Shown here: positions 1 through 64,000 of the stretch, piece by piece
How positions within the stretch are numbered: the stretch's first letter is position 1
Layout: the number at the start of each line of letters is the position of its first letter
Translations under genes and position numbers: made by a program
Assembly (NCBI GenBank): GCA_041664925.1
Contig: JBAYJV010000004.1
Coordinates: forward strand, 26,998-90,997
Source: Minisyncoccota bacterium
Lineage (GTDB): Bacteria; Patescibacteriota; Minisyncoccia; JBAYJV01
DNA length: 64,000 nucleotides
Direction: 5' to 3'
The notes under the pieces: model-generated
What the model was told of the DNA's origin: nothing
Databases searched by the model: none
What the model saw: only the letters and a program-made list of their open reading frames with translations

Positions 1-803
1 ATTACGCTGACAATCTTAAGAAAATAGTCTCTATTTTAACTGGCAAAAGACAAGAAATAATAACTAAAATTAGAAGTGATCTGAAAAGAAAAATATTAGA
101 AGAAGATTTTGAAAAAGCAGAACAACTTAGTCTTGAAATAAAGTCATTGGAAAATATATTTAATCACAAGAATGCCTTGAGAAAAAATCCAAATGACAAG
201 TTTTTTATTCCCAATGTATCGCTACTTAAGAAAATTCTTTCTAGCAAGATTTTGCCCTTAAGAATAGAAGCTTTTGATGTGTCAAATATAGGAAGTAAAT
301 ATGCAACTGGTTCAATGATAGTTTTTAAAAAAAACGTCGAAAACGGAAAAATTTATTATTCTCCAAACAAAAAAGAATATAGAATTTTTCATATTAAAAA
401 TAAAATTATTAATAATGACCTTGATATGCTTAGGGAGATAATAATGAGAAGATTAGATCATTCTTCTCCCAGTAACAAAAACACAACTCACCAAAAAAAG
501 AATATTTTCTGGCCTCTCCCTCAATTAGTATTAATAGATGGTGGAAAAACTCAGCTCGCTGTAGCCACTGATTGTTTTAATAAAATAAATGGCAATAAAA
601 CTGTACAATGCTTGGCGCTTGCAAAAAGACAAGAAAAATTATATACTGTTCTCTGTGATAGAAAAGACGCTGTGCAGGTCTATTTTTTAAATAAATTGAG
701 CATTAATATTGCTAATTTATTCAAAAACCTGAGAAACGAGGCTCATCGTTTTGCTATAAAACACCATCGAAAATTAATAGAAAATAATCTTAAAAAAATA
801 TAG
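1..803 (+). CDS. uvrC: Excinuclease ABC subunit C (UvrC), 5'-truncated by the window edge; lacks a C-terminal HhH region
   Basis: The reading frame is open from base 3. Motifs 'RIEAFDVSNIG', 'LIDGGKTQL', 'LAKRQEKLY' and 'EAHRFAIKHHRK' match the UvrC endonuclease region. Confidence 0.7.
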   Translation, partial: YADNLKKIVSILTGKRQEIITKIRSDLKRKILEEDFEKAEQLSLEIKSLENIFNHKNALRKNPNDKFFIPNVSLLKKILSSKILPLRIEAFDVSNIGSKYATGSMIVFKKNVENGKIYYSPNKKEYRIFHIKNKIINNDLDMLREIIMRRLDHSSPSNKNTTHQKKNIFWPLPQLVLIDGGKTQLAVATDCFNKINGNKTVQCLALAKRQEKLYTVLCDRKDAVQVYFLNKLSINIANLFKNLRNEAHRFAIKHHRKLIENNLKKI

Positions 804-804
804 T

Positions 805-880
805 CAATTTATTAAAATATAATCAATTTATTAAAATATAATCAATTTATTAAAAATTAATCAATTTATTAAAAATTAAA
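805..880. repeat. Four tandem copies of a ~19-20 bp AT-rich unit (aatcaatttattaaaa[t/a]at)
   Basis: Direct tandem repeats are visible between the uvrC stop and secG. Confidence 0.85.
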
Positions 881-908
881 AAGGTTTAGTTTTAAGTTTT
901 TAAATATT

Positions 909-1124
909 ATGACTAATATATTAATTATCGGAGAGATTCTAGTTGCTACATTGCTTATTGTTGTGATTTTACTCCAAAGACAGGGCGGTGGCTTATCTTC
1001 TGTTCTGGGGGGAGGCGGAGAAACTTATAGGACAAAAAGAGGGTTCGAGAAAACGTTGGTTTGGGCAACTATTGTCTTATCTGTCCTTCTTCTGGTTTTA
1101 GCGATAGCTAGAATTATTGTCTAG
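909..1124 (+). CDS. secG: Preprotein translocase subunit SecG
   Basis: A 71-aa protein with two TM segments and the SecG-like 'LLQRQGGGLSSVLGGGG' glycine motif. Confidence 0.65.
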   Translation: MTNILIIGEILVATLLIVVILLQRQGGGLSSVLGGGGETYRTKRGFEKTLVWATIVLSVLLLVLAIARIIV

Positions 1125-1156
1125 CTAAAATACTAAATATAATATCTGTTCTTGTT

Positions 1157-2824
1157 ATGTCTCAAAAAATCAAACGAACCATCACTAAAATAATAGCTAT
1201 ACCAAGAATATTCAACCAGAAAGAAATGGCCTTGGCGAGAATATTCGTTTTTTTGATTATCTTAAGTTCTCTTGGTCTTTTAATAAACATTCATCTTTCT
1301 TCAACTCGAATTCTTCCAAATAATGGGGGTATTTATAGAGAAGCAATTATTGGGTACCCGCAATACTTGAATCCCATTCTCAGCTATTCAAGTGACACCG
1401 ATAGAGATATTGTTAAGTTGATATATTCCGGTCTTACAAAATTCGACCCAGATGGCAATATTGTTCCAGACTTGGCTGAGGATTTTATTATTGATGATAG
1501 CGGAAAAAATTATACTTTTTATCTCAGAAAAAATATTTATTGGCACAATAATATACCATTTAGTGTTGACGATATTGTTTTTACGATTAAAACAATTCAA
1601 AATCCTGAGTACAATAGTCCATTAAGATTTAATTGGGATGGGGTCGAAATAGAAAAAATAAATGATTTAACTGTAAGATTCAAGTTAAAAAATCCTTATG
1701 CCCCTTTTCTTACTAATACAACTGTCGGAATTCTACCAAAACATATTTGGGAAAATCTATCTCCAAGAGATTTCTATCTTTCAAAAGCTAATCTTGAACC
1801 AATAGGCACTGGACCATTTAAGTTTGATAATATTAAAAAAGGTACCGGAAAAATCATAGAAACACTGACCATTGAAAGAAATAATCAATATTATCTTAAA
1901 AAACCTTATCTAGAAAAACTTATCTTTGTTTTTCAAAACGGAGAGAAAAAACTCATTGAAGCGTTAAATCAAAATAAGGTTGATGCTATTGCTTTAGGGT
2001 CTGGATTTTACAAGAAAAATATTAAAAAACAAGAACGCTTTAATTTTTATTCCCCGTTATTACCACGCTACTTCGCAGCATTTATTAACCAAGAAAAAAA
2101 CTCTCTTTTGGCAAATCAAAATGTTAGAATAGCCCTGAGTTATGCAACAAATAAAGAGTTAATAATTAAAGAGGTTTTTAACGATGAGGCATTGCGAATC
2201 GAAGGTCCATTTCCGCAATATCTGCTTCCAGAAAAACACTCCAGTTCTTCTAGTATTTATGAGTATAATCTTGATAAGGCAAAAAAATATTTGGAAAAAA
2301 TAAATAAAGAAAGCTTAAATATCGTCTTAACGTTTCCCGATATACCGGAATTAGCAAAGACCGCAGAAATTTTACAATCAAGCTGGCAAGAAGCAGGATT
2401 CAGGGTTAAAATTTCACTAGTTCCTCCTACTGAGATTATTGATAGTATTATAAGGCAGCGAAATTATGAAATTCTTATTTTTGGACAAGTATTAAACCTT
2501 GATCCTGATCCTTTTTCTTTCTGGCACTCCTCTCAAAAAAATGACCCAGGATTAAATCTATCTTTATACCAAAATAAAGCCGTTGATGCTATTCTCAAAA
2601 ATGCTCGTGGAGAATTAGATGCAGAAAAAAGATTAAAATTATATGGAGATCTGTCAAGTCAAATAACCAAAGATATTCCTGCCGTCTTTCTGTATAGCCC
2701 AAAATACCTTTATGTTGTTAATGATAAAATAAAAGGAATAAAAACAACTAAAATAAATTTACCTGCTGATAGGTTTGCTTCTGTTGAAAACTGGTACATA
2801 GAGACAAGGAGGGTAAAAAAGTGA
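1157..2824 (+). CDS. ABC transporter substrate-binding protein, family 5 (oligopeptide/dipeptide/nickel type) with an N-terminal membrane anchor
   Basis: A 555-aa protein with an N-terminal TM and overall SBP_bac_5-like architecture (e.g. 'IYWHNN', 'VGTGPFKF', 'ILIFGQ'). Confidence 0.6.
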   Translation: MSQKIKRTITKIIAIPRIFNQKEMALARIFVFLIILSSLGLLINIHLSSTRILPNNGGIYREAIIGYPQYLNPILSYSSDTDRDIVKLIYSGLTKFDPDGNIVPDLAEDFIIDDSGKNYTFYLRKNIYWHNNIPFSVDDIVFTIKTIQNPEYNSPLRFNWDGVEIEKINDLTVRFKLKNPYAPFLTNTTVGILPKHIWENLSPRDFYLSKANLEPIGTGPFKFDNIKKGTGKIIETLTIERNNQYYLKKPYLEKLIFVFQNGEKKLIEALNQNKVDAIALGSGFYKKNIKKQERFNFYSPLLPRYFAAFINQEKNSLLANQNVRIALSYATNKELIIKEVFNDEALRIEGPFPQYLLPEKHSSSSSIYEYNLDKAKKYLEKINKESLNIVLTFPDIPELAKTAEILQSSWQEAGFRVKISLVPPTEIIDSIIRQRNYEILIFGQVLNLDPDPFSFWHSSQKNDPGLNLSLYQNKAVDAILKNARGELDAEKRLKLYGDLSSQITKDIPAVFLYSPKYLYVVNDKIKGIKTTKINLPADRFASVENWYIETRRVKK

Positions 2825-2825
2825 T

Positions 2826-2924
2826 TATTTTTTATTTTAATGAATAAAAAAAAGCACGTAAGTGATTATTTTTTATTTTAATGAATAAAAAAAGCACATA
2901 AGTGGTTATTTACTACTTGTTTTA
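2826..2924. repeat. Tandem duplication (about 45-bp unit, 2 copies) of the 5' end/RBS/start of the downstream gene, creating short uORFs (MNKKKHVSDYFLF*)
   Basis: 'aagtgattattttttattttaatgaataaaaaaaagcacgt' is repeated twice. A third diverged copy carries the real start (MSKKKHIIE). Confidence 0.75.
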
Positions 2925-3905
2925 ATGAGCAAAAAAAAACACATAATAGAAAAAAATATATTAGATTTTCCTCTCCAGATTAAATCTGGGCTTGAGAGAA
3001 ATTTTGATGGCATTGGTTTTGATAGAAAATTTAAGAACATTCTTGTTTGCGGCATGGGTGGATCTGCATTAGCCGCAGAGTTTCTTAAAAAGTTCTATCC
3101 CATTCGCATTCATAGAAATTATGAATTACCCGTAAGACTAATTGATAAAGATACGCTTATTATATGCGTGTCCTATTCTGGAAATACAGAAGAAATTGTT
3201 TCTGCCTATGATGTTGCGATAAGAAATGGATTACCTGCTGTTGTTTTGTCTAGCGGTGGAATATTGAAAACTAGATCGTTAAAAGAAAAGGTTCCTTTTA
3301 TTGAAATATTAACAAAGGACATTGAACCACGCATGTCTGTTATCGAACAGATCTGTATTCTAAAAAGATTATTTGATAGTCTTAAAATAAAACCTCACAA
3401 CGAAAAGAGTCTAGAGATTAAATCAGTTATTGTTCCAGAAAATTTTGTTCCACAAGCCAAAATCATCGCAAAAAATCTTATAGACAAGGTACCTTTAGTT
3501 TATGCTAGTATTGAGAATAAGGCTTCCGCGATTTTTTGGAAAGCTCTATTAAACGAAAATGCTAAAGTGCCTGCATTTTGGAATGTTTTTCCAGAAATTA
3601 ATCATAATGAATTTATGCACGGGCAAGGAATAACATGGTCAAAAAAATTTCATATTCTCAGTCTTATCGATGACGATGACCATATTAAGGTAAAAAATAG
3701 AATGAGATTATCGATTGATATGTTAAAAAGAAAAGGATTTGGTGCAAATATAATAAAAATAGAAGGCTTCACGCCTTTTGAAAAAATTATAAATTCTATT
3801 GTTATCGGTAATTGGATATCTTATTTTCTTGCAAAAGAACTAAAAATAGACCCATCTGATCCCGATGTTCGAGAAGAGTTTAAAAAATTAATCAGCCAAA
3901 CTTAA
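2925..3905 (+). CDS. Bifunctional phosphoglucose/phosphomannose isomerase-like SIS-domain protein
   Basis: SIS-type motif 'LVCGMGGSALAAEFL' and 'ICVSYSGNTEE'. Length is 326 aa. Confidence 0.5.
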   Translation: MSKKKHIIEKNILDFPLQIKSGLERNFDGIGFDRKFKNILVCGMGGSALAAEFLKKFYPIRIHRNYELPVRLIDKDTLIICVSYSGNTEEIVSAYDVAIRNGLPAVVLSSGGILKTRSLKEKVPFIEILTKDIEPRMSVIEQICILKRLFDSLKIKPHNEKSLEIKSVIVPENFVPQAKIIAKNLIDKVPLVYASIENKASAIFWKALLNENAKVPAFWNVFPEINHNEFMHGQGITWSKKFHILSLIDDDDHIKVKNRMRLSIDMLKRKGFGANIIKIEGFTPFEKIINSIVIGNWISYFLAKELKIDPSDPDVREEFKKLISQT

Positions 3906-3933
3906 CTAACTTTTTCTAATTGCAAAGTAGCAA

Positions 3934-5658
3934 TTAAGCCTCAATAATCACCGGCAACACCATTGGTCGTCTCCTCGTTTGTTCGAAAAGAAAGCTACCA
4001 ACCTTCTCCCTAAGTATTTCCCTTAAGTGGGTCGCATTTACGCTCCTTCCAGGAGCCAATTCATTGTTGAGTAACTCTTTGACTAGAACTCTTGTATCAT
4101 TCAAGAGTTTTTTTGATTCTTTCAGATACACAAATCCCCTAGATATAATATCTATATTATCTTTAGTTTTATGAGCATTAGTATCAATAATAGCCACAAT
4201 AACAAACATACCATCTTGAGCCATAGTCTTTCTATCCCGTAAAACAATTTGACCAACATCCCCTACTCCCAAACCATCAACCATAACATAATCAACCGCA
4301 ACTCGCTGTTCAGTTTTATATATTCTGTTTCTCTCTAAATTTATGACTTCTCCGTTTTGTCCAACTAGAATATTTTTTGGATCCATGCCCAATTCCTGAG
4401 CTATTTGTCCATGATTTACTAGCATCGAGAAATTTCCATGAACCGGCATAAAAAACTTTGGCTTCACCAAGCTAATCATCATTTTTAAATCTTCTATCTG
4501 CGCATGTCCACCAGCGTGAATATCCATCATTTGATTGTGATATACCTTGGCACCCTGGCGACAGATATCGTCTTTTAACCCCTGGACAGCTCTTTCATTG
4601 CCAGGAATTACTGAAGAAGACAACACTAGAGTATCATGATTTTGTATTTTAAAATAATGGTGTTCGCCAGATACAATTCTTATAAGCGCTGCCCCTGATT
4701 CTCCTTGAGCTCCAGTACAGATAATAGTTACCTTGCTTGATTCAAGTTTAATCGCTTGTTTCGCGCTAATCAAAGTTCCTTTTTTGAATTTGATATACCC
4801 TAGGTCTTGAGCAATCTGCGCATTGCTTTTCATGCTATAACCCTCAAGTACTACTTTTCGTCCGTGTTTCTCGGACAAATTAATAATTTCTTGAATTCTT
4901 GTTATGAGCGACGAAAATGTTGCAATTATTAAGCGTCCCGAAGAACTTTCAAAAATTGTTTCTAGATTATCCTGAATTCCCTTCTCGGTAATTGTGTGAC
5001 CCTCCTTCTCTGAGCCAGTAGAATCAGACATTAATAATAATACTCCCTTTTGTCCAAATCTAGCTATTGATGCTAGATCTGCTGGTTTATCTGCTATTGG
5101 CTCAAAATCAAATTTAAAATCACCGGTATGTATAATTCTTCCCACTGGAGTTTCTATTGATAAACCAACCGAATCAGGTATGTTGTGATTTTGGTGAAAG
5201 GCTTCTATCGTAAATTGTCCCAATCTTATCGGATCGTTGATTTTTATTGTTTTAATATTTAATGGAGCTAGGTTCGGAAATTCCTCATGTCTCTTCAAAA
5301 TTAATCCCCTAGTTAGTGGAGTAGCATAAAGTGGTGGATGCTCTAAGTCCTTTATCAAATAAGAAATAGCGCCGATATGATCAAGATGACCATGCGTAAA
5401 GAAAATTCCCTGAATTCTTTTCTTATTTTTTTGAAAATATTGAATATTAGGGATAATAAAATCTATTCCTGGCATATCTTCTACTTCAGGAAAACGCAAC
5501 CCTATGTCGACAATAATGCACTCGTTTTCGTACTCAAAAACCATCATATTTTTACCTATTTCCCCTAATCCACCAAGAGATATAATTTTTATGTGTTTTT
5601 CTTTTGCGACATTGCTTCTTATATTGTTTTGTGAATTATGTTTTATATTGTTAATCAT
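3934..5658 (-). CDS. rnj: Ribonuclease J (metallo-beta-lactamase / beta-CASP RNase)
   Basis: 'HGHLDHIGA' MBL motif, beta-CASP region and 574-aa length. The start is preceded by a duplicated start region (see findings). Confidence 0.85.
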   Translation of the reverse strand: MINNIKHNSQNNIRSNVAKEKHIKIISLGGLGEIGKNMMVFEYENECIIVDIGLRFPEVEDMPGIDFIIPNIQYFQKNKKRIQGIFFTHGHLDHIGAISYLIKDLEHPPLYATPLTRGLILKRHEEFPNLAPLNIKTIKINDPIRLGQFTIEAFHQNHNIPDSVGLSIETPVGRIIHTGDFKFDFEPIADKPADLASIARFGQKGVLLLMSDSTGSEKEGHTITEKGIQDNLETIFESSSGRLIIATFSSLITRIQEIINLSEKHGRKVVLEGYSMKSNAQIAQDLGYIKFKKGTLISAKQAIKLESSKVTIICTGAQGESGAALIRIVSGEHHYFKIQNHDTLVLSSSVIPGNERAVQGLKDDICRQGAKVYHNQMMDIHAGGHAQIEDLKMMISLVKPKFFMPVHGNFSMLVNHGQIAQELGMDPKNILVGQNGEVINLERNRIYKTEQRVAVDYVMVDGLGVGDVGQIVLRDRKTMAQDGMFVIVAIIDTNAHKTKDNIDIISRGFVYLKESKKLLNDTRVLVKELLNNELAPGRSVNATHLREILREKVGSFLFEQTRRRPMVLPVIIEA

Positions 5659-5725
5659 TTTGTTTAATTATATTAACATTGCTTTTTATATTGTTAATCA
5701 TTTTATTTAATATTAATGGAGCGTG

Positions 5726-5808
5726 TGCTCGGGACAGGACTTGAACCTGCACGTCCTTACGGACCAGGCTTCTGAGGCCTGTGTGTATACCAATTCCACC
5801 ACCCGAGC
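5726..5808 (-). tRNA. tRNA-Leu (anticodon CAG)
   Basis: Manual fold of the 83-nt sequence: acceptor GCTCGGG/CCCGAGC, anticodon stem CAGGC/GCCTG, loop CTCAGAA, long variable arm, T-loop GTTCAAGTC. Confidence 0.85.
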
Positions 5809-5964
5809 TTAGATCAATTACAAAAATATGTTGAATTAATTTTATTTATTGCTTGTTTGCCAAAATAAAATCAAGATGAAAACAAAGCAAAAAATCACTA
5901 ATCATTAATTAAGTCCGTTAATGACTAGATAAATTTAAATTTTGGTGAAATTTTATCACTATCA

Positions 5965-6048
5965 TGCCGCGGGTGGGACTCGAACCCACACGGACATAAG
6001 CCCAAAAGATTTTAAGTCTTTCGCGTATACCAGTTCCGCCACCGCGGC
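5965..6048 (-). tRNA. tRNA-Leu (anticodon TAA)
   Basis: 84 nt with acceptor GCCGCGG/CCGCGGC, anticodon loop CTTAAAA, long variable arm and GGTTCGAGTCC T-arm. Confidence 0.85.
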
Positions 6049-6060
6049 AAATGAAACGTA

Positions 6061-6108
6061 AGGCCTGGATGGGAATCGAACCCATATACACAGGGTTTTG
6101 TCCCAGAA
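6061..6108 (-). other. 3'-half tRNA-Cys-like fragment (positions 35 to 3' end; variable loop 2 nt longer than the intact copy) preceded by TTCTGGGA
   Basis: CAAAACCCTGTGTATATGGGTTCGATTCCCATCCAGGCCT matches the intact tRNA-Cys 3' half. Confidence 0.65.
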
Positions 6109-6196
6109 ACTTCTATTCCGCCTGCCTGACGGCAGTCAGGGTAGGCAGGGCATACTGGAATTAGAATTTCGGGATCCCGAATCACTATTTTCGGCA

Positions 6197-6267
6197 AGGC
6201 CTGGATGGGAATCGAACCCATATACAGGGTTTTGCAGACCCTTGCCTAACCACTCGGCCACCAGGCC
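6197..6267 (-). tRNA. tRNA-Cys (anticodon GCA), intact, 71 nt, discriminator U
   Basis: Acceptor GGCCTGG/CCAGGCC, anticodon stem AGGGT/ACCCT, loop CTGCAAA and GGTTCGATTCC T-arm. Confidence 0.85.
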
Positions 6268-6280
6268 GAAAATCAAGTGA

Positions 6281-6321
6281 TTCTGGGACAGACCCTTGCC
6301 TAACCACTCGGCCACCAGGCC
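6281..6321 (-). other. 5'-half tRNA-Cys fragment (nt 1-33, identical to the intact copy) followed by TCCCAGAA
   Basis: GGCCTGGTGGCCGAGTGGTTAGGCAAGGGTCTG is an exact duplicate of the tRNA-Cys 5' part and ends in the anticodon loop after G34. Confidence 0.7.
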
Positions 6322-6387
6322 AAAGCTTAAAAAATAGACCTTGATTTAAGTGACCAGCTATACGAGGTTGAATTCAATTTATTGTAA

Positions 6388-6717
6388 CTATAATTGCTTA
6401 AACAAACCATCTAAAACACCTAACTTTTCTCCTTGTATATCTAATAAAAACCTGATTTTAGGAACAGGCCTCATGTATAATCTCTTATCAAGCGTTTTTT
6501 GAATAGAATAAATGTTTTTGTTTAATCCTTCTATGACTATTTTTGTTTCACTTTCGGGTAAAACCGTAATAAAAACTTTTGAATATCTACAATCAACGGA
6601 CGTTTCCGTTTTGGTTATTGTTATTAATGGTTTATTGATAAAGTCCGCTTCTTTAAGAATGATCTGTCCTAATTCTTGTCGAATTAAATCGTTAACTTGA
6701 TTAATACGCTTTGACAT
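6388..6717 (-). CDS. rbfA: Ribosome-binding factor A
   Basis: 109 aa with an RbfA-like pattern (KRINQVNDLIRQELGQII ... KVFITVL ... RPVPKIRFLLD). It lies immediately downstream of infB. Confidence 0.8.
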   Translation of the reverse strand: MSKRINQVNDLIRQELGQIILKEADFINKPLITITKTETSVDCRYSKVFITVLPESETKIVIEGLNKNIYSIQKTLDKRLYMRPVPKIRFLLDIQGEKLGVLDGLFKQL

Positions 6718-6727
6718 TGTTGGTTTA

Positions 6728-8251
6728 TTAGAAAATAATCATCAAATCACCGACTTTTACTTCCCCGTTTCCTTCATATAAGACTCCACACTCTTCGTCT
6801 TTAATGACTTTTGCCGCTGATTGTCTTCCTTTTTCTATTTCCAAAACTTTCCCTTCTCCGATTGTTTGATTATTTCTCTGAATCTCCACAAAACTCCCAC
6901 GCATCAGTTCTCCTTCAATAATTTTTCCACCAAGAATAATCTTATTAGCTGTTTTTTTCTTTTCCCCCGCTGATTTTTTACGGAAAATTGCTAATATTTC
7001 TAATTTCCCCTTTGTTTTTCTATTCTGCTCTTCTGGGTTTTCCTTAATCAAGTCTTCTATTAACGACTTGATATTATATATTATATCACAAAGCAATAAC
7101 CTCACTTTCATTCTATCAGCAACGTTGATTAAATTTCCTGGTGTCTTGATTCGAAAACCTAAAATATTCGCTTTAGTAGATTGGCTCAATTTTAAATCAG
7201 ATTCTGAAATATTACCCAATGACTGTTTAATAACTACGAAACAAACTTCAAGTTCTTTTGATATAATTTCTAAGGTTTTTATTATCGCTGATTGAGAGCC
7301 ATAAACATCTGTTTTGACGATTAATCTAATTTCTCGTTTTAATCTCTCTTCTTCGGTCGCGGTATCAAAGTTACAAATCCTTAAGTCTTTACACTTAAAA
7401 TCATTCTGATTAGTTGAAAAAGCCTTGCTGTTTTCCGTAGAAAAGTCCTTGAAAATTTCTCCTATTTCGGGAACGTTCTTGAATCCAAGGATTTGGATTG
7501 GTTGTGATGCGACTGCTTTTTTTATAGCTTTATTTTGCCAATCTAATATTTTTTTTATTTTTATAGATTGGTTTTTCGACTCAATCACATCTCCTAGCAT
7601 TATTTCTCCTTCTCGAACTAAAAAGATTGCTCCTATACCTTTGTTTTCGCTAATATTTGTTTCTATTACAACCCCGATAAATTTATTATCTTTTGATTGT
7701 TCTATTTTCTTATCATTCGTTAATAGCTCTCCTAAAATCAGTATAGTGTCTAATAACTCATCAATTCCTTCGCCAGTTTTCGCCGAGGTTTTAACAAGAG
7801 GAACATCTCCTCCCCATGATTCTGTCTGAACATTTTCTTCTTGTAATTGTTTTTCTATTCTCTGAAGATTGCCATTTTGATCTAAAAGATCCGATTTGTT
7901 TATTACTATGATATACGGTAGTTTTATTTCTTGAATTTGTTTTAAAACTTCTTTGGTCTGTGGCTTTATTCCTTCATTTGCCGCTATTACCACTAAGGCC
8001 ATATCGGCTACCTGAGCACCACAAGATCTCATTTGAGAGAATGCTTCATGTCCCGGAGTGTCTATAAAAGTGATTTTTTTATCTCTAAACTCTACTTCAC
8101 ACGCACCAATATGTTGAGTAATTTTACCTGTTTCTTTTTCGGCAATATTTGTCTTTCTAATATAATCTAAAAGACTGGTCTTGCCATGATCAACATGACC
8201 CAGAACCACCACTACCGGAGGTTTTAAAAACAATTCTTTGTTATTAATCAT
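6728..8251 (-). CDS. infB: Translation initiation factor IF-2 (short form lacking the N-terminal extension)
   Basis: G-domain 'VVLGHVDHGKTSLLDYIRKT...GITQHIGA', 'DTPGHEAF' and 'NKSD'. It encodes 507 aa. Confidence 0.9.
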   Translation of the reverse strand: MINNKELFLKPPVVVVLGHVDHGKTSLLDYIRKTNIAEKETGKITQHIGACEVEFRDKKITFIDTPGHEAFSQMRSCGAQVADMALVVIAANEGIKPQTKEVLKQIQEIKLPYIIVINKSDLLDQNGNLQRIEKQLQEENVQTESWGGDVPLVKTSAKTGEGIDELLDTILILGELLTNDKKIEQSKDNKFIGVVIETNISENKGIGAIFLVREGEIMLGDVIESKNQSIKIKKILDWQNKAIKKAVASQPIQILGFKNVPEIGEIFKDFSTENSKAFSTNQNDFKCKDLRICNFDTATEEERLKREIRLIVKTDVYGSQSAIIKTLEIISKELEVCFVVIKQSLGNISESDLKLSQSTKANILGFRIKTPGNLINVADRMKVRLLLCDIIYNIKSLIEDLIKENPEEQNRKTKGKLEILAIFRKKSAGEKKKTANKIILGGKIIEGELMRGSFVEIQRNNQTIGEGKVLEIEKGRQSAAKVIKDEECGVLYEGNGEVKVGDLMIIF

Positions 8252-8323
8252 AATATCTTTTTCCCGTCAAAACGACCAAAAGATCCATTTTCTGTCCTTT
8301 GCTCATAAAGATAAAGTCAGAAA

Positions 8324-8410
8324 CGGCGGGGGTGGGATTCGAACCCACGACCCGCTTACGCGGGTACCGCTTTTCGAGAGCGGCCTGTTCAACCACTCCA
8401 GCACCCCGCC
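8324..8410 (-). tRNA. tRNA-Ser (anticodon CGA)
   Basis: 87 nt with acceptor GGCGGGG/CCCCGCC, anticodon stem CCGCT/AGCGG, loop CTCGAAA, long variable arm and GGTTCGAATCC. Confidence 0.85.
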
Positions 8411-8442
8411 CCCTCTTTTAAAGAAAGTCTAAAGAAAAAGCT

Positions 8443-8515
8443 TGCGCCCAGCAGGAATCGAACCTGCAACCACTAGCTTAAAAGGCTATTGCTCTACCAA
8501 TTGAGCTATGGGCGC
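8443..8515 (-). tRNA. tRNA-Lys (anticodon TTT)
   Basis: 73 nt with acceptor GCGCCCA/TGGGCGC, TAGCTCAATTGGTAGAGC D-arm, anticodon loop CTTTTAA and GGTTCGATTCC. Confidence 0.85.
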
Positions 8516-8579
8516 ACACGCTTCTACTAATCATAACTCGACAAAGCCACAAAGTCAACTCATCTTAATCAATAATTTA

Positions 8580-8930
8580 TTATAATGCGGGACAATTTTT
8601 TGTCGGTCGATATTGATATCCTGAATCTATGGCTTCCTGTTTATTCAGAAACCAAATTGTGTTTTCACTATTTATTTTATTGAGACTTTGACAATCAGCA
8701 CGATAGTATAGCTTTCCATTAATACTTGCGAAGAGTATTGTTTTATTTTGTTCGTGATTAGTTGAAATTTTACTTAAAAATTCATTGGGCTTATTTTTTT
8801 TATCTAAAATAACGATCTTTTTGTTTTTGCATGGTATTATTAAAAAATAAAACCCCACTAAAAAAGAAAATAAAAGAAAAATTAAAAACAGTTCATAGGT
8901 AAACTTGTAGCGATCTTTTGGCTTAATCAT
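8580..8930 (-). CDS. Membrane-anchored protein with an Ada-like Zn-binding domain (hypothetical)
   Basis: An N-terminal TM is followed by 'YYRADCQSLNKINSENTIWFLNKQEAIDSGYQYRPTKNC', which resembles the Ada N-terminal metal-binding fold. Confidence 0.4.
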   Translation of the reverse strand: MIKPKDRYKFTYELFLIFLLFSFLVGFYFLIIPCKNKKIVILDKKNKPNEFLSKISTNHEQNKTILFASINGKLYYRADCQSLNKINSENTIWFLNKQEAIDSGYQYRPTKNCPAL

Positions 8931-9006
8931 AAAGCAGTCTATCCTCTTGCTTTTTCTAAAAAATGATATACAATAGATGAATTAATATATCACTAATCTC
9001 AAAAAC

Positions 9007-9279
9007 ATGGCCCATCGTGGTGGTAAAAAAACAACTGGCATAAGCCGAAACACTAATCCGAAATACTTAGGAATTAAGTTATTCTCCGGTCAAAAAACCA
9101 AACCAGGTTCTATTTTAGTAAGACAGCGCGGAAGTAAAATCCTCCCAGGAAAGAACGTATTCAAGGGCAGAGATGATACACTTTATACTACTAAAGAAGG
9201 ATCTGTTGCTTTTCGCACCAAGAAATGCTTAGGATTCGACGGTCAGAAAAAAATAAAAAAGATTATCGACGTCATCTAG
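9007..9279 (+). CDS. rpmA: 50S ribosomal protein L27
   Basis: '[11 protein letters not shown]...LGIK.FSGQ...[11 protein letters not shown]...G.NV..GRDDTLY' is a typical L27. Confidence 0.85.
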
Positions 9280-9743
9280 TTTTTTCTTTTTTTATCTTCC
9301 TCTTGAGCTTTGACATTTATTCTCAGGGGGATTTTTTTGTTACCAAACAATAGGCTAATTTCATGATCCCCGACTGTTTTAATCGGGTCCTGAAAAATAA
9401 TTTTAGTCTTAGAATTAATGTCTATATTTATTTCTTTTATTGCTTTTTTGATATCAACATCATTAACAGCTGCAAATAGCTTTCCTTCTGGATTAGTTTT
9501 TTTAATAATTTCTATTTTTAAACTTTTTAATTTTAATGACAATTGATCGAAGTCCTTTGCCTGAATACGACCATTTTCTGTTTCTGTTTCCTTTAAAAGT
9601 TTTATATGTTTCAATGAATTTTGATTTACTGGTATTGCAATTTTGTTCGGGATTAAAAAATTTCTCGCGTAACCTATCTTGACTTCTTTTGTGTCGAACT
9701 TTTTACCTAATTTTTGATGATCTTTTAGTAAAATTATTTTCAT
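9276..9743 (-). CDS. rplI: 50S ribosomal protein L9
   Basis: '[32 protein letters not shown]' is an L9 N-domain. Length is 155 aa. Confidence 0.85.
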
Positions 9744-9773
9744 TTTAATAATATTAAAGAAATAAATTTAAAA

Positions 9774-10979
9774 TTAATACGATTTCAAAATATTAATCGC
9801 TTTTTCTAATTGGAGATCCTGTTTTTCTATTGTATCGCTCGAGCCGGTTTCCACTTCAATGTCCGGTTTTAAGCCTGCTTTACTAATCGAGATTCCTGTT
9901 GGAGTTAGCCAATTAGCAACGGTTATTTTAAGTGATGCACCCTTATCAAGATTAACCATCTCCTGGACCGATCCCTTGCCAAAACTATTTACTCCAATAA
10001 GTTTCGTTTTAAGATTATCTCTGAGAGCCCCAGCTAAGATTTCTGAGGCAGATGCAGATCCGCTGTCTATCAGAATAACCATCGGCCAATTTTTAAACAC
10101 GGAACGTCCATTTGCAAAATATTTTTTTTGTCCTAATTTTCCCTGATCTTCGATAACAACAACATCTCCAGTATCTAAAAACCAACCTGCAATATCTACA
10201 GCAGCATCTAAGTATCCGCCAGGATTACCTCTTAGATCTAGTAGTATTCTTTTTGCTGATGATTGCAGAACTTTTTGACTAATTTCTCCGAATTCTTGAG
10301 GAGAATTTTCAGTAAAATTAAAAAGTCTAATGTGTGCTATGTCATCATTTAAAATCGACACTGAAACTACAGGAACCTTAATGGTGTCCCTAGTAACATT
10401 AATTTCTTGCTCTTTGCTATTGTCGGCACGAAGGATGATTAGCTTCACCCTAGTCCCCTTTTCTCCTCGAATAAGACTAACTGCCTCCTCTAGTGTCATA
10501 TCTGTGGTTATTTTGTTATCTATTTGAATAATTTCATCACCGCTTTTCAATCCAGATCTTTGCGCAGGCGTTCCCTCTAGCGGAGCTATGATGGTAAGCT
10601 TATTGTTTTTATTTATACCTATTTCAGCTCCAATTCCTTCAAACGTTCCTTTTATATCCTCTAAGAATCTTTTACTTAAATCAGGGGTCATAAATTCACT
10701 ATACGGATCACCGAGAGAATCAACTAATCCACTCACAGATCCATAAATCATTTTCTGATCATCTAATTTATCTGCGTCTTTGTATTTTTGTCTTATTATA
10801 TCCCAAACTTGCCAAAAAATACTGAGGTCGACTTTTGTATGCAACGTTTCCTTTTCATTGATTTTCGAGCTAAAAAACAAAGGGAAAGATGATTTTCCTA
10901 AAAAAAAGCCACCTAAAAAAAGACATACGCACATTAAAACAATTTCGACAATCTTGAAAATCTTATTTTTGCTTTTCAT
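9774..10979 (-). CDS. ctpA: Carboxy-terminal processing protease (S41) with a PDZ domain
   Basis: 'FEGIGAEIG', PDZ 'GLKSGDEIIQID', 'LLDLRGNPGGYL' and an N-terminal TM. Confidence 0.85.
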   Translation of the reverse strand: MKSKNKIFKIVEIVLMCVCLFLGGFFLGKSSFPLFFSSKINEKETLHTKVDLSIFWQVWDIIRQKYKDADKLDDQKMIYGSVSGLVDSLGDPYSEFMTPDLSKRFLEDIKGTFEGIGAEIGINKNNKLTIIAPLEGTPAQRSGLKSGDEIIQIDNKITTDMTLEEAVSLIRGEKGTRVKLIILRADNSKEQEINVTRDTIKVPVVSVSILNDDIAHIRLFNFTENSPQEFGEISQKVLQSSAKRILLDLRGNPGGYLDAAVDIAGWFLDTGDVVVIEDQGKLGQKKYFANGRSVFKNWPMVILIDSGSASASEILAGALRDNLKTKLIGVNSFGKGSVQEMVNLDKGASLKITVANWLTPTGISISKAGLKPDIEVETGSSDTIEKQDLQLEKAINILKSY

Positions 10980-11008
10980 TTTAAAGGATATTGTTCAAAA
11001 AATTTATA

Positions 11009-12016
11009 TTATTCAACTAGCTCCAAACATTTTTCACGAATAGCCGTAAAATCACCTGTCCTAGGAACCAATATATAAATACCGTTAACATACTTTGCAT
11101 CAAGATAACCGTCGGGTCCATTGTCAAAAACATAATTAGTCATATCGTTAAAATCTATCTTTTCTCTCTGATAATAATCAATAAGCTTACTAATATCTGA
11201 TGTTTTAACATCTGTTCTTATATTATTTTCCAACAAATCAAGCATTTTAACAACATTTAATGGATTAGCCAAAAATCCTAGAGAAAATAGTTTTTCTTTA
11301 ACGGCCAAAAGTACCTGTTGTTGTCGACGAGCTCTATCAAAATCACTTGAAGAAAAGCGCGATCGTATATAAAACAACGTCTTTTCGCCATCTAAAATAT
11401 TTTTTCCCTTTGGAACAACAAAGGCCCGGCAATTCTTACCATTTTCATCGCACCACCATTGCTTGTCTTCTATAAAATCTTCTTTGAGCTCTATTGTAAT
11501 GCCTCCAATAGCATTTATGAATTTCTCAAACCCGTCAAAATTTATAACAATTGCGTTATCCACATACAAACCGGTAATGCGAGAAATCGTATCCTTAATA
11601 TAATTCATAGCTAAACCAACTCCATTCTTTTCATAGCCCCAAGCGTATACTGCATTAAGCTTGTCCTTTTTCGCAGAATTGGGGACTGGCACATATAAGT
11701 CTCTGGGTAGTGATAAAACAGCAATCTTTCCATTTTTTTTATTTAAATTAAGAACAATCAATGAATCTGTTAATAAACCACCAAATGGTTGTCCTTCGCC
11801 TCTTTGCCCTAATAATAAAAAGGTCAATTGATTATTGTCTTTGCTCGGCAAATCCTCAAGTTCTGGCAGAAAGTAAATTGGCGCTTCTTTACCTGAAGAA
11901 TCAGCGCTAATTTTGCTGAAAGTAAAACTAGTCCTAAGAAAAACAAACCCAATAAAAGCACATAATGCTAGGCAAAGACCTATGAAAGAATTTATAAATA
12001 TTTTTCTCGTTTTCAT
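11009..12016 (-). CDS. LytR-CpsA-Psr (LCP) family cell-envelope protein
   Basis: An N-terminal TM with 'LTDSLIVLNLN...AVLSLPRDLYVPVP' and 'NAVYAWGYE'. Confidence 0.8.
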   Translation of the reverse strand: MKTRKIFINSFIGLCLALCAFIGFVFLRTSFTFSKISADSSGKEAPIYFLPELEDLPSKDNNQLTFLLLGQRGEGQPFGGLLTDSLIVLNLNKKNGKIAVLSLPRDLYVPVPNSAKKDKLNAVYAWGYEKNGVGLAMNYIKDTISRITGLYVDNAIVINFDGFEKFINAIGGITIELKEDFIEDKQWWCDENGKNCRAFVVPKGKNILDGEKTLFYIRSRFSSSDFDRARRQQQVLLAVKEKLFSLGFLANPLNVVKMLDLLENNIRTDVKTSDISKLIDYYQREKIDFNDMTNYVFDNGPDGYLDAKYVNGIYILVPRTGDFTAIREKCLELVE

Positions 12017-12023
12017 TTGTTAA

Positions 12024-14678
12024 TTAATAAACTTTCTGAACTCTGGTAGACGGGTAATAATATTCAAGTATTTGATTGTAGTTTTTGTTTTGGAGAGCAA
12101 GTGTTTCTGCGCCAGCTAAACTTAATCCGACCCCAGAATTATCACTATCACAATCAACTAGATGTTTTGTGTTTATAGGATCATTAATGCCACCCCATAA
12201 ATAAGGAAATTGATTATAAAAACTCCCAAAAACAATTCTTGCGTCACGACTTATTCCACAATTGTCTTTGACATAAAGCGGTAGCGCTACATCATTGTTG
12301 TACAATAAGACCATGCCCCTTGTTTTATCTATCATCTCTAATTTTTCTACTTGTTCTTCCGCCTCATACCCCTTGTATAATATATTACCTTCTTTAAAAT
12401 TCAAATCAAATGGCATATCTTTATATCTTCCGCCCTCTTTCTCAGAATAATAAAGTGCATAACTCCTATGAATAATGTTAATTGCACTGATTAGATTTTC
12501 AGGTATTGTCCCAATATTTTCGATTTCAATACCACGCAAATAATCTTCGAGAAATAATTCATTGACTAACCAGTACTTACTCAAGTTGTTAATCGTATCT
12601 TGTCTGACCAATTCTAGGCTCCCTCTGTATTTTTTGCCAATACTGTCTTTTGGTTTTTTGTTATCTAAAATTTCAAAAATGACATTTCCATTTTTTGACA
12701 CAAACTTTATATTTTTTTTGACCTCTTTTGTTTTAATTTTATAAATCGTTTCCATTTTTTCTTGAGAACTAAGAATATTATCTTTATAAACAGTGTAGTC
12801 GCTATCTGCCTTGATCGATATATCCTGATTGGCACCGATTGCAAATAATCCGACTTTTATTTTCTTACTGGCAAACTCATCAAGCCAATGATTATTTTTT
12901 GCTATATCAAGAAAATTTTCATTTCTGAAATTAATAATTGTTCTTAATTTTTCAACATCATCCTTGTTTTTTACTTCTATCCCTAATGGATAGGCATAAA
13001 TATCCCTATCTGATAAGATGATTCTATCTTTATCATTGGTGTCTAAATATTTAGTTAAGTCAGCGGATATCTTATTCCTTCTCCCGCTCGCAAGAAAATA
13101 TAAATCATGATCATTAGACGATTCAAGAAGAAAACCATCAGGATATTTTAGTGGATCTGTTATTGTATAATAATTCATTTCTTCATCACTTACATATACT
13201 ATTTGTCTCCAATCAAGTTTATTCGATAGAAAAACAGATGGGTTGGGTATTGGTTTTATATAAGTTGATACAACTAAGTAAACCGTTTGCCCAGAACCCT
13301 TTATGATTGTACCGGTTGGAAATAATATTGGTTTATCTTCTACGAACATACTAATTTCTCGTTCAGGAATCTGAATAATATTTTTCCATTTAAATCCAAG
13401 TTTATTAAAAATTTGAGGTGAAGTAATATGAGAAATCGTATTGTTTTGATTCACCAAATAAACTCTTCCGTCAACATCTCCACCAATCAAAGATCCCGGC
13501 TTGTACGATAAATAAAAACCAAAATCACAATTACCAACATTGCGAATATCTGCATAAGATATGTTTTCTTCTTTAAATCCCCATTCTTTAAAAATTTTGC
13601 TTGAGAAAATTTCATAACAAAAACCATCTTTTAATAAATAGGGGTTATCTTTTTCTCTTAGTTTAAATAGTGTCCCTTTTGATATAATTGGTTTATTCGC
13701 TATTGGAAAATAATTTAATTGATTATTTTGAATAGCAATAATTCTGTGTCCAACTTTTGCTTCTTCTTTTCTTTCGCCACTTGTTATTGACCAAATCCCG
13801 GAATCTTCTTCTGATTTATAAAGATATTTATTAAATTTCTCAGCAAACAGCGATGATTGCGATTTAATACTTAAAATATCAATCTTCTTTCCTAACTCAC
13901 CATCTCCCAATAAATCTTTATAATAAGAAATTGTTGATTTTTCCACAATTTCCTTGAATTTTCCCTTATTTAAGTCGCATTTTTTTTCACCCAGTTCATC
14001 GTTTTTTAAGTATTGCCAAACATAACCAGTTTCTTTCGTACCATTTATGTCAAAATTATTTGTTGCCGCCAGCCAACCGATTAATTTAGACAGACTATTC
14101 TCCATCTCAGGAGAAAATCCTCCTTCTTTTATGTTCCCTAAAAGTAAAATGCCGATACTTCCGATATTCCAATTATTACAGTCTTGATCAATGTCAGAAT
14201 GAAAACCAACTACATCATTGCCACCATAACGTCCTTCGAAAATCCTTCCATCCCATCCTATTATGAAATTATATCCTATATCATCAAGTTTTTTATTGAT
14301 AGTATGATAGCGATAAATGCCCTGAATGATAGGTATTGGATCCTGGTTAATGGAATTGCAATTTTGATTTCTAGTTCCATCAGATAGATATAATTGACAA
14401 TCATTGTCATAAATAATAATCCTAGACAGAGGGTAATAACTAGGAGAATTTTGGCTCTTTGAAGAAAATTCTTGATAACCTTTTGGAATTAACAGATTTT
14501 TTAATTGAGGTGTATTTTCCCAAGAAGCGCGATCGTAAATAACTGGTATATCTGGGTCGTCATAAGTCAAACCAATGGCAAATACTTGATGAAAAATGTA
14601 TAATTGCAAAAAAAACGTTAATAAGGAAAAACAAACAACAGAAAGAAATTTTTTTTCTTTTTTTATTATAGAATCCAT
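12024..14678 (-). CDS. Large cell-wall hydrolase-like protein with an amidase_2/PGRP-like domain and a C-terminal SpoIID/LytB-like domain
   Basis: 'GYNFIIGWDGRIFEGRYGG...VGFHS...NIGSIGILLLGN' (amidase_2-like). The C-terminal 'LVNELFLEDYLRGIEIEN...RSYALYY' is SpoIID-like. An N-terminal TM is present. Confidence 0.5.
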   Translation of the reverse strand: MDSIIKKEKKFLSVVCFSLLTFFLQLYIFHQVFAIGLTYDDPDIPVIYDRASWENTPQLKNLLIPKGYQEFSSKSQNSPSYYPLSRIIIYDNDCQLYLSDGTRNQNCNSINQDPIPIIQGIYRYHTINKKLDDIGYNFIIGWDGRIFEGRYGGNDVVGFHSDIDQDCNNWNIGSIGILLLGNIKEGGFSPEMENSLSKLIGWLAATNNFDINGTKETGYVWQYLKNDELGEKKCDLNKGKFKEIVEKSTISYYKDLLGDGELGKKIDILSIKSQSSLFAEKFNKYLYKSEEDSGIWSITSGERKEEAKVGHRIIAIQNNQLNYFPIANKPIISKGTLFKLREKDNPYLLKDGFCYEIFSSKIFKEWGFKEENISYADIRNVGNCDFGFYLSYKPGSLIGGDVDGRVYLVNQNNTISHITSPQIFNKLGFKWKNIIQIPEREISMFVEDKPILFPTGTIIKGSGQTVYLVVSTYIKPIPNPSVFLSNKLDWRQIVYVSDEEMNYYTITDPLKYPDGFLLESSNDHDLYFLASGRRNKISADLTKYLDTNDKDRIILSDRDIYAYPLGIEVKNKDDVEKLRTIINFRNENFLDIAKNNHWLDEFASKKIKVGLFAIGANQDISIKADSDYTVYKDNILSSQEKMETIYKIKTKEVKKNIKFVSKNGNVIFEILDNKKPKDSIGKKYRGSLELVRQDTINNLSKYWLVNELFLEDYLRGIEIENIGTIPENLISAINIIHRSYALYYSEKEGGRYKDMPFDLNFKEGNILYKGYEAEEQVEKLEMIDKTRGMVLLYNNDVALPLYVKDNCGISRDARIVFGSFYNQFPYLWGGINDPINTKHLVDCDSDNSGVGLSLAGAETLALQNKNYNQILEYYYPSTRVQKVY

Positions 14679-14759
14679 TTTATTGTCTCAATTTTATCAT
14701 AAAAATTGACTAAGACAAACAAAAAAGGGAATGTTTTTAAGCAAAATTCCTCTTTTGAA

Positions 14760-16115
14760 TCAAAAATACTTATTAATTTCCCAGATATCACCGGCTCCCA
14801 TAATTATAAGAATTTCATTGTCTTTTGCGCTTTCCAAAACCAGTTGAGCAATTTCTGATAATTTTCCTTCCAAATACTTAGCCACATTTAATCCCAATCC
14901 TTTCTTATTCCATCTTTCATTTATAGCAACAACCAGTTCTTTACTACCAATTTCAATATTGTTTTTCTCTCGTCCTTCGACTTCATAGATATCAATTATC
15001 ATTAAATTGTCAGTTCCGTCAAAAGCACTTATAAAACTCTTGAATAAATAAAACATTCTTTGTCTTTGATGCGGTTGGAAAAGTACGTGAATTTTCTGTT
15101 TGTGATATTTTTCCTTTACTGCCTGAATGGTCGCTATAATTTCAGTAGGATGGTGGGCATAATCATTTATGATGGTAATTTTTTTGTCCTTAATAGATTT
15201 TTCTGATACTTCAAACCTTCTCCATGATCCTTGATAGCTGGCAATTGCTTCAAAGATCAGTTCTTTCTTAATGCCCAGAACGGTAGCAGCTGTAATAACA
15301 GCCAAGGCATTAGAGCGATTGTGTCTTCCGGGAATATTCAAAAACTTTACTATTTCCTTATTATCTTTTTCGTCCAGATGATAAAAAAACCTCTTTACTT
15401 CATCGTTTGCCGATAAACTCTCAACCATTTTTAAGACTCCTTTGCTATCTTTATTAAGAATTAGCATTCCTCCCTTTTTCACGTGAGAAGAAAAGACCTT
15501 GAATGCATTAACTACATTTTTAAATTTTTTATAATAATCTAAGTGCTCTTTCTCGATATTCGTTATTATCGCTATATCGGAAGCGTAATTTAAAAACGAC
15601 CCACTCCATTCATCTGCTTCTAAAATAAGAATTGGTTTTTTAAAATTAGCGCTTATTTTCCTTCTTCCATTACGAAAATTACTATTACCAAATTCTTTCA
15701 ATTTTGTTCCGATAATTACTGTCGGATCTAACCCTGCGCGAATCAGTACCAGAGATAGCATGGCCGTAGTAGTGCTTTTTCCGTGAGCACCCGCAACGCA
15801 AATAGAATAATATTTATTCGTCAATTCTCCAAGTACAGTAGAGTACCTTTTAACTACAATTCCAAGTTCTCTAGCTCTTTTTAGTTCCGGATTTTTATCA
15901 AGAATAGCCGCGCTATAAACTACTAAATCAATGTCTTTTGTAATGTTTTGACCATTGTGTTTTCCAATTTTAACTGCAAATCCCTCCTCAATTAAATCGT
16001 TGATTATTTCTGATCTTGATAAATCAGAACCACTAATAATGTGTTTTTGTGTCTTATAATAACGAGCTAGAGCACTCATTCCTATGCCCCCTATTCCTAT
16101 AAAGTAAATTTTCAT
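14760..16115 (-). CDS. murC: UDP-N-acetylmuramate--L-alanine ligase
   Basis: 'MKIYFIGIGGIGMSALARYY...ISGSD', a Mur-ligase 'GAHGKSTTTAM' P-loop, 451 aa. Confidence 0.75.
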   Translation of the reverse strand: MKIYFIGIGGIGMSALARYYKTQKHIISGSDLSRSEIINDLIEEGFAVKIGKHNGQNITKDIDLVVYSAAILDKNPELKRARELGIVVKRYSTVLGELTNKYYSICVAGAHGKSTTTAMLSLVLIRAGLDPTVIIGTKLKEFGNSNFRNGRRKISANFKKPILILEADEWSGSFLNYASDIAIITNIEKEHLDYYKKFKNVVNAFKVFSSHVKKGGMLILNKDSKGVLKMVESLSANDEVKRFFYHLDEKDNKEIVKFLNIPGRHNRSNALAVITAATVLGIKKELIFEAIASYQGSWRRFEVSEKSIKDKKITIINDYAHHPTEIIATIQAVKEKYHKQKIHVLFQPHQRQRMFYLFKSFISAFDGTDNLMIIDIYEVEGREKNNIEIGSKELVVAINERWNKKGLGLNVAKYLEGKLSEIAQLVLESAKDNEILIIMGAGDIWEINKYF

Positions 16116-16891
16116 ATTTGTGCTTTATTTGAGTTGAAATATTTCTCTTTTAATATGATACATGTAAAAGAAATTGTTGCACTAAAAACTCTTCGAATTC
16201 TCCATGGTTGTTTTAATAACCTCCACATCCACTCCAATCCGATTTTCCTTATAAATAAAGGTGCTCGCTTAACTTTTCCAGAAATATAATCAAATGCACC
16301 ACCAACTCCTATTGCTAATTTTACGCTTGGCATTTTGTGTAAATTTTCGTTAATCCATAATTCCTGTTTTGGGCTCCCAAGAGCAACAAGAAGAATATTT
16401 GGTTTAGTTTTTATTATTTTGTCTATTATATCTTTGTCTTTAAAGTTATATCCCTGCTCTGTTCCAGTAATCCTTATATGTGGAAAAAAATTTTGTAAAT
16501 TTATAGAAACTCTTTTTGCCACCCCATTAGTACCTCCAAATAAAAAAAACCTGCCATTTGTCTGTAAGTTTTTTGCCAATTCATAGATTAAATCAACTCC
16601 TGCTATTCTTTTTGAGATTAAGTGTTTATGAAAATTTTCTTTTTTATGTGCAGACAAAAAACGCATAGCTAAGACTATGCCAATACCGTCAGGAACTATC
16701 CATTTGGATTTTATTAGTACTTTTTTAAATAACTCATTTCGTCTTGCTTCAACTATCATTTCCGGATTAAGGGTTACCAATTGAACGGCTTTTTGTTTAA
16801 AAAACTCTTTCTTTTTCGCATTATTAATAATCTCCTGCAAATCAACCATTATAAATCTTAATCCCAAGAAGCTCGTGTTCATTCTTGACAT
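16112..16891 (-). CDS. WecB/TagA/CpsF-family (GT26) glycosyltransferase
   Basis: 'VPDGIGIVLAMRFL', 'FLFGG...ITG...G' and 'LVALGSPKQELWI' match a TagA/WecG-like protein. Confidence 0.75.
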   Translation of the reverse strand: MSRMNTSFLGLRFIMVDLQEIINNAKKKEFFKQKAVQLVTLNPEMIVEARRNELFKKVLIKSKWIVPDGIGIVLAMRFLSAHKKENFHKHLISKRIAGVDLIYELAKNLQTNGRFFLFGGTNGVAKRVSINLQNFFPHIRITGTEQGYNFKDKDIIDKIIKTKPNILLVALGSPKQELWINENLHKMPSVKLAIGVGGAFDYISGKVKRAPLFIRKIGLEWMWRLLKQPWRIRRVFSATISFTCIILKEKYFNSNKAQI

Positions 16892-17030
16892 ATTATTGAT
16901 ATTATTATTTGAATCTCAAACAATATCCTTTTGTTAAATACATGTCAATCCATTTAGTCTAAAGTGCTCGTTTTTATTGACTATATCGTAGAGAGAAAAT
17001 TTACTAATTATCGCTGTTGCTTCTCTTTTG

Positions 17031-17102
17031 TACCCCCAAGGGGAGTCGGACCCCTGTTATCAGGTTGAGAACCTGGTGTCCTAACCACTAGACGATGGGG
17101 GC
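17031..17102 (-). tRNA. tRNA-Glu (anticodon CTC)
   Basis: 72 nt with a Glu-type D-arm (TCGTCTAGTGGTTAGGACA), anticodon loop TTCTCAA and acceptor GCCCCCA/TGGGGGT. The T-loop is atypical (TCCGACT). Confidence 0.75.
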
Positions 17103-17136
17103 TTTCAGGTGTAGGTCAAAGATTATGGTTAGTATA

Positions 17137-18393
17137 TCACATCGATCTGGAAAGTTCCACTACTTTACTCATATCCATTCTATGAGATCCTTTTACTAGC
17201 ACAATGTCATCTTTGGACGCGATTTTTAATAAACGCTCGAAGGCATTCGTGCTATTTTTTTCTAAATAGATTTCTTGTTTAAGATTTTTTTTGGTTTTAT
17301 TTCTATTTTTTTTCGAAGCAAGATGCATAGAATCACCAATAAGTATTAGTTTATCGCCAATACCAATGGCTTTCTTTAGTATTTTTGAGTGGATATCGTT
17401 GGTTTCTTTGCCAAGCTCTGACATGTCACCTAAAACAAGAATTTTTTTAGATTTTCTGTTGTTGACGTTAATAACCTCGACCGCATTAAGTGCATTCACA
17501 TAAGAGAGCGGTGATGCATTGTATGTATCATCAATAATTGTAAATTTTTTTCGACTAGATATTACTGACATCCTTCCAGGAAGAGAATGAAATTTTTCCT
17601 GTAATATTCTAATGCTTTTATCTAGAGAATTACCAATTTTTAATCCAAAACAAACAGCTGCACATACAGCGTAGATATAACCATCTCCTAATAGATTATT
17701 AAAAGATGCTCGCTTCGTAAATTTTTCGTACTTAAACTCTACGTTTGTAATATAACTGCCTGTTTCTTGATTATAAAAAAAGTCGTCTATTTTAAATCGG
17801 ACCTGAGCATTATCATTTTTGCCATAAGTTGAAATTTCAACACCTTTTTTAATAAAACTCTTCATTTCTAAAACATCCTTATCGTCATAATTTAGAATCA
17901 CACCACCATCCTTGACGCCCCTTACTAGCCAACTTTTTTCATTAATCAAACTTTCTTTACTAGGAAAAAATTGAAGATGGACAGGATTTTCACCTATTGC
18001 AGTTACTATACCGATATTGATTGGTAAAAACCTAACGAAATATTCTATCTCTCCCGGCTTGTCTGCTGCAAGCTCTAATACCAAATATTTAGGAAAGCTC
18101 TTTTCCCCAAATGTAATTGTTTTTAAAATTAATATAAAATTTCTTGCCCATCCAAGAATATTTCTCTTCGCATCGCTGAGACCAAGAATGCTTAGAGGAA
18201 CACCTATGTCTGTATTGAAGTTTTCTCTTGTTTTTCCGACACTAAAAAATTTCTCCTTTAAAATTAAAAATACCGCTTCCTTTGTCGATGTTTTTCCTGT
18301 ATTACCAGTAATGGCTATTATGAAAGGTTTGTAGCGTAAAATCGCCAATTTACAAGATACTCTTAATATGTGTTTTAATGTTTTTCGTAGCAT
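17137..18393 (-). CDS. Mur ligase family protein (MurF-like UDP-MurNAc-peptide ligase)
   Basis: A Mur-ligase P-loop 'IAITGNTGKTSTKE' and a position between ftsI and murC in a dcw-like cluster. Confidence 0.55.
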   Translation of the reverse strand: MLRKTLKHILRVSCKLAILRYKPFIIAITGNTGKTSTKEAVFLILKEKFFSVGKTRENFNTDIGVPLSILGLSDAKRNILGWARNFILILKTITFGEKSFPKYLVLELAADKPGEIEYFVRFLPINIGIVTAIGENPVHLQFFPSKESLINEKSWLVRGVKDGGVILNYDDKDVLEMKSFIKKGVEISTYGKNDNAQVRFKIDDFFYNQETGSYITNVEFKYEKFTKRASFNNLLGDGYIYAVCAAVCFGLKIGNSLDKSIRILQEKFHSLPGRMSVISSRKKFTIIDDTYNASPLSYVNALNAVEVINVNNRKSKKILVLGDMSELGKETNDIHSKILKKAIGIGDKLILIGDSMHLASKKNRNKTKKNLKQEIYLEKNSTNAFERLLKIASKDDIVLVKGSHRMDMSKVVELSRSM

Positions 18394-18404
18394 GAAAATA
18401 AATT

Positions 18405-20111
18405 TTATCTTTCAGGCGATATTTCTAAGTAACCTAAGAGATATTCGGCAATATTTCTAAAAAGCGGTGTTACTGATCCTTCCGCAAACCTTACGCCTTG
18501 AGGACGATCAACTTTAGCCAAAATAATAAATCTTGGATTGTAGGCTGGCGCAAATCCAACAATTGTATGGATTGTCTCGTCACTGCTGTATCCTCCGTTC
18601 TCCTTAGAGGGAATTTGGGCTGTTCCAGTTTTAAGGGCAATCCAATATCCAGGAATTTTTGCCTTTCTTCCGGTACCATTTTCGGTAACACTTACCAACA
18701 TAGAGGTCAGATAATTTGATGTCTCTGGAAAAATGATTCTTTTTGAAGAACTAGCATAATCAATTACGTCTTCTTGAATATTATCATTTTTAAAGATTCT
18801 TTCAACAATATACGGTTTTACAATAATACCATTGTTTGCTATTGCCCCAATGGCTCTTAATAATTGCAATGGCGTAACCGAAATCCCCTGACCAAAAGCA
18901 GCTGTTGCGAAATTTATATCACGACCGCTATCTAGGTTATTCATATTACCACTGGCTTCTCCAGCCAAATCAATGCCTGTTTTTTCTCCAATGCCAAAAT
19001 TCTTATAATATTGTTTTATTAAAGATTGATCTAATAATTTTTCTACATAAATTACTCCTGTGTTTAGAGATTTTTCCAAGACTTGTGTCATGGTCTGAAC
19101 CCCGTATTGTTTTTTATCCGCATTATATACAGTATAACCGCCTATTTTCACTGATCCTGTATCGTTGTACGTGGTTAATGGATTAATTTTCCATTGATCC
19201 AATGCCATCGCCATAATTAAGGGCTTGAAGACCGACCCAGGCTCATATACGGTTGAAATTGCACTGTTGACCAAAACATCTAAATTATTAACTTTGGCAT
19301 ATTCATTGAGATCAAAATTCGGATAGTTTGCCATTGCCATAATTTTGCCTGTTTTTGGTTCCATAATAATAACAGTTCCTTCCGAGGCATTATATGTCTT
19401 AACAGTTTTTTCAAGTTCCTCTTCAACAAAGAGTTGAATATTAGAATCAATTGAAAGCACCAAATTCTCGCCGGTTAGATTGACGTTTGGATCATTACCT
19501 ATGTTTTCCGCCATCTTCTCTTGAGACAAAGACTTCTCGTAATATTCCTCAATTCCATATTGGCCAATTCTATTATCTCCGCTGTATCCAAGAAAACCCA
19601 CAACATGAGAGGCAAGTTTTCCTCCGGGATAATACCTAATTTCGTCATTCTTTGTTTTGATTCCGTTTATGTTTAGCTTTGCTATGGCGCTGATTTCCGT
19701 TTCTGATAATTTATTTTTTATTAATTCAAACGGATCTTTGGGATCAGAAATTTTCTTTAAAATTTCATCTTCGCTTATATTTAAAATTTTTGATAATTCT
19801 GTGGCAATATTTTTTCTTTGATCTGTCTTAATTCTTGATGGTTCAGCGTACACCATTGGCCATTGCTTATTGATTGCTGCCGAAAACAATTCTCCTTTAT
19901 TGTCAAAATAAATTTCTCCTCTTTTTGTTCTTTGTATTATTGATAAATTCTTCTGATTTTCTGCCTGGTTTTGGTAAATATCATGTTTTATTACAGTCAA
20001 AACAAAAAGGCGTCCCAGAATAAGGATGCCAAATACATAAATTATAACAACCAAAACATTGCTACGCCAAGCAAATTGCTTGTTAATTAAGCCACTAAGA
20101 GGTGTCATCAT
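18405..20111 (-). CDS. ftsI: Penicillin-binding protein 2 / FtsI-type transpeptidase
   Basis: An N-terminal TM with 'STVYEPGSVFKP' (SxxK), 'SLN' and 'KTGTAQ' motifs. Confidence 0.85.
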   Translation of the reverse strand: MMTPLSGLINKQFAWRSNVLVVIIYVFGILILGRLFVLTVIKHDIYQNQAENQKNLSIIQRTKRGEIYFDNKGELFSAAINKQWPMVYAEPSRIKTDQRKNIATELSKILNISEDEILKKISDPKDPFELIKNKLSETEISAIAKLNINGIKTKNDEIRYYPGGKLASHVVGFLGYSGDNRIGQYGIEEYYEKSLSQEKMAENIGNDPNVNLTGENLVLSIDSNIQLFVEEELEKTVKTYNASEGTVIIMEPKTGKIMAMANYPNFDLNEYAKVNNLDVLVNSAISTVYEPGSVFKPLIMAMALDQWKINPLTTYNDTGSVKIGGYTVYNADKKQYGVQTMTQVLEKSLNTGVIYVEKLLDQSLIKQYYKNFGIGEKTGIDLAGEASGNMNNLDSGRDINFATAAFGQGISVTPLQLLRAIGAIANNGIIVKPYIVERIFKNDNIQEDVIDYASSSKRIIFPETSNYLTSMLVSVTENGTGRKAKIPGYWIALKTGTAQIPSKENGGYSSDETIHTIVGFAPAYNPRFIILAKVDRPQGVRFAEGSVTPLFRNIAEYLLGYLEISPER

Positions 20112-20125
20112 AACAAAGAATCCGA

Positions 20126-20479
20126 TTAATTATTTTTTAATACAATCGCCACTTGCCGATCTACTTCTCTTAAGTAACTTGTTTTCTCTGTTCGAATCAT
20201 GTTGCCCTGAACTCTGGCCTGAATCTTCGCTGGAATCATCAGGTCATTGATAGATTTCGATGATTTTCTTATAACTTCTTTAAGTGTTTCTTTTTTGTTC
20301 ACTAAATTGTCATATTCAAAACTGCTCCCCGCATTACTGTTAATAGTAATTGCATAGCCAATCAATAGGACAACAGAAATTACTCCGATAACAAAATTAA
20401 GTACCACGAAATCAAAGCCTTTGTCGTGTTTTTTATCTCTTATTGTTTGTTTGTCTATGTTAGAAACAAGAGGAGACAT
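20126..20479 (-). CDS. FtsL-like cell division protein (small bitopic membrane protein)
   Basis: 117 aa with a single TM. It sits between rsmH and ftsI, which is the conserved dcw order. Confidence 0.45.
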   Translation of the reverse strand: MSPLVSNIDKQTIRDKKHDKGFDFVVLNFVIGVISVVLLIGYAITINSNAGSSFEYDNLVNKKETLKEVIRKSSKSINDLMIPAKIQARVQGNMIRTEKTSYLREVDRQVAIVLKNN

Positions 20480-20503
20480 AATTAAGCGCTAACCTACACG
20501 AAA

Positions 20504-21376
20504 CTAATTAACTGTTTTGTGAGCAAAACGCAACTTTGCGCTTCTAGAGCTTGGATTGAATCTCTTTTCTAAAATTCCTGGTCGTACTGGTTTAGAATTT
20601 ATCACTTTGAGCTTAACAGAATTATTGAAGAAATTTTTTACTATTCTATCCTCCAAAGAATGATAAGTTATTACTGCGATAACACCATGACTATCGAGAA
20701 CATCAACGGCTTGGTTGAGTCCTTCTTTAAGATTTTCAAGTTCTTGATTAACTTCGATTCTGATTGCCTGAAAAGCCTTACGCAAAACATCTTTTTTTCT
20801 CTTCCCAGATATAGACGAAGAATAAATTAGGTCAACAAAATCTTGAGAAGTTTTAATGGGAATTTTTTTTCTATTTATTTCGATATAGCGAGCAAGGCTT
20901 CCGGCCTCCCTTATTTCTCCATAATTTTGAAAGATTCTTTCTATTTCCTTGCGCGACCAATTATTTAAAATATCAACCCCATTTGTTTTCAGATTTTCGT
21001 TAAACCTCATATCAAAAATCTCGTTTTTCTTAAAAGAAAAACCTCTCATAGATTCCTGATAGTGCCAAAGACAAGTTCCTAAATCGAAATAAATCCCATC
21101 AAATTTTATACCAGAACCAAATCCGCGAACCACTTCTCTTAAGTTACGATAATTATCATTTACCGTTATCAATCTTTTTTTGTAAGATACCAGCCTTTTT
21201 CGTGTCTTGCGAAACAAATCTCCGTCCCATTCTATGCCCAAGACCAAGCTTTTCTCGCTTCTACTAAGAATAGCTTCTGCATGACCTCCTTCCCCAAGAG
21301 TACAGTCAATGAAATTATTATTTTCTTTAAGATTCAAACAATCTAGTAACTCTCTTTCTAGTACTGGAATATGCAT
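20504..21376 (-). CDS. rsmH: 16S rRNA (cytosine1402-N4)-methyltransferase RsmH/MraW
   Basis: 'MHIPVLERELLDCLNLKENNNFIDCTLGEGGHAEAIL' is the RsmH N-terminal signature. Confidence 0.9.
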   Translation of the reverse strand: MHIPVLERELLDCLNLKENNNFIDCTLGEGGHAEAILSRSEKSLVLGIEWDGDLFRKTRKRLVSYKKRLITVNDNYRNLREVVRGFGSGIKFDGIYFDLGTCLWHYQESMRGFSFKKNEIFDMRFNENLKTNGVDILNNWSRKEIERIFQNYGEIREAGSLARYIEINRKKIPIKTSQDFVDLIYSSSISGKRKKDVLRKAFQAIRIEVNQELENLKEGLNQAVDVLDSHGVIAVITYHSLEDRIVKNFFNNSVKLKVINSKPVRPGILEKRFNPSSRSAKLRFAHKTVN

Positions 21377-21480
21377 TATTATTTCGCACTTTCCTAATTG
21401 TCGTCACTCCACAGCCTACTCCCATTTTTGGGAGTGACTGTGGCCTGTAGGCTGTAGAGTGATGACAATCGGTAATAAAT

Positions 21481-21915
21481 TTATATAACTTCAATTTCTC
21501 CTAGTTTTTCTGCAATATCATTGCTGTTTTTTTCGGTATTGGTCTTGTATTTAATCCATTTTTCTTCGCTCCAAATTTCTATTTTGTCAAAAAGACCAAC
21601 TATAACAGTTTTTTTATTTATACTTGCGTACTTTTTCAGATAATCTGGTACAACAACCCGTCCTTGTTTATCAAGCACCGTATCCATGGCTCCGGATAAC
21701 ATAAAGCGGCTAAATGCGCGACTATTGGCCTTAACAATAGAAAGCGATGAAAGTTTTTTTGCTAATTCCAACCATTCTTTTTTAGGATAAATCGTTAAGG
21801 CACTATCAAGTCCTCTCGTAATTACCGCACCATCGCCAAGCTTGGATCTAAACTTAGCTGGAATTGCTATTCTATTCTTAGTATCAAGATTGTGATGAAA
21901 TTCGCCTATGAACAT
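21481..21915 (-). CDS. mraZ: Transcriptional regulator MraZ
   Basis: 'MFIGEFHHNLDTKNRIAIPAKFR' plus a second DXXXR repeat. Length is 144 aa. Confidence 0.9.
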   Translation of the reverse strand: MFIGEFHHNLDTKNRIAIPAKFRSKLGDGAVITRGLDSALTIYPKKEWLELAKKLSSLSIVKANSRAFSRFMLSGAMDTVLDKQGRVVVPDYLKKYASINKKTVIVGLFDKIEIWSEEKWIKYKTNTEKNSNDIAEKLGEIEVI

Positions 21916-22147
21916 ATAGTTATCAACAGTTTATTGGAGTTATCCCCACTTTTATCCACTTCTCCCCACTTGCTTACTATTATACTGATTTTATTTACCA
22001 CGTCAAACCACTTTGTAAATATAAGATAAAAATAAAAATAGGCTTTGTCCAAGCCTTGATGGTATTGAGATTTTTCTATTTTTTGTTTTCTTAATTTACT
22101 TTTTTTACATCACTCTGTTGATAAGTTGTCCACAGGCACAGTTTATC

Positions 22148-22240
22148 TTGGTGGATTACCTAAAAATTCATTGGAACCAAATCATTCAAGAATTGGCGGT
22201 TTGGAGTCAATTGCAAACAGAGGCAAGTTTTGTTCTTAAG
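22148..22240. other. Conserved ~90-nt non-coding element, copy A (paralogous to 28371-28462)
   Basis: About 85% identical to the element upstream of the 23S gene, and the differences are almost all transitions. Confidence 0.55.
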
Positions 22241-22287
22241 GTTTAATTTAATATATTTTACTCCCGCCATTCCATTTATTATTTCAT

Positions 22288-22917
22288 TTAGAAACTTTTT
22301 ATTATTTTGTATTTATTATCCTCAACCAGGATCGCTTCTTTATCGGTGAGAGTAATAATTTTATAGTCTTTATCTTCGTATTCTTCTATAATCTTTTCGT
22401 ATTTTGTCTTGTATTTTTCCTCTCCAAAATGAGGTAATATAACAAAATTTATAAGATTTAATCCTTCAAATGATTTAAGAGAAGGAGCTTTAGACGGATC
22501 ATCAAGGGTTTTTATGGGTTCGATAGTGGGGCAAACGAAAGTAGCTCCCGCACTGGAACCAACATAAATAATGCCTTTCTGAACTGATTCTTTTACTATC
22601 TCATCAAAACCGCTTTCTTTCGCTTTCTCTAGTAAATAAAAAGTGTTACCGCCTGCTACGAAGATAATATCAATACCTTTAAATTTATCTAATAATTCCT
22701 GTTTCCTATTTCCTTTTATATCTATCTCTTTTAGGTTGAACCCCCTTTCCTTAAGTTTATTGCGGTCATTATCCACGAACCATTTGTTCTCATACGGGTC
22801 AGCGGCAGTCGGAATAAAAGCAACTGTCAGTTCCTTTGGAGATTTAGAAAGAAATTCGATAAGTTTGTCTATTACATTAGATACTATCGAGGCAAGAAAT
22901 AATTTTCTTGTAGACAT
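22288..22917 (-). CDS. Peptidase S51 (dipeptidase E / cyanophycinase-like)
   Basis: 'IFVAGGNTFYLL', 'IYVGSSAGA' and 209-aa length fit a PepE-like serine peptidase. Confidence 0.7.
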   Translation of the reverse strand: MSTRKLFLASIVSNVIDKLIEFLSKSPKELTVAFIPTAADPYENKWFVDNDRNKLKERGFNLKEIDIKGNRKQELLDKFKGIDIIFVAGGNTFYLLEKAKESGFDEIVKESVQKGIIYVGSSAGATFVCPTIEPIKTLDDPSKAPSLKSFEGLNLINFVILPHFGEEKYKTKYEKIIEEYEDKDYKIITLTDKEAILVEDNKYKIIKSF

Positions 22918-22970
22918 AAATGGATTAAGATGGATTTATGGACGATGCAGGATTTGTCAGTCAATGTATT

Positions 22971-23047
22971 TGGTGCGCGTGGTCGGATTCGAACCAACGA
23001 CCTTTCGCATGTGAAGCGAACGCTCTAACCAACTGAGCTACACGCGC
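22971..23047 (-). tRNA. tRNA-Val (anticodon CAC), CCA encoded
   Basis: GCGCGTGTAGCTCAGTTGGTTAGAGC..., anticodon stem TTCGC/GCGAA, loop TTCACAT, GGTTCGAATCC, 3' ACCA. Confidence 0.85.
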
Positions 23048-23078
23048 ATTGTAAAAAAGAAACAGACACATAGCGCTC

Positions 23079-23098
23079 CCTGCCTGCCGGCAGGCAGG
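23079..23098. repeat. Perfect 20-bp GC-rich palindrome CCTGCCTGCCGGCAGGCAGG (copy 1 of 3 identical)
   Basis: Exact self-complementary 20-mer about 30 nt upstream of tRNA-Val. Identical copies lie at 52438-52457 and 60096-60115. Confidence 0.9.
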
Positions 23099-23163
23099 TA
23101 ACCCCGTCCCAAGGACGGTCGGTCTTGGACCGAAACTGAGCTAATCGTCCTCTTTTAATAAAC

Positions 23164-23868
23164 TTAAGCTCCGAATCTGCGCCCACGGCCAAGATAATCT
23201 TTTACTGCTTTTTTTAATTCTTTTTTTCCAAAACTCGGAAAAAATGTTGGTGTAAAATAATATTGAGAGTAGGCCGTATGCCACATCATAAAACCAGCGC
23301 TATTGTGCGGTTCTCCTCCTGTTCTGATTACTAAATCAACTGGAGGTAATTCGGAGGTCATTAATTTTTGCTGGATCGTGTTGTAATTAATTTCCGATTG
23401 GCCATTTTCCACTATTAACTTCACCCCTTCTATCATCTCTGATAAGCCGTCATAGTCAAAAAGAAAACTTAGGTGTTTACTTTTATGACTCTTGGTCGCC
23501 TCTATGAGATGTAATATACTGTTTTCTAATTTTTTTGGTACTGAATTTTTCCAAAAACCAATAATCCTAACCTTAACATCTTCTTCATAAATTTTTTTAT
23601 TTTTTAGTAACGATTCAAATGCTTTTTGAAAAAGTTCATACAAAAAACTTACTTCTTTCTTGCTTCTCTTTGCCAAATTATCCCTAGAAGCAATCCAGAA
23701 GGTCAAATAATCAATACCAAGATCGGCAGCTTCTCTTATGATTTCTTCAATTTTCTTTGAGCCTTCATCGTGTCCTTTCCATGATGGCAATCCTCTCTTT
23801 TTTGCCCAGCGACGATTGCCGTCAGGAATTATCGCAAGATGTCTTAATTTTAATTTACTGCTATTCAT
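23164..23868 (-). CDS. uppS: Undecaprenyl diphosphate synthase
   Basis: 'HLAIIPDGNRRWA', 'DYLTFWIAS.DN' and C-terminal 'RRFG' are typical UppS motifs. Confidence 0.9.
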   Translation of the reverse strand: MNSSKLKLRHLAIIPDGNRRWAKKRGLPSWKGHDEGSKKIEEIIREAADLGIDYLTFWIASRDNLAKRSKKEVSFLYELFQKAFESLLKNKKIYEEDVKVRIIGFWKNSVPKKLENSILHLIEATKSHKSKHLSFLFDYDGLSEMIEGVKLIVENGQSEINYNTIQQKLMTSELPPVDLVIRTGGEPHNSAGFMMWHTAYSQYYFTPTFFPSFGKKELKKAVKDYLGRGRRFGA

Positions 23869-24679
23869 TACTATATTTAATATTTACTTTCTGATAATTA
23901 AAATCTTTAATAAAGTTTTCATCTTCAAAAATATTGATCCTGGGATAAATATCCATTCTTGTAATCTCCTGACTTTTCAGGTTTGATTGCCATAAAATCT
24001 TAAAATCTCTTTTCTCTCTTGATTGGATATTTCCCAAATAGTTACTGCCAAGTTCTACTGGAGAATCATTTTTGTCGAAAAGAACTGCCATTATATCAAC
24101 GCTTCTTAGGTTATAGATAGAGTCATTGACTAGCCTACCGGAAAGCTCAAGATTAAAACGACCAACATTTATGTTTTGAACTGTTTTACTGAGAACTGAA
24201 AGAGTTGGATCCTTATAAATTGAAAACTTCTGCCATGATTCATTAGAAATCTTAAGTTCTATCTTATTTATTCCATCATTTCTATCCATATTTAGTTCAT
24301 ATAGGTATTTCGTTTGAGATGGAAGAATAAAGTCTTTGTTTTTACGAGAGACTATTTGTTCTCCATTCTCATTAAAACCAATAAATTCGTAATCAAAACT
24401 TGATATGCCATAAAGATTATTAGGATTGTGAATTAGTGCCAAAAAATTATCTTTGCCATTCCCCGATTGAACTTTCTTTATCCATAATATTTCTATTTTA
24501 TCGAGACTTTCACAAGTAACAGAACAAACACCACCACAATCAATGCCTTCTTCTTGTTCATCTTTTATTTGATTATAACAATTGTCATTATTTAATCCTC
24601 TGTAAATAAAAAATATAACGATTAATATTAAAATCGTAAAAACTAAAATTATCCAAAATATTTTTTTATTTTTAATCAT
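23861..24679 (-). CDS. Hypothetical membrane-anchored protein
   Basis: A 272-aa ORF with an N-terminal TM and a CxxC-containing segment. No family could be recognised. Confidence 0.4.
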   Translation of the reverse strand: MIKNKKIFWIILVFTILILIVIFFIYRGLNNDNCYNQIKDEQEEGIDCGGVCSVTCESLDKIEILWIKKVQSGNGKDNFLALIHNPNNLYGISSFDYEFIGFNENGEQIVSRKNKDFILPSQTKYLYELNMDRNDGINKIELKISNESWQKFSIYKDPTLSVLSKTVQNINVGRFNLELSGRLVNDSIYNLRSVDIMAVLFDKNDSPVELGSNYLGNIQSREKRDFKILWQSNLKSQEITRMDIYPRINIFEDENFIKDFNYQKVNIKYSNE

Positions 24680-24763
24680 TTCAGTGAAAACAAAGAAACT
24701 GAAAACTGATTAAATTTTAAGCTTAGAAGATATAAAAGTCAATTAAAAAAAGCCCTAAAATTG

Positions 24764-24878
24764 CTTGGCAACAACCTACTCTCCCACCCTTAATAGGACA
24801 GTACCATAGGCGCTGGCAGGCTTGACTTCCGTGTTCGGAATGGTAACGGGTATTTCCCTGTCGCTATAGCCACCAAGC
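24764..24878 (-). rRNA. rrf: 5S ribosomal RNA
   Basis: The reverse complement reads GCTTGGTGGCTATAGCG...CCGAACACGGAAGTCAAGCC...GGGAGAGTAGGTTGTTGCCAAG. Confidence 0.85.
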
Positions 24879-24902
24879 AATTTTAAGACTCTTTTTTTTG
24901 TT

Positions 24903-27900
24903 AAAGTTAGGGGCGTCATCACCTTCGGTTAATTAGTACTTCTTGGCTAAAATCTTCGCAGATCTTACACCTGAAGCCTATTATTCCACCAGAGGTGGAT
25001 ACCTGGTAATCTTCCAGGAACCTTAATGATACTTAATCTTGAGTTAGGTTTCGCACTTAGATGCTTTCAGTGCTTATCCTTTCCCGACGATAGCTACCCA
25101 GCCATGTCCTTGGCAGGACAACTGGTACACCAGAGGTCGGTTCCTTACGGTCCTCTCGTACTAGTAAGGAGTTCTCTCAAGTATCGACGCCTACGGCAGA
25201 TAGGAGACCAACCTGTCTTGCGACGGTCTGAACCCAGCTCGCGTATCTTTTTAATTGGCGAACAGCCAAACCCTTGGGACCTTCTCCAGCCCCAGGATAA
25301 GATGAGCCGACATCGAGGTGCCGAACAGGGTCGTCGATTTGGACTCTCGGACCCTACTAGCCTGTTATCCCCAGAGTAACTTTTATCTGTTAATCTTCCG
25401 CCTTTCTATTAAGGGCGGTCGGTTCACTAAGTTCTGCTTTCGCAATAGCTCGACTAATAAGTCTCGCTATAAAGCTGGCTTATAGCTTTACCCTATCCTC
25501 GCCGTTTCCATCGGCAAGTAGCCAACCTTAATAAGCTCCACCGTTACTTTTTTGGTGGAAAGTGCCCCACTTAAACTACCCGCCTAATACTGTTCCCCAC
25601 TATGTGAGGTTAGAACTATTATTTTGAAAGAGTGGTATTTCACTGGCGACTCCATCCCAACCGAAATCAGGACTTCAAAGTCTCCCACATATTCTACGCA
25701 TCCAAAACAAAAGCTCAATATCAAGTTGCAGTAAAGCTTCTGGGGTCTTTTCGTCTAGCCGTAGGTAATCGGCATCTTCACCGATATTGCAATTTCACCG
25801 AGCTCCTCGTTGAGACAGTTCTCCAGTCGTGACGCCATTCATGCGAGACAGAAGTTACCTGCCAAGGTATTTCGCTACCTTAGGACGATTATAGTTATCG
25901 CCGTCGTTCACTGGCGCTTACATCACGAGCCTTGCCCATAAGGACAAAACAAGCGATGCTTGACGTTCCAGCACTGGACAGGCGTCAGCCCCTATACTTC
26001 CTATTACTAGTTCGCAGAGACCTGTGTTTTTGATAAACAGTCGCCGGAGATCATTTGCTGTGGCCCCGATAAATCGGGGCAGGTCTTATCCCTAAGTTAC
26101 GACCACTTTTTTGCCTAGTTCCTTAACGAGGAATCACTCGTTCGCCTTCCCACTTTTATGGGAACCCACCTGTTTCGGATTTAAGTACGAATCCTATTTG
26201 TCTAATCTGAGAAGTTTTTCTTGGAAGCCTGCTCGCTCTACTTCCCCTGGCCGAGGCCAGAGTTCGATTCACTCCTTTGATTTGTCATTAAAGACAGTTT
26301 CCCGGATTTGCCTAAGAAACAATCCTTAGAGAAAAAACGCGAATCCAATAACGCGCTAGAGTTACTAAACTTCGTCACTCCATCGAAACAAATAGGAGGG
26401 CCGGAATATTAACCGGCTGTCCATCCCCTATACCCTCTCGGGTTAAGAGTTAGGATCGCCTAACCCTTGGCTGAAGTTCATTGCCAAGGAAACCTTGGGT
26501 TTTCGGCGGTCCGATTTCTCATCGGACTTGTGGTTACTCATGCCAACATTCTCACTTCCGTCCTCTCCATCGAACTTTACAGTTCAACTTCACTGTGAAC
26601 GGAACGCTTCCCTACCGCCCAGCAAAAATGCTGGGCCCACATCTTCGGTATTAAGCTTAGCCCCGTGAATCTTCGACGCATTCTGCCACCTCCGGCAAGC
26701 CGGAGTTCGAATGGTGAGTTGTTACACACTCCTTAGATGATTGCTACTTCTGAGCAAACATCCCATCTGTCTATGGCAAAATACTTCCTTCCTCACTTAG
26801 CTTAAATTTTGGGACCTTAGATGGTGGTCTAGGCTGTTTCCTTCTTGAGCACGGAGCTTAGCCCCCATGCTCTTACTGCCCCATAATTATTTCTGGCATT
26901 CGGAGTTTGTTTGGATGCAGTAGGAAAAATCCATCCACACCCATTCAGTGCTCTACCTCCAGAAACGTAAATGAGACGCTAGCCCTAAAGCTATTTCGGG
27001 AAGAACCAGCTATTACCAAGCTCGATAAGCTTTTCACTGCTAACCACAGATCATCCCACTTTATTGCACAGAAGACGGGTTCGGACCTCCTCCGCCTTTT
27101 ACAGCGAATTCATCCTGTCCATGGTTAGATCGCCTGGCTTCGGGTCTGTTGCTAACAACCGTGAACGCCATTTTAAGACTCGCTTTCGCTATGACTACCC
27201 CCACACTTTGCGCTCCATTTTTTTAGTATGAAATGCAAGGCGCGGGGTTAATCAAGCTGTTAACAACAACTCGTTGGCTCGTTCTACAAAAAGCACGCCG
27301 TCAGGGCGTAGAATAAATCTGCACCCCTCCGACTCATTGTAGGTATATAGTTTCATGTTCTATTTCACCGCCCTCACCGGGCTACTTTTCACCTTTCCCT
27401 CGCGGTACTAGTTCACTATAGATCATCAAGAGTATTTAGCCTTACCTGATAGTACAGGTAGATTCCTCCAGTTTCAGGCCGGAGTACTCAAGAATGACAA
27501 CCAGAAGTATATAGCCGTTTTCGTCTACGGGACTTTCACCCTCTTTGGTGGCTCTTTCCAGAGACCTTTGACTAACGAAGCTATATAAGCTCCTCGTGAA
27601 AAAATCACATTGTTATCATCTTACGACCCCCCAACGAAAACGTTGAGGTTTGGGCTGTTCCCTTTTCGCTCGCCGCTACTTGGGGAATACTTCGCTTCGC
27701 ACATTTTATCAAAACTTACTGAAATCTACGCTGAGAAACGCTGAAAAAATATATTATCTGCATTAATCGGCGTAGTCATCAGTATGAATTTGAAATGCGA
27801 AGTTATTTTTGGTTTCTTTTCCTCTGGCTACTAAGATGTTTCACTTCGCCAGGTTACCTTCCCAACATAAATGTCGGGATAATGGCCTTTAAGGCCATTG

Positions 27901-28030
27901 GGTTGCCCCATTCGGAAATCCTCGGATCACAGATTGCTCAGCATCTCACCGAGGCTTTTCGCAGCTATGCCACGTCCTTCATAGGCTCTTGATGTCAGGG
28001 AATCCACTATACACCCTTAGTTGGTGATGA
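24903..28030 (-). rRNA. rrl: 23S ribosomal RNA (about 3.1 kb; ends approximate)
   Basis: Sarcin-ricin loop (rc AGTACGAGAGGACCG at 25151-25167). The 5' end resembles GGTG.ATAGTGGATTCCCTGACATC and the 3' end GTACTAATTAACCGAAGG. Confidence 0.85.
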
Positions 28031-28287
28031 CACCTCTAACTTTAACATTTGATTTTGATTACCTAATATAGATTTTTAAAGTACATTTCCAAGAAAAATC
28101 TTTTATTTCAAATAAAGGACTTTTCTTGGGAAATCAGGGTAACTTAAAAGCCGCTCATTTTTCACAAACACGGGCGGCTTGAACAAACACACTAACGATC
28201 AACTAACTAGCCGCTCGATTAAGGTTTATTTAATTGCCTGATTTTTAACACTATTTTCCAAACAAGCTAAAAATACTTGTACAACAC

Positions 28288-28315
28288 ATTATATATCCAC
28301 AATTTTTCTTGTCAA
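28288..28315 (-). promoter_or_regulatory. Near-consensus sigma70-type promoter for the 23S-5S unit (TTGACA-N16-TATAAT on the minus strand)
   Basis: rc of 28280-28320 reads ggggcTTGACAagaaaaattgtggataTATAATgtg. It sits about 260 nt upstream of the 23S 5' end. Confidence 0.5.
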
Positions 28316-28370
28316 GCCCCGCCAATACTATCAGTGGATATTATGTGTATATTATTTTAAATAAATCGTT

Positions 28371-28462
28371 TTGAGTGGACCACTTGAAAATTCATTGGAA
28401 TCAAATCGTCCAAGAGTTGGCGGTTTGGGGTCAGTTACGAACAGAAACTGCTTTTGTTAATT
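28371..28462. other. Conserved ~90-nt non-coding element, copy B (paralogous to 22148-22240)
   Basis: It lies between the 551-aa gene stop and the 23S promoter. Shared core is AAAATTCATTGGAA.CAAATC.T.CAAGA.TTGGCGGTTTGG.GTCA.TT.C.AACAGA. Confidence 0.55.
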
Positions 28463-28538
28463 AATTTATCAAAATGGTTTACTAAATTCTACACCAAAAC
28501 TTGCTTCGGCGAACAATTATAAAGCTTCACTTGTTTCT

Positions 28539-30194
28539 CTATAAATAATGCCTAGACAAAAACCAAACTGGAATAATTCCCAATATAAATAAGCTTGCAA
28601 TACTCCAAAATGATAATGCCGCAAATAAACATAAAAAGACTAAAGAAAACGAAAAAGTAACGCTCGTTTTTGGTTTTCCTTTTGCGTCCCAACGTAAAAA
28701 TAGATAAAAACCAAGTAGTGTAAAAATATTACTAAGCCCAATCAACGCATATTTTATAAAATTTCGGTAATAGATTAATCCTATAATTCCACCCGCTAAG
28801 AAAGACAAGATGAAAGTAAGAAATATATAAAGAAAAATATTAAAGACAAGGGAAGTCTTAGAATTGTCTAGCCAATTAGAAATATGTAACATTAAAGAAA
28901 TTTTTAAGGGCGAGCCTTCTTTCATCCATAAATCTTTTTTAAGCGATTGAGCTGGAGCATTAATAGTTATTTTTGTGTAGTTAACATTTTTATTTTCATA
29001 AAACTCATTTAATTCTTTAGAGGGTGTAAATATTGTATCGTTAACATTTTTTTCTTGATCATTTTCAAGCCGATCAAACACCCAAGCCCTTCCCGCTCCC
29101 GACATTATTGCTATTTCATAATTGTCTTTATCGCCATGGAATAAAAAGGGTGATAAGCAGTATTTTTCCATATCTTTAATGAAATTTTTAGCGTCAGATC
29201 CATTATTTGGATCATTGCTTAAATCTTCTAATGAAGAAGGGAAGGAATTATAATTTCCATGATACAGCTCAAGTGACGACTTAAGACGATATATAGAAGA
29301 TCGGCACCAACGATCAAGATAGTCGGTTTGCATGTCTAAAAAATACTCTACTTTTGTGTATGGCTTTATTTCTGAAAAAATCTCTGGCTTAACATGTCCA
29401 AAAATTCTAATTGTCATCGGTACTTGTTTTTCACCATATATACTAGTAGGGATTAAAGGATAATAAATTTTTTGTGTAGGGAAAGCGATAAAAATACCTC
29501 TTTGTTTATCATCATTATTTAGGTTCTTAGATGAAAGCCAGGAAACCACAAAAACATAGTCTTGATTCATATACGAGCTTAGTGTTGTCATGTCCCCCTG
29601 TTTCACTTTTAGGCCTTTATTAGAAAGGTAATTATATAAGGATTCAGTTTTTTGGGCTGTGATTGTTTCCATTATCATACCATTTTTCTCTATGTGTTGA
29701 TTTACGGAAATAAAATCTCCTGACGTTGATCCAGTGCCTGATCCACCACGAGCACTTGTAAGCGATGTCCCGACCACAACAACTGGAAAAAAAGACCAAA
29801 ATTGACTAGTTGCACTTATAAAAAATAAGTTTTTGAGTGATCTTGAAAGTGCAAGTTTTATCTTAGACATAACTTCATAACCTCCGAAAACTGGTATCTC
29901 AGACATAATATTCATTTTTATCTCTTTTGCTTTTCCAGGGATAGGCATTATCCACACAGTATCAGAATTTTGTTCATCAATATCTACCACTACGACCAGT
30001 TTTTCTTGTCCATTTTGGTAATTAATAAAGGCTTCCTGATTATTTTCATCGGCTAGCACTAAATCACCATTAGGTAAGCGTCTATGTGCATAGCCATCGC
30101 CATTGGCACAAAAAGGAGAGCTTAATAAAGTTATTATGAATAAAGAAATGATAAGTTTTTTAATCATTATGATTTTATTTACTTTTATGCTCAT
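28539..30194 (-). CDS. Hypothetical secreted/membrane protein (N-terminal signal, C-terminal multi-TM region)
   Basis: A 551-aa ORF with coherent codon usage, a signal peptide and about 4 C-terminal TM helices. No family assigned. Confidence 0.45.
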   Translation of the reverse strand: MSIKVNKIIMIKKLIISLFIITLLSSPFCANGDGYAHRRLPNGDLVLADENNQEAFINYQNGQEKLVVVVDIDEQNSDTVWIMPIPGKAKEIKMNIMSEIPVFGGYEVMSKIKLALSRSLKNLFFISATSQFWSFFPVVVVGTSLTSARGGSGTGSTSGDFISVNQHIEKNGMIMETITAQKTESLYNYLSNKGLKVKQGDMTTLSSYMNQDYVFVVSWLSSKNLNNDDKQRGIFIAFPTQKIYYPLIPTSIYGEKQVPMTIRIFGHVKPEIFSEIKPYTKVEYFLDMQTDYLDRWCRSSIYRLKSSLELYHGNYNSFPSSLEDLSNDPNNGSDAKNFIKDMEKYCLSPFLFHGDKDNYEIAIMSGAGRAWVFDRLENDQEKNVNDTIFTPSKELNEFYENKNVNYTKITINAPAQSLKKDLWMKEGSPLKISLMLHISNWLDNSKTSLVFNIFLYIFLTFILSFLAGGIIGLIYYRNFIKYALIGLSNIFTLLGFYLFLRWDAKGKPKTSVTFSFSLVFLCLFAALSFWSIASLFILGIIPVWFLSRHYL

Positions 30195-30396
30195 ATTTTA
30201 CCACAGAACTTTAATTTACAGATGTGCATAATACTAAAGTCACGGATGGGCAAAGCAAAAAGCCACGACCAGTGTGGCTTACAAGAATTTTGTAGACTCG
30301 ACCGGATTCCCTCCTTCTCCCTGCAAGCCGGGATTCGGACGGGCAAAGCGAACTAGTGACCTCCCCGGCATGCCGGGGCGTTCTATTTTAAACACA

Positions 30397-30469
30397 TGGA
30401 CCGATGGGGACTCGAACCCCAGACCTCCGCATTGCAAATGCGATGCTCTACCAACTGAGCTATCGGCCC
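30397..30469 (-). tRNA. tRNA-Ala (anticodon TGC) with the G3:U70 identity pair
   Basis: GGGCCGATAGCTCAGTTGGTAGAGC..., anticodon loop TTTGCAA, GGTTCGAGTCC. The acceptor has G3-T70. Confidence 0.9.
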
Positions 30470-30589
30470 GTTAGATTTTGTTATTGAACGCAGTGAAATC
30501 TAAAAAATCTTACGCCCTACCGTAGCTTTTTAGCGAAGGCGGGCAACAACATTGACTGTTAACAAATATACTTCATTTGCACCAAAAAA

Positions 30590-31771
30590 TCAATCACCGC
30601 TTAGTGTTTTCATATAAATTTCATGGGTTTTTTTTGCCATTTCTTGCCAGTCATATTTTTCTAAAATATTCTGAGCTTCCATTAGAAGTTTAATTTGAAG
30701 CCTTTTGTCCTGCAAAAGAACATTTAATTTATTCGCCATATCTTCCGGATTGTGAGGATCAAAATAAATAGATGAGTTTTTTAACACTTCTTTTAGAGGG
30801 TCAATATTGGAGCAAGCAACGGCCGTACCTTGGTTGAGCGCTTCAATTGTCACAAGACCAAAACCCTCGTAAAGAGAAGGTAAAACAAAAACATCTGCTG
30901 CTTGATATAAAAGATTTAATTTTTCGCCATAAAGAAATCCTGGTCTTATGATCTTGTTTTCCAATCCTCTTTTTTTCCACTCTTCTCTTGTTTCCGGATA
31001 ATAAGAATCTTCTGTCCCTCCCAAGACTAAATTGCCTTGAAAATTATATTTTTTTACTAAAATATCAAAAGCGTGGATAAGGTTTGGTAGATTTTTGTGC
31101 TCTCGCCACACGCCAACATAGAAAATGTATGGTTTTCTTAGATTTTTTAAGTTAAATTTTGACTGGAGATTTTTAAGCGCTATTTCTTTATTCTGAGTAT
31201 AGTTTTCAAGAAATTCTTTTCTTTGATCTGCTGTATTTTTATACTTAATGCCCTCATAAATGATTCCTATCTTATCTTTTTCAACTTTATAAAAATTAAT
31301 TAAATCTTTTTTTGTTTTTTCTGATGGAGTAATAATGTGTTTTGCTTTTTTTGTGCCGACTTTCAAAATTAAATCATAAGCTTTTCTCTTGTACCAACTT
31401 TGTCCCATTTTGTGCCCTGGAAAAAATTTAGGCGTAATATCGTGAATCGTTGTTATATATTTGCCCCGATAAAAAATAGGTAAATTGAAATGAGGAAAAT
31501 GAACTAAATCAAGTTTATATTTCAATAAATCGTGCAAAAAGAATATTTGTTCTTTGGCACTATACCAATGAGAAGTGACTTTTATTTTTTTAAAGTTTTC
31601 TCCAGGTAAAATTATAGATTCCATTGCATCTGGCAATAAAAAAATAAAATAATAATTAATTTTATCTATTTTGGCTAGATAATCTATGAGATACTGAATG
31701 TAGGTACCAATGCCGGTTTGTTGCGGTCCATACATTCTTGCATCAATGCCAATTTTGAATTTTTTATCCAT
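30590..31771 (-). CDS. Glycosyltransferase family 4
   Basis: A C-terminal 'EGFGLVTIEAL' GT4 motif and a GT-B-like N-domain. Length is 393 aa. Confidence 0.8.
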   Translation of the reverse strand: MDKKFKIGIDARMYGPQQTGIGTYIQYLIDYLAKIDKINYYFIFLLPDAMESIILPGENFKKIKVTSHWYSAKEQIFFLHDLLKYKLDLVHFPHFNLPIFYRGKYITTIHDITPKFFPGHKMGQSWYKRKAYDLILKVGTKKAKHIITPSEKTKKDLINFYKVEKDKIGIIYEGIKYKNTADQRKEFLENYTQNKEIALKNLQSKFNLKNLRKPYIFYVGVWREHKNLPNLIHAFDILVKKYNFQGNLVLGGTEDSYYPETREEWKKRGLENKIIRPGFLYGEKLNLLYQAADVFVLPSLYEGFGLVTIEALNQGTAVACSNIDPLKEVLKNSSIYFDPHNPEDMANKLNVLLQDKRLQIKLLMEAQNILEKYDWQEMAKKTHEIYMKTLSGD

Positions 31772-32921
31772 TATTTTTAAATAATTTTATTGTTTCCTGG
31801 GCACAGTTTTTCCAATTAAATTTCTGAGAAATTTTTATAGCTTTTTTTTCAAGCTTATTTCTTAAGGCTGGATCATTTAAAAGCAATTCCATTGCCCATG
31901 TAATTTCACTATATCGATATGGGTCGATCATAATCCCCCCTTCTCCAACGACAGAAGAAAGTGACGATCTATTGGATGCAATAATCGGCAAGCCACAACT
32001 CATCGCCTCAAGAATTGGCAATCCAAATCCTTCAAAGAAACTGGGATACACAAAAATCTTTGCTAGATTATACAGATAAATTCTCTCGTTTCGATCTATT
32101 GGTCCTAAGAAAAATATATCTTTTTTATAATTAGATTTTTGGATTTCGTGAAAAATTTTTCTAAAAAGCCATCCTTTTGGTCCCGCCAAAACTAACTTAT
32201 ATTTACCAAACTCAGAATTGCAATTTCTTAAAAGATTATAAGCCTTAACAATAGACACTATGTTTTTCCTAGGCTCCAGTGTTCCGAGATATAGAATGAA
32301 ATCATTGGGTAAGTTGTGTTTTTGTATAATCTTCTTTAAAGTTTTACTAGATTTTTCAATTGGTTTTAGGTCTTCCCCTTTCCCCAAGGAAATAACTGTG
32401 ATTTTGCCTTTTTTGATATTGTAGAAATATTCTATGTCTTGTTTTGTTGATTCAGAAACAGAAAAAATTTTCTTCGATCTCTCAGCTAAAAATTTTGGCC
32501 TAATAAACCAGTGCCAAAGCCTGCTTTTATAAGAAAAAAATTCAGGAAATCTTTTAAAAGAAAGGTCGTGAAATGTAATGATTGTTTTTTTTAGAATATG
32601 CTCTGGAATAATATTAATATTTGGAGCAAAAAATACATCGGGTCTTTCAAGAAATTTATCTAAATTTGGCCAATTAAGAAAACGCCAACAAACAGCAAGT
32701 AGTTTATTTGGATAATTTAAATGTTTGTTTCCTACATTAGAATATTTTTTGCATAATTCCTTTATATCGTCGTGAATTAGTTTATTTTTCCCGCTAGAAA
32801 ATAATAAATATTTATTTTCTTGATCAATTTTAAAAATTTCTTCAAGCAAACACAAAAGATATTCCTGAACTCCAGAATGTATTCTGTCCTGCAATGCCCT
32901 GATATCAATTGCGATTTTCAT
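31764..32921 (-). CDS. Glycosyltransferase family 4
   Basis: 'EGFGLPILEAMSCGLPIIAS' motif. It overlaps the downstream GT4 gene by 8 nt, which suggests an operon. Confidence 0.8.
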   Translation of the reverse strand: MKIAIDIRALQDRIHSGVQEYLLCLLEEIFKIDQENKYLLFSSGKNKLIHDDIKELCKKYSNVGNKHLNYPNKLLAVCWRFLNWPNLDKFLERPDVFFAPNINIIPEHILKKTIITFHDLSFKRFPEFFSYKSRLWHWFIRPKFLAERSKKIFSVSESTKQDIEYFYNIKKGKITVISLGKGEDLKPIEKSSKTLKKIIQKHNLPNDFILYLGTLEPRKNIVSIVKAYNLLRNCNSEFGKYKLVLAGPKGWLFRKIFHEIQKSNYKKDIFFLGPIDRNERIYLYNLAKIFVYPSFFEGFGLPILEAMSCGLPIIASNRSSLSSVVGEGGIMIDPYRYSEITWAMELLLNDPALRNKLEKKAIKISQKFNWKNCAQETIKLFKNNG

Positions 32922-32998
32922 AAATTACAAACTAATAATATTTGCGTTTTTTGTTCTATTCATTTAGCATACCACCCAAAAACTTTTTTGAAAAGAAA

Positions 32999-33023
32999 AG
33001 CGAGACAAAAATCTTGTCTCGCT
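32999..33023 (-). terminator. Stem-loop terminator-like hairpin (GCGAGACAA-loop-TTGTCTCGC)
   Basis: A perfect 9-bp stem immediately downstream of the 117-aa gene. Confidence 0.45.
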
Positions 33024-33030
33024 TGCTTTC

Positions 33031-33384
33031 TTAAAAACTACTACGAGTGGTAAATCGAATACCGTCTTCCATGTCTCTTTTTGTTCTTTCAAATTCTTCT
33101 TTTTCTTTTTTCAGAACGTCACTTACTAAATCTTCGGGTATTACAAGAAGAAGATCGGGCCAGAATGGAAGCTTTAGCAGATAACTTTTGGTTTTTTCAT
33201 CCCAATAGTAATAAATCCGAAAATCTAGTCTTTCGCCTTCAGAATGCAAAACACATAACATTCCTACTTCTGCTTTATCCTTTATCTCAAGTATTGCGTC
33301 ATTTCCTATATCTCTAAGACTATATCTGGGACCCATAATACTTTCTACTAGTTTTCTTATGTGTTTTGCTGTGATTTGACTCAT
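33031..33384 (-). CDS. Hypothetical protein
   Basis: A 117-aa ORF. No family could be recognised. Confidence 0.4.
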   Translation of the reverse strand: MSQITAKHIRKLVESIMGPRYSLRDIGNDAILEIKDKAEVGMLCVLHSEGERLDFRIYYYWDEKTKSYLLKLPFWPDLLLVIPEDLVSDVLKKEKEEFERTKRDMEDGIRFTTRSSF

Positions 33385-33622
33385 CTGTTTTTCTCCTCTT
33401 CCTTTGAAAACTTCTAAATACCAACTCTTGTTTTGGGCTTACTTGTTTACACTTATCACCTCCTCATTTTTTAAAGAACAAAAAATAGCCCTTTGATAGG
33501 CTATTTTATTATCAAGAACTTTATTAGATTTTTAGAAAAAGAAAAAACAACCTATCTAGGACTAGTTATTAAAAACCACCAAAACAAATTGTTATAAAAC
33601 TTTTTATTCATATTTTTCTATG

Positions 33623-33696
33623 TGGGCGTACTTGGACTTGAACCAAGGACCTCGTCATTATCAGTGACGCGCTCTAGCCAACTGAGCTATACGCCC
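33623..33696 (-). tRNA. tRNA-Ile (anticodon GAT)
   Basis: GGGCGTATAGCTCAGTTGGCTAGAGC, anticodon stem CGTCA/TGACG, loop CTGATAA, GGTTCAAGTCC. A hairpin at about 33492-33520 looks like its terminator. Confidence 0.9.
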
Positions 33697-33797
33697 GTAA
33701 TTTAGAATATAAGCTATTTTACAAAAATATCAGATAAAATCAAGTCTGTACGCAAAATATCTGACAAAACATCATTACTTCTTAATCCTGACCATTG

Positions 33798-34541
33798 CTA
33801 ACATTTATCCCAAATAAATTGAAACCATTGCCTATAACTTTCTGCTAATAATTTGTTTTTGGTAATAATAACCGTTATTCTTTCGTCAAATCTTCCAACG
33901 CTTTTAATTACGACTGTGGCTATTCGATCTCCGTATATATCTATAGTTGCCTGACTATCATATTGTTTGGGTAAAATTTTGTATTGCCAAAATTTCTCAC
34001 GACCTTTAATTAGCTTTTTAAATTCTTCTTTTGCCTTGTCATCCACAAGAGTGTTTAATTTTATTTTTTTCTTTTTTGCTTCAATCCAAAATTCATCCAT
34101 AAAAGAAGATATTTGTTCATCCGCCCAAGCACTTTTTATTCCGACAGCATAAATGTTTTCTCCGACTTCGAGAATGTCTCTAAATAAATTTTTATATCCC
34201 TCAATCCCCTTATATATAGACACATCTTCTTCTAGATATTTATCTTTATAAAGTTTTTTTAGCTTAGGCAAAACTTTTTCTACTGCTATTTTTTTCTCTC
34301 CAACAATTTCTAATAGTTTTACAGGATTTACGGCGGCATACTTATGTTCTTGGCTGGTTACAATACACGAAAGAAGTCCTTTTTCAACAAGACGATTAAC
34401 AGTATCATAGACATTTCTTCGATGGATATTAGCGCGAAGTGCTATGTCTGAAACTGAAGATCGTCCCAGCTCAAGGAGAGTTTCATAGACTTTTGCCTCA
34501 TTTAAAGACAGCCCAATAGATTGAAATAATTCTGTGTACAT
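33798..34541 (-). CDS. TrmB-family (HTH) transcriptional regulator
   Basis: An N-terminal wHTH 'LSLNEAKVYETLLELGRSSVSDIALRANIHRRNVYDTVNRLVEKGLL' is typical of TrmB-like regulators. Length is 247 aa. Confidence 0.6.
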   Translation of the reverse strand: MYTELFQSIGLSLNEAKVYETLLELGRSSVSDIALRANIHRRNVYDTVNRLVEKGLLSCIVTSQEHKYAAVNPVKLLEIVGEKKIAVEKVLPKLKKLYKDKYLEEDVSIYKGIEGYKNLFRDILEVGENIYAVGIKSAWADEQISSFMDEFWIEAKKKKIKLNTLVDDKAKEEFKKLIKGREKFWQYKILPKQYDSQATIDIYGDRIATVVIKSVGRFDERITVIITKNKLLAESYRQWFQFIWDKC

Positions 34542-34615
34542 GGTTATTTTATTAGTTTATTGAATTAAATTTGGAATTGAATTAATCAAAAATGGTCAAA
34601 AATACTGTGGTGGTG

Positions 34616-34644
34616 TTGGCCACTCATATATGATATGATAAAAT
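34616..34644 (+). promoter_or_regulatory. Putative sigma70-type promoter (TTGGCC-N17-TAAAAT) for the paralog pair
   Basis: The hexamers are visible in the divergent intergenic region between the TrmB-like gene and ORF A. Confidence 0.4.
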
Positions 34645-34654
34645 GGTATTAGGG

Positions 34655-34671
34655 TCAAGAATCGTTCTTGA
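34655..34671. promoter_or_regulatory. Perfect inverted-repeat operator candidate TCAAGAA-tcg-TTCTTGA
   Basis: A 7-bp IR with a 3-bp spacer between the putative -10 and the RBS of ORF A. It lies next to a divergently transcribed HTH regulator. Confidence 0.45.
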
Positions 34672-34700
34672 TTGTTCCTAAAAAAACAAAGGAGGAAATC

Positions 34701-35078
34701 GTGAGGAAATTCAAAGTAGAAAAAACTAGAATCCACAATGTTTTTTCTCCAGGAAATCGGTATCCATTCAATCTATTTCTAGAAACCACCTCTGGCGGTT
34801 CTGTAGTTGCGTTTATTGATAATGATAGTTCCTATACTTGTTCGTCGGATGACATTCGTTCATCAATTGAAGAAGCTTGGAAAAAATTGACTATAGTACT
34901 TTGTCAAAACAAAAATATTCTAGGCATCGCGATAGTTGCCCATCCATTCGAAATTCGTTGTAGCTTCAAGAGAGAAAACTATGAAGGAGATAAGTGTGAA
35001 AGCTTTATTGCTATCTTTCTGGCCGACCTTCGGAAGAATGGTTGGATAATACCCGACTACTATATCATCCAGAATTGA
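34701..35078 (+). CDS. Hypothetical protein, paralog A of a tandem pair (GTG start)
   Basis: RBS AAGGAGGAAATC then GTG. It is a paralog of the downstream ORF (shared 'EK..I..F.P.NR.P.F.L.L', 'W K.L.I', 'C...R......D.SF.IA.L..LRK..W'). GC content is higher than the surroundings. Confidence 0.5.
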   Translation: MRKFKVEKTRIHNVFSPGNRYPFNLFLETTSGGSVVAFIDNDSSYTCSSDDIRSSIEEAWKKLTIVLCQNKNILGIAIVAHPFEIRCSFKRENYEGDKCESFIAIFLADLRKNGWIIPDYYIIQN

Positions 35079-35102
35079 TCACTGCAAACAAAGGAGGAAA
35101 TC

Positions 35103-35549
35103 GTGAAAGTCGTAGCAGAAAAAGTAACGATATCGGGTATGTATGCGCCGAATCATCGACTTCCATCATTCACATTGGTTCTAAAGAAAAAGGTTCGCAG
35201 TCGCAAAATCAATGTGAATGTTGACGATATTCACGATTCGACACTTCTTGAAAGTTTTTCTTTTGACGAAACCTGGAAAGAGCTTGTGATTGCGTTTATG
35301 CAAATTGAACTCACAGAAAGTGTTACTGCTAATAAGTACTATCATAGAGGCCTTCAATGTTCTGTTAGAAAACCGGTCACTTCGGTCACTCTATCCGACT
35401 TCACTATTGCCCTATTAGATAGTTTTCGAGAGAAGAAGTGGAACTTCGAAGACTGTTATGTAAATCACGAATACATTGCCAGAGATGAAAAAGGATTATC
35501 ACCAACAGATAAAATTCAAATGGCAATTAAAAAGACCACCAGTTCTTAA
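35103..35549 (+). CDS. Hypothetical protein, paralog B of a tandem pair (GTG start)
   Basis: The upstream motif is identical (caaaggaggaaatcGTG), and it encodes 148 aa. Confidence 0.55.
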   Translation: MKVVAEKVTISGMYAPNHRLPSFTLVLKKKVRSRKINVNVDDIHDSTLLESFSFDETWKELVIAFMQIELTESVTANKYYHRGLQCSVRKPVTSVTLSDFTIALLDSFREKKWNFEDCYVNHEYIARDEKGLSPTDKIQMAIKKTTSS

Positions 35550-35557
35550 GAAAAAAA

Positions 35558-35589
35558 AGAGCTCCAGAAATGGGGCTCTTCTTTTTTTA
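35558..35589. terminator. Bidirectional rho-independent terminator (AGAGCTCC-loop-GGGGCTCT, flanked by A/T runs)
   Basis: aaaaaaaagagctccagaaatggggctcttcttttttt lies between the end of ORF B (+) and the 3' end of 16S (-). Confidence 0.6.
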
Positions 35590-35752
35590 CATAAAAAAAC
35601 ACCCAAAAAATATTAAGTGTTCTTTTTTAAACCAATTCTTTAGGGTTACCCCGAGACTGATTTTTTGAGATGTTCAGTCGCATCTCTGTCTTGTCCAATG
35701 GACAAGAGGTCGACTCCCACCCCGAACAATAAAGTTCAGAGTGAAGATTCTC

Positions 35753-37340
<1,588 letters not shown>

Positions 37341-37462
37341 AAATGTCTCTAAAAGACAAAAAGAAAAGATCGGGATAACTCTGAAAAATTGGTTCACTGT
37401 CTACTTCTTCTTTTTAAGGAGCAAAAACCATTAGGCAAGTATCGCCTATAGTTGTTATATCT

Positions 37463-37490
37463 ATTTTATGCAAGAAAAACTAATTGTCAA
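37463..37490 (-). promoter_or_regulatory. Sigma70-type promoter for 16S (TTGACA-N16-TAAAAT on the minus strand)
   Basis: rc reads ggtaTTGACAattagtttttcttgcaTAAAATag, about 130 nt upstream of the 16S 5' end. Confidence 0.45.
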
Positions 37491-37499
37491 TACCCTAAT

Positions 37500-38963
37500 T
37501 TAATAATTAGTAGATTTATTTTCTTTTATTATTTCTTGTTCTAAATAATCAGCAAGTAAGAATAAATCTTCTTCTCTGAATGGTTTTCCTATTAATTGCA
37601 CACCTATCGGCATTTTTCCAACTTTTCCGCAGGGTAAACTAATTGCCGGTAACCCTGCTAAATTAGCCGGAACCGTAAATATATCTGAAAGATACATCTC
37701 TAACGGGCTAATTTTTTCGCCAACTTTAAATGCAGGAGTCGGAGTTGTCGGAGTAAGTAAGATATCGTATTTTTTAAATATCTCTGAAAACTCGTCTCGA
37801 ATAATCTGTCTCATTGCCTGAGCTCTAATATAATAATCATCATAATAACCTGAGCTTAGAGCATAAGTACCTAGTATAATACGCCTTCTTGTCTCGTTAC
37901 CAAAACCACTAGTACGATTTTGAATATAAATATCGATAAGATTTTTTTCTTGTTTCTTAGAGGATTTTTGCCCGTAGCGGAGATTATCATAACGAGCTAA
38001 GTTAGCTGAAGCTTCTGACGGCATAATTATATAGTATGTCGCCAAAGCATAGTCCGTATGAGAAAGACTGGTTTTTTCTACACTAAATCCTTTTTTCGTA
38101 AGTTGTTCAATTAGGTAATCTATATTTCCTTTAATGTTCTTGTCTAGGCTTTGAGGAAAATATTCCACAGGAATACCGATTTTTAATTTCTTAGGATCTT
38201 TAATAAAAATCTCATTCACGCTAGATACATCATGGTCTTCTCTAGAAGTTGCGTCAAAAGGATCTTTTCCACGTATCAAGTCAAATACATAAGCTGATTC
38301 TTTGACTGTCTTAGTTAGTGGTCCTATAACATCAAGAGATGAAGCTAAAGATATGAGTCCATAGCGACTCACGCTACCGTATGTCGGCTTTAAACCAACA
38401 ACCCCACAGAATGCTGCCGGTTGCCTAACAGAACCACCTGTTTCCGATCCTAGAGCAAATAGACATTCTCCCCCTGCTACTGCCGCAGCTGATCCACCAG
38501 ACGATCCGCCAGGAACTTTTTCTGTGTCATGAGGATTTTTTGTTACAAAAAATGCTGAATTTTCTGTTGAAGAACCCATGGCAAATTCATCAAGATTTGT
38601 TTTTCCCAAAAAAATCGTTTTTTCCTTTCTAAGTTTTTTTATTACAGTTGCGTCGTAACTTGCCACATAATTTTCTAATACTCTTGATCCAGCAGTAGCT
38701 CTTTGTTCTTTAATTAGAATGTTGTCTTTGATAGCTGCCGGTATGCCACAAAACAACCCCATTTTCTCTTTTTGGCCTATGGTCTTGTCTATTTCTCGAG
38801 CATCTTCTATTGCCCTATTATTTACGCGCAAAAAAGCGCTAAATTTTTTATCTTTTTCTTCTATTCTTTTTAGGAAATATTCTGTCAATTCTTCAACAGA
38901 TATTTTTCTCTCATTTAGAAGATTATTAATTTCAAAAATTGTTTTTTTCTCAAAATTAATCAT
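37500..38963 (-). CDS. gatA: Glutamyl-tRNA(Gln)/aspartyl-tRNA(Asn) amidotransferase subunit A
   Basis: Amidase signature 'GGSSGGSAAAVA...GSETGGSVRQPA'. Length is 487 aa. Confidence 0.9.
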   Translation of the reverse strand: MINFEKKTIFEINNLLNERKISVEELTEYFLKRIEEKDKKFSAFLRVNNRAIEDAREIDKTIGQKEKMGLFCGIPAAIKDNILIKEQRATAGSRVLENYVASYDATVIKKLRKEKTIFLGKTNLDEFAMGSSTENSAFFVTKNPHDTEKVPGGSSGGSAAAVAGGECLFALGSETGGSVRQPAAFCGVVGLKPTYGSVSRYGLISLASSLDVIGPLTKTVKESAYVFDLIRGKDPFDATSREDHDVSSVNEIFIKDPKKLKIGIPVEYFPQSLDKNIKGNIDYLIEQLTKKGFSVEKTSLSHTDYALATYYIIMPSEASANLARYDNLRYGQKSSKKQEKNLIDIYIQNRTSGFGNETRRRIILGTYALSSGYYDDYYIRAQAMRQIIRDEFSEIFKKYDILLTPTTPTPAFKVGEKISPLEMYLSDIFTVPANLAGLPAISLPCGKVGKMPIGVQLIGKPFREEDLFLLADYLEQEIIKENKSTNY

Positions 38964-39240
38964 TCTCGTTAAATATTAATGAAGTCTTGAGATAACCTTT
39001 TGACAAATGTTTTTCTTCGAATAATTTTTCGTTATTATCTACAAATTGATCATTTCGAAAAACATTTTTATTATCTATTTTGCTAATATCTTTTGTTTCA
39101 TTTATTTTCGCACCCTTGATCCTGTCGATATAATCTAAAATATCTGACAAATCTTTTTGAAAACGAATTACTTCGTCCTTAGTTAATCTAAGACGCGCTA
39201 AGTGAGCAATATTTACAACTTCTTTTGAAGTAATTTTCAT
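38956..39240 (-). CDS. gatC: Asp/Glu-tRNA amidotransferase subunit C
   Basis: 94 aa, 'VNIAHLARLRLTKDEV...DLSDILDYID'. It overlaps the gatA start by 8 nt. Confidence 0.75.
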   Translation of the reverse strand: MKITSKEVVNIAHLARLRLTKDEVIRFQKDLSDILDYIDRIKGAKINETKDISKIDNKNVFRNDQFVDNNEKLFEEKHLSKGYLKTSLIFNEND

Positions 39241-39241
39241 A

Positions 39242-41299
39242 TTAAGAAATTAGTTTTAAGAAATCTTCTTCGTTAATAATTTTAACCCCTAGTTGCTGTG
39301 CTTTTTTTAATTTCAAACCAGCATCACGACCCGCAATCAAGAAATTGATTTTTCGGTTAATTGTCTCAGAAACGATTCCGCCAAGTAGCATGACCTTTTT
39401 CTTCGCCTCTTCACGACTCATGGATTCAAGTATTCCTGTAAAGACAAAAGACTGACCCAATAATTTATCACTTATTTGACGATCTTCTTCAGGAATAATA
39501 TTAACACCCAAAATGATAAGTTCTTTTATTAAAGATTGATTTTGTTTGTCTTCGAAAAACGACACTAAGCTTTCCGCAATTTTTGGTCCCATTCCTTTTA
39601 CATTTTCTATATTTTCTTTTTTGAGACTAAAAAATACTCTAGCAAATTTTTCCAAAGAATCAATGGCGTCGCCAGCTTCGTTAATCTTTTTAATAACTAG
39701 AGCCGCTATCTCTTTCCCAATATGATTAATGCCCAAACTAGTTAAAAGTCGTACCGAGGTTATTTTTTTTGCATTATCAATTGCGTGGACTAAATTTGAA
39801 GCGGATTTTTCGGCAAACCTCTCAAGAGAAACAAGATCGTTCTCTTTTATCTTAAAAATATCGGCCATTCCAGAAACCAAGCCACTGTCAATCAGTTGAT
39901 CAATGATTTTTGGTCCCAATCCATCTATATTGAAACCACTTTTAGAAACAAAATGATATATTTTTCTCCTTTGAAGCACTCCGCAACGAGAATTCGGACA
40001 ATAAGAATTAACTTCCCCCTCTGGTTTCACAAGCACAGAATCACAAACCGGACAAGTAGATGGCAGGGCGAATTTCCTACTATTACTCGGTCTTAAATTG
40101 GCAAGTACTTGTTTTACTTGAGGAATAATGTCTCCTGCTTTATAAATAATAACCGTGTCACCAACGCGCACATCTAATCTTTCAATTTCATCCATATTAT
40201 GAAGACTTGCCCGAGACACGATGCTTCCTGCAATTTTAGTCGGATTAACAACGGCGACTGGGGTTATTCTTCCCGTTCTTCCAATGCTAATTTTTATATC
40301 TTGGACTATGGTCGTTGCTTCTTCTCCTGGATATTTCAAGGCTAATGCCCAACGAGGCGCTTTTCCTGTAAAGCCTAGTGTTTTTTGGTAATATCTTTTA
40401 TCAATTTTTGCAACTAACCCATCTAGCCAGTAATCTTTTGTGTCCTTTTTTGCGCGCCAAGACTTCCATAATTTCACAACTTCATGAATATTTTTCGCTA
40501 AAAAAATATTATTATTTACTTTCAATCCCAATGTTTTAAGATATTCGAGCTCTTCGAATTGAGTTTTGGGAATTATTGCTTCAGGCCAAGATAAGTCATA
40601 AGCAAAAAAATCGAGATGCCTTTTTTTTGTTATATTTGGATCCAGTTGGCGAACTGCGCCAGCAGCGGCATTTCTTGGATTAGCTAATAAATCTTCTCCT
40701 ATTTTTTCGCGACCCTGATTAAGTTTTTCAAAAACGCTTCTTCTCATAAAAACTTCACCTTCTATGACTACATCTATTTCTCGTGTTAATTTTAGCGGTA
40801 CTGCTTCAATCGTTTTAATGTTATTGGTCACATCCTCGCCTATTTGACCATCACCCCTGGTCGCTGCTGTTTTCAATAGACCTTTTTCATAAGTTAAAAC
40901 AAGATGCAAGCCATCTATTTTTAGCTCGCAAACATAAGAAAGTTCGGTTAAATTTTCACCGGTTTTATCAAGAAAGTACCTTTTCGCCCGTTTGTCCCAC
41001 TCTAGAATCTCTTCTTCGCTAAAAGCATCCACTAACGACCATTGTCTAATTTTGTGTCTTATTTTTTTAAATTCATCAAGCGGTTTTCCTCCAATTCTCT
41101 GTGTAGGCGAATCTTCGGATACAAATTCAGGAAACTCTCTTTCTAGGTCTAAAAGTTCGTGTTTTAAAGAATCAAGCGCTTCATCAGAAATCTCTTGACG
41201 ATCTAGAACATGATAAAGATAGCGATGATGCTCAATTTCTTTTTTAAGTTTTTCTATTCTTTGTTTTGCTTCTTCTTTTTGCATACTAATTATCATCAT
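39242..41299 (-). CDS. ligA: NAD-dependent DNA ligase
   Basis: KxDG motif 'ELKIDGLHLVL', a Zn-finger 'CPVCDSVL...CPNSRC', HhH and BRCT regions. Length is 685 aa. Confidence 0.9.
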   Translation of the reverse strand: MMIISMQKEEAKQRIEKLKKEIEHHRYLYHVLDRQEISDEALDSLKHELLDLEREFPEFVSEDSPTQRIGGKPLDEFKKIRHKIRQWSLVDAFSEEEILEWDKRAKRYFLDKTGENLTELSYVCELKIDGLHLVLTYEKGLLKTAATRGDGQIGEDVTNNIKTIEAVPLKLTREIDVVIEGEVFMRRSVFEKLNQGREKIGEDLLANPRNAAAGAVRQLDPNITKKRHLDFFAYDLSWPEAIIPKTQFEELEYLKTLGLKVNNNIFLAKNIHEVVKLWKSWRAKKDTKDYWLDGLVAKIDKRYYQKTLGFTGKAPRWALALKYPGEEATTIVQDIKISIGRTGRITPVAVVNPTKIAGSIVSRASLHNMDEIERLDVRVGDTVIIYKAGDIIPQVKQVLANLRPSNSRKFALPSTCPVCDSVLVKPEGEVNSYCPNSRCGVLQRRKIYHFVSKSGFNIDGLGPKIIDQLIDSGLVSGMADIFKIKENDLVSLERFAEKSASNLVHAIDNAKKITSVRLLTSLGINHIGKEIAALVIKKINEAGDAIDSLEKFARVFFSLKKENIENVKGMGPKIAESLVSFFEDKQNQSLIKELIILGVNIIPEEDRQISDKLLGQSFVFTGILESMSREEAKKKVMLLGGIVSETINRKINFLIAGRDAGLKLKKAQQLGVKIINEEDFLKLIS

Positions 41300-41760
41300 G
41301 GACCAGGCCTCATTATGAATAGATTCAATTCCAAACTTCTTTCAGTGTTATGAAACCTTCCTATGGACCGTAAAACTATGTATTTTATTGTTGTTGTCGG
41401 ACCAACGATGGTAATTGGCGAACTGCTTCCATTTGGTACAATAACATGAAATGAAGCGCCGTTATTAAGCTGTAAATAAGGCGGCGTTATGCCTGGACCC
41501 GGAATAAAACACCCTGTTGTTGTACAGGTATCAGGAATAATGCCCGTTTCCTGGTAAATATTATAAAGAGCTCTTTCAAGACCAGCATCCGCCGCAAAAA
41601 TAGCCATATTGGATGATTCTTCTAGTGAGCCAAATTGAATTTCTTTGAGCTGAACCTTAACTATTAAAACAGTAATGGTAAAAAGAAAACCCAAAAAAAT
41701 AATTGTTAAGAAAAGCGCAGCACCTTTGTTGTTTTTTCTTTGATTAATCTTTAATCTCAT
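41296..41760 (-). CDS. Hypothetical N-terminally anchored protein (possible minor pilin/PilX-like)
   Basis: 154 aa with a single N-terminal TM, at the distal end of the pilin gene run. No canonical G|FTL cleavage motif. Confidence 0.35.
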   Translation of the reverse strand: MRLKINQRKNNKGAALFLTIIFLGFLFTITVLIVKVQLKEIQFGSLEESSNMAIFAADAGLERALYNIYQETGIIPDTCTTTGCFIPGPGITPPYLQLNNGASFHVIVPNGSSSPITIVGPTTTIKYIVLRSIGRFHNTERSLELNLFIMRPGP

Positions 41761-42314
41761 GGACTAGCTTGACAGGCAGAGCTTAGATCAAGACATCTTT
41801 GGGAAATAGTTGTTTGAAAAACTAAACTTGTAAGTTCTCTATCTTTTGCTTTTGGTGGTTTAATTTTCAAAGACAAAGTAACTTGAGGTTGACGACCATC
41901 GGTTCCATTGTCTGATCCTTTAATGTTGAATGAAAAACCTTCTATAGTTACCGTTGAAGAGTCAAGAAAAGAATCGGTGTTTGAATTGTTGTCGATTCTT
42001 TCTACGATATGATTTTCCGAGGAAAGAAAATAGCTAACAATGCCACGGGTAGGATGTTCAAGCTCAATAATTGACGATGTTGTGGTTGCTAATGTTTTAA
42101 CAATACTTATACGCAAAGCCTTAGCGATGCGTTGAAAAATAAAACGCGCATTATCTAAAGCAACTTGATTGCTCGTCGACACTGCTTCAGCCCTGATGGC
42201 ATCCAAGGTAAGGTTGGCAACAATCAAAATCACAGTCGAAAAAATCATTAAAGCTACTAAAATTTCTATAAGAGTGAGCCCGTGATTATATTTAAGGTTT
42301 TTGAACATACTCAT
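41757..42314 (-). CDS. Prepilin-type N-terminal cleavage/methylation domain protein (pseudopilin/minor pilin); start adjusted to an internal Met
   Basis: 'MSMFKNLKYNHG|LTLIEILVALMIF' is a class-III signal peptide. The upstream in-frame extension in the ORF track is unlikely. Confidence 0.6.
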   Translation of the reverse strand: MSMFKNLKYNHGLTLIEILVALMIFSTVILIVANLTLDAIRAEAVSTSNQVALDNARFIFQRIAKALRISIVKTLATTTSSIIELEHPTRGIVSYFLSSENHIVERIDNNSNTDSFLDSSTVTIEGFSFNIKGSDNGTDGRQPQVTLSLKIKPPKAKDRELTSLVFQTTISQRCLDLSSACQASP

Positions 42315-42318
42315 TTTG

Positions 42319-42828
42319 TTAATAAAGATTGTAGATATAATTCTCTGCTCCAAAATTAAAGTCCTGTCCTCTTTCTTGCCAAGAAACCTCAACGTCAATC
42401 TTTACGCAATCGCTTGGATTCGGTATTTCGCTACACACACCCTGTCCTTGATCTATATTTATTTTTCTTTTAAATATTGTTCCTTCTCCTGACGCATACT
42501 GGTACCGATTATTAACCGGGTCAATTTTTAAATACTGATCAGAAACCGATAAAGATGTGCTATCTATATCCGCCTCACAACCAGAACAAGATCCACTATT
42601 AAGACTGTTTAAAACTTCTGCCCAACTGTACCCAGAGGCATATTGACTATCCCGAATATTTCTAACTATTTCTATGCCTTCTTGCGCTAAATTGGTAGCA
42701 ATTAATTGATTAACATTCGTTGTTGTCGTGGAAATGCTTTTTCTTAGTAAAGAAAACGTGCTAAAAAAACCAGTAGTTAATATTAAAATTGCAAAAAGTG
42801 TTTCAAGTAAAGTAAATCCTTTTTTCAT
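42319..42828 (-). CDS. Prepilin-type minor pilin/pseudopilin
   Basis: 'MKKG|FTLLETLFAILIL'. Confidence 0.65.
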   Translation of the reverse strand: MKKGFTLLETLFAILILTTGFFSTFSLLRKSISTTTTNVNQLIATNLAQEGIEIVRNIRDSQYASGYSWAEVLNSLNSGSCSGCEADIDSTSLSVSDQYLKIDPVNNRYQYASGEGTIFKRKINIDQGQGVCSEIPNPSDCVKIDVEVSWQERGQDFNFGAENYIYNLY

Positions 42829-42833
42829 GTAAA

Positions 42834-43463
42834 TTAATCAATGATTTCAATGTTTCCCCCCAAATAAACTCTCACTGTTTTGCGAAAATTAGCACAATTT
42901 TCCCTAAGACACAATACTATATCACTACTGGAGGCGATTTGATTATCGTGAACGCCGTTAAAATAAGTAAGTCCATCTGGTGGCTCAAAATAAATATCAG
43001 AAAAATTACTATCTATTTTTACCAAATGACTCTCTGTAAGACTAATGGTTTCGATAATTGTATCAGAACCATAACCACCAGAACCCCCATAAAGACGATC
43101 TATAGTTTGTCCCGTTGTAGTAGCAATACAATTTTGTCCCTGAGGAAGGGTTTCTTCTTTAAAGAAAATAAAACTCTCTTCGTTTCCGTTTTCGTGATGT
43201 ATTCCAAAGCCACAAGGCGCTGACGATCCTTCATCAACCCCGATAACAAATGAGTGATTTTGGGCATCGCGCAATACCAATAAAACTTCTCTGGCGGCCC
43301 TATTAAGCGCAGTTGCTCTTTGTGGCTTTTTTGAGCCTACCAATAATCCAGTCGTCAAAAGACCAATGATACTTATGACAACTAAAAGCTCTACAAGAGT
43401 GAAGCCTCTTTGAAGTCTGAAGTTTGAAGTCTGAAGTTTGAAGAATTTTTTAAAACTAGCCAT
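42834..43463 (-). CDS. Prepilin-type minor pilin/pseudopilin with an unusual repetitive leader
   Basis: 'MASFKKFFKLQTSNFRLQRG|FTLVELLVVISIIGLL'. The leader is encoded by a tandem ~14-bp repeat (43408-43446). Confidence 0.65.
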   Translation of the reverse strand: MASFKKFFKLQTSNFRLQRGFTLVELLVVISIIGLLTTGLLVGSKKPQRATALNRAAREVLLVLRDAQNHSFVIGVDEGSSAPCGFGIHHENGNEESFIFFKEETLPQGQNCIATTTGQTIDRLYGGSGGYGSDTIIETISLTESHLVKIDSNFSDIYFEPPDGLTYFNGVHDNQIASSSDIVLCLRENCANFRKTVRVYLGGNIEIID

Positions 43464-43487
43464 ATTTTTGATCCGAGACTCTTATAA

Positions 43488-44360
43488 TTAAACCAACATT
43501 AGTAGTATTGTGGCTACAACCAAGAACGGTCCAAATGGAACCATGGAATTCAATTTTTTCTTCTTAAATAATATTAAAATTATGCCAACCAAGGCGCCAA
43601 CAACGAAAGCAAAATAAAGAGCAATTAATAATTTTTCTCCCAAAACCAATCCCATGAAAAAGGCTAATTTCATATCCCCTATACCCATACCCTTTCCTCT
43701 GGTTAATAAAATAATAATACCAAAGAAAGCCAATCCAATTATAGCAAAGAGCAAATGATTTATAAAGTGAGAATTGCTAAGTGATAAATTAGAAATAGGA
43801 ACAAGTTTATTAAAAAATAAACTGATTCGCGAATCATTAGTAAATTGAAAATTGAAAATTGAAAATTGATTGATTAAAAGATAAAGTAAGCTTGCTATGC
43901 TTCCGATGATGATTAGGCTATCAGGAATAATATAGTGTTCAAGGTCTATAAAGAAAATCGCAATTAAGATTCCTATAATAATCCACGAATAAATCAAAAA
44001 AACAATTTCGTTAATCGTGAATCGTAAATCGTAAATCGTATTAAATTTAAAAAACACCGAGAGAAATAATAATCCCGTAAGTAGTTCTACGACAGGATAT
44101 CGCCATGAAATATTTTTCTTGCACTTAAAACATTTCCCACGCAAAAATAAAAAAGAAAAAAGTGGAATCAGTTCCCACCAAGAAAGTTTCTTTTTACATT
44201 TCGGACAAAAAGATCTCGTTTTTTTCGTAATACTAATATCTCTAGGAAGCCGATAAATTAAAACATTAAGAAAACTTCCGATGCAAATCCCAAAAGAGAA
44301 AATAAATGCATAAAGCAATATTTCCATATACTTTATTTTATCAAAAAAAACGAAAACCAT
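43488..44360 (-). CDS. pilD: Prepilin peptidase (A24 family)
   Basis: N-terminal Zn-finger 'CPKCKKKL...CFKCKK' and a polytopic membrane domain with 'GMGIGDMKL'. Length is 290 aa. Confidence 0.8.
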   Translation of the reverse strand: MVFVFFDKIKYMEILLYAFIFSFGICIGSFLNVLIYRLPRDISITKKTRSFCPKCKKKLSWWELIPLFSFLFLRGKCFKCKKNISWRYPVVELLTGLLFLSVFFKFNTIYDLRFTINEIVFLIYSWIIIGILIAIFFIDLEHYIIPDSLIIIGSIASLLYLLINQFSIFNFQFTNDSRISLFFNKLVPISNLSLSNSHFINHLLFAIIGLAFFGIIILLTRGKGMGIGDMKLAFFMGLVLGEKLLIALYFAFVVGALVGIILILFKKKKLNSMVPFGPFLVVATILLMLV

Positions 44361-44446
44361 AAAGGCTTATCGGAACCTTAAAGGCGCAATCCTTTTTAGC
44401 TCCTTAAGCCTTTATGGCAAAAAAATGTATCATTATAGTAACAATT

Positions 44447-44992
44447 TTATCTAGGAAAAACTCCTCTGTCGTAAATCGGAGCATCAGCTGAATCCGTTCC
44501 ATCAAAGTTTGTTGCTGCAGCAGATGAACCACAGTCGGGGCTTTGATCCCATAACCAGGTTACTGAGCTAGTTGCTTGAGTATTATCATCTACATCTTGA
44601 GTTAACATATCACTATCAGAATTTTCAAGTTTAGCACCAATATGGTAATACTGTCTTTGTTTTCCGGCTACAAGATCCGAATCAGACCCAACGGCATAGC
44701 AATAAGGATTGCCAGATGTTGGATCAGTTGGAAAGGCGCTCATATTAAGGAATCCTTCTGTGGCAAGGGCTGCAAGGCTTGAGGTCGGAGCATCTGGATA
44801 TTGCAAATGAGCAGCGTAATAAAGTTCAAGCGCTAACTCAATTTGGCGAACATCAGAAACGCGTCTTGCGTCTCTAGCTCTAGCACGAGCGCTTGTCAAA
44901 GAAACAGCAACGATTGTTGCCAAAAGACCGAGAATGGCAACTACGACCAAAAGTTCGATAAGAGTGAAACCTCTTTTGTTTTGTTTAATCAT
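44447..44992 (-). CDS. pilA: Type IV pilin (major pilin candidate)
   Basis: 'MIKQNKRG|FTLIELLVVVAILGLLATIVAV', a C-terminal Cys pair, a 181-aa protein and a monocistronic-looking gene with a long upstream region. Confidence 0.75.
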   Translation of the reverse strand: MIKQNKRGFTLIELLVVVAILGLLATIVAVSLTSARARARDARRVSDVRQIELALELYYAAHLQYPDAPTSSLAALATEGFLNMSAFPTDPTSGNPYCYAVGSDSDLVAGKQRQYYHIGAKLENSDSDMLTQDVDDNTQATSSVTWLWDQSPDCGSSAAATNFDGTDSADAPIYDRGVFPR

Positions 44993-45214
44993 TTTTTTAA
45001 AATTTTCAATAATCTCCGCATTTGCGCGGAAAGGTCGACCTTTTGTTATTCAAATTAAAACAACAACTAGTTGTTACCTAATTTTAACACTATTTAGCGT
45101 TAATTTAAAGTTGTAAATAACTAACTTATCCACAATACAATCTGCGTAAATTTGCTTTTCTTAAAAATGAATCTGTGTAAATCTGTTTGTGTATCTGTGC
45201 AAATCCGCATTGTC

Positions 45215-46426
45215 CTAAAACATTTCACTCATTTTGTATATGGGAATGATAATCGATGAAACCAAAAATGCCACACCAAGCGCCATAATAATAATCAAAA
45301 ATGGTTCTATAAGCTTACTAATATTGTCAATAACCGCGTCAACTTCTTTCTTATAAAAACTCGCCAATTTATCCAACATATTATCTATGTTTCCTGATTT
45401 TTCGCCAACTTTCACCATTTCCGTGAACATTGGAGGAAATTCTTTGTAAATCATAAAAACTGAGCTCATGTTTTTTCCTCCTCTTACTTCTTCTTTTGTT
45501 TCCAAAATAATATCTCTATAAACGCTATTGCCAATAACACTGGCTGTCACCTCTAGAGATCTTAATATTGATATGCCTCCACGAAGCAAGGTTTTTAGAT
45601 TATCTGCAATTCTATTCAAATAAAAATGCTTCAATATTGTTCCAAAAACGGGAATTTTTAAAACGATTCTACCAATGATATTAATCCCCTGAGGAGTATG
45701 GATCCAATACCAAAAACCATAACCAGCGCCTCCAATTAAAATAATTGCTATATACCAAAATTTTTGTAAAAAATCACTTAACCCTATTAAAAGTTTCGTC
45801 GTCATTGGTAACTCAACCTTTGCTTCAACAAGCATTGCCGTAATTTGAGGAACAATCTTCACCATGGCAAAAATACCAATTATAACCATAAATACCATCA
45901 ACAAAGCAGGATACATCATCGCTCCCTTCACTTTACTGGTTGTTTCATGTCTCTTTTCTTCATAATCGGCCAGATAAATTAATGTTTTTTCCAGAGTACC
46001 TGAGACCTCAGAAGAACGAATAAGATTCATGTAGAAATCAGAAAATATTTTAGGATATTTGCTCATCGCTTTCGAAAGAGATGATCCGCCTTCAACATCC
46101 TGAGCCACCACCGCGAGAATATCTCTAAAACTTGGGTTTGTTGTTTGGCGTGCCAATGATTTAAGAGCTTCAACCAAAGAAACTTTTCCTTCCACCAAAG
46201 TTGCCAGTTCTCGCGAAAAAACAACCAAGTCTTTTTGCTTAATTCTATTGAGAAAAGCAATATTAACTCTTTTTTTATAGATAGGTATATCGTCTTCAGC
46301 AACCAAAGAAAAAACTATTAGGCTGTAGTTTTGCAATGTCTTAATCGCCTCTTCTTTTGTTTCTGCTTCAACAATTCCTTCTTGGACGATTTTTTCAGAA
46401 TTTTGCGCTTTATATCTAAATTTCAT
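45215..46426 (-). CDS. pilC: Type IV pilus assembly platform protein PilC (GspF family)
   Basis: A 403-aa polytopic protein with duplicated GspF-like halves. Confidence 0.8.
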   Translation of the reverse strand: MKFRYKAQNSEKIVQEGIVEAETKEEAIKTLQNYSLIVFSLVAEDDIPIYKKRVNIAFLNRIKQKDLVVFSRELATLVEGKVSLVEALKSLARQTTNPSFRDILAVVAQDVEGGSSLSKAMSKYPKIFSDFYMNLIRSSEVSGTLEKTLIYLADYEEKRHETTSKVKGAMMYPALLMVFMVIIGIFAMVKIVPQITAMLVEAKVELPMTTKLLIGLSDFLQKFWYIAIILIGGAGYGFWYWIHTPQGINIIGRIVLKIPVFGTILKHFYLNRIADNLKTLLRGGISILRSLEVTASVIGNSVYRDIILETKEEVRGGKNMSSVFMIYKEFPPMFTEMVKVGEKSGNIDNMLDKLASFYKKEVDAVIDNISKLIEPFLIIIMALGVAFLVSSIIIPIYKMSEMF

Positions 46427-47497
46427 TTAAATCATGAGTCTAAGCTCATTAGGATTAGAACTAAAAGTCATCGCGCTATCCATAGAGATAATCTCTCTTT
46501 TAACTAAATCTGCCAGCGAATAATTAAGGGAATTCATTCCCTCCTCAGAACTTGTTTCAATAATTGATGGCAATTGATAGATTTTATTTTCTCTAATAAT
46601 ATTACGAACAGCACTATTGGCTATTAAAAGTTCGATTGCATTAATTACTCCTCCGCCAATTCTTGGCACTAAGCGTCGTGACAAAATCCCCAATAAAGTA
46701 CTGGATAGTTGGTAACGTACTTGATTTTGTTGATGTGGCGGAAAAGAATCTACTATTCTATCAATTGTTTGAGCAGCATCGTTGGTGTGAAGTGTTGCGA
46801 AAACTAAATGACCAGTTTCAGCTGCCGTTAAGGCCGCAGAGATTGTTTCTGGATCTCTCATTTCTCCAACCATAATAACATCAGGATCCTGACGCAGAGC
46901 CGATCTGAGTGCTCTACTCATTGAATTTGTATCACGATAAAGCTCTCTTTGGTCAATAATACATTTTTGTTGATCAAAAATATATTCAATAGGATCCTCT
47001 ATAGTAATAACATGGTCGCTTCTTTTTTCGTTAATTTCATCGATCATAGCTGCCATTGCTGTGGTTTTTCCGTTACCAGACGGACCAACCACTAAAAAAA
47101 ATCCTTGATTAATAAGGCAGAACTTTTTTAAAATTGCTGGCAATTCCAGTTCTTCAATGCTACGGATTTTGTTGGGAATTAAGCGCATAGCAGCAGAAAC
47201 ATAGCCTTTCTGAAAATAAACATTAGTACGAAATCTAGTATTTTTTTTAAATGTATAAGAAAAATCTATTTCTTTCTCCTTTTCGAAACGAGCTTCGTCT
47301 TCTGGACTTAAAAAACTATAAACCAGTAATTTTGCCTTTTCCGCAGTGAGAATCTCTTGTCCTTCTATAGGAACCAAGCGCCCATCCACCCTCATGCTTG
47401 GCGGACGACCTTCAGAAATATGAAGATCTGTTGCTTCATTTTTTATAACAATTTCCAAAAGTTCTTCTATTTGTTTTTCCGCATTTAAATCAAGCAT
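46427..47497 (-). CDS. pilT: Twitching motility / pilus retraction ATPase PilT
   Basis: Walker A 'GPSGNGKTT', 'DPIEY', 'MVGEMRDPETI' and His box 'GHLVFATLHT'. Length is 356 aa. Confidence 0.85.
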   Translation of the reverse strand: MLDLNAEKQIEELLEIVIKNEATDLHISEGRPPSMRVDGRLVPIEGQEILTAEKAKLLVYSFLSPEDEARFEKEKEIDFSYTFKKNTRFRTNVYFQKGYVSAAMRLIPNKIRSIEELELPAILKKFCLINQGFFLVVGPSGNGKTTAMAAMIDEINEKRSDHVITIEDPIEYIFDQQKCIIDQRELYRDTNSMSRALRSALRQDPDVIMVGEMRDPETISAALTAAETGHLVFATLHTNDAAQTIDRIVDSFPPHQQNQVRYQLSSTLLGILSRRLVPRIGGGVINAIELLIANSAVRNIIRENKIYQLPSIIETSSEEGMNSLNYSLADLVKREIISMDSAMTFSSNPNELRLMI

Positions 47498-47567
47498 TTT
47501 TAAGACCAGGCACTAAAACCAGATACTAGATAACAAATCTAGAAACTGGAAATCAGTGACCAGAAAA

Positions 47568-47930
47568 TTAATTTATTATTTTTTTTACTCTATCTACTAC
47601 TTCCTGGGGAGTAAATTGTGCCTTAACAAGATAATCTACCGCTCCCAATTTTAACCCTTTTTCAATATCTTCTTTTTGCCCAAGATTAGTAAGTAAAACT
47701 ACGGGTATATCGCTTAATTTTTTATCTTTTTTAATTTCCTCAAGTACCTCAAGACCATTTCTTATCGGCATTTTTATGTCAAGAAGGATTATATCTGGCC
47801 TGATTTTTTTTATTTTCCGTAAACCCTCTTCTCCGTTATAGGCCGCGTCAATGTCATAACCAAGCCTAGAAAATTTCGTCACATACATATCAGATAAGAA
47901 AATATCATCTTCGACCAAAAGAATTTTCAT
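47568..47930 (-). CDS. Single-domain response regulator receiver (CheY/PilH-like)
   Basis: 'MKILLVEDD...DIILLDIKMP' with the conserved Asp and Lys. Length is 120 aa. Confidence 0.8.
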   Translation of the reverse strand: MKILLVEDDIFLSDMYVTKFSRLGYDIDAAYNGEEGLRKIKKIRPDIILLDIKMPIRNGLEVLEEIKKDKKLSDIPVVLLTNLGQKEDIEKGLKLGAVDYLVKAQFTPQEVVDRVKKIIN

Positions 47931-47934
47931 GGTT

Positions 47935-49668
47935 TTACTCTTTGGTTATACGCAAAACTTCTTCAAAAGAAATCTGCCCTCTGAGCGTTTTAAGAATTGC
48001 GTCTTGGAACATTGTTGTCATTCCTTGTCTTTTTGCCTCATCTCTAAACTTACTATCAGCTGCATCAGTGACAATAATATCTTCAAGTTGTGGCGTCATT
48101 TCTATAATTTCAAAGATGCCTATTCTCCCTTTTGATCCTTTATTTTGGCAGTATTTACACCCAGGAGCACGAAATAATTTATATGGTCCTTTCTCGTTTA
48201 TACCTTCTTTTTCTGACTTGGGAATTTCCAATAGAGTTCGTTTTATAATTTCTTGGATTTCCTCTGATGGTTCGTATTCCTCTCTACAATCCTGACAGAG
48301 TCTCCTTCCCAATCTCTGAGCAACTCCCAATGAAAGAGTTGATGGCAATAGGTATTTCTGAACACCCATGTCGGTCAAGCGTGGTACAATACCAACAGCA
48401 TCTTTAGTGTGAACAGTCGACAATAAGAGATGACCAGTAAGGGCAGCATGTGTCGCTAATTCAGCAGTCTCTGGGTCACGAATTTCACCAACCATGATAA
48501 TGTTGGGATCTTGTCTCAAAATATGTCTTAATCCTGAAGAAAAAGTATATCCGATATCAGGTTTTACCTGGGATTGATTTACGCCCTCTATGAAATACTC
48601 TATAGGATCTTCTAGGCTTATAATATTCACCCCTTCCTGATTTAAAATATTAAGAATTGTGTAAAGCGTGGTTGTTTTGCCAGAACCAGTTGGTCCTGAA
48701 GATAAGATCATTCCATACGGACTATTCATAGCCTTTTCCACCACCCTGAGATTTCTTCCGACCAGTCCCAATCCATCAAGACTATAAATGCCAACCGTCG
48801 GATCTAAAATTCTTAGAACAACTTTTTCTCCATTAGCTGTTGGAAGAGTTGATACGCGAAAATCAATTTTCTTATCATCTAATTTTACGTGAAAACGACC
48901 ATCTTGCGGAATTCTTGTTTCGTCAATTTTGAGGCGACATAAAATTTTTATACGCGTGATTATTGATTGATGGACTTCTTTTTCAAGATATAAACTTGTA
49001 TGCAAAACGCCATCCACGCGAAAACGAATTTTAACAGAATTTTCTAAAGCCTCGATGTGAATATCAGAAGCTTTTGTTTCCACTCCATACCTAATAATAA
49101 CTCCAACAATTTTACTAATCGGTGCCTCAGCCGCCAAAGGCTCTGCTGTTACAACTCTCCGTCTCGTTGGAATTTTTTCGGCAGCAGTTTGAATTTCGAG
49201 CTCTTTTAGTGCCTCTTCTACTCGTCCTTTTATGTTTTGGTACTGTCTTAGAACAGTGTCAAAACTTGCCTTACTTATAAGATAGTTTTCAATTTTAATA
49301 TTGCGCCTTGTGCCAATAAACCTTAAAACCTCCAAAGCTTCGTGATCTTCTGGATTGATTAACCCTACTTTCAAAATATTTCCTTCTCTTGCAAAAGGAA
49401 CAAATCTGTACTGCCTAACGGTTTCTTCGGAAAATTCCTTAAGGATTTTTTCATCGATATTAATCCTCTCTAAATTCATATACGACAAATCTAAAACCTC
49501 AGCTTCTGCAATCAACCACTCTTCTTCACTAATCAGATTTTTCTTGATTAGATATTCAGAAAGCGGCTTGTTGAGCTTTTTTGCTTTATCTAAGTGATCT
49601 AGAGTATCCTCTTTTTTAAAAATGCCCTTTTTGGTGAGTATTTGGGCAATTTCCTGATCGTGATTCAT
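47935..49668 (-). CDS. pilB: Type IV pilus assembly ATPase PilB (GspE family)
   Basis: Walker A 'GPTGSGKTTT', 'MVGEIRDPETA', tetracysteine 'CQDC...CKYC' and an N-terminal GSPII domain. Confidence 0.85.
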   Translation of the reverse strand: MNHDQEIAQILTKKGIFKKEDTLDHLDKAKKLNKPLSEYLIKKNLISEEEWLIAEAEVLDLSYMNLERINIDEKILKEFSEETVRQYRFVPFAREGNILKVGLINPEDHEALEVLRFIGTRRNIKIENYLISKASFDTVLRQYQNIKGRVEEALKELEIQTAAEKIPTRRRVVTAEPLAAEAPISKIVGVIIRYGVETKASDIHIEALENSVKIRFRVDGVLHTSLYLEKEVHQSIITRIKILCRLKIDETRIPQDGRFHVKLDDKKIDFRVSTLPTANGEKVVLRILDPTVGIYSLDGLGLVGRNLRVVEKAMNSPYGMILSSGPTGSGKTTTLYTILNILNQEGVNIISLEDPIEYFIEGVNQSQVKPDIGYTFSSGLRHILRQDPNIIMVGEIRDPETAELATHAALTGHLLLSTVHTKDAVGIVPRLTDMGVQKYLLPSTLSLGVAQRLGRRLCQDCREEYEPSEEIQEIIKRTLLEIPKSEKEGINEKGPYKLFRAPGCKYCQNKGSKGRIGIFEIIEMTPQLEDIIVTDAADSKFRDEAKRQGMTTMFQDAILKTLRGQISFEEVLRITKE

Positions 49669-49676
49669 ATTTAAAT

Positions 49677-49949
49677 CTATTCGTATGGTTCAAATGGATT
49701 TTCTCGCCCCGGAAATCTCGGCTCTATAGGGTATTTACCATATCTGGCTAACCCCTGGAAAAAGTCTGACTTTAAAACACCTAGTTCCAGTTTATACTCT
49801 GTTGGAATATTGTTTTTAGAAAGATTTTCGTCTAAATTTTTATCTTTAAAAACTTTCAAATAAATAAAAATTGATATTACTAAAACTAGAACTAGTATCA
49901 TTACAACTGCTATGTATAGATTTTTTTTATTTTCAAAAAATTGAGACAT
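49677..49949 (-). CDS. Small membrane protein (hypothetical, in the pil operon)
   Basis: 90 aa with a single TM. Confidence 0.35.
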   Translation of the reverse strand: MSQFFENKKNLYIAVVMILVLVLVISIFIYLKVFKDKNLDENLSKNNIPTEYKLELGVLKSDFFQGLARYGKYPIEPRFPGRENPFEPYE

Positions 49950-49963
49950 CTTTCTTGTGTTAG

Positions 49964-50052
49964 TAATAAGATTACTTTTACTAGCGTAATAAGATTACTT
50001 TTACTAGCGTAATAAGATTACTTTTACTAGCGTAATAAGATTACTTTTACTA
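49964..50052. repeat. About 4 tandem copies of a 23-bp unit (taataagattacttttactagcg)
   Basis: Exact tandem repeats in the pilO/small-ORF intergenic region. Confidence 0.85.
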
Positions 50053-50601
50053 GTAATAATATGTGACAATGTTTATATTAAAATCGTAAATTGTCTGACC
50101 ATTAATTTTTTCGGCGTTTTGACTGGGAGAAGAAAAGGAGATGTTGGTTATGTCCATTAATCTGAGATCGTTTTGACTTAGCAACATTAAATTTTTAAGA
50201 GTTTCGTATGTTCCTTTGGTTCTAAGGTTTATAGAAACCTTACTGACTCCAGCTTGATCGCCAACTCCACCTACGTTATTGTTGCTAGGAGTTATATTAA
50301 CCCCTTTCAAAATCATGCCGCTTTTTGTCACAAGCGCTTCAGTTTCCACCATAAGCTCTTCGGTCATTGGCTCAACCGGCAATATTGTCTTCATTTTTTC
50401 TTTTTCTTCCGTTAATGTTTTGAGTTGTATTTCGTATGAATTAATTCTGTCAATTTCTTTTTCTTTAGATGCTAGTAATTCTTTTTGTCTAGTTATTTCT
50501 GCTTTTGATATTTTTATATCGCTAAATATCGGCGCAATAAAAAAGTACCAAACAGTTACAAAAACAACAAATAAGAAAAATATTAAAAGTTTAGGTTTCA
50601 T
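50050..50601 (-). CDS. PilO-like pilus assembly protein (start adjusted)
   Basis: A single N-terminal TM, a coiled-coil region and a C-terminal domain. It lies downstream of pilN/pilM. Confidence 0.5.
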   Translation of the reverse strand: MKPKLLIFFLFVVFVTVWYFFIAPIFSDIKISKAEITRQKELLASKEKEIDRINSYEIQLKTLTEEKEKMKTILPVEPMTEELMVETEALVTKSGMILKGVNITPSNNNVGGVGDQAGVSKVSINLRTKGTYETLKNLMLLSQNDLRLMDITNISFSSPSQNAEKINGQTIYDFNINIVTYYY

Positions 50602-51193
50602 TTTTTTGTTGGTCAGGGATCTTTTGCCAAACTTCAGGTGCAAGTACAATTTCAAAAGAAAAACCAATGCCTTCATCTTTCATGCTAAACGAAGAAAGTT
50701 TAAAGCTTTTGATGAGCGGTTGTTTTTTAAAGATAATTATCTGTTCAGCCAAATTTGTAAAGCTTGGTGTTGTTCCTGAGACTCTGATTGTTTTGGTGCT
50801 TATTTCACAGCCGAAAGACTGATACTGAACCTTTGGCATAGTTCTTTTTTCCAGAAAATCCAAAACACCCACCCACTCAAGATGACCCTTTATAAGTTGC
50901 TCAATCACAGATAATCGATTTTGAAAATTAGAAACCTCGCTATTCTTCATCAAATTTCTCTTTTCTTCTTCTTTTTTCTTGTTCTCGTCTTCAAGTCTTG
51001 TAATTTCTCTAACTAACGATCTTTGATGGTTTTTTACAATAAAATAGAACCCAAAAATTAACAAAACTCCTAACAAGAAAGAGATTATGTAAATAAGTTT
51101 TTTGGGTTCTCTGGCTTTTCTCAACACCAAAGAACCAATTCTTCCTTTTTTTGCTTTTATTGGATTTGTCGGCGGAATAAGATTCAGCGGCAT
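50591..51193 (-). CDS. PilN-like pilus assembly protein
   Basis: A 200-aa bitopic protein with a coiled coil, immediately downstream of pilM. Confidence 0.5.
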   Translation of the reverse strand: MPLNLIPPTNPIKAKKGRIGSLVLRKAREPKKLIYIISFLLGVLLIFGFYFIVKNHQRSLVREITRLEDENKKKEEEKRNLMKNSEVSNFQNRLSVIEQLIKGHLEWVGVLDFLEKRTMPKVQYQSFGCEISTKTIRVSGTTPSFTNLAEQIIIFKKQPLIKSFKLSSFSMKDEGIGFSFEIVLAPEVWQKIPDQQKNET

Positions 51194-51249
51194 ATATTTC
51201 CTCTTAAATTACTTTATGTTTTAATTATACCTCAGTTTAAAAATAACAA

Positions 51250-52329
51250 CTACTTTTCTAATCCCCTTTTGGCCAAACCAACAGCGACTGCAAAATATGG
51301 ACCTTGCGCTTCTAGCGTATTTTTGATCGTTGGCGGAATAATAATATTTTTCCAAGGATTAATAACTTCTACTTCCGTCCCCAGTTTTTCTCTAAAATAT
51401 TCAACTAATCCTTTTAATAAAACCGCTCCTCCTGATAATATAATTTTATTAACCTTAAGCGAATCCGTTTGGCGACGCTTAATCCGATCAACTATGTCTT
51501 CAAAGTGAGGTAAAAGAGCGCTTTTTACAATCGGATCATCTAGTCCTTTTTCCCTTTTAAGTTTTTCTGCGTCGTTGAAACTCAAGCTTCTTTTTTCATG
51601 AAGAATAGAACGAGTGAAATCATCACCAGAAATATTGATATTGAAAGTATCTTTTATAAATGATTCGAAGAATACTGTAACATTTGTGTTTTGTCCTCCT
51701 ATGTCAATGAATATATAGTGTCCCGAATCAGGAAGACCGGCAGACCTAAATAAGGAAAAGATTTCTACTTCCAATACCTCTGGTTCAACTTTTAAAAATT
51801 TTGTTAAAGTTTGATATCTAGTAACAATATCTTTTGGCACTGCCATTAAAAACACCTCTTGAATCATAATCCCTTGCTTATCGCCACTCAAAATATCCGC
51901 CGATTGCGTCAATCCTGCTTGGGTTTCCCTAATAACTCTCCATTCCAAGATTGTTTCTTCAATTGGTATAGGAACATGTTTTTTTGCCTCAAATTTAATT
52001 GCATTATTCAGTTCTTCTCCTTCAAGATCAGCCGGCAGTCTCAAAATAGTTGTAAAGGTTGAATGGATAGGTATTGATACTGCTGCTTTTTCACTTTGAA
52101 AAGTCGTTGCTTTAAAAACTTCTTTCATAATCCTCCCGAGTTCTATTGGTGAAAGTTTCAAAAAATTCTCTCGACTCTCCATCAATGGATCGCTTTTTAT
52201 ATTAGAATATGTTGAGGCATAATTTTTTAAATAAATACTGCCTCTTTTTTTTTCAAGCTCAACCAATTTCAGAGTTGAACCTCCTATATCGATGCCTAAA
52301 TATGTATTATCGTTTGAAAAAAGTCCCAT
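51250..52329 (-). CDS. pilM: Type IV pilus assembly protein PilM (actin-like ATPase fold)
   Basis: 'LGIDIGGSTLKLVEL' and a second 'FIDIGGQNTNV' phosphate motif. Length is 359 aa. Confidence 0.8.
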   Translation of the reverse strand: MGLFSNDNTYLGIDIGGSTLKLVELEKKRGSIYLKNYASTYSNIKSDPLMESRENFLKLSPIELGRIMKEVFKATTFQSEKAAVSIPIHSTFTTILRLPADLEGEELNNAIKFEAKKHVPIPIEETILEWRVIRETQAGLTQSADILSGDKQGIMIQEVFLMAVPKDIVTRYQTLTKFLKVEPEVLEVEIFSLFRSAGLPDSGHYIFIDIGGQNTNVTVFFESFIKDTFNINISGDDFTRSILHEKRSLSFNDAEKLKREKGLDDPIVKSALLPHFEDIVDRIKRRQTDSLKVNKIILSGGAVLLKGLVEYFREKLGTEVEVINPWKNIIIPPTIKNTLEAQGPYFAVAVGLAKRGLEK

Positions 52330-52500
52330 AAATCTTTCAAATCCGAAAATCGAATATCGAAATTCGAAATAATATCTAATTTTTAATTTTCAAAGTATTA
52401 AAACGGTTTCGAATTTAAAATTTTAAATATTTGAATTCCTGCCTGCCGGCAGGCAGGTGTTTCGAGTTTCGTGCTTTAAAATTTCGGATTTAATTTAAAT
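52330..52500. repeat. MITE-like AT-rich repeat (family copy 1) with 'aaatccgaaaatcgaatatcgaaattcgaaat' terminal inverted repeats, carrying the 20-bp palindrome at 52438-52457
   Basis: Shares 'atatctaatttt', 'aaaacggtttcgaatttaaaat' and 'tttcgtgct' blocks with 63492-63660 and 61090-61222. Confidence 0.6.
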
Positions 52501-53775
52501 TTAGCGCGGTATTACTTCAATATATTCTGGTTGTCCAGGCCTGACATTGAATGTCGTTGATGTCGAACAACTCTTCGTTCCAGAGTCAAAATGAATTGTG
52601 TGCGTTACTGTTCTGGGAGATACTTCACTATAAGTATGTGTCGCATTTTGAGTGCTGGCAGCTGTGCTATCGCCAAAATCCCAGAAATAACTTTCTACTG
52701 AATAGGATCCCGGGTCAGATGTTGACGTATCTTGAAAATTAATTTCATCGCCAATCTTCGGTTTTGTAGGACTCATTGTAAATCCGCACTCAGGATAATT
52801 TATTGGTACTGTAAATCCTGGCCCAGAAGTCCATGATGACCAGAGCCCGTCATTGTCTTGTACTCTCACTTCCCAAGAATACGTTTGACCATACCGAACC
52901 CTTAGGGGTGTCAAAGATAAACTTTCACTTGTCCCGATTAAGACTCCTTGTGATTGATCATCGCCATCCTCAAACTGATTAGGAAGATAAGGTCCGGGAG
53001 AAGAAGTTCCCGAAGATCCAGTTCCAGTATTAGTGAGTCTTAATTCATAAGTGTTTTCGTAGGCACCAATATCGATATCACGAAATGTCCAGTTTAGAAA
53101 ATAGTTTGCGGTATTATTACAAAGATCGTTATTGTTTGGTCCGGTAATATTTGTGTTTTCTACATACGGAGAATTATTGAAAACTAATGGATTAGTCCAA
53201 ATATAATAACCTGTACCACTAGAACTTATCCATCCTATAACTGCTGTGCTAGTAGTTGTTCCCCCACCCCAAGCATAATCAGAAAAACGACCAGTATTTA
53301 AATCAACACTAAGACCATAAAGAGTATCTCTTAATTTGATCCAACCGTAATCATCTCCAATTAAGTTAACGGCTTTTGCCCAACCGGACACTTGTCCATT
53401 CGCCGGATTAATTGTTGGTGTACAATTTGCGTGATCAGGACATTCGCCAGCTGTAACATCAAAACTAATCCAGCCGATATTATCTGACCAAGCATTGCCA
53501 GAAAAAACATGGGTTGAAGTGGAAATCGTCACGCCATAAGTACTTGTTCCGCAAATATTCGATTGACTTGGCCCTCCTTCAGTACAATTAAAACTGATCC
53601 AACCAATGTTATCTGACCACGCCCAGCCATGAACATTATCACTCGCAGACGCATAACATAGTCCTGTGAAAATCAAAAAACCTCCCAAAAGGAAAACAGC
53701 GCCCACGGATAATTTTAGTAGGATTTTTTTCAAATCTAATCTTAACATCTTTATAAAGATTATATCACAAAACAC
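52501..53775 (-). CDS. Secreted protein with a duplicated 'AWSDNIGWISF' motif and a C-terminal PKD domain
   Basis: A signal peptide and a PKD signature 'YFWDFGDST...HTY'. Length is 424 aa. Confidence 0.6.
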   Translation of the reverse strand: MFCDIIFIKMLRLDLKKILLKLSVGAVFLLGGFLIFTGLCYASASDNVHGWAWSDNIGWISFNCTEGGPSQSNICGTSTYGVTISTSTHVFSGNAWSDNIGWISFDVTAGECPDHANCTPTINPANGQVSGWAKAVNLIGDDYGWIKLRDTLYGLSVDLNTGRFSDYAWGGGTTTSTAVIGWISSSGTGYYIWTNPLVFNNSPYVENTNITGPNNNDLCNNTANYFLNWTFRDIDIGAYENTYELRLTNTGTGSSGTSSPGPYLPNQFEDGDDQSQGVLIGTSESLSLTPLRVRYGQTYSWEVRVQDNDGLWSSWTSGPGFTVPINYPECGFTMSPTKPKIGDEINFQDTSTSDPGSYSVESYFWDFGDSTAASTQNATHTYSEVSPRTVTHTIHFDSGTKSCSTSTTFNVRPGQPEYIEVIPR

Positions 53776-53884
53776 ATTTCTCCGCTCAAAGAATGTTATC
53801 CACAGAAAAATATTATTCTCAAAACAAAATATCCGCTACGAATGTAATGGATATTTCCTTCTTTCTTGATCTCAGCCTAAAAAA

Positions 53885-54496
53885 TTATTTCCCCAATAAT
53901 TTTCCCACTTCATTCATTATACTTACTGATTTCGCAACATACGACCCTTGAGTAACAAGTAAATTCTGATCGCTTACAACCCTTACCTGATCACTAATTT
54001 TTAAATTCTCTAATTTAATATCCTCGTAAGTGAACGGCTCTGGGGCAATCATGCCTTCGATAGGTTCGCCAGCCTTGTCTTTTTCCTCTAATTCTTGCTG
54101 ATATGCCTCGTATTCTTTAATAAACTCTTCCTGATTTTTCTCATGAGCTAAAGAAAAAACTGTCTCTCTCGTAATGTTAAATTTCATCTCCTTCGGAAAA
54201 GTTGATCCCAGGGGATTGAGAATTTGGTCTTCTTTTGGTTGAATTACTATAAGGTTTTTGTCTATTTTTGACACATTTCCTGTTACGCTTTTTAGTTCTT
54301 GCGGCAACGACCTTAAAATTCCTACTTGGCGCAAACTCGTTGCAAATTCTTTCTGAATTTGTTCACTACTGATTTTATCACTTAATACTGGTGTTTTTCC
54401 AATGGCATATCCCAAAAAGAAAAAAACTAAAACACCAAAAATAATACTGATAAAAATCCCGATTTTAAAATTTCCTATCTTCATAATATTAAACAA
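53885..54496 (-). CDS. Hypothetical membrane-anchored protein
   Basis: 203 aa with an N-terminal TM. Confidence 0.4.
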   Translation of the reverse strand: MFNIMKIGNFKIGIFISIIFGVLVFFFLGYAIGKTPVLSDKISSEQIQKEFATSLRQVGILRSLPQELKSVTGNVSKIDKNLIVIQPKEDQILNPLGSTFPKEMKFNITRETVFSLAHEKNQEEFIKEYEAYQQELEEKDKAGEPIEGMIAPEPFTYEDIKLENLKISDQVRVVSDQNLLVTQGSYVAKSVSIMNEVGKLLGK

Positions 54497-54513
54497 GAAA
54501 AGTTAATTAAATA

Positions 54514-55017
54514 CTATTGTCTTACGCAAAAATCACAGCTTGTTGCAAAATATGTACCATCACTTCTTAGTACCGCATAACAATAACTGTATGAACCAAC
54601 AGTATTAAGCGCGCACACATAGTTATAGCTATTGCAATAACAAGCATCTCCAACCGGTTGGCCCATATCCATATAGCCATTACAATTATCATAATCGGTC
54701 AAAGAACATTTGTAGTCAGACCAATTGCACTTTCTGTTTTTGACAAAAATGTCACCAACTTGCCCAACATTAGTAAAAGGACAATTTGGCAATAACCGAA
54801 CAACAGGAGGATAAACTGCCCAAGCAGGCGTGATAATTTCTGGCGCTTTCATCCTGTTCTGACTTAACAAGAAAGTGTTTCTGGCGCTTAAGTAAAAATT
54901 CTGAGTTTTCGCGTAAAACAAATTCCTTTCTTTTCGCAAAAGAAACGGCGATATAGCTAAAAGCAAAATTAGCAAGGTTAAAATTACTACATGGTGTGTC
55001 TTTAAAAATGTTTTCAT
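54514..55017 (-). CDS. Small Cys-rich secreted/anchored protein (start adjusted)
   Basis: A signal-anchor and a C-terminal region with many Cys (CDNCNGY...CYCNSYNYVC). Confidence 0.4.
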   Translation of the reverse strand: MKTFLKTHHVVILTLLILLLAISPFLLRKERNLFYAKTQNFYLSARNTFLLSQNRMKAPEIITPAWAVYPPVVRLLPNCPFTNVGQVGDIFVKNRKCNWSDYKCSLTDYDNCNGYMDMGQPVGDACYCNSYNYVCALNTVGSYSYCYAVLRSDGTYFATSCDFCVRQ

Positions 55018-55022
55018 AAATA

Positions 55023-57251
55023 TTATTGTTTTACAATACAATACATGCATTCAGTGTTAAGGTATGAATTACTAGCATTACATGTATCGTCTACGCCGCC
55101 ACAGGTGGAAGCAACCCCCATAACATTACTCCTACACATAGCGCTTCCTTCTGATGATGTCCATACTTCAATGTATTCATAAGGATCGGGTGCTTCATCA
55201 ACATAACAGATTGTGCCAACTCGACACCAATAGTTTCGGTAACTGAAACCATCTTCGTTTTGAACCAAAAGATCCCCCTTGCTTGCGGTTAATCCAGGAC
55301 CGAAAGAAGGATTTCCTGTTGTTATTCCAAAACTAGCACAGTCTTGAATAACATCTGCTGGATTACAAACCCCACAGTCATCTGGACAAGTTGAGCATGT
55401 TTCTCCACAAGTGGAACTACATGTTCCATCGTTGCAAGCACAATCACAACTTGCATCATAATTACAAGATGCATAAGTGGAATTATCAGTAGTACATTTT
55501 TCGGTGGAAGCACAACCACTGCCAATATTTGTCCATGACGACCAATTTCCGTTAGTTATGGCCCCGTTACAGCTTGCACTACCCGAACATTTTTGAGTAA
55601 CCGTTCTGTTTTGACTTTGAGCATCATTGTCACAGGCCGCTCCTGTACATCGATAATCATATTCTGTCCAAGTATTGCAGATATATGAAGAAGGTCTGAA
55701 AGCATCACTTGGACAAGTAGCGCCTGATCCCGAACAGGTTTCTGCTAAATCACAATCCCCCGCAGAGGCACGACAAACAGTGCCTAAAGAATCATAGTTA
55801 CATCCATTGGTACAACAAGCACCAGAGGAACAAAAACAACCAGAGCTCACAGTAATCGTCGTTGTATTTTCTGCCGTAACGCCTGATCTTGTAACTCGCG
55901 CTTTGGCAGTATATGTGCCTACTGAAGAATAATTACACAAATCCGTAGCTGTATAAGAAGTATTAGAAATTGTAGTAGACGCTTCCCATGATCCGTTATT
56001 AGTACAATCAAATTGATATCCGATATTACCCGTAGCTGTGCCAGAGACAGTCGCTGTCAAATCCACTCCATTTAATGGAGCCGTACCAGAGGAAGGAGTT
56101 GCAGAAAGCACAACAGAAACTGTCGGACCTGTTAAATTTCCTTTTCTAATAATCGCTGTGCGGTAAGCTTTTGAAATTACTCCATCTACAAAAATACTTT
56201 TGCCAGCATTAAAAAGCCACAGAGAGCTGGGGTTCATTTGAATATTAATTCCCGAGCCAACCGTCAAGTTTCCGCCTTCTGCGCCAACAATAGTTCCAGT
56301 TTTTATAACGCAAGTGTTTGTACCCCCCAACGCAGTATTATTAACAGTGTAATTTCCTGTTGTATAGTCAGGAATGCAATTTGCCACAGCCCCATCTCCT
56401 GTAAGAGCAATGCTAATATTGCTCGCATTGCTATTAAATATAGCTGTACCACTAAAAGCGCCTACGCTACCTGGGGTAAACCTTAGGGTTGTCGATTGTT
56501 GTTGTCCGGCTGTAAGGCCATAAGAACATCCACTAAAACAGGAAAAAGGAGTGCTCAATCCGCTGACCGATCCAGTCAATGTTCCTGTGCCAGTATTTTT
56601 GACCGTAAAAGCGTAATCGCCGTTTGAGCCAACATTAATACTGCCAAAATAAAAAGAAGGAGATGGTGTAACGGAAATTTGCGGAGGAGCCACAATTTCA
56701 AAAACAATATCTGGCATGCCAGAAATACCACTTGTAAACTCATAGTGATCACTATCAAAACCCAAACTAGTTCTAGCGTTGACTCCTCTTAATATTTGAA
56801 CATTATTGCAAGTTTTAGGAATTCCCGGATTTTCCCTATAACATCCAAAGCTCCCCGTATTCATATTATCAACTAGCACAAAATACACTTCTGCCGCACT
56901 CACATTAAGAGGAGTGCTTAAAGAAACACATGTCCATTTGTATGAACTACTTGTTATTGTTACGCCATACTGATCGCCTAAATAGTAACTCGAAGAATCA
57001 TATAAGCCAACATGTACTGTTCCTTTTATATAGGCACATAGTTTTGTTATTCTTCCATTCACGATAGGGCTAAATTTATACCCTGGATCACGATTAGAAA
57101 AATTATCACAATAAAGTGTTCCGCTCTCACAAGAACCCCAAACTTGTCCAGTTTCTGCTGCCCTCGCTTTGTGTGATGATATTAAAAATAATGCGCTGAC
57201 AACTAAAACCACGCTTAACAAAATAAATTTTTTAAAATTAAGTCCTCTCAT
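55023..57251 (-). CDS. Large Cys-rich secreted protein with a disintegrin-like (ADAM-type) domain
   Basis: A signal peptide and 'GACCTNGCNYDSLGTVCRASAGDCDLAETCSGSGATCPSD', which matches disintegrin spacing GxCCxxCx(6-8)GTxCRx(5)CDLxExCxGxSxxCPxD. The Cys-rich tail continues. Confidence 0.6.
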   Translation of the reverse strand: MRGLNFKKFILLSVVLVVSALFLISSHKARAAETGQVWGSCESGTLYCDNFSNRDPGYKFSPIVNGRITKLCAYIKGTVHVGLYDSSSYYLGDQYGVTITSSSYKWTCVSLSTPLNVSAAEVYFVLVDNMNTGSFGCYRENPGIPKTCNNVQILRGVNARTSLGFDSDHYEFTSGISGMPDIVFEIVAPPQISVTPSPSFYFGSINVGSNGDYAFTVKNTGTGTLTGSVSGLSTPFSCFSGCSYGLTAGQQQSTTLRFTPGSVGAFSGTAIFNSNASNISIALTGDGAVANCIPDYTTGNYTVNNTALGGTNTCVIKTGTIVGAEGGNLTVGSGINIQMNPSSLWLFNAGKSIFVDGVISKAYRTAIIRKGNLTGPTVSVVLSATPSSGTAPLNGVDLTATVSGTATGNIGYQFDCTNNGSWEASTTISNTSYTATDLCNYSSVGTYTAKARVTRSGVTAENTTTITVSSGCFCSSGACCTNGCNYDSLGTVCRASAGDCDLAETCSGSGATCPSDAFRPSSYICNTWTEYDYRCTGAACDNDAQSQNRTVTQKCSGSASCNGAITNGNWSSWTNIGSGCASTEKCTTDNSTYASCNYDASCDCACNDGTCSSTCGETCSTCPDDCGVCNPADVIQDCASFGITTGNPSFGPGLTASKGDLLVQNEDGFSYRNYWCRVGTICYVDEAPDPYEYIEVWTSSEGSAMCRSNVMGVASTCGGVDDTCNASNSYLNTECMYCIVKQ

Positions 57252-57272
57252 TTTTCAATTTTAGATTTATGC

Positions 57273-57818
57273 TTAAAAACTAATCGCATCCCAAAAAAGA
57301 GTCATTTTGTGCTCTTCGCCAGATTTAAGTCGGTACTTGAATTCAACTGGATACGATGCCCCCAAAACAAGATATTTTGGTTGCCAAGTTAATTGATAAA
57401 AGACAGTGTTGTTGTTTTTATCAGCACGCAAAAGCGCAAAATCTTTTTCCTGAGCGCCACTGCCATCTTTCAAAACCGCTTTAACTGTTTTTATTTCCGA
57501 TGAATTTTTAAGCGCCAATATTATGTTTTGTCTTTCTCCTTCTTTGAGTTGAAATGGGTCAATGGTGATTGCAGAAAAATTGCCTGCTTCATCACCAGAA
57601 ACGCCAAAAGTTTCCGATCTATTAACAGTTTGATTTATCGATTTTTCTGAAAATTCGCTTATCCCAAAAATCCATTTTCCGCTAATGACCAAATAAGACA
57701 TAATACTCAAAAAAATCACTACCAAAAAAAGCAAAACTACTGCCACGACATTAATCTGATTAGATTTTTGAAGTGACTTTTTTTCCATTTTCATTTTAAG
57801 GTTTGAGGTAAGTTTCAT
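57273..57818 (-). CDS. Hypothetical membrane-anchored protein
   Basis: 181 aa with an N-terminal TM. It is co-directional with the adhesin cluster. Confidence 0.4.
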   Translation of the reverse strand: MKLTSNLKMKMEKKSLQKSNQINVVAVVLLFLVVIFLSIMSYLVISGKWIFGISEFSEKSINQTVNRSETFGVSGDEAGNFSAITIDPFQLKEGERQNIILALKNSSEIKTVKAVLKDGSGAQEKDFALLRADKNNNTVFYQLTWQPKYLVLGASYPVEFKYRLKSGEEHKMTLFWDAISF

Positions 57819-59083
57819 TTGTTCAAGACATCAAGGTCAATATAATTCTTTGTATTTTGATCACTATAGAGATTATTTAGCTCACCACTATGATCAATTC
57901 TTGTGCCAATTAAGCGATATGAGAACTTTGCATTTGACGCGCCATCTCTTGATTTAACAATTAATTTTGAATCATTCATATAAGCATAGAGAGAAGCATT
58001 GCTCTGTGAAGAAACAAAGGGCACTACTGATTTTAGATCAACGGCATGCCAGAAGAGCCACAGGTCAGATCCCTCGGTTTGTTTTGCCAAGTCAATAGTT
58101 AATTCTCTTTTTTTAAGCTGGCTTTGACCAATAACTTCTATTTTTTGACCAATAGAGTCTGGTAAATAAGTTACATATTTTTTGCCTTGAATATTAAACA
58201 CAGGATCAATTTCCCTTACATTACCAAGTTTGTAGTTCGCAAAATCGATGCTTCCCCCACCGCTTGTATTAATAGTAAATGGAGAATTACCCACGGTACT
58301 TGTTCCTGTCCACTGAGTAATATAATTGTTTGTGCCAGAACCTGTAACCCCTCCCGCATCCGCCGCACAAACCCATTGGTCCGATGAATTATATTTCATT
58401 ATTTGATCAGTAGCACAATTTTGAATTCCAAAATTATTGCTCGCATCCCTCTGAAGTCCTTTGTTTGTAATAATATTCTGGGTTGACGTAACGCCCGTAT
58501 TGGTTATGGTAATATTGCCATTTGCCCCACCATCGGTAATTGAAATACCAGTTCCTGCAGTAAGTACTCTTTCGCCAGTAAGAGTGCCGTTAAGCCCTAA
58601 AACAACATAGCTTGCATCCGTAGGAGCACCGCCACCAACAGCATTTTGCCATTGAGCCCCGCTAGCAGTTTGAGTTAATACCTGACCATTGGTTCCGATT
58701 GATCCATTAATATATATATCGCTATTTAAAAGATAAATGTTTTTCCCGGATCCCATATAAAGACCCGTTTCATAAATAAACACATCTCCCAGTCCAGTAC
58801 TATCTCCGTTTATACTAAGACCACTTGCAACACTTGTAATTGCGGTATTGGCCATTCCGGAATTATTGATATTCAGTCCTCCTTGTATTATTAATTGCCC
58901 ACTTTTGGTTTGCGCTGTAGAGCCAACATTAACAGGTGCGGCAACATTATCTCCAGGAGGTACCGCTGTTGGTCCTGTCCAAGCAGCGATTGCTATTTGA
59001 AACCCAATCGCTCCAACAGTCACTAAAAAAAGAAAAGCCAGTATCCGCGCTACTGAACTGACAGAAAAGTTTGCTTTTTTCAT
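57815..59083 (-). CDS. Secreted Gly/Thr/Asn-rich protein (putative pilus-associated adhesin; first gene of the cluster)
   Basis: An N-terminal signal/TM and low-complexity G/T/N-rich beta-like repeats. Length is 422 aa. Confidence 0.45.
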   Translation of the reverse strand: MKKANFSVSSVARILAFLFLVTVGAIGFQIAIAAWTGPTAVPPGDNVAAPVNVGSTAQTKSGQLIIQGGLNINNSGMANTAITSVASGLSINGDSTGLGDVFIYETGLYMGSGKNIYLLNSDIYINGSIGTNGQVLTQTASGAQWQNAVGGGAPTDASYVVLGLNGTLTGERVLTAGTGISITDGGANGNITITNTGVTSTQNIITNKGLQRDASNNFGIQNCATDQIMKYNSSDQWVCAADAGGVTGSGTNNYITQWTGTSTVGNSPFTINTSGGGSIDFANYKLGNVREIDPVFNIQGKKYVTYLPDSIGQKIEVIGQSQLKKRELTIDLAKQTEGSDLWLFWHAVDLKSVVPFVSSQSNASLYAYMNDSKLIVKSRDGASNAKFSYRLIGTRIDHSGELNNLYSDQNTKNYIDLDVLNK

Positions 59084-59297
59084 AGAAATATAAAAAGAAA
59101 AATAATTAAATTACTACTAAAATGATAGCACAAATCACCCCAGACTATAAATAAGTTATCCACACTTATCTTAATTTTTAATTTTAAATTTTTAATTTAC
59201 AATAAATTCTTAATGATTCGGTTTTATTAAATTGTTTGAAAATTAAAAAATTGAACATTGATTGGAAATTGAAAATTGATAATTTAATATATCTACC

Positions 59298-60005
59298 ATG
59301 AATATTTTCGATATTTTATTCCCTCCCCATTGTATTTCTTGTCAAAAAATCACCGATAATAAGTCTGTTTTTTATAAATACCTTTGTTCTGATTGTCTTC
59401 GAAAAATAAAGATAAATGAAGATGATATGTGTATTTCTTGTCATAATTTAACTCGATTTGGCAAAACCTGCTCCAGTTGTTCAAAAAATACACCTCTTAA
59501 TGGTTTGCTGGTTGCATCTGATTATAAAAATCCTATCTTAAAAGAAACTATTCATTATTTTAAATATAACAATGTTAAAGATCTTTCACTTCCCCTTTCT
59601 TGGGTTCTCTTAAAAAAATTAGAAGAATTTGAATGGAAAAATAAAGAAGAATGGATTTTTGTCCCAGTACCATTGGCAAAAAAACGCCTTAAATTTCGCG
59701 GATTTAATCAGACAGAACTTTTGGCGCGAAATTTAGCTAAATGGCTTAACATTTTCGTATCTTCTGCTATAATAGAGAGAGTCAAATTTCATACTCCTCA
59801 GATGCAGATCGAAAATAATCAAGAAAGGCTTGAAAATATTAAAAATAGTTTTAGGATAGTAAAGAACCTTGATCTGCTAAAAATAAGAAATAAAAGAATA
59901 ATGCTCGTTGATGATGTTTCAACAACAGGAGCAACTTTGTCTGAGTGCGCGAAAGTTCTTAAACCTCACGTTAAAGAGATTTGGGGATGCGTCGTAGCAA
60001 AGTGA
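59298..60005 (+). CDS. comF: ComF family competence protein (phosphoribosyltransferase-like)
   Basis: N-terminal Zn-finger 'CISCQ...CSDC...CISC...CSSC' and a C-terminal PRTase 'IMLVDDVSTTGATL'. Confidence 0.75.
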   Translation: MNIFDILFPPHCISCQKITDNKSVFYKYLCSDCLRKIKINEDDMCISCHNLTRFGKTCSSCSKNTPLNGLLVASDYKNPILKETIHYFKYNNVKDLSLPLSWVLLKKLEEFEWKNKEEWIFVPVPLAKKRLKFRGFNQTELLARNLAKWLNIFVSSAIIERVKFHTPQMQIENNQERLENIKNSFRIVKNLDLLKIRNKRIMLVDDVSTTGATLSECAKVLKPHVKEIWGCVVAK

Positions 60006-60079
60006 AAAGTTTAAAATTAAAAGTGCAAAGTAAGAAGTCTCTGTTGTTTTGCGTTTTTCACTTTGCGTTTTACGCTTTT

Positions 60080-60128
60080 GGAAGGGTGGCTGAGACCTGC
60101 CTGCCGGCAGGCAGGGGCTGAAAGCAAC
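60080..60128 (+). other. Duplicated 5' portion (nt 1-29) of tRNA-Ser(GCT), precisely interrupted in the D-loop by the 20-bp palindrome (60096-60115)
   Basis: GGAAGGGTGGCTGAGA[CCTGCCTGCCGGCAGGCAGG]GGCTGAAAGCAAC. The parts flanking the palindrome equal the first 29 nt of the intact tRNA-Ser. Confidence 0.8.
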
Positions 60129-60139
60129 AAATATAAGAT

Positions 60140-60364
60140 ATGTTTTATGTTTATTTTCTAAAAAGTAAAAAAGATAATAATTTATATATAGGTCGGACAA
60201 ATAATATCAAAAGAAGATTCTGTGAACATAATGCAGGTAGTGTGCCTTCTACAAAATCGAGAAAACCATTCATACTTTTAGGATATGAAACATGCGAAAC
60301 TGAAAAAGAATCAGTAGAAAAAGAGAAATTGAGTTCAAAAAAGGATATAAGAGAGAAGAACTAA
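60140..60364 (+). CDS. Small GIY-YIG nuclease-domain protein
   Basis: 'FYVYFLKS.KDNNLYIGRTNNIKRRFCEHNAG...SRKPFILLGYE' matches the GIY-YIG catalytic core (GIY...YIG...R...E...N). Confidence 0.7.
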   Translation: MFYVYFLKSKKDNNLYIGRTNNIKRRFCEHNAGSVPSTKSRKPFILLGYETCETEKESVEKEKLSSKKDIREKN

Positions 60365-60388
60365 GAAGAAAATACAATCCATAAAAAT

Positions 60389-60479
60389 GGAAGGGTGGCT
60401 GAGAGGCTGAAAGCAACGGTTTGCTAAACCGTTAACTGCCTTTATAAGCGGTTCGAGGGTTCGAATCCCTCCCCTTCCG
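60389..60479 (+). tRNA. tRNA-Ser (anticodon GCT)
   Basis: Acceptor GGAAGGG/CCCTTCC, anticodon stem ACGGT/ACCGT, loop TTGCTAA, long variable arm and GGTTCGAATCC. GC-rich hairpins follow at 60482-60560. Confidence 0.85.
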
Positions 60480-60624
60480 CCTTCGCCCGCCATAGCGGGC
60501 TTCGGCGGACGATGTCCGCAGAAGAACGCGACGGCGGGATTCGCCTATTTGAGAAATATTTAAAATCTGGTTCAGGTCGAGATTTTGCAAATAAACACCT
60601 AATTTAAATTCACCTTATTTAACC

Positions 60625-61089
60625 ATGCCCAAATCTCTTTTTTCTTGGAAGGCTCATGAATTTGAACAGCAAAAAAAAGGACCAATGTGGTTTGTCGTCT
60701 TCGCCTTAATTGCTTTGGGTCTGATTTTTCTTGCTTTTTGGTGGAAAGCTTTTACGATGATGGTTTTTCTTATCTTGGCCGTTTTTTTGATTATTATTTA
60801 TGCTTTAAAAGAACCGCGTACTGTTAATTTTTCCATAACACCATTAGGAGTGGATATAGACAATGTATTGTATAAATATTCAGATATGAGCTCTTTCTGG
60901 ATTTTTTATGAACCTCCTGAAATAAAAGAATTAAATATTAAACTGACTAGAGGGTTTTTCCCTCATCTATCTATTCCTCTTGGAAAAACTGATCCCAATG
61001 ATATAAGGAGAATTTTACTTGAATATATTCCAGAGAAAAAAGAAAAATTATCGGTAGCCGATGGTATTGCAAGAAAACTTAGGTTCTAA
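60625..61089 (+). CDS. Hypothetical membrane protein (2 TM)
   Basis: A 154-aa ORF. No family could be recognised. Confidence 0.4.
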   Translation: MPKSLFSWKAHEFEQQKKGPMWFVVFALIALGLIFLAFWWKAFTMMVFLILAVFLIIIYALKEPRTVNFSITPLGVDIDNVLYKYSDMSSFWIFYEPPEIKELNIKLTRGFFPHLSIPLGKTDPNDIRRILLEYIPEKKEKLSVADGIARKLRF

Positions 61090-61222
61090 GCACGAAATCC
61101 TAATATCGAAATCCGAAACAATATTAAAATTAAAAAAATATGAAATTAAAAACAGTTTCGACCTACGCTTATTAGCAAATAGGTGTTTCGAATTTCGTGC
61201 TTCGAGTTTCGAATTTAATCGG
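61090..61222. repeat. MITE-like AT-rich repeat (family copy) with terminal inverted repeats gcacgaaat...atttcgtgc
   Basis: Left end 'gcacgaaatcctaatatcgaaatccgaaacaatatt' and right end 'ggtgtttcgaatttcgtgcttcgagtttcgaattt'. It abuts tRNA-Arg. Confidence 0.55.
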
Positions 61223-61223
61223 T

Positions 61224-61297
61224 GTCCCCATAGCTCAATTGGATAGAGCGTCAGCTTGCGGAGCTGAAGGTTGGAAGTTCAAGCCTTCCTGGGGACG
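61224..61297 (+). tRNA. tRNA-Arg (anticodon GCG)
   Basis: GTCCCCATAGCTCAATTGGATAGAGC, anticodon stem TCAGC/GCTGA, loop TTGCGGA (G37), GGAAGTTCAAGCCTTCC, discriminator G. Confidence 0.7.
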
Positions 61298-61313
61298 CAT
61301 ATAAAAAGGCATT

Positions 61314-63491
61314 ATGAAGCCGAACACTCCAATATCTGAACTTTCTTTCGTTGGTCCCAAAAACGAAAAACGCCTCAAAAACATAGGCATTCAAAATTTG
61401 CGGGACCTTCTTTTTTATTTTCCAAGAACATACGAAGATTTTTCAAATCCAACGCCTATTTTGAAAGCCCAAGAAAACGAAAGAAATGTTTTTAAAGCTC
61501 GGGTTCTTTCTATTAAAGTCAGGCGTACCCCAAGAAAAAAAATGTTTATTACTGAGGCAATTATTGATGACAGCACAGGTGCCCTGTCTGTTGTTTGGTT
61601 TAATCAATTATTCATTGCAAATCAGCTGAAAGAAGGTTTTGTTGCCAATTTTATTGGCACCGTAAAGCGCGGCCCCAAGGGATTGGTTTTATCAAGTCCA
61701 ACATTTGAAATTGTTTCGCGAAATGACGATGAGAACATATCGAAAAAAGATAAGATTCACAGTGAAAGAATTGTGCCTATTTATCGAGAAAGTTACAGTA
61801 TGACTTCCAGGAATTTACGTTTTCTTATTTGGTCAAATTTAAAAAATATTAAAGAAATTAAAGATTTTTTACCGGAAGAAATAAGAAAAAAACATAGATT
61901 TGTTTCTTTGAAGCAAGCGCTGTTTGAAATTCATTTTCCTAAAAATTTCCGAAATCTTGAAAAATCAAAAAAAAGACTTGCTTTTGATGAATTGTTTATA
62001 ATCAGAATGTATCTTGAAAGAAGGCGCCTATTAAGAGAAAAAAAAGATAAATCTTACAAAATATCTTTTAATGAAAACCTTGTAAAGTCATTCGTTAAAA
62101 ACTTACCTTTCAAGCTGACAGAAGATCAAAAAAAGACTGCTTGGCAGATTATTAAGGATATTGAAAAGCCCTATCCGATGGAGAGATTGCTTGAAGGAGA
62201 TGTTGGTTCTGGAAAAACAATTGTCGCTGCCATTGCCAGCCTGAGTGTTATTTATGCGGGTTTTCAAGTAGCTATTATGGCGCCCACCGAAGTTCTTGCT
62301 CGTCAGCATTTTAATCAATTAAGTAAAGACCTGATAAATATTGATGTTGATTTGGCACTACTCGTAGGTTCAGATGCCATGATCTCTCAGAAGAAAAAAA
62401 ATTCTCCCAAGAAAATTAAAAAAAGCCTACTTCTGGAAAAAATAAAAGAGGGAAAAATTGGCTTAGTGATCGGCACTCATGCTTTAATTCAAAAAAATGT
62501 TTTCTTCAAAAATTTGGCTTTTGTTGTTATTGACGAACAGCACCGTTTCGGCGTTGAGCAACGAGCCACTCTATTGAATATGGGATCTGGATTTAAGAAT
62601 CAAGAAAAAGATTTTAATCCTATTCAAAATTCAAAATTCAAAATTCAAAATTCCACAAACTTGTCATATCCGCATCTATTGACTATGTCTGCTACGCCCA
62701 TCCCAAGAACTTTATCTCTTGTTTTTTATGGTGATTTAAAAATTTCTCAGATTCAGAAAATGCCAATTGGAAGAAAAAAGATTATGACCCAAGTTATCTT
62801 GCCAAAAGAAAGGCCTCTGATTTACGAATTCATAAGAAAAGAAGTCGCCAAAGGAAGACAGGTTTTTATCATCTGCCCGTTAATTGAAGAATCGGAAAAA
62901 CTGCAAGTCAGAGCCGTTGAAAAAGAGTTTGAGCGCCTTTCTCAAGAAACTTTTTCTGATCTTAAATTATCTCTTTTGCATGGTCGGATGAAATCTTCTG
63001 AAAAAAAACAGGTTATGGAAGATTTTCAATCAAAAAAAACTGACATTTTGGTATCAACGCCTGTTATCGAAGTTGGTATTGATATTCCAAATGCCTCAAT
63101 TATGATGATTGAGGGTGCTGAACGATTCGGTTTGGCTCAGCTTCACCAATTGCGCGGCCGTGTTGGAAGAGGACCTCATCAATCATACTGTTTTTTACTT
63201 ACCGATGTGCCAAATAAAAACAACCTCTCTCGTCTTAATCTAATCACCCATATTGAAAATGGTTTTAAGTTGGCGGAAAAAGATCTCCAAATGAGAGGAC
63301 CAGGAGATTTTATTGGTTATCGCCAATCAGGACTACCCGACCTTGTTATGGCTTCTCTTTCTGATATTGAATTAATAAAAATAGCCAAGGAAGAAGCCGA
63401 AAAAATCTTAGAAAAAGATCCTAATTTAGAAAAATATCCCCTTTTACAAAAGAAGATAAAATTGCTTGAAGAAAAAATTCACCTTGAATAA
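61314..63491 (+). CDS. recG: ATP-dependent DNA helicase RecG (with a low-complexity insertion between helicase motifs II and III)
   Basis: Wedge/OB N-domain, 'DVGSGKT', 'DEQHRFGV', 'MSATPIPRT', 'QLHQLRGRVGR'. An insert 'SGFKNQEKDFNPIQNSKFKIQNST' is encoded partly by 4x 'caaaatt'. Confidence 0.85.
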   Translation: MKPNTPISELSFVGPKNEKRLKNIGIQNLRDLLFYFPRTYEDFSNPTPILKAQENERNVFKARVLSIKVRRTPRKKMFITEAIIDDSTGALSVVWFNQLFIANQLKEGFVANFIGTVKRGPKGLVLSSPTFEIVSRNDDENISKKDKIHSERIVPIYRESYSMTSRNLRFLIWSNLKNIKEIKDFLPEEIRKKHRFVSLKQALFEIHFPKNFRNLEKSKKRLAFDELFIIRMYLERRRLLREKKDKSYKISFNENLVKSFVKNLPFKLTEDQKKTAWQIIKDIEKPYPMERLLEGDVGSGKTIVAAIASLSVIYAGFQVAIMAPTEVLARQHFNQLSKDLINIDVDLALLVGSDAMISQKKKNSPKKIKKSLLLEKIKEGKIGLVIGTHALIQKNVFFKNLAFVVIDEQHRFGVEQRATLLNMGSGFKNQEKDFNPIQNSKFKIQNSTNLSYPHLLTMSATPIPRTLSLVFYGDLKISQIQKMPIGRKKIMTQVILPKERPLIYEFIRKEVAKGRQVFIICPLIEESEKLQVRAVEKEFERLSQETFSDLKLSLLHGRMKSSEKKQVMEDFQSKKTDILVSTPVIEVGIDIPNASIMMIEGAERFGLAQLHQLRGRVGRGPHQSYCFLLTDVPNKNNLSRLNLITHIENGFKLAEKDLQMRGPGDFIGYRQSGLPDLVMASLSDIELIKIAKEEAEKILEKDPNLEKYPLLQKKIKLLEEKIHLE

Positions 63492-63660
63492 TTAAATCCG
63501 AAATCCTAATTTCCCTGACTGCCGTCAGGCAGGGAAATTCGAAACAATATCTAATTTTCAAAATCCTAAATTTAAAACCGTTTTGAATTTAAAATGTTTT
63601 CTTAATTTAAATATTGTTTCGGATTTCAGATTTCGATATTCGAATTTAATAACATGTTTT
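63492..63660. repeat. MITE-like AT-rich repeat (family copy) with TIRs and an internal imperfect GC-rich palindrome (63513-63534)
   Basis: 'aaatccgaaatcctaatttCCCTGACTGCCGTCAGGCAGGGaaattcgaaacaatatctaatttt...tgtttcggatttcagatttcgatattcgaattt'. The ends are inverted copies of each other. Confidence 0.6.
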
Positions 63661-64000
63661 CCTTATTTAAATCACCAATTTGGCTTATTAATTTGATCGT
63701 TTTTTTGTTGCCAATATATCTTTTAAAGATAAAAGTTGGTATTTTTTCGACAAATTTTCTTGAATTACTCATTCTTATTCTTTTAATTATGCAATTACCA
63801 AAAATAAATTTTCGTAAATTAGGCCAATACGTAAAATCAAATAAACTATTATCAATAGGAGTTGGGCTATTATTGACAGGCACTTTTGTTTCCACATTGG
63901 TTTCAGATAATTTAATAGCTAGCTTAGGGATTTTAAAAAGTTGGTTTATTATTCCCCTTATTTTTGCTTTAATTATCATCAATCAAGATTCTGAGATTCT
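63655..64000 (+). CDS. Polytopic membrane protein, 3'-truncated by the window end (hypothetical; O-antigen-ligase/polymerase-like hydrophobic profile)
   Basis: An ATG at 63655 opens a frame with no stop to the window end. The product is strongly hydrophobic with multi-TM character. It is preferred over the overlapping minus-strand ORF 63626-63982. Confidence 0.35.

Follow-up and report, generated by a model that had tools for sequence, protein, structure and literature searches.

A complete tRNA-Cys gene nested within a split tRNA-Cys gene in ultra-small Paceibacteria/CPR bacteria

A resident tRNA-Cys gene in the 64-kb window (the whole stretch of DNA analysed here, part of a 93-kb contig from a metagenome assembly) is split in its anticodon by an insert that contains a second, complete tRNA-Cys gene. 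The insert is present in this lineage and absent from its sisters, it sits at an exact point, its anatomy is the same from lineage to lineage, and the inner gene is a normal tRNA. The explanation preferred, with somewhat more confidence than doubt, is the DNA-level insertion of a cassette that brought its own replacement tRNA, the outer halves being the split resident gene, which is not decoded.

Anatomy of the tRNA-Cys locus

Read on the minus strand from 6321 to 6061, the locus consists of tRNA-Cys nt 1-34, a segment X (21 nt), the intact 71-nt tRNA-Cys(GCA), a segment Y (96 nt) and tRNA-Cys nt 35-73, with coordinates and sequences as given in the first-pass annotation. The break in the outer tRNA-Cys is unambiguous (G34|C35, exactly anticodon positions 34/35). 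The intervening segment (6101-6288, 188 nt) begins with TCCCAGAA and ends with TTCTGGGA, which are complementary. The features of the locus are:

6289..6321, minus strand: 5' part of the interrupted resident tRNA-Cys (outer 5' half), 33 nt (nt 1-34 in standard numbering), 100% identical to inner nt 1-33
6268..6288, minus strand: X, the 5' arm of stem 1, from the first inserted nucleotide, TCCCAGAATCACTTGATTTTC
6197..6267, minus strand: inner intact tRNA-Cys(GCA), 71 nt, no encoded CCA (ARAGORN and Rfam RF00005, 65.5 bits)
6193..6196, minus strand: unpaired 4-nt 3' trailer UGCC leading from the inner tRNA to stem 1 (structure prediction)
6101..6196, minus strand: Y (whole), 96 nt
6175..6192, minus strand: Y1, the 3' arm of stem 1 (pairing with X)
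6101..6174, minus strand: hairpin 2, (U)CCC...GGG(A), from folding what is left of Y; its end coincides with that of the insert
6121..6149, no strand assigned: GC-rich hairpin, CCTGCC...GGCAGG, a secondary insertion in the loop of hairpin 2 (absent from L020)
6061..6100, minus strand: 3' part of the interrupted resident tRNA-Cys (outer 3' half), nt 35-73; its variable loop is longer by an inserted TG (2 nt)

The outer 5' half is contiguous with the upstream flank in the empty-site relative L003, and the outer 3' half is followed by an 11-nt spacer and a tRNA-Leu(TAA), as in L003. The neighbouring genes are rbfA, infB and rnj, and the insert contains no ORF. A promoter and terminator scan gave nothing above shuffles. 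Regarding the two outer parts, the identity of the 5' part with the intact gene had been noted before and holds over all 33 nt; the 3' part, from nt 35 to the end, is present as reported but is not identical to the inner copy, owing to the TG insertion.

The inner tRNA-Cys has what a functional tRNA is expected to have: a full cloverleaf, the GCA anticodon, the U73 discriminator and an RF00005 score of 65.5 bits (gathering score 29). Its sequence is identical to that of the sole tRNA-Cys at the locus in L003 and L022, and it is presumed to be the working gene. Only the inner copy is flawless, small oddities being found in every outer copy: a 6-nt variable loop in the window, G9U and one extra nucleotide in L027, and G32, G27.U43 and C44 in L010. 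When joined in silico, the outer halves rebuild a tRNA-Cys(GCA) with a cloverleaf in every lineage, as had been anticipated from the window alone. The joined junction reads ...GGGUCUG + CAAAACCCUGUGUAUAUGGG in the window lineage, where the TG insertion is the outer-specific marker, and ...GGGGUGUG + CAAAACCCUC in the L010 lineage, where G32/C42-U43-C44 mark the outer copy. The acceptor, T and D stems hold no inner/outer differences in any lineage; the differences lie mostly near the junction (nt 26-28, 32 and 42-46), with G9U in L027 as the exception. The inner and outer copies of L010 share lineage-specific T-arm states.

Occurrence among relatives

The nested architecture was found at the same 34/35 site in three other lineages from independent assemblies (L020, L027 and L010/L011). 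It is full-length in the window, L020 and L010, while the L027 sequence ends before the 3' junction. The hosts are a small set of ultra-small Paceibacteria/CPR bacteria, and the nested lineages fall within one clade of the RNase J tree. Across lineages the insert is non-coding and 130-190 bp long (61-117 nt without the 71-nt tRNA). The source of the DNA, a metagenome assembly, could suggest an assembly artefact or chimera; this reading is effectively refuted and retains almost no probability, as the architecture recurs, divergent in sequence, in four lineages (MEGAHIT/ENA, JGI and Logan assemblies) and the k-mer used in assembly, to judge by the contig names (k141), exceeds the repeats in length.

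The comparison with relatives proposed in the first-pass annotation gave one plain, uninterrupted tRNA-Cys gene at the same locus in the sisters L003, L028, L014-18 and L022-25, and presence of the nested arrangement is patchy among close relatives. The close relative L003 represents the empty site, its sequence joining window position 6289 to 6100 exactly, which identifies 6101-6288 as an insertion. Neither X nor Y is native to the empty locus, and both are single-copy across the 64-kb window and the relatives' loci compared, in which no further copy of the element or of its GGGATCCC centre was found. Break-induced copying with flank duplication would predict sequence resembling X/Y on either side of the outer halves, and this was likewise not found. 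A pattern scan of JGI metagenomes returned three loci only, one of them unrelated, and the nested D-arm pattern had 0 matches in viral contigs. A protein-guided scan of GTDB genomes with IF-2, in which low-complexity peptides had been picked, returned only an unrelated Rikenellaceae locus. Two candidates were set aside: L019 (metagenome pattern scan) comes from a GC-rich organism that is unrelated and shows a partial tRNA-Cys duplication of the ordinary, integrase-linked type, and the apparent tRNA-Cys duplicate of L024 is a scaffold-gap artefact.

A purely local rearrangement, in which triplication and two deletions or template switching produced the locus with no foreign DNA, would fit the near-identity of inner and outer copies within each genome and the T-arm states common to both L010 copies. 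It is disfavoured and regarded as very improbable: X and Y match neither the flanks, the tRNA nor the empty locus, two independent deletions would have to end at one phosphodiester bond, and the X:Y1 complementarity would be left unexplained. A derivation of X/Y from the tRNA (e.g., from an inverted or diverged T arm) was rejected, local alignments being no better than shuffles, bar one 7-mer.

Folding, conservation and possible roles at the RNA level

Throughout its length X is base-paired with Y nt 5-22 (18 bp, stem 1) and thereby encloses the inner tRNA. The energy of the X-Y duplex is -19.5 kcal/mol, compared with -10.2 +/- 2.3 kcal/mol for shuffled X, and since 0/500 shuffles were as good, the pairing is not due to chance. 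Inverted repeats had been reported at the two ends of the insert; these ends are complementary, but the stronger and conserved partner of X is the first part of Y (18 bp) and not the last 8 nt. The arrangement of stem 1 is repeated with a different sequence in L020 and L010. Its core of 8-9 nt is complementary in each lineage (GAAUCACU/AGUGAUUC in the window, AGAAUUGUU/AACAAUUCU in L010), and the alignment of the window with L020 contains a compensatory C-G to U-A change. The unpaired 4-nt trailer is also present in L020 (AAUC) and L010 (UGCC). In all lineages stem 1 starts at insert nt +1 and is followed by U-CCC. Hairpin 2 is flush with the 3' junction, has an equivalent in L020 and L010 (CCCGUGGUUUCACGGG) and contains runs of 30 nt and 17 nt that are identical between the window and L020; like stem 1, it is conserved with compensatory changes. 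Both junctions thus lie at helix ends and are directly opposed, and the exon and intron ends meet at a three-way junction (three full-length lineages), with nucleotides of the anticodon loop making up a 3 x 4 nt junction (CUG / CAAA).

The CCTGCC...GGCAGG hairpin (6121-6149), initially taken for a component of the element, is missing from the L020 element, which is otherwise colinear and 90% identical; it is therefore a later secondary insertion and not part of the original element. It is a 90% match to a 20-nt palindrome, CCTGCCTGCCGGCAGGCAGG, of which family members occur elsewhere in the window at 23079, 52438 and 60096. Between window-type and L010-type X/Y there is no significant sequence similarity (p = 0.13-0.74), and shared descent of the two types of insert is neither shown nor excluded by their sequences.

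Between the window and L020 the outer halves differ by 0 substitutions in 71 nt and X+Y are ~90% identical, compared with an identity of 52-69% at 4-fold sites. The insert and the outer halves are conserved far above neutral sites, and more than relics should be, which leaves room for an RNA-level role or for active spread.

One such role would be that of a true intron-like element, both tRNAs maturing from one precursor: RNase P and 3' processing would free the inner tRNA, cuts would be made at the bases of stem 1 and hairpin 2, and an RNA ligase would join G34 to C35. The juxtaposition of exon and intron ends at the three-way junction in three full-length lineages, the valid tRNA-Cys given by the joined outer halves, and the conservation of outer halves and intron well above neutral are all consistent with this. 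By analogy, stem 1 with its U-CCC tail resembles an acceptor helix with a 3' tail and may be an RNase P-type hairpin; p4.5S RNA has an acceptor-helix-like hairpin with a 3' tail of the kind that RNase P cuts. The intron-like element is nevertheless considered unlikely. Searches for Intron_gpI and for other introns and ribozymes gave no match at E<=10 in window 5600-6700 and none at E<=1 in L010, L020 and L023, so that neither a group I or group II intron nor a small ribozyme is indicated; at permissive thresholds Rfam returned tRNAs and chance matches only, and the insert fits no Rfam family. The end rules of group I introns, which call for U as the final 5' exon nucleotide and G as the final intron nucleotide, are broken, the 5' exon ending in G34 in all lineages and the intron ending in A (window, L020) or G (L010). 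A bulge-helix-bulge (two 3-nt bulges, 4 bp apart) was sought by hand, and no register gives the 4-bp central helix. The intervening RNA, for which both kinds of fold had been proposed as checks, thus showed neither. A tRNA splicing endonuclease is not known in bacteria. Neither EndA nor an RNA ligase is found among the annotated ORFs of the window, and RtcB in particular is absent from the annotated ~45 kb of the genome. The anomalies of the outer copies (G32 in L010, the 6-nt variable loop in the window) would also be unusual for a decoding tRNA. For bacteria, only self-splicing tRNA introns are listed (PMC4033280). The earlier description of the insert as intron-like or cassette-type is accordingly retained in its second part, a cassette with a replacement tRNA-Cys being indicated by the empty site of L003, and RNA splicing is unsupported by the searches for introns and for a bulge-helix-bulge.

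It is also conceivable, but distinctly unlikely, that the outer halves and stem 1 form a functional, non-decoding tRNA-like shell, which, with the inner tRNA excised, would be an RNA in two pieces with a part in processing, stability or protein binding. Inner and outer copies are alike in their acceptor, T and D stems and the differences cluster near the junction (except G9U in L027), conservation is above neutral, and the arrangement persists despite its deletion-prone direct repeats. The same pattern of differences is, however, predicted by gene conversion, which is weaker near homology edges; such a shell would be without precedent and without a known partner protein, and the sister lineages do well without the nested arrangement.

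Comparison with known systems and proposed origin

Genomic islands and prophages in tRNA genes resemble the tRNA-Cys insert in being foreign, in often entering at the anticodon loop, in preserving function through insert-borne tRNA sequence and in being flanked by direct repeats of the tRNA. Unlike these, the tRNA-Cys insert is only 130-190 bp long, has no integrase and no shared core sequence, carries a whole tRNA in a nested and not a one-sided arrangement, and is bounded by flush hairpins. The marks of an integrase island are missing at 6061-6321: the insert has no ORF, the neighbours are rbfA, infB and rnj, and both tRNA halves are duplicated instead of the 3' part on one side.

Group I introns of bacterial tRNA genes interrupt the anticodon loop and occur at 34/35 in tRNA-Leu and, in Patescibacteria, in tRNA-Asn as well as tRNA-Asp at 35/36 (PMC13011429). 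The insert is like them in its anticodon-loop position at the same 34/35 bond as in tRNA-Leu(UAA), in belonging to a phylum rich in tRNA introns and in being missed by tRNA finders; it differs in having no catalytic core and in being, at 61-117 nt after subtraction of the tRNA, too small. Archaeal split tRNAs offer a parallel in that the outer pieces, once the inner tRNA is freed, would be 5' and 3' halves joined by complementary extensions, as in Nanoarchaeum, and archaeal tRNA introns provide a precedent for an intervening sequence that holds another functional RNA (C/D box RNA), whereas here there is no bulge-helix-bulge, the host is bacterial and the cargo duplicates the tRNA that it interrupts.

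Cassettes that encode free-standing GIY-YIG homing endonucleases provide precedents in this clade. In L010 a GIY-YIG ORF and a complete, foreign-looking tRNA-Leu(TAA) lie inside the resident tRNA-Leu, of which the 5' and 3' remnants have complementary acceptor strands. GIY-YIG cassettes flanked by a duplicated 5' part of the tRNA are also seen in the comparison of L023 with L022 and at window 60080-60481. These cassettes are like the tRNA-Cys insert in that they target tRNA genes of the same operon and clade (tRNA-Leu, tRNA-Ser), that the L010 tRNA-Leu is also a nested replacement and that the close strains L022 and L023 differ in presence. They are unlike it in that the tRNA-Cys insert has no ORF or recognisable remnant of one, is flanked by a conserved, covarying stem and is without the hairpin found in the D loop of the leftover fragment; a tblastn search with GIY-YIG proteins of the clade matched window 60140-60328, L010 and L023, and nothing at 6061-6321. 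Target-duplicating GIY-YIG cassettes also occur in fungal mitochondrial genes and in the seg genes of phage T4.

Integron cassettes share with the insert a unit whose start pairs with the sequence just after the cargo, a hairpin flush with the 3' end and a circular form that would fold as a long imperfect hairpin with bulged bases. The differences are the lack of the R'/R'' core consensus, of an integrase and of an array, a target that is a tRNA anticodon loop, and a cargo that is an RNA gene; the insert runs from TCCCAGAA to GGGA in the window and from TCTTAGAA to CGGG in L010, and the annotated 0-45 kb hold no integrase. As for MITEs and IS elements, the ends TCCCAGAA/TTCTGGGA are complementary, but no target duplication is present in the window (at the L010 junction at most a 1-nt G overlap) and no second copy in the 64-kb window or the relatives' loci.

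These comparisons bear on a further possibility, judged rather unlikely, that the insert is an actively mobile mini-cassette which recombines as a folded hairpin and which, by re-insertion into fresh tRNA-Cys genes, keeps the outer halves new-looking. With the ends joined (TTCTGGGA|TCCCAGAA), Y1, hairpin 2 and X would form a long imperfect hairpin with the cut site in its stem, a topology analogous to that of an integron cassette with attC and the tRNA as cargo. Helices that stack flush at either end of the insert in every lineage, use of the exact 34/35 site in two deep lineages without detectable X/Y similarity, patchy presence among close relatives and conservation of the insert above neutral would agree with mobility. 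Integron core sites (GTTRRRY/RYYYAAC) are, however, absent from the ends, no integrase or transposase is seen in the annotated 0-45 kb, each locus has one copy with none elsewhere in the window and the loci compared, the JGI and viral scans gave the sparse result reported above, and the intact inner tRNA-Cys would also be open to insertion.

More broadly, the insert may, as a tentative minority view, be a new kind of minute element that targets tRNA genes and persists in a gene both essential and single-copy by means of a spare copy, being either hairpin-mobile or removed at the RNA level. In the first case it would have an integron-cassette-like topology with a tRNA as cargo and would act as an addiction module; in the second, removal by tRNA-processing enzymes and a ligase would yield two tRNA-Cys from one transcript and would constitute a protein-dependent tRNA intron in Bacteria.

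Under the preferred explanation, replacement of the resident gene by a DNA-level cassette, a small non-coding cassette with the order stem arm X, complete tRNA-Cys, 4-nt trailer, stem arm Y1 and hairpin 2 would have entered between nt 34 and 35 of a resident, probably single-copy, tRNA-Cys gene. The insertion would have arisen from mobile-element or double-strand-break repair activity, which appears to be rampant at the tRNA genes of this clade, and selection would admit only insertions that carry an intact tRNA-Cys. The native upstream promoter would transcribe the locus as one precursor, from which RNase P and processing of the 3' end would free the inner, working tRNA-Cys, possibly once the 18-bp stem 1 has been cleaved; the outer halves would pair together and yield no decoding tRNA. 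Stem 1 may hold the fold in register, so that inner halves pair with each other and outer halves likewise. Loss of one direct repeat would leave a lone half-tRNA that competes with folding of the working tRNA, so that the return to a simple gene would need two deletions by way of a worse intermediate, and we infer that this balance of inner and outer folding accounts for the persistence of the nested arrangement. The similarity of outer and inner copies would be kept by the folding constraint, by gene conversion or by both.

Several observations weigh against this explanation. No mobilising enzyme is encoded by the element or by the 0-45 kb of the window that were annotated, where transposase, integrase, RtcB and other RNA ligases were sought in 30 ORFs, all of them housekeeping. 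The insert and the outer halves are also better conserved between the window and L020 than relics should be. No known transposition signature is seen, there being no target-site duplication and no multi-copy family. Neutral direct repeats of 33-38 nt would be expected to be deleted quickly, given what is generally known of repeat-mediated deletion, and all outer halves still fold as a cloverleaf once joined.

The structure of bacterial tRNA genes is considered uniform, self-splicing introns being the sole known interruption (PMC4033280). The first-pass annotation knew of no described element with this architecture, and the literature searched agrees: searches on nested or split bacterial tRNA genes, and on GIY-YIG with Patescibacteria tRNA, gave no description of such an arrangement. 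The locus is a case, reproduced in several species, of a bacterial tRNA gene interrupted in its anticodon by an insert that is not catalytic and brings a whole spare tRNA with it. tRNA finders see only the inner copy of such loci, and similar cases may be under-counted. If the arrangement acts only at the DNA level, it would represent a novel means by which an insertion persists in an essential single-copy gene, namely by becoming indispensable, and would mark the tRNA operons of Paceibacteria as hot spots of endonuclease- and hairpin-driven remodelling. If the outer halves were joined at the RNA level, this would be the first protein-dependent tRNA splicing in Bacteria and a living analogue of split-tRNA scenarios for early tRNA evolution.

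The tRNA-Cys locus and its parts

The window lies on a 93-kb metagenome contig (ENA ERZ27249449 k141_225400), with about 34% G+C and dense coding. Its source is a CPR/Patescibacteria bacterium: NCBI labels the RbfA 'Candidatus Paceibacterota bacterium', and RNase J relatives carry the names Parcubacteria or Portnoybacteria. The minus-strand tRNA cluster has the order infB, rbfA, tRNA-Cys, tRNA-Leu(UAA), tRNA-Leu(CAG), rnj. The first-pass annotation had described a tRNA-Cys nested between the halves of a second copy broken at anticodon position 34/35, and the parts were confirmed on the minus strand (6321-6061):

6321-6289, minus: outer 5' half, tRNA-Cys nt 1-34 (33 nt)
6288-6268, minus: X, insert arm, TCCCAGAATCACTTGATTTTC
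6267-6197, minus: inner complete tRNA-Cys(GCA), 71 nt
6196-6101, minus: Y, insert segment, 96 nt
6100-6061, minus: outer 3' half, tRNA-Cys nt 35-73

The inner gene was the sole tRNA-Cys detected by ARAGORN and Rfam at 6061-6321. The identity claimed between the outer 5' half and the inner gene holds without any difference; the outer 3' half also matches the inner gene, apart from a 2-nt TG insertion in the variable loop. Since the nucleotides beyond each junction depart from the intact gene sequence, the break lies unambiguously at G34|C35. The 261-nt RNA (6321-6061) has a stronger predicted fold than shuffled sequences (z = -4.2).

Regarding the insert, X pairs over its whole length, from the first inserted nucleotide, with Y nt 5-22 (stem 1), at -19.5 kcal/mol in the window and -14.5 and -15.1 kcal/mol in the related loci L020 and L010, respectively; none of 500 X shuffles was as good. 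Stem 1 encloses the inner tRNA, whose 5' end abuts the stem and whose 3' side is followed by four unpaired nucleotides. After stem 1 follow one U and a CCC...GGG(A) hairpin (hairpin 2) ending at the last inserted nucleotide. Stem 1 thus begins and hairpin 2 ends flush with the insert, so both junctions fall at helix bases; there they meet the anticodon stem in a three-way junction, whose single-stranded linkers are the loop nucleotides CUG and CAAA. As an alternative to the full-length pairing of X, the complementary 8-mers previously noted at the insert ends, X(1-8) and the final 8 nt of Y, can pair with each other in both the window and L020, and the MFE structure chooses this pairing. The innermost pair of stem 1 covaries (C-G in the window, U-A in L020); the window clade has GAAUCACU/AGUGAUUC as the paired core of this stem, and L010 has AGAAUUGUU/AACAAUUCU. 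No significant overall similarity was found between window-type and L010-type X/Y, which resemble neither the tRNA nor any other sequence in the window and fetched loci. The GC-rich CCTGCC...GGCAGG hairpin (6121-6149), earlier counted as part of the element, is absent from L020 in an otherwise colinear alignment and is therefore a later insertion into the hairpin 2 loop.

Several known classes were rejected. A group I intron is excluded by the absence of any intron or ribozyme family match at permissive thresholds, by the size of the insert minus the inner tRNA (only 61-117 nt) and by the ends (the 5' exon ends in G, the insert in A or G). The bulge-helix-bulge fold, which like a ribozyme fold had been suggested for checking, is likewise discounted, as the junctions are directly opposite each other, without the 4-bp stagger in 3-nt bulges. 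A typical MITE is rejected for want of a target duplication and of another copy in the window or fetched loci. No integrase, transposase or endonuclease ORF was found among the annotated window ORFs in or near the insert. An integron cassette with attC is alike in its joined-ends topology, one long bulged hairpin and a cut inside the stem, but its core sites and integrase are missing here.

Distribution and conservation

Orthologous loci were retrieved via neighbouring proteins, supplemented by one DNA-pattern scan of JGI metagenomes. The same nested architecture occurs at the same bond in three further lineages: L020 (IF-2 88% identical; 84% nucleotide identity over 8.9 kb), L027 (RbfA 88% identical; contig stops within the inner tRNA) and the far more distant L010/L011/L021 (RNase J 73% identical). 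Since the nested copies were obtained with different assemblers, from different samples, and are not identical in sequence, an assembly artefact is excluded. The uninterrupted orthologue sought in relatives is present: L003, the next closest relative (IF-2 81%), has a single plain tRNA-Cys 11 nt upstream of tRNA-Leu, and BLAST joins window 6289|6100 at L003 2601|2602, so that, compared with L003, the window carries 6101-6288 as an insertion. L028, L014-18 and L022-25 have plain genes as well. In the RNase J tree the nested lineages fall within one clade, ((window, L020, L003), (L010, L007)), a pattern equally compatible with two gains and with a single gain followed by two or more precise losses.

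At L010 995-1660 the rbfA-tRNA-Cys spacer measures 366 nt, against 6-66 nt in relatives, and is crowded with short direct and inverted repeats (e.g., CGTCAAGGTTCT/AGAACCTTGACG, and one 27-nt pair at 997/1326); the L010 nested tRNA-Cys has copies of AGAACCTTGACGG on either side. An apparent duplicate of tRNA-Cys nt 1-54 at L024 3138-3364 was discarded as a scaffolding artefact, with copies either side of an N run. The L019 locus (60-420), from an organism that is GC-rich and unrelated, has a tRNA-Cys 5' fragment reaching through the anticodon arm, then an intact, different tRNA-Cys and an ORF for a putative phage-type integrase (read by eye); the arrangement resembles the usual tRNA duplications of integrase/att systems.

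The window and L020 share only 52-69% identity at 4-fold degenerate sites, whereas the outer halves (71 nt) show no substitution and only one indel, and X+Y retain about 90% identity, including unbroken matches of 30 and 17 nt. Outer halves and insert are therefore not evolving neutrally, which has to be explained by selection, by recent spread or by gene conversion with the inner copy as donor. This conservation keeps alive three rival readings, all improbable and given in falling order: an actively mobile cassette recombining as a hairpin, real RNA-level excision and ligation of the outer halves, and outer halves forming a functional two-piece tRNA-like shell. As had been claimed, joining the outer halves rebuilds a tRNA-Cys, every joined outer copy still being called as such by ARAGORN. 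Outer copies are nonetheless imperfect, with a 6-nt variable loop in the window, G9U and an extra nucleotide at position 26/27 in L027, and G32, G27.U43 and C44 in L010; inner copies are flawless or altered by compensatory pairs. The differences concentrate near the junction, as would fit if constraint were relaxed on the anticodon arm alone, or if conversion weakened at the homology edge. The ancestral GGGU/ACCC core survives in the outer anticodon stem of L010, and the inner stem has shifted to GAGGU/ACCUC; the outer pairing is thus retained ancestry, not proof of selection.

Ranked first, and considered somewhat probable, is a DNA-level insertion of a cassette with a replacement tRNA. The inner tRNA-Cys would be the working gene and the outer halves the split resident gene; stem 1 and outer-outer pairing would hold folding in register. 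If just one repeat were lost, a half-tRNA would remain as a competitor, and this could be why the arrangement persists.

Remodelled tRNA genes in the clade

The tRNA genes of the clade have been repeatedly remodelled, as in the following features:

L023 500-835 against L022 1855-1875: filled/empty pair, cassette upstream of tRNA-Leu(UAA)
Window 60080-60481, plus: tRNA-Ser(GCU) cassette, same layout as in L023
Window 60389-60481, plus: intact tRNA-Ser(GCU), 3' of a GIY-YIG remnant
L010 1675-2228 (same in L011/L021): nested tRNA-Leu(UAA)
Window 23079-23098, 52438-52457, 60096-60115; L023 544-563: palindrome CCTGCCTGCCGGCAGGCAGG
Window 6121-6140, 63514-63533: 90% variants of this palindrome

L022 and L023, strain-level relatives with identical RNase J protein, differ by the cassette and give a clean comparison of filled and empty sites for an endonuclease cassette that targets tRNA genes. 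In L023, tRNA nt 1-33 come first as a duplicate whose D loop holds the 20-nt palindrome, placed exactly between TATA and CGCG; an 80-aa GIY-YIG ORF follows, and then the intact gene. Ahead of the window tRNA-Ser(GCU) stand a copy of the gene's first ~29 nt, the D loop split by the palindrome, and then a degraded ~63-aa GIY-YIG ORF (60140-60328), 42% identical to the L023 protein. In L010 the resident tRNA-Leu is divided into a 5' part (GCTGGCG...) and a 3' part (...CGCCAGCA) with complementary acceptor strands (GCTGGCG/CGCCAGC); between them lie an 83-aa GIY-YIG ORF (1762-2013) and a complete tRNA-Leu (2014-2098) with a different acceptor stem (GCCGAGG/CCTCGGC), and two copies of a ~34-nt hairpin element (CAGGGTTACCGTGAAYCCTTTAGTGGTTCACGGT) occupy the D and anticodon loops of the disrupted gene. 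Insertion of replacement-tRNA cassettes into resident tRNAs is therefore a demonstrated process in the clade, and the tRNA-Cys case is a small-scale version of it that lacks an ORF and has conserved hairpins of its own.

The perfect palindrome recurs in intergenic DNA and tRNA-fragment D loops (pattern: 7 overlapping matches at 4 sites, 0.01 expected by chance), is identical in a species with RNase J only 74% identical to the window's, and has the behaviour of a very small hairpin that is mobile or templated. An orphan tRNA 5' fragment (GGACGATTAGCTCAGTT...GGTTA...GAGCGC; window ~23100-23165, minus) lies 26 nt before the intact tRNA-Val(CAC) (22971-23047), with no intervening ORF; two hairpins, CCGTCCTTGGGACGG and the 20-nt palindrome, have been inserted into the D loop of this fragment.

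In the window at 24763-37340 (minus), protein-coding genes separate the rRNA genes, in this order:

35758-37340, minus: 16S rRNA, then TrmB-like regulator
33622-33696, minus: tRNA-Ile, then two GT4 glycosyltransferases
30397-30469, minus: tRNA-Ala, then DUF2330-like ORF
24914-28030, minus: 23S rRNA, then 5S rRNA

The 23S gene probably carries an insertion, because it spans 3117 nt against a 2925-nt model.

Novelty of the architecture

A passage of one review (PMC4033280) describes bacterial tRNA genes as without structural diversity apart from self-splicing introns. Literature searches returned no account of a tRNA lying within its own split copy, in agreement with the first-pass annotation. 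That the nested tRNA-Cys represents something more fundamental is doubtful; conceptually, it extends a known principle, by which an element that enters a tRNA gene makes the gene whole again with tRNA sequence that it brings along.

Follow-up and report, generated by a model that had tools for sequence, protein, structure and literature searches.

A 20-nucleotide GC-rich palindrome that looks like a very small mobile DNA element, found at small GIY-YIG nuclease/tRNA cassettes and at other sites in bacterial genomes

What is a perfect GC-rich palindrome of 20 nt that recurs in a low-GC bacterial genome, in part within fragments of tRNA genes? The stretch of DNA analysed here (the window, 64,000 nt) is low in GC, with about 30-37% when the rRNA genes are excluded, and Patescibacteria-like in character, with 11 tRNAs and unlinked rRNA genes. 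The exact palindrome CCTGCCTGCCGGCAGGCAGG, in the following termed PAL, is found at positions 23079-23098, 52438-52457 and 60096-60115, precisely where a preliminary description of the window had placed its three copies; no strand is assigned to them. Two further copies with two mismatches each are located at 6121-6140 (CCTGCCTGACGGCAGTCAGG, plus strand) and 63514-63533 (CCTGACTGCCGTCAGGCAGG, minus strand). The preliminary description had reported both, correctly delimiting the first and giving 63513-63534 for the second, which is corrected here, and the contexts it had named (tRNA-Val, a tRNA-Ser fragment, a split tRNA-Cys and AT-rich repeats) proved to be right. The copies at 6121 and 63514 represent one non-palindromic 20-mer in opposite orientations, and their identity implies that the variant itself has been copied as a unit. 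In 100 dinucleotide-preserving shuffles of the window, PAL was not matched once.

DNA folding bears out the earlier suggestion of a hairpin-forming mini-element, with -8 kcal/mol for PAL and -5.6 kcal/mol for the window variant CCTGCCTGACGGCAGTCAGG, which is composed of a CCTG tail and a hairpin with a 6-bp stem and a 4-nt loop. PAL contains no stop codon in any frame. The covariance models of Rfam 15 gave no match at any PAL site, either at the gathering score or at E<=1. With its perfect symmetry and the size of an operator, and with about 87% of its copies not deep inside open reading frames (ORFs), PAL might be taken for a normal regulatory site of the host, for instance an operator or a terminator. 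However, a T-run 3′ of the element, as in an intrinsic terminator, is missing at all five PAL-type copies of the window, and no tie to particular genes or promoters is apparent. Moreover, PAL occurs in dead tRNA fragments, nested in itself and in frame in FtsK, rpsF and HsdS, and it is absent at every site compared in syntenic relatives. We consider a regulatory role of this kind highly improbable.

The copy at 23079 stands 31 nt upstream of an intact tRNA-Val(CAC) gene (22971..23047, minus strand), within a tRNA-like 5′ string that had already been noticed. This string is real and constitutes a relic tRNA 5′ copy (23063..23150, minus strand) of the form GGACGATTAGCTCAGTT[TCGGTCCAAGACCGA][CCGTCCTTGGGACGG]GGTTA[PAL]GAGCGC..., in which three hairpin inserts are present, namely two 15-mers and, in the D-arm region, PAL. 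The acceptor arm of the relic is unlike that of the adjoining tRNA-Val. A nested arrangement is found at the tRNA-Cys locus (6061..6321, minus strand), where an outer gene is split inside the anticodon and encloses an intact one. The outer 5′ half (nt 1-33, 6289-6321) is followed by a spacer, by the intact tRNA-Cys (6197-6267), by a 96-nt arm that contains the variant 20-mer (6101-6196) and by the outer 3′ half (6061-6100).

The remaining two copies reside in an AT-rich repeat of about 165 nt, the three window copies of which align well. Repeat copy 1 (52320..52510, plus strand), situated between pilM and a gene for a PKD-domain protein, has heptamer arrays that form inverted arms and holds PAL. 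In copy 2 (63480..63670, plus strand), the variant separates TTTC from GAAAT as an insertion of exactly 20 nt, at a site that is empty in the other two copies. The PAL at 52438 occupies a different position of the repeat, which is likewise empty in the remaining two. Copy 3 (61085..61225, plus strand), upstream of tRNA-Arg, lacks a 20-mer and is thus empty at both insertion sites. PAL does not qualify as a MITE, which would have terminal inverted repeats derived from a parent insertion sequence and a flanking target-site duplication: no parent insertion sequence was found, and the inserts are exactly 20 nt long with unbroken flanks.

The third exact copy splits a truncated tRNA-Ser(GCT) copy (60080..60128, plus strand) into 16 and 13 nt, being placed between nt 16 and 17. 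This fragment is a perfect copy of nt 1-29 that differs from the intact gene by exactly PAL, and it forms the left border of a GIY-YIG cassette. The ORF for a small GIY-YIG nuclease of 74 aa (60140..60364, plus strand) begins 11 nt after the fragment, and the intact tRNA-Ser(GCT) gene (60389..60481, plus strand) starts 24 nt past its stop codon. The ORF matches the GIY-YIG catalytic domain (Pfam PF01541, E=1e-14), and among solved structures the UPF0213 proteins 1YWL and 1ZG2 come nearest to its product; NCBIfam and PHROGs searches returned generic GIY-YIG matches only. Compared with the 80-aa orthologue of a related locus (L240), the C-terminus encoded in the window is frameshifted. Downstream of tRNA-Ser (60482..60607, plus strand) a cluster of GC-rich hairpins (e.g. 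60485-60500 and 60505-60519) is followed by a relic GIY-YIG C-terminus at 60548-60607 (FEKYLKSGSGRDFANKHLI and a stop codon; motif compared with the family alignment), and this segment may be read as a second, decayed cassette. An insertion of tRNA-Ser within the GIY-YIG gene was also considered and rejected, since the L240 orthologue is complete and the 3′ C-terminal fragment appears to stem from the second, decayed cassette. The tRNA-Ser and AT-rich repeat paralogues differ by exactly 20 nt and show no target duplication, so that the window provides its own filled and empty sites.

A scan of a one-genome-per-species collection (596 Gb, in which by our estimate about 0.5 chance matches would be expected) detected the exact 20-mer in at least 120 genome stretches from about nine phyla. 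Among the matches listed, the hosts include Patescibacteria, Bacteroidota, Omnitrophota, Planctomycetota, Bdellovibrionales, Gamma- and Deltaproteobacteria, Nitrospirota-like (Thermodesulfovibrio-like) bacteria and Chloroflexi, with GC contents from 30 to 72%. Cultured Bacteroidota are represented by Winogradskyella, Flagellimonas, Longitalea and Flavivirga. In addition, 35 viral-contig stretches carry exact PAL, and a BLAST search of phage records with a PAL dimer gave no match. One identical short palindrome in many unrelated assemblies might be suspected to be a sequencing adapter or an assembly artefact. Yet PAL is present in cultured isolates with Mb-scale scaffolds and in a closed chromosome, occupies homologous positions in orthologous loci of independent assemblies, is accompanied by variants with compensatory changes, and is in some copies read through in frame in coding sequence. 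An artefact therefore has a practically negligible probability.

The sequences that flank PAL are unrelated from locus to locus. The preliminary description had placed the palindrome mostly in or beside tRNA genes, which holds for the window and fails in general, as about 90% of the sampled copies lie elsewhere. A tRNA is present within 400 nt of only 10% of 167 PAL-sampled copies, versus 3.3% of random positions. About 90% of the PAL-sampled copies have no tRNA or GIY-YIG gene in the surrounding ~8 kb. A stretch of at least 60 stop-free codons extends in both directions from only 13% of the 167 copies, whereas the figure for random positions is 55%; some dozen copies are true in-frame inserts, among them those in FtsK (L013), in ribosomal protein S6/rpsF (L047) and in an HsdS-like gene (L060), into which PAL is inserted in frame together with a GIY-YIG domain and with no tRNA nearby. 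Inverted repeats of at least 6 bp enclose 9.5% of PAL copies and 2.7% of controls, and at two loci (L018, L042) PAL is nested in PAL.

All-against-all clustering of the ORFs from 120 PAL loci gave no transposase or recombinase family common to them. The sole shared family outside housekeeping functions was the small GIY-YIG protein, whose gene is situated beside a tRNA and starts 39-60 nt after PAL. To remove ascertainment bias, 80 metagenome loci were fetched by the GIY-YIG protein alone; the locus scan relied on a second alignment, a seven-sequence alignment being too divergent. A tRNA on the same strand follows the GIY-YIG domain match at a distance of 42-126 nt in 44 of the 80 loci. PAL with at most three mismatches is present in 33 of the 80 (exact in 25), 38-70 nt upstream of the start codon with one case at -133, and every PAL-bearing locus with enough sequence has a tRNA downstream. 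None of the GIY-YIG loci without a tRNA in this set carries PAL. At least one cassette (L192) was missed in this count because its PAL is itself interrupted. In nearly all of 36 cassettes examined, the sequence 5′ of the nuclease gene reproduces the 5′ portion of the tRNA that follows, and the tRNAs concerned are those for Asn, Leu (four isoacceptors), Arg, Phe, Gly, Gln, Trp and Asp, together with Ser and Lys (window and L037). The tRNA-Ser locus of the window has the same architecture, with PAL in a truncated tRNA copy, a GIY-YIG ORF and an intact tRNA. PAL is thus linked tightly to relic tRNA copies at small GIY-YIG cassettes, and its specific association is with these truncated copies and not with functional tRNA genes. 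At least one hairpin is found in nearly all of these relics, whose length is about 35 nt. PAL is altogether missing from a second, related class of GIY-YIG genes, which is bracketed by inverted repeats of another kind. Relics with PAL and no nuclease gene before the tRNA are known from the tRNA-Val locus of the window, from L001, L004, L015 and L030, and from the tRNA-Arg locus of L240.

The position of PAL between a former tRNA start and an ORF raises the possibility that it acts as RNA, the relic and its hairpin being the 5′ leader of a nuclease mRNA made from the tRNA promoter, with PAL as a stem-loop for stabilisation or processing, or as a handle to which a protein binds. The hairpin is stable as DNA, and the distance from PAL to the start codon of the nuclease is constrained to 18-50 nt. 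On the other hand, variants that are not palindromic face either way with respect to the ORF, strands compatible with G-T pairing are mixed, and most copies lie outside such leaders, some of them in coding sequence. Together with the lack of an Rfam match this renders an RNA-level function very unlikely.

Comparison with relatives demonstrates that the cassette at the comF/tRNA-Ser locus is an insertion. In L240, whose ComF is 68% identical to that of the window, the tRNA-Ser cassette is present and a nested double PAL stands at the nucleotide of the single PAL of the window; in L242 and L244, comF is followed directly by tRNA-Ser. The comparison of filled with empty sites proposed at the outset has thus provided empty sites in syntenic relatives, and the locus shows the presence/absence polymorphism expected of a homing cassette. 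PAL was absent at every compared site in the syntenic relatives. A locus with a ComF 91% identical (L238) carries a variant 20-mer at a position that is empty in the window. The window derives from JGI contig Ga0376277_0001514; a single further contig (L236) encodes identical proteins and proved to be its twin, with unchanged PAL sites. At tRNA-Arg, a relic of the window-type allele with PAL precedes a different allele in L240, and in L244 the window-type allele follows the relic of a third one that holds a 20-nt hairpin. This indicates that tRNA genes are being replaced and corresponds to the co-conversion of flanks that accompanies homing. Other pairs differ by single units: a 20-mer nested in a hairpin loop is present in L193 and absent from L194, two near-identical tandem cassettes (L170) are distinguished by a 19-nt hairpin, and two direct repeats (L222) by one 20-mer.

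Spliced alignment of 38 cassettes yielded insert lengths in the tRNA copies of 20 nt (26 cases), 19 nt (5), 40 or 41 nt (4) and 56 nt (1), and in most of 22 cassettes the tRNA numbering runs on unbroken across PAL. The entry points range from nt 9 to nt 31, mostly in the D-arm region, and the copies end at nt 23-46. The preliminary view of the 20-mer as an independently inserted unit is confirmed by such exact 20-nt differences between filled and empty sites, in the window as well as at many other loci, and PAL is a discrete, precisely inserted and recently active 20-nt unit. The sequence of PAL is under strong constraint, with 2.3% mismatches across 13 pairs of homologous cassettes versus 24% in the 30-nt flanks, an evolution about ten times slower. 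Equivalent sites are also occupied by other 19-20-mers (TCTACCTGTCGGTAGACAGG, CCTGACTACCGTCAGGTAGT, CCTGCCTGTCGGCAGACAGG and, at seven loci, CCTGCCTACCGGCAGGCAGG), and a further form of the family reads CCCGCC-loop-GGCGGG followed by CAGG. Compensatory changes keep the stem of these variants at 6 bp and the loop at 3-4 nt, and a tail of 4 nt is retained as well. The base that precedes the insert is A in 42% of flanks, and no common sequence motif was found at the insertion sites.

Precise inserts of quantised length and without target duplication, which nest in other hairpins and are concentrated beside nuclease genes, might also be left behind by repair. According to this proposal, breaks in tDNA-like sequence, made by the GIY-YIG protein or by host nucleases that cleave hairpins, are healed by a template switch that copies an existing hairpin, and PAL is a functionless by-product. 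A scar without function should decay, whereas PAL is identical across phyla and about ten times more conserved than its flanks, and microhomology is not visible at the junctions apart from the preference for A at position -1. We therefore regard repair scars as a rather improbable origin.

The explanation that we favour, at roughly even odds (probability about 0.5), is that PAL is a non-coding mobile mini-hairpin coupled to GIY-YIG cassettes that replace tRNA genes. PAL would be the commonest member of a group of GC-rich hairpin mini-insertions of about 20 nt, selfish DNA without coding capacity, whose units may be copied into new sites with precision and without duplicating the target. A second selfish system would consist of cassettes of an ~80-aa GIY-YIG nuclease that settle directly upstream of tRNA genes or replace them, presumably leaving at the left border a truncated tRNA 5′ copy (nt 1 to about 23-46) with the hairpin inside. 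The palindrome could be the recognition or cleavage site of the nuclease, or else a hairpin that is copied into breaks made by it. From sequence, we infer that the small nuclease is the trans-acting partner of PAL, and the chemistry of insertion is deduced in the same manner. The insert may benefit the cassette, as it would cut the direct repeat between relic and intact tRNA into two short pieces and disable the relic, and recombination between the repeats would probably not remove such a cassette cleanly. The solitary copies, whether in an AT-rich repeat, a hairpin or the reading frame of a gene, would be secondary insertions of the 20-nt unit. Several points count against the partnership with the nuclease. 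No nuclease gene lies near most PAL copies, some PAL-bearing relics have none either, the related GIY-YIG class is devoid of PAL, and the ORF of the window is itself frameshifted at the C-terminus. PAL may stand anywhere between nt 9 and nt 31 of the tRNA copy, without a shared motif, so that a single fixed cleavage site is not evident, and a nuclease that recognised tDNA would still have a target in the intact tRNA next to its cassette.

Alternatively, PAL could be a repeat of the REP kind, independent of the GIY-YIG protein and mobilised by an unlinked enzyme of the host or by a transposase that escaped detection. Relics would then accumulate PAL as neutral DNA, and cassettes whose repeat is interrupted would survive longer. 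The scarcity of GIY-YIG genes near PAL and the nuclease-free relics with PAL agree with this, as do the REP-like combination of a 4-nt tail with a hairpin and the clustering of insertions in the middle of the repeat (p/n ~0.56), which survivorship predicts. However, the 120 PAL loci have no transposase or recombinase family in common, and the sequence of PAL is identical across phyla, unlike that of REPs. As a neutral target, the relics are filled far above expectation, with a hairpin in nearly all of these ~35-nt segments versus five PAL-type copies in the whole 64-kb window. An unlinked mobiliser thus seems unlikely to us.

A more speculative idea, to which we give very little credence, makes PAL a protein-binding handle and the tRNA flanks a guide, as RNA or single-stranded DNA, that programs the 80-aa nuclease against insert-free alleles. 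This would amount to a minimal nucleic-acid-guided homing system, in which a solo PAL might act as a self-guided drive against its own empty site. Three observations are compatible with a guide: an invariant handle stands between flanks that vary according to the tRNA targeted, the L240 relic corresponds to a foreign and not to the resident tRNA-Arg allele, and the nuclease is too small to read 30 bp alone.

Among known systems, the REP/BIME sequences with their RAYT proteins (TnpA-REP) offer the closest parallels in build. Both are short, non-coding GC-rich hairpins with a conserved 4-nt tail and many intergenic copies, and in both cases one protein gene with the repeats on its flanks is presumed to mobilise them. 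REPs, however, are imperfect palindromes of 20-40 nt with a 5′ GTAG, and the tail of PAL is CCTG/CAGG (NCTR in variants) and never GTAG; RAYT is a Y1 (HUH) transposase, whereas the only gene linked to PAL encodes a GIY-YIG nuclease; and REPs are specific to species or genera, in contrast to the identity of PAL across about nine phyla. PAL also differs in its fixed length of 20 nt and in its insertion into tRNA relics and coding sequence. The earlier assignment to elements of the REP/CRISPR-orphan type is therefore not tenable, as GTAG, a linked Y1 transposase and lineage specificity are missing and nothing is shared with CRISPR arrays.

GC-rich palindromic mini-elements of AT-rich genomes are also known from mitochondria, as the GC clusters of yeast and the hairpin elements of fungi and sponges, which insert into one another and occasionally inside genes by a mechanism of mobility that is unknown (PMC4478555, PMC2800124). 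They are organellar, lineage-specific and about 30-60 nt or more in length (PMC4478555, PMC2800124). PAL, in contrast, belongs to bacterial chromosomes, including those with 60-70% GC, and is linked to nuclease/tRNA cassettes, so that the resemblance is one of behaviour only; class-specific consensus sequences are a further mark of the mitochondrial clusters. Rickettsia palindromic elements, which are 100-150 nt long and restricted to their genus, are found in frame in protein genes and within RNA genes. With them PAL shares the tolerance of a palindromic repeat in genes, but it is 20 nt long and crosses phyla. The cyanobacterial HIP1 is a short perfect GC-rich palindrome of 8-10 bp that is over-represented throughout its phylum. 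To our knowledge, the origin of HIP1 is unexplained, and it is confined to one phylum and not demonstrably an inserted unit. PAL resembles it as a short perfect GC-rich palindrome and differs as an inserted 20-nt unit of many phyla. The fixed 20-nt unit, the cross-phylum identity and the partnership with a nuclease and tRNA relics are unusual for small palindromic mobile repeats. The PAL sequence was not found in the full-text literature, and keyword searches for a described system gave analogues only; PAL looks like a very small mobile DNA element that is apparently undescribed.

For the cassettes, counterparts are the free-standing GIY-YIG homing endonucleases encoded in tRNA gene clusters, such as SegB of phage T4 (PMC2330249, PMC13096335). 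Seg-like systems and PAL cassettes have in common a GIY-YIG gene beside tRNAs, replacement or duplication of the tRNA region and tandem amplification. The cassette proteins differ in being chromosomal and spread over many phyla, and with about 80 aa they comprise the catalytic domain alone and lack a DNA-binding domain. The hairpin-bearing truncated tRNA copy that the cassettes leave is not described for Seg enzymes. Judged by its sequence and its polymorphism, the gene next to PAL in the window qualifies as a putative free-standing GIY-YIG homing cassette comparable to SegB.

If the favoured explanation is true, PAL ranks among the smallest mobile DNA units described, with 20 nt and no coding capacity, and a single sequence spans Patescibacteria, Bacteroidota and Planctomycetota. 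It would belong to a widespread selfish system with two components, in which tRNA genes are replaced by tiny GIY-YIG nucleases and the relics left behind are marked by a hairpin, and would account for the split, nested and duplicated tRNA fragments that confuse the annotation of reduced genomes as well as for odd inserts of the ‘LPAGRQ’ type in proteins. Furthermore, it would offer a tractable bacterial model for the movement of mitochondrial GC clusters and REP-like hairpins, and would draw attention to an 80-aa nuclease whose target specificity is unexplained.

Two minor points concern the choice of insertion sites. A targeting of the single-stranded loops of the tRNA cloverleaf was considered and dropped, because sites mapped by hand also lie inside stems (after nt 11, 12, 22 and 23). 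Exact 7-bp flanking repeats accompany 3.6% of copies versus 0.05% of controls; most of them belong to heptamer tandem arrays, which vary by slippage on their own, and such repeats are absent at tRNA sites. Heptamer tandem arrays as such adjoin 6.6% of PAL copies and 0.6% of controls.

In the syntenic relatives L240 (5540-5660) and L244 (4330-4470), the alleles of tRNA-Arg(GCG) have been replaced serially, and after each replacement the previous allele persists as a 5' relic carrying a 20-nt hairpin. The 20-nt GC-rich palindrome (PAL), which behaves as an inserted unit, was also found within tRNAs and tRNA relics at further loci. On an IMG/VR contig with 65% GC (L145:2239-2330), it forms the long variable arm of a tRNA-Met, which may still be functional, since ARAGORN continues to call it as a tRNA. 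At L179 (~1880-2261), a dead full-length copy of tRNA-Leu adjoins an intact copy and contains three inserts, namely PAL in the D-arm, one of ~52 nt at the anticodon stem and one of ~40 nt in the T-loop. A 3' relic of tRNA-Val at L039 (~1100-1290) bears a large T-loop insert that includes PAL.

In the window, a cluster of GC-rich hairpins is located directly 3' of tRNA-Ser, at 60482-60607, together with a relic of a GIY-YIG C-terminus (FEKYLKSGSGRDFANKHLI*), which we read as a second, decayed cassette, the term denoting a small GIY-YIG nuclease gene between a truncated 5' tRNA copy and the intact tRNA. At 30290-30380 (minus strand), immediately 3' of tRNA-Ala, a perfect 16-nt GC palindrome (CCCCGGCATGCCGGGG) is joined by more GC-rich sequence, and both may represent another hairpin insert or a tRNA relic. 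The nested tRNA-Cys locus (6061-6321, minus strand) consists of an intact tRNA-Cys (6197-6267) enclosed by a second one, which is split within the anticodon into a 5' half (6289-6321) and a 3' half (6061-6100). The inner gene is bordered on both sides by inverted repeats of ~20 nt (GAATCACTTGATTTTCGGC / GCCGAAAATAGTGATTC).

Small GIY-YIG genes of a second class, associated neither with a tRNA nor with PAL, were detected at the metagenome loci L156, L159, L163, L165, L166 and L175. They are situated between inverted repeats such as ACCCCCACACCAATTG...CAATTGGTGTGGGGGT, and at L163 a palindromic element of ~115 nt lies on either side of the gene.

Heptamer arrays adjoin PAL repeatedly, and they do so in unrelated phyla. 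In the window, inverted heptamer arrays (AAATCCG... / ...CGGATTT) constitute the arms of an AT-rich repeat of ~165 nt, which is present in three copies (52320-52510, 61085-61225 and 63480-63670). An in-frame array, (TTCAAAA)x4, is located within the coding sequence of recG (61314-63491) at ~62620-62650; in L236, an ENA contig nearly identical to the window, TTCAAAA is repeated three times instead of four, and the resulting 7-nt frameshift splits recG. Further tandem repeats occur in intergenic DNA that is AT-rich (49940-50076, 23 nt x ~5; 773-879, 19 nt x ~4).

The rRNA genes (24763-37340) are unlinked, and a TrmB-like regulator, two GT4 glycosyltransferases and a DUF2330 protein are encoded between 16S, tRNA-Ile, tRNA-Ala and 23S. 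The 23S gene may contain an insertion, as its match spans 3117 nt for a model length of 2925 nt. Either side of the 23S/5S region, an 84-nt direct repeat (family D5; 22151-22234 and 28375-28458) occurs with 80% identity and a spacing of 6.2 kb.

Follow-up and report, generated by a model that had tools for sequence, protein, structure and literature searches.

In the window (the whole stretch of 64,000 nucleotides of a Minisyncoccota bacterium that was analysed here), the ribosomal RNA genes and their spacer tRNAs lie on the minus strand in the order 16S, tRNA-Ile(GAT), tRNA-Ala(TGC), 23S and 5S, as identified with Rfam and ARAGORN. The 16S rRNA gene (35758–37340, minus strand) matches the Rfam model SSU_rRNA_bacteria with 1432 bits, and the tRNA-Ile(GAT) gene (33622–33696, minus strand; ARAGORN), a canonical spacer tRNA, is directly 3' of a gene for a transcriptional regulator. 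Divergent from this regulator, on the plus strand, are two open reading frames, ORF A and ORF B. A preliminary description of this DNA had placed the pair inside the rRNA spacer; the gene order agrees with this, but the “spacer” is a 16S–23S distance of 7.7 kb with six protein genes in it. Patescibacteria are a clade in which unlinked rRNA genes have been reported (Brewer et al., bioRxiv 10.1101/705046), and the distance found here likewise exceeds the 1.5-kb criterion of that report, although canonical order and strand are retained and the protein genes are interleaved. The genes called around ORF A/B are the 16S, the regulator, tRNA-Ile, glycosyltransferases, gatCA and ligA; no toxin, integrase, transposase or other mobility gene was found among these called neighbours. 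All the sequence features listed in the preliminary description were found again at their positions.

ORF A (34701–35078, plus strand) encodes an orphan alpha+beta protein of 125 aa, and ORF B (35103–35549, plus strand) a paralog of 148 aa with a C-terminal helix extension. Both start with GTG, their proposed limits are correct, and the NCBI annotation of ORF A has the same 125-aa GTG start. The identical sequence noted in front of both starts is present and is longer than had been described: it is an exact repeat of 21 nt, AAACAAAGGAGGAAATCGTGA, at 34684–34704 and 35086–35106 (plus strand; 0.01 matches expected by chance), which contains the SD sequence AAAGGAGG, a 5-nt spacer and the GTG. 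In L001, the locus that holds the orthologs of the pair, the same A-to-G change occurs in both copies of the repeat. The tandem paralogy of the two frames is weak but real: BLASTP aligns them at 24% identity (E 2e-5), hhalign of A+A' against B+B' (the prime denotes the L001 orthologs) gives a probability of 86% and E 5e-6 over 115 columns, and the order of predicted secondary-structure elements is the same in both. A 117-aa orphan at 33031–33384 was also considered as a third paralog and rejected (hhalign probability 0.2%). The GC content of the pair is raised, as had been claimed, but the difference is mild (0.371 and 0.381 versus 0.340 +/- 0.032 for long ORFs); GC3 exceeds the mean by about 2.2–2.5 sd and is atypical for the genome.

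A terminator scan located a hairpin terminator, with an A-run on one side and a T-run on the other, in the interval that separates the stop codon of ORF B from the 16S trailer (35549–35590). Its stem has 10 bp, five of which are G-C pairs; the T-run lies on the plus strand, and the upstream A-run is a U-run on the minus strand. The hairpin plus T-run (35557–35588) folds with -19.6 kcal/mol (z -5.0) on the plus strand and -16.4 kcal/mol (z -3.9) on the minus strand. The element thus combines the G+C-rich hairpin and the U-run of an intrinsic (rho-independent) terminator and, as had been proposed, does so in both directions. The pair is bicistronic; its SD sequences are strong, both of its starts are GTG, and it has a promoter and a terminator to itself. 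By our reading, two substitutions in the L001 terminator keep full pairing, via G-U, in the plus-strand RNA only. Another hairpin, within ORF B (35164–35223), was dropped because we read no compensatory change for it in L001.

ORF A and ORF B match nothing in Pfam, PHROG or NCBIfam, nothing in PADLOC-DB 2.0 at E values up to 1, and nothing below E 0.2 among PDB sequence profiles. The AlphaFold2 model of ORF A (pLDDT 78, pTM 0.71) has a fold that is consistent across the five models, with the element order strand-strand-strand-helix-strand-strand-helix; the ORF B model is weak (pLDDT 57). With the ORF A model as query, the best Foldseek match in the PDB has an E value of 0.076, none of the top 50 matches has a query-normalised TM above 0.44, and BFVD contains nothing at E <= 0.001. 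The top PDB matches (circularly permuted S6 and HMA ferredoxin-like domains) were rejected as a generic alpha+beta sandwich and not homology. The earlier view that the pair belongs to no recognisable family is consequently upheld by Pfam, PADLOC, PHROG, NCBIfam, PDB sequences and Foldseek alike. The invariant residues of ORF A/B are P, L, S, Q, C, F, R and W; as no His, Asp or Glu is conserved, the function of the products is probably binding and not catalysis.

Homologs of the pair occur in two lineages only, among approximately 15 billion proteins. An exhaustive profile HMMER search of 1.84 billion cluster representatives returned only A, A' and B', two word-indexed searches found the same lineages only, and a profile scan of 185,579 species genomes gave no relative; P0005, a 1079-aa repeat protein matched in the homology searches, was rejected as spurious. 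The L001 ortholog of ORF A is 42% identical, and that of ORF B is 69% identical by tblastn and 71% in a MAFFT alignment. Synonymous divergence is uneven (0.94 in ORF A, 0.16 in ORF B and zero in the ORF B tail). For this one sequence pair, dN/dS is 0.46 in ORF A and dN/dS or pN/pS is about 0.99–1.0 in ORF B, where no purifying selection is seen; codons 1–50 of ORF B give a dN/dS of 2.7, which for the single pair is not significant (p 0.14). Since ORF B combines this lack of purifying selection with a low-confidence model, it could be decaying, and a broader reading is that both frames, or at least ORF B, are non-functional, being decaying or spurious frames beside a conserved promoter. We consider this improbable. 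It is consistent with the pN/pS of 0.99 in ORF B, whose differences are spread over the codon positions as 25/23/15, with a frame-retention p of just 0.10 and a pLDDT of 57 for the same frame, and with the confinement of homologs to two lineages. However, the frames are intact in both lineages and have changed length by in-frame indels only (four in ORF A, one in ORF B); both have kept the terminator as well as the strong, identical initiation regions with SD and GTG; ORF A, in addition to its dN/dS of 0.46 and its consistent fold at pLDDT 78 over five models, has a frame that survives 133 substitutions (p 0.02); and ORF B is detectable as a paralog of ORF A.

The regulator gene (33798–34541, minus strand) encodes a TrmBL2-like winged-helix protein of 247 aa. 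Its residues 7–73 match Pfam TrmB (PF01978) with 58.4 bits, above the gathering cut-off of 25.6 (E 6.6e-16), so the divergent TrmB-type regulator reported previously is confirmed. By its sequence, it is a member of a TrmBL2-like family of about 247 aa. We identified 209 full-length homologs at 40–50% identity in CPR and DPANN, and 247 matches to the family in CPR species-representative genomes; PF01978 is matched by 20 of the 20 aligned members, and positions 7–246 of the family profile align with TrmBL2 residues 11–261 (PDB 5BOX; E 1.9e-6; sequence comparison). No Pfam match to the C-terminal TrmB sugar-binding effector domain was found in the regulator, and the NCBIfam equivalogs of TrmB/TrmBL1 reach 24–42 bits, in the N-terminal part only, versus cut-offs of 500–650. 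The PADLOC matches of the regulator arise from a generic HTH and a weak Csx3 hit; a Csx3-like C-terminal domain was rejected because, of 20 family members compared with Pfam, this regulator alone gives the weak match. The regulator therefore shares the N-terminal PF01978 winged helix with the Thermococcales TrmB regulators, and its family profile can be aligned with TrmBL2 over the full length, whereas the sugar-binding domain of TrmB/TrmBL1 is not detected. It also differs from them in that its host is bacterial (Patescibacteria), with overlapping divergent promoters of sigma-70 type, and in being a local divergent regulator whose cargo varies between loci. In the library of papers that was searched, none combined “TrmB” with “candidate phyla radiation”.

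Upstream of the family regulators, about 70 of 80 loci have a common bidirectional control region, in which CACC/GGTG half-sites are combined with a pair of divergent promoters that overlap. The conserved upstream element of the 80 loci reads GAGTGGCCAAT-A-n-CACCA-YR-TGGTG-nTAnnTAn-CACCAC, with the composite family consensus GAGTGGCcAATA.CACCAtatGGTG.ta.tTa.CACCAc. CACC-N4-GGTG is present in 44 of the scanned upstream regions of the family, at 2.66/kb versus 0.014/kb elsewhere, an enrichment of approximately 190-fold, and the half-site TGGTGNTA is enriched approximately 30-fold. A short form, corresponding to the a-b part of the composite element, is found in 8 of 71 loci. The promoter facing outward, away from the regulator, has TTnnCC followed by CCACTC in 69/69 loci and TAnnnT at 16–18 nt in 59/69. 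For the promoter facing the regulator, GTCAA/TTGAC lies at a fixed offset (38–62 nt) from TTGGCC in 37/70 loci, and of the 31 loci having TTGAC, 30 show TAnnnT 16–18 nt after it.

The half-sites resemble the Thermococcales glycolytic motif (TGM), TATCAC-N5-GTGATA, which is bound by TrmBL1 in vitro and in vivo (PMC4706686). Both are palindromic with CAC/GTG cores, and the family form TAnCACC-A-YR-T-GGTGnTA can be written as TAnCAC-N6-GTGnTA. They differ in the spacer, which is N6 in the CPR family and N5 in the TGM, and in that the CPR element is composite, with up to four half-sites, and also has a short form. The position of the CPR site on promoter elements is the geometry of TrmBL1 repression. 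The arrangement can also be compared with classical divergent repressor units (TetR/tetA, MarR-type), in which, as here, the regulator is divergent from its target and, as predicted here, overlapping promoters have one common operator. If the CPR promoters share an operator in this manner, repression of the target and autoregulation would be coupled. Unlike those units, the regulator belongs to another protein family, and at our locus a pair of orphan paralogs takes the place of a pump or enzyme as the target.

In the window, the predicted operator is a short-form site at 34607–34625, reading GTGGTGGTGTTGGCCACTC on the plus strand and GAGTGGCCAACACCACCAC on the regulator strand, with GTGG at 34609–12 and CCAC at 34620–23. 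It is the best match to the family PWM (rank 1 of 63,979 positions in 64 kb), with a score of 9.2 versus 16.5–29 for the long-form training sites, and corresponds to the a-b part of the composite element. The TGM-like palindrome proper, CACC-N4-GGTG (half-sites b-c), is absent from the window, and no T1-type palindrome reaches the training-site score elsewhere in the 64 kb. The regulator ATG is 85 nt from the site, compared with 23–41 nt in other short-form loci. The site is 100% conserved in L001, and the identical 22-mer is present in two unrelated metagenome contigs (L087 and L088, with 48% and 55% GC) whose cargo is different; the L087 copy adjoins a regulator of 43% identity, and the L088 copy is an orphan site. 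The predicted operator overlaps the -35 of the outward promoter of ORF A/B (34616–34644, plus strand), which has a -35 TTGGCC at 34616–21, a 17-nt spacer and an extended -10 TGaTAAAAT at 34636–44; its transcript is predicted to start at about 34651 and to end at about 35588. The promoter of the preliminary description, TTGGCC-N17-TAAAAT, is thus recovered by the promoter scan, with its -10 TAAAAT at 34639–44 preceded by TG. The regulator-facing promoter (34630–34658, minus strand) consists of a -35 TTGACC at 34658–34653, a 17-nt spacer and a -10 TATCAT at 34635–34630, and ranks first among the promoter-like sites of the scan, with 10 of 12 matches; the regulator transcript is predicted to start at around 34623, on the border of the operator. 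It is important to note that promoters were called by matches to the sigma-70-type consensus and that the promoters of CPR bacteria have hardly been studied. One control region serves both the regulator and the pair, as previously suggested. Covering both the outward -35 (TTGGCC) and the first ~20 nt of the regulator transcript, the short-form operator is placed so that a bound dimer would repress both promoters.

The preliminary description had assigned the operator to another element, the 7-3-7 palindrome TCAAGAAtcgTTCTTGA (34655–34671, plus strand), and had combined this with the idea that ORF A/B could have been acquired horizontally as a toxin-immunity, defence or stress pair. The palindrome is indeed a perfect inverted repeat, is conserved in L001, is situated between the -10 of the outward promoter and the RBS, and overlaps the -35 of the regulator-facing promoter; the pair, for its part, is fast-evolving, GC3-atypical and lineage-restricted. 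Nevertheless, we judge the combined model quite unlikely, and the palindrome is probably not the binding site of the regulator. Its half-site TCAAGAA is not enriched upstream of the 80 family regulators (0.18/kb versus a background of 0.32/kb), while the CACC/GGTG sites are enriched 30- to 190-fold, and the regulator of the window keeps all family-invariant residues, including R41, R42, Y45, D46 and R50 in the HTH region. By chance, 160 nt would contain 0.15 perfect inverted repeats whose arms have 7 nt or more; therefore, the palindrome alone is not beyond chance.

The second half of that model, the toxin-immunity or defence pair, has evidence on both sides: the fast evolution, atypical GC3 and extreme lineage restriction are compatible with it, and several observations stand against it. 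First, A is a paralog of B, and the two are not a toxin with its antidote. Second, no Pfam or PADLOC toxin, antitoxin or other match and no fold match was obtained for them, and the called neighbours include no toxin, integrase or transposase. In contrast to an autoregulating type II antitoxin, the regulator of the pair belongs to a separate family. Tandem paralogous arrays of immunity genes occur in polymorphic-toxin and interbacterial-defence islands. ORF A/B are like these in being small soluble tandem paralogs with a dN/dS of 0.46–1.0 in the one sequence pair, a very narrow distribution and an atypical GC3, but they have no toxin gene among the called neighbours and no match to an immunity family in Pfam, and they differ from such arrays in having a dedicated transcription factor and a location inside an rRNA operon. 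A template-like long repeat of the ORFs, the mark of diversity-generating retroelements, is absent within 34500–35700. Our best guess is that the pair has an accessory role and is expressed under certain conditions only, perhaps in connection with conflict or with a host.

With regard to the palindrome, most likely it forms a hairpin in the 5'-UTR of the ORF A/B mRNA, at roughly +4 to +22, a feature that would be present in about 40% of the family loci as a statistical tendency. The 38-nt 5' segment folds with -10.1 kcal/mol (z -3.4). In 69 family loci the equivalent segment has a mean z of -1.0, with 38% of the loci below -1.5 versus 9–16% in control windows, and inverted-repeat coverage across the family peaks at the position of the palindrome. 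As the region is identical between the window and L001, there is no covariation evidence for the hairpin; a metagenome DNA scan for the palindrome plus RBS gave 0 matches. Stabilising 5'-terminal stem-loops occur on bacterial mRNAs, for example in the ompA, ermC and aprE leaders. The predicted hairpin is similar to them in being stable and within a few nt of the 5' end, which is here a predicted start, and differs in that its DNA also overlaps a promoter -35. This overlap, in which the left arm is the family-conserved GTCAA and falls on TTGACC, the -35 of the promoter that faces the regulator, raises the alternative that the palindrome is a second DNA site on that -35, for another regulator or as an auxiliary site for the same one, and not an RNA hairpin; an inverted repeat around the regulator -35 in about one third of the family loci agrees with it. 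We find this alternative unlikely, given that the arm sequences vary among loci, which fits a structural requirement better than a common protein site, and that the z-score signal of the fold falls on the outward transcript.

The preliminary description regarded the locus as a self-contained module and suggested checking whether the pair co-occurs with the regulator elsewhere. The regulator and its control region are indeed conserved as a unit, but the divergent cargo differs between loci: in L003–L006 and in 74 further loci the divergent neighbours are unrelated to ORF A/B, which removes the pair as a conserved partner of the regulator. Among the 74 neighbours, four families recur (in 13, 7, 7 and 6 loci), and approximately 40 are singletons. 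Since cargo differs among the family loci, ORF A/B are lineage-specific cargo, and we consider it likely that the locus is one case of a recurrent CPR module of a TrmBL2-like regulator and its control region. Under this model, two sigma-70-type promoters would overlap back to back with TGM-like CACC/GGTG half-sites as the operator. The outward promoter would drive a bicistronic mRNA that starts with the stable stem-loop of the 7-3-7 palindrome, carries two identical strong initiation regions and ends at the hairpin terminator just before the 16S trailer. Its products would be two paralogous soluble alpha+beta proteins of 14–17 kDa, which may be viewed as fast-evolving cargo in a slot that unrelated genes fill in other family members. 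Binding, repression and transcription starts are all deduced here from sequence.

A bolder version of this model, to which we give little credence, is that the regulator and its near-invariant promoter-operator constitute a portable, tightly repressed CPR “cargo slot” and that ORF A/B are a diversifying pair involved in conflict or host interaction. If it were true, lineage-specific accessory genes would have been repeatedly inserted behind the control region of a TrmBL2-like regulator, and ORF A/B (for example, immunity-like proteins, in a fold class without a solved relative) would be silent until a signal frees the repressor. Because few CPR/Patescibacteria are cultured, their gene regulation is almost unexplored. 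The bidirectional promoter-operator of ~40–80 bp is among the most conserved non-coding elements measured over the sampled loci, and it offers testable predictions in the form of operator sequences, transcription starts and a list of regulated cargo. The predicted cargo includes secreted proteins of ~200 aa, small membrane proteins, symporter-like membrane proteins of ~490 aa, Zn-ribbon proteins and many orphans. ORF A/B are in most respects an ordinary CPR orphan pair; they nonetheless illustrate clearly how a family that is very young or evolves fast can stand behind an ancient control region, in an rRNA operon. The arrangement of the regulator followed by tRNA-Ile(GAT) was also identified in L012 and L024, where the slot between the 16S and the regulator holds a small membrane protein instead of ORF A/B.

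The rRNA operon of the window (24763-37340) retains its canonical order on one strand, the minus strand: 16S rRNA (35758-37340), tRNA-Ile(GAT) (33622-33696), tRNA-Ala(TGC) (30397-30469), 23S rRNA (24914-28030), and 5S rRNA (24763-24877), the rRNA genes being identified with Rfam and the tRNA genes with ARAGORN. The 16S and 23S genes are 7.7 kb apart, and six protein genes are interleaved: ORF A, ORF B, a regulator, a 117-aa orphan, two GT4 glycosyltransferases, and a 551-aa protein. Unlinked rRNA genes have been reported as typical of Patescibacteria (bioRxiv 10.1101/705046); the MAG that carries the window is assigned to Candidatus Paceibacterota, in the CPR. From the 16S gene leftwards to tRNA-Ile, the order is a hairpin terminator, which folds on both strands as the preliminary description had proposed, ORF B (35103-35549, plus strand), ORF A (34701-35078, plus strand; NCBI name WC242_04995), a 159-bp intergenic region, and the regulator gene (33798-34541, minus strand). 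The 117-aa ORF (33031-33384, minus strand) adjoins tRNA-Ile on its downstream side and has no match in any profile library; it was ruled out as a relative of ORF A and ORF B (hhalign probability 0.2%). The 3' end of 16S is covered by a perfect palindrome, CTCCTTTGAAAGGAG (35750-35764), which allows the trailer's initial bases to pair with the anti-Shine-Dalgarno sequence; the palindrome is conserved in L001, the one contig carrying orthologs of both ORFs.

The 247-aa divergent regulator is of the TrmB type, as had been claimed (Pfam TrmB winged helix, E 6.6e-16), and the profile of its family aligns end to end with TrmBL2 (PDB 5BOX; E 1.9e-6). A weakly matching Csx3-like region (aa 170-215; E 7e-5 to 5e-3 in three libraries) was considered spurious, being found by Pfam in 1 of 20 family members. 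Full-length homologs number 209, at 40-50% identity, in CPR and DPANN, and a pattern scan of species-representative genomes gave 247 relatives, 80 of which were fetched as loci. The literature searched contained no paper joining TrmB with the candidate phyla radiation, nor was a description of the control region of this family found in it.

About 70 of the 80 loci share a composite element upstream of the regulator, which reads on the regulator strand GAGTGGCcAATA.CACCAtatGGTG.ta.tTa.CACCAc; in most of the loci fetched, the control-region consensus over the approximately 200 nt upstream of the regulator is GAGTGGCCAAT-A-n-CACCA-YR-TGGTG-nTAnnTAn-CACCAC. CACC-N4-GGTG occurs in 44 of the upstream 200-nt regions, at 2.66/kb versus 0.014/kb in the rest of the loci (about 190-fold), and the half-site TGGTGNTA is enriched about 30-fold upstream of regulators. 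The family palindrome, TAnCAC-N6-GTGnTA, is nearly equal to the Thermococcales glycolytic motif TATCAC-N5-GTGATA, which TrmBL1 binds in vitro and in vivo, acting as a repressor where the motif is situated on promoter elements or downstream of them (PMC4706686). The left end of the composite element, taken on the opposite strand, reads TTGGCCACTC. TTnnCC is present there in all 69 loci, with TAnnnT 16-18 nt beyond it in 59 of them, a pair that we read as a predicted outward promoter. In 37 of 70 loci, TTGGCC is accompanied by a GTCAA motif at a fixed offset of about 40 nt; on the regulator strand this motif is TTGAC, followed at 16-18 nt by TAnnnT in 30 of the 31 loci having TTGAC. Because the TTnnCC/TAnnnT pair faces outward and the TTGAC/TAnnnT pair faces the regulator, the family control region appears to consist of two predicted, overlapping, back-to-back promoters. 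The TTGAC promoter would start the regulator mRNA at the operator edge, the -35 box of each promoter would fall within the region transcribed from the other, and the operator would cover the outward -35 together with +1 to +40 of the regulator mRNA. We consider this recurrent, predicted bidirectional operator-promoter a more valuable by-product than the ORF A/B cargo.

The preliminary description had placed the operator of the window at a perfect 7-3-7 palindrome. The palindrome is present (34655-34671), but its half-site, TCAAGAA, is not enriched upstream of the family regulators, whereas the CACC/GGTG sites are. The minus strand of the window from 34625 to 34607 reads GAGTGGCCAACACCACCAC, the a-b half-site pair of the composite; the proximal GGTG...CACC half is missing, a short form found in 8 of 71 loci, the window included. 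A palindromic PWM built from the GGTG-N8-CACC sites of the family has its best match in the 64-kb window at 34606-34627 (rank 1 of 63,979), with a score of 9.2 against a training range of 16.5-29. We conclude that the predicted operator, where the regulator would bind, is 34607-34625 and not the palindrome. The proposed promoter TTGGCC-17-TAAAAT also appeared in the promoter scan, as the outward TTGGCC-17-TGaTAAAAT, and the top promoter-like site of that scan was the regulator-facing TTGACC (34658-53)-17-TATCAT. A metagenome scan with the 22-mer covering the operator and -35 of the window, GTGGTGGTGTTGGCCACTCATA, found exact copies in two unrelated contigs of 48% and 55% GC (L087:1563-1584 and L088:1585-1606), whose flanks do not align with the window. 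Both copies lie in front of homologous proteins of 153 and 192 aa with signal-peptide-like N-termini. In L087 the 22-mer adjoins a divergent regulator 43% identical to that of the window; in L088 the site may be a remote regulon member, because no TrmB-like ORF with a length of 70 aa or more adjoins it in the ORF list.

What the palindrome is can be read from its two arms and from its position. The left arm, GGTCAAG, is the GTCAA motif of the family and the predicted -35 of the regulator promoter, and the right arm alone is specific to this lineage. The outward start is predicted near 34651, and the ORF A/B mRNA would then carry the palindrome as a stem-loop between about +4 and +22; for the 38-nt 5' segment the folding energy is -10.1 kcal/mol (z -3.4). 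In 69 family loci the equivalent segment is more stably folded than its shuffled versions (mean z -1.0), 38% of the loci being under z -1.5 versus 9-16% in three control windows, and perfect inverted repeats peak at this segment with locus-specific arm sequences. Since the sequence varies while the structure is kept, the comparison favours an RNA hairpin over a protein site common to the loci; a role at the DNA level, at the regulator -35, is also conceivable. Hairpins of this kind at 5' ends are known to stabilise mRNAs.

The locus is a predicted TrmB-type local repressor with its divergent target, and this target differs between loci of the family. Among 74 divergent neighbours of family regulators we found ~200-aa proteins with signal-peptide-like N-termini by sequence reading (13), Zn-ribbon proteins (7), small membrane proteins (7, with an eighth in locus L012 by sequence similarity), ~490-aa proteins that read as symporter-like membrane proteins from sequence alone (6), and about 40 singletons; these neighbours are unrelated to ORF A and ORF B. 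L012:1-2778 and L024:1949-5875, from one lineage whose 16S is just about 76% identical to that of the window, repeat the arrangement of the window, with 16S followed by an ORF, a divergent gene for a small membrane protein, the regulator, and tRNA-Ile(GAT). Given this distant lineage, the regulator has an old or recurrent place in the rRNA operon, and ORF A and ORF B are the lineage-specific occupant of the slot beside it in the window. Between the spacer tRNAs of L024 there is also a group I intron match (7694-7944, minus strand; Rfam RF00028, 61 bits), located next to a 229-aa ORF.

The observations of the preliminary description on these two ORFs were confirmed, and its interpretation was partly supported. 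Their GTG starts are real, and the identical region before them is an exact 21-nt repeat, with 0.01 chance matches expected. Their raised GC content is only slight (z about 1), with GC3 2.2-2.5 sd over the long-ORF mean. The proteins are paralogs (BLASTP, 24% identity, E 2e-5; hhalign of A+A' versus B+B', where A' and B' are the L001 orthologs, 86% probability, E 5e-6, 115 columns), and, as had been noted, no family is recognisable in Pfam, PADLOC, PHROGs, NCBIfam, or PDB sequences. The AlphaFold2 model of ORF A is consistent (pLDDT 78, pTM 0.71), in which three strands precede a helix and two further strands a second helix; that of ORF B is weak and has the same element order plus an extra C-terminal helix. 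Foldseek gave no match to the ORF A model at E <= 0.001 in PDB or BFVD (best E 0.076 and 0.063); the best PDB matches, permuted ferredoxin-like domains, agree with the strand-strand-helix-strand-strand-helix order and are uninformative on function. When 1.84 billion cluster representatives were searched exhaustively with a profile, only A itself and the two proteins of one other contig were returned, and no relatives were present among 185,579 species genomes. The residues invariant over A, A', B, and B' are P, L, S, Q, C, F, R, and W; because no His, Asp, or Glu is conserved among them, we infer a role in binding rather than in catalysis. As an orphan pair, ORF A and ORF B are ordinary for the CPR, and the evidence fits accessory proteins with conditional expression. 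The reading as a type II toxin-antitoxin pair lacks support: the two are paralogs, match no toxin or antitoxin family, and have a separate regulator. Known defence systems gave no match either. With immunity-like arrays they share tandem paralogy, speed of evolution, and narrow distribution, but they lack the toxin neighbour and the family match, and a role in conflict or host interaction is an unlikely, minority possibility.

L001, a 1.4-kb contig, comes from the same JGI sample. Its arrangement is that of the window (leader, A', B', terminator, 16S 3' end), and its partial 16S is 98.2% identical. A and A' are 42% identical and B and B' 69-71%, with synonymous divergence of 0.94 and 0.16, respectively. 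All five indels in the ORFs are in frame, and both frames stay open despite 133 substitutions in A (p 0.02) and 63 in B (p 0.10). For this one sequence pair, dN/dS is 0.46 in A and 0.99 in B, and the value of 2.7 over the first 50 codons of B is not significant. The leader (34604-34706) has 3 differences per about 100 nt and the body of ORF A about 50-60% identity; the non-coding DNA of the locus is better conserved than its genes. The two sequences are nearly identical between the stop of A and the start of B, and again over 35463-35660, which takes in the final 28 codons of B, the terminator, and the proximal part of the 16S trailer; zero synonymous changes occur in those codons and the terminator, where about 4.5 are expected. 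Identity is lower, at 64-82%, in the middle of ORF B and in the distal trailer (35660-35735), with just 64% in part of the 16S trailer. This pattern points to a recombination mosaic or to constraint at the nucleotide level. In the 21-nt initiation repeats (34684-34704 and 35086-35106; L001:128-148 and 530-550), the same base is altered in both L001 copies, an A-to-G difference in the RBS (AAATCGTG to AAGTCGTG) that constitutes a concerted change. For this uneven divergence between two sequences, the possible explanations are recombination mosaicism, gene conversion, and nucleotide-level constraint. Finally, gatA is one 487-aa ORF in the window (37500-38963) and is split into two called genes, of 162 and 334 aa, in L002:12398-13859, a JGI contig nearly identical to the window, probably owing to a frameshift or assembly error in L002.
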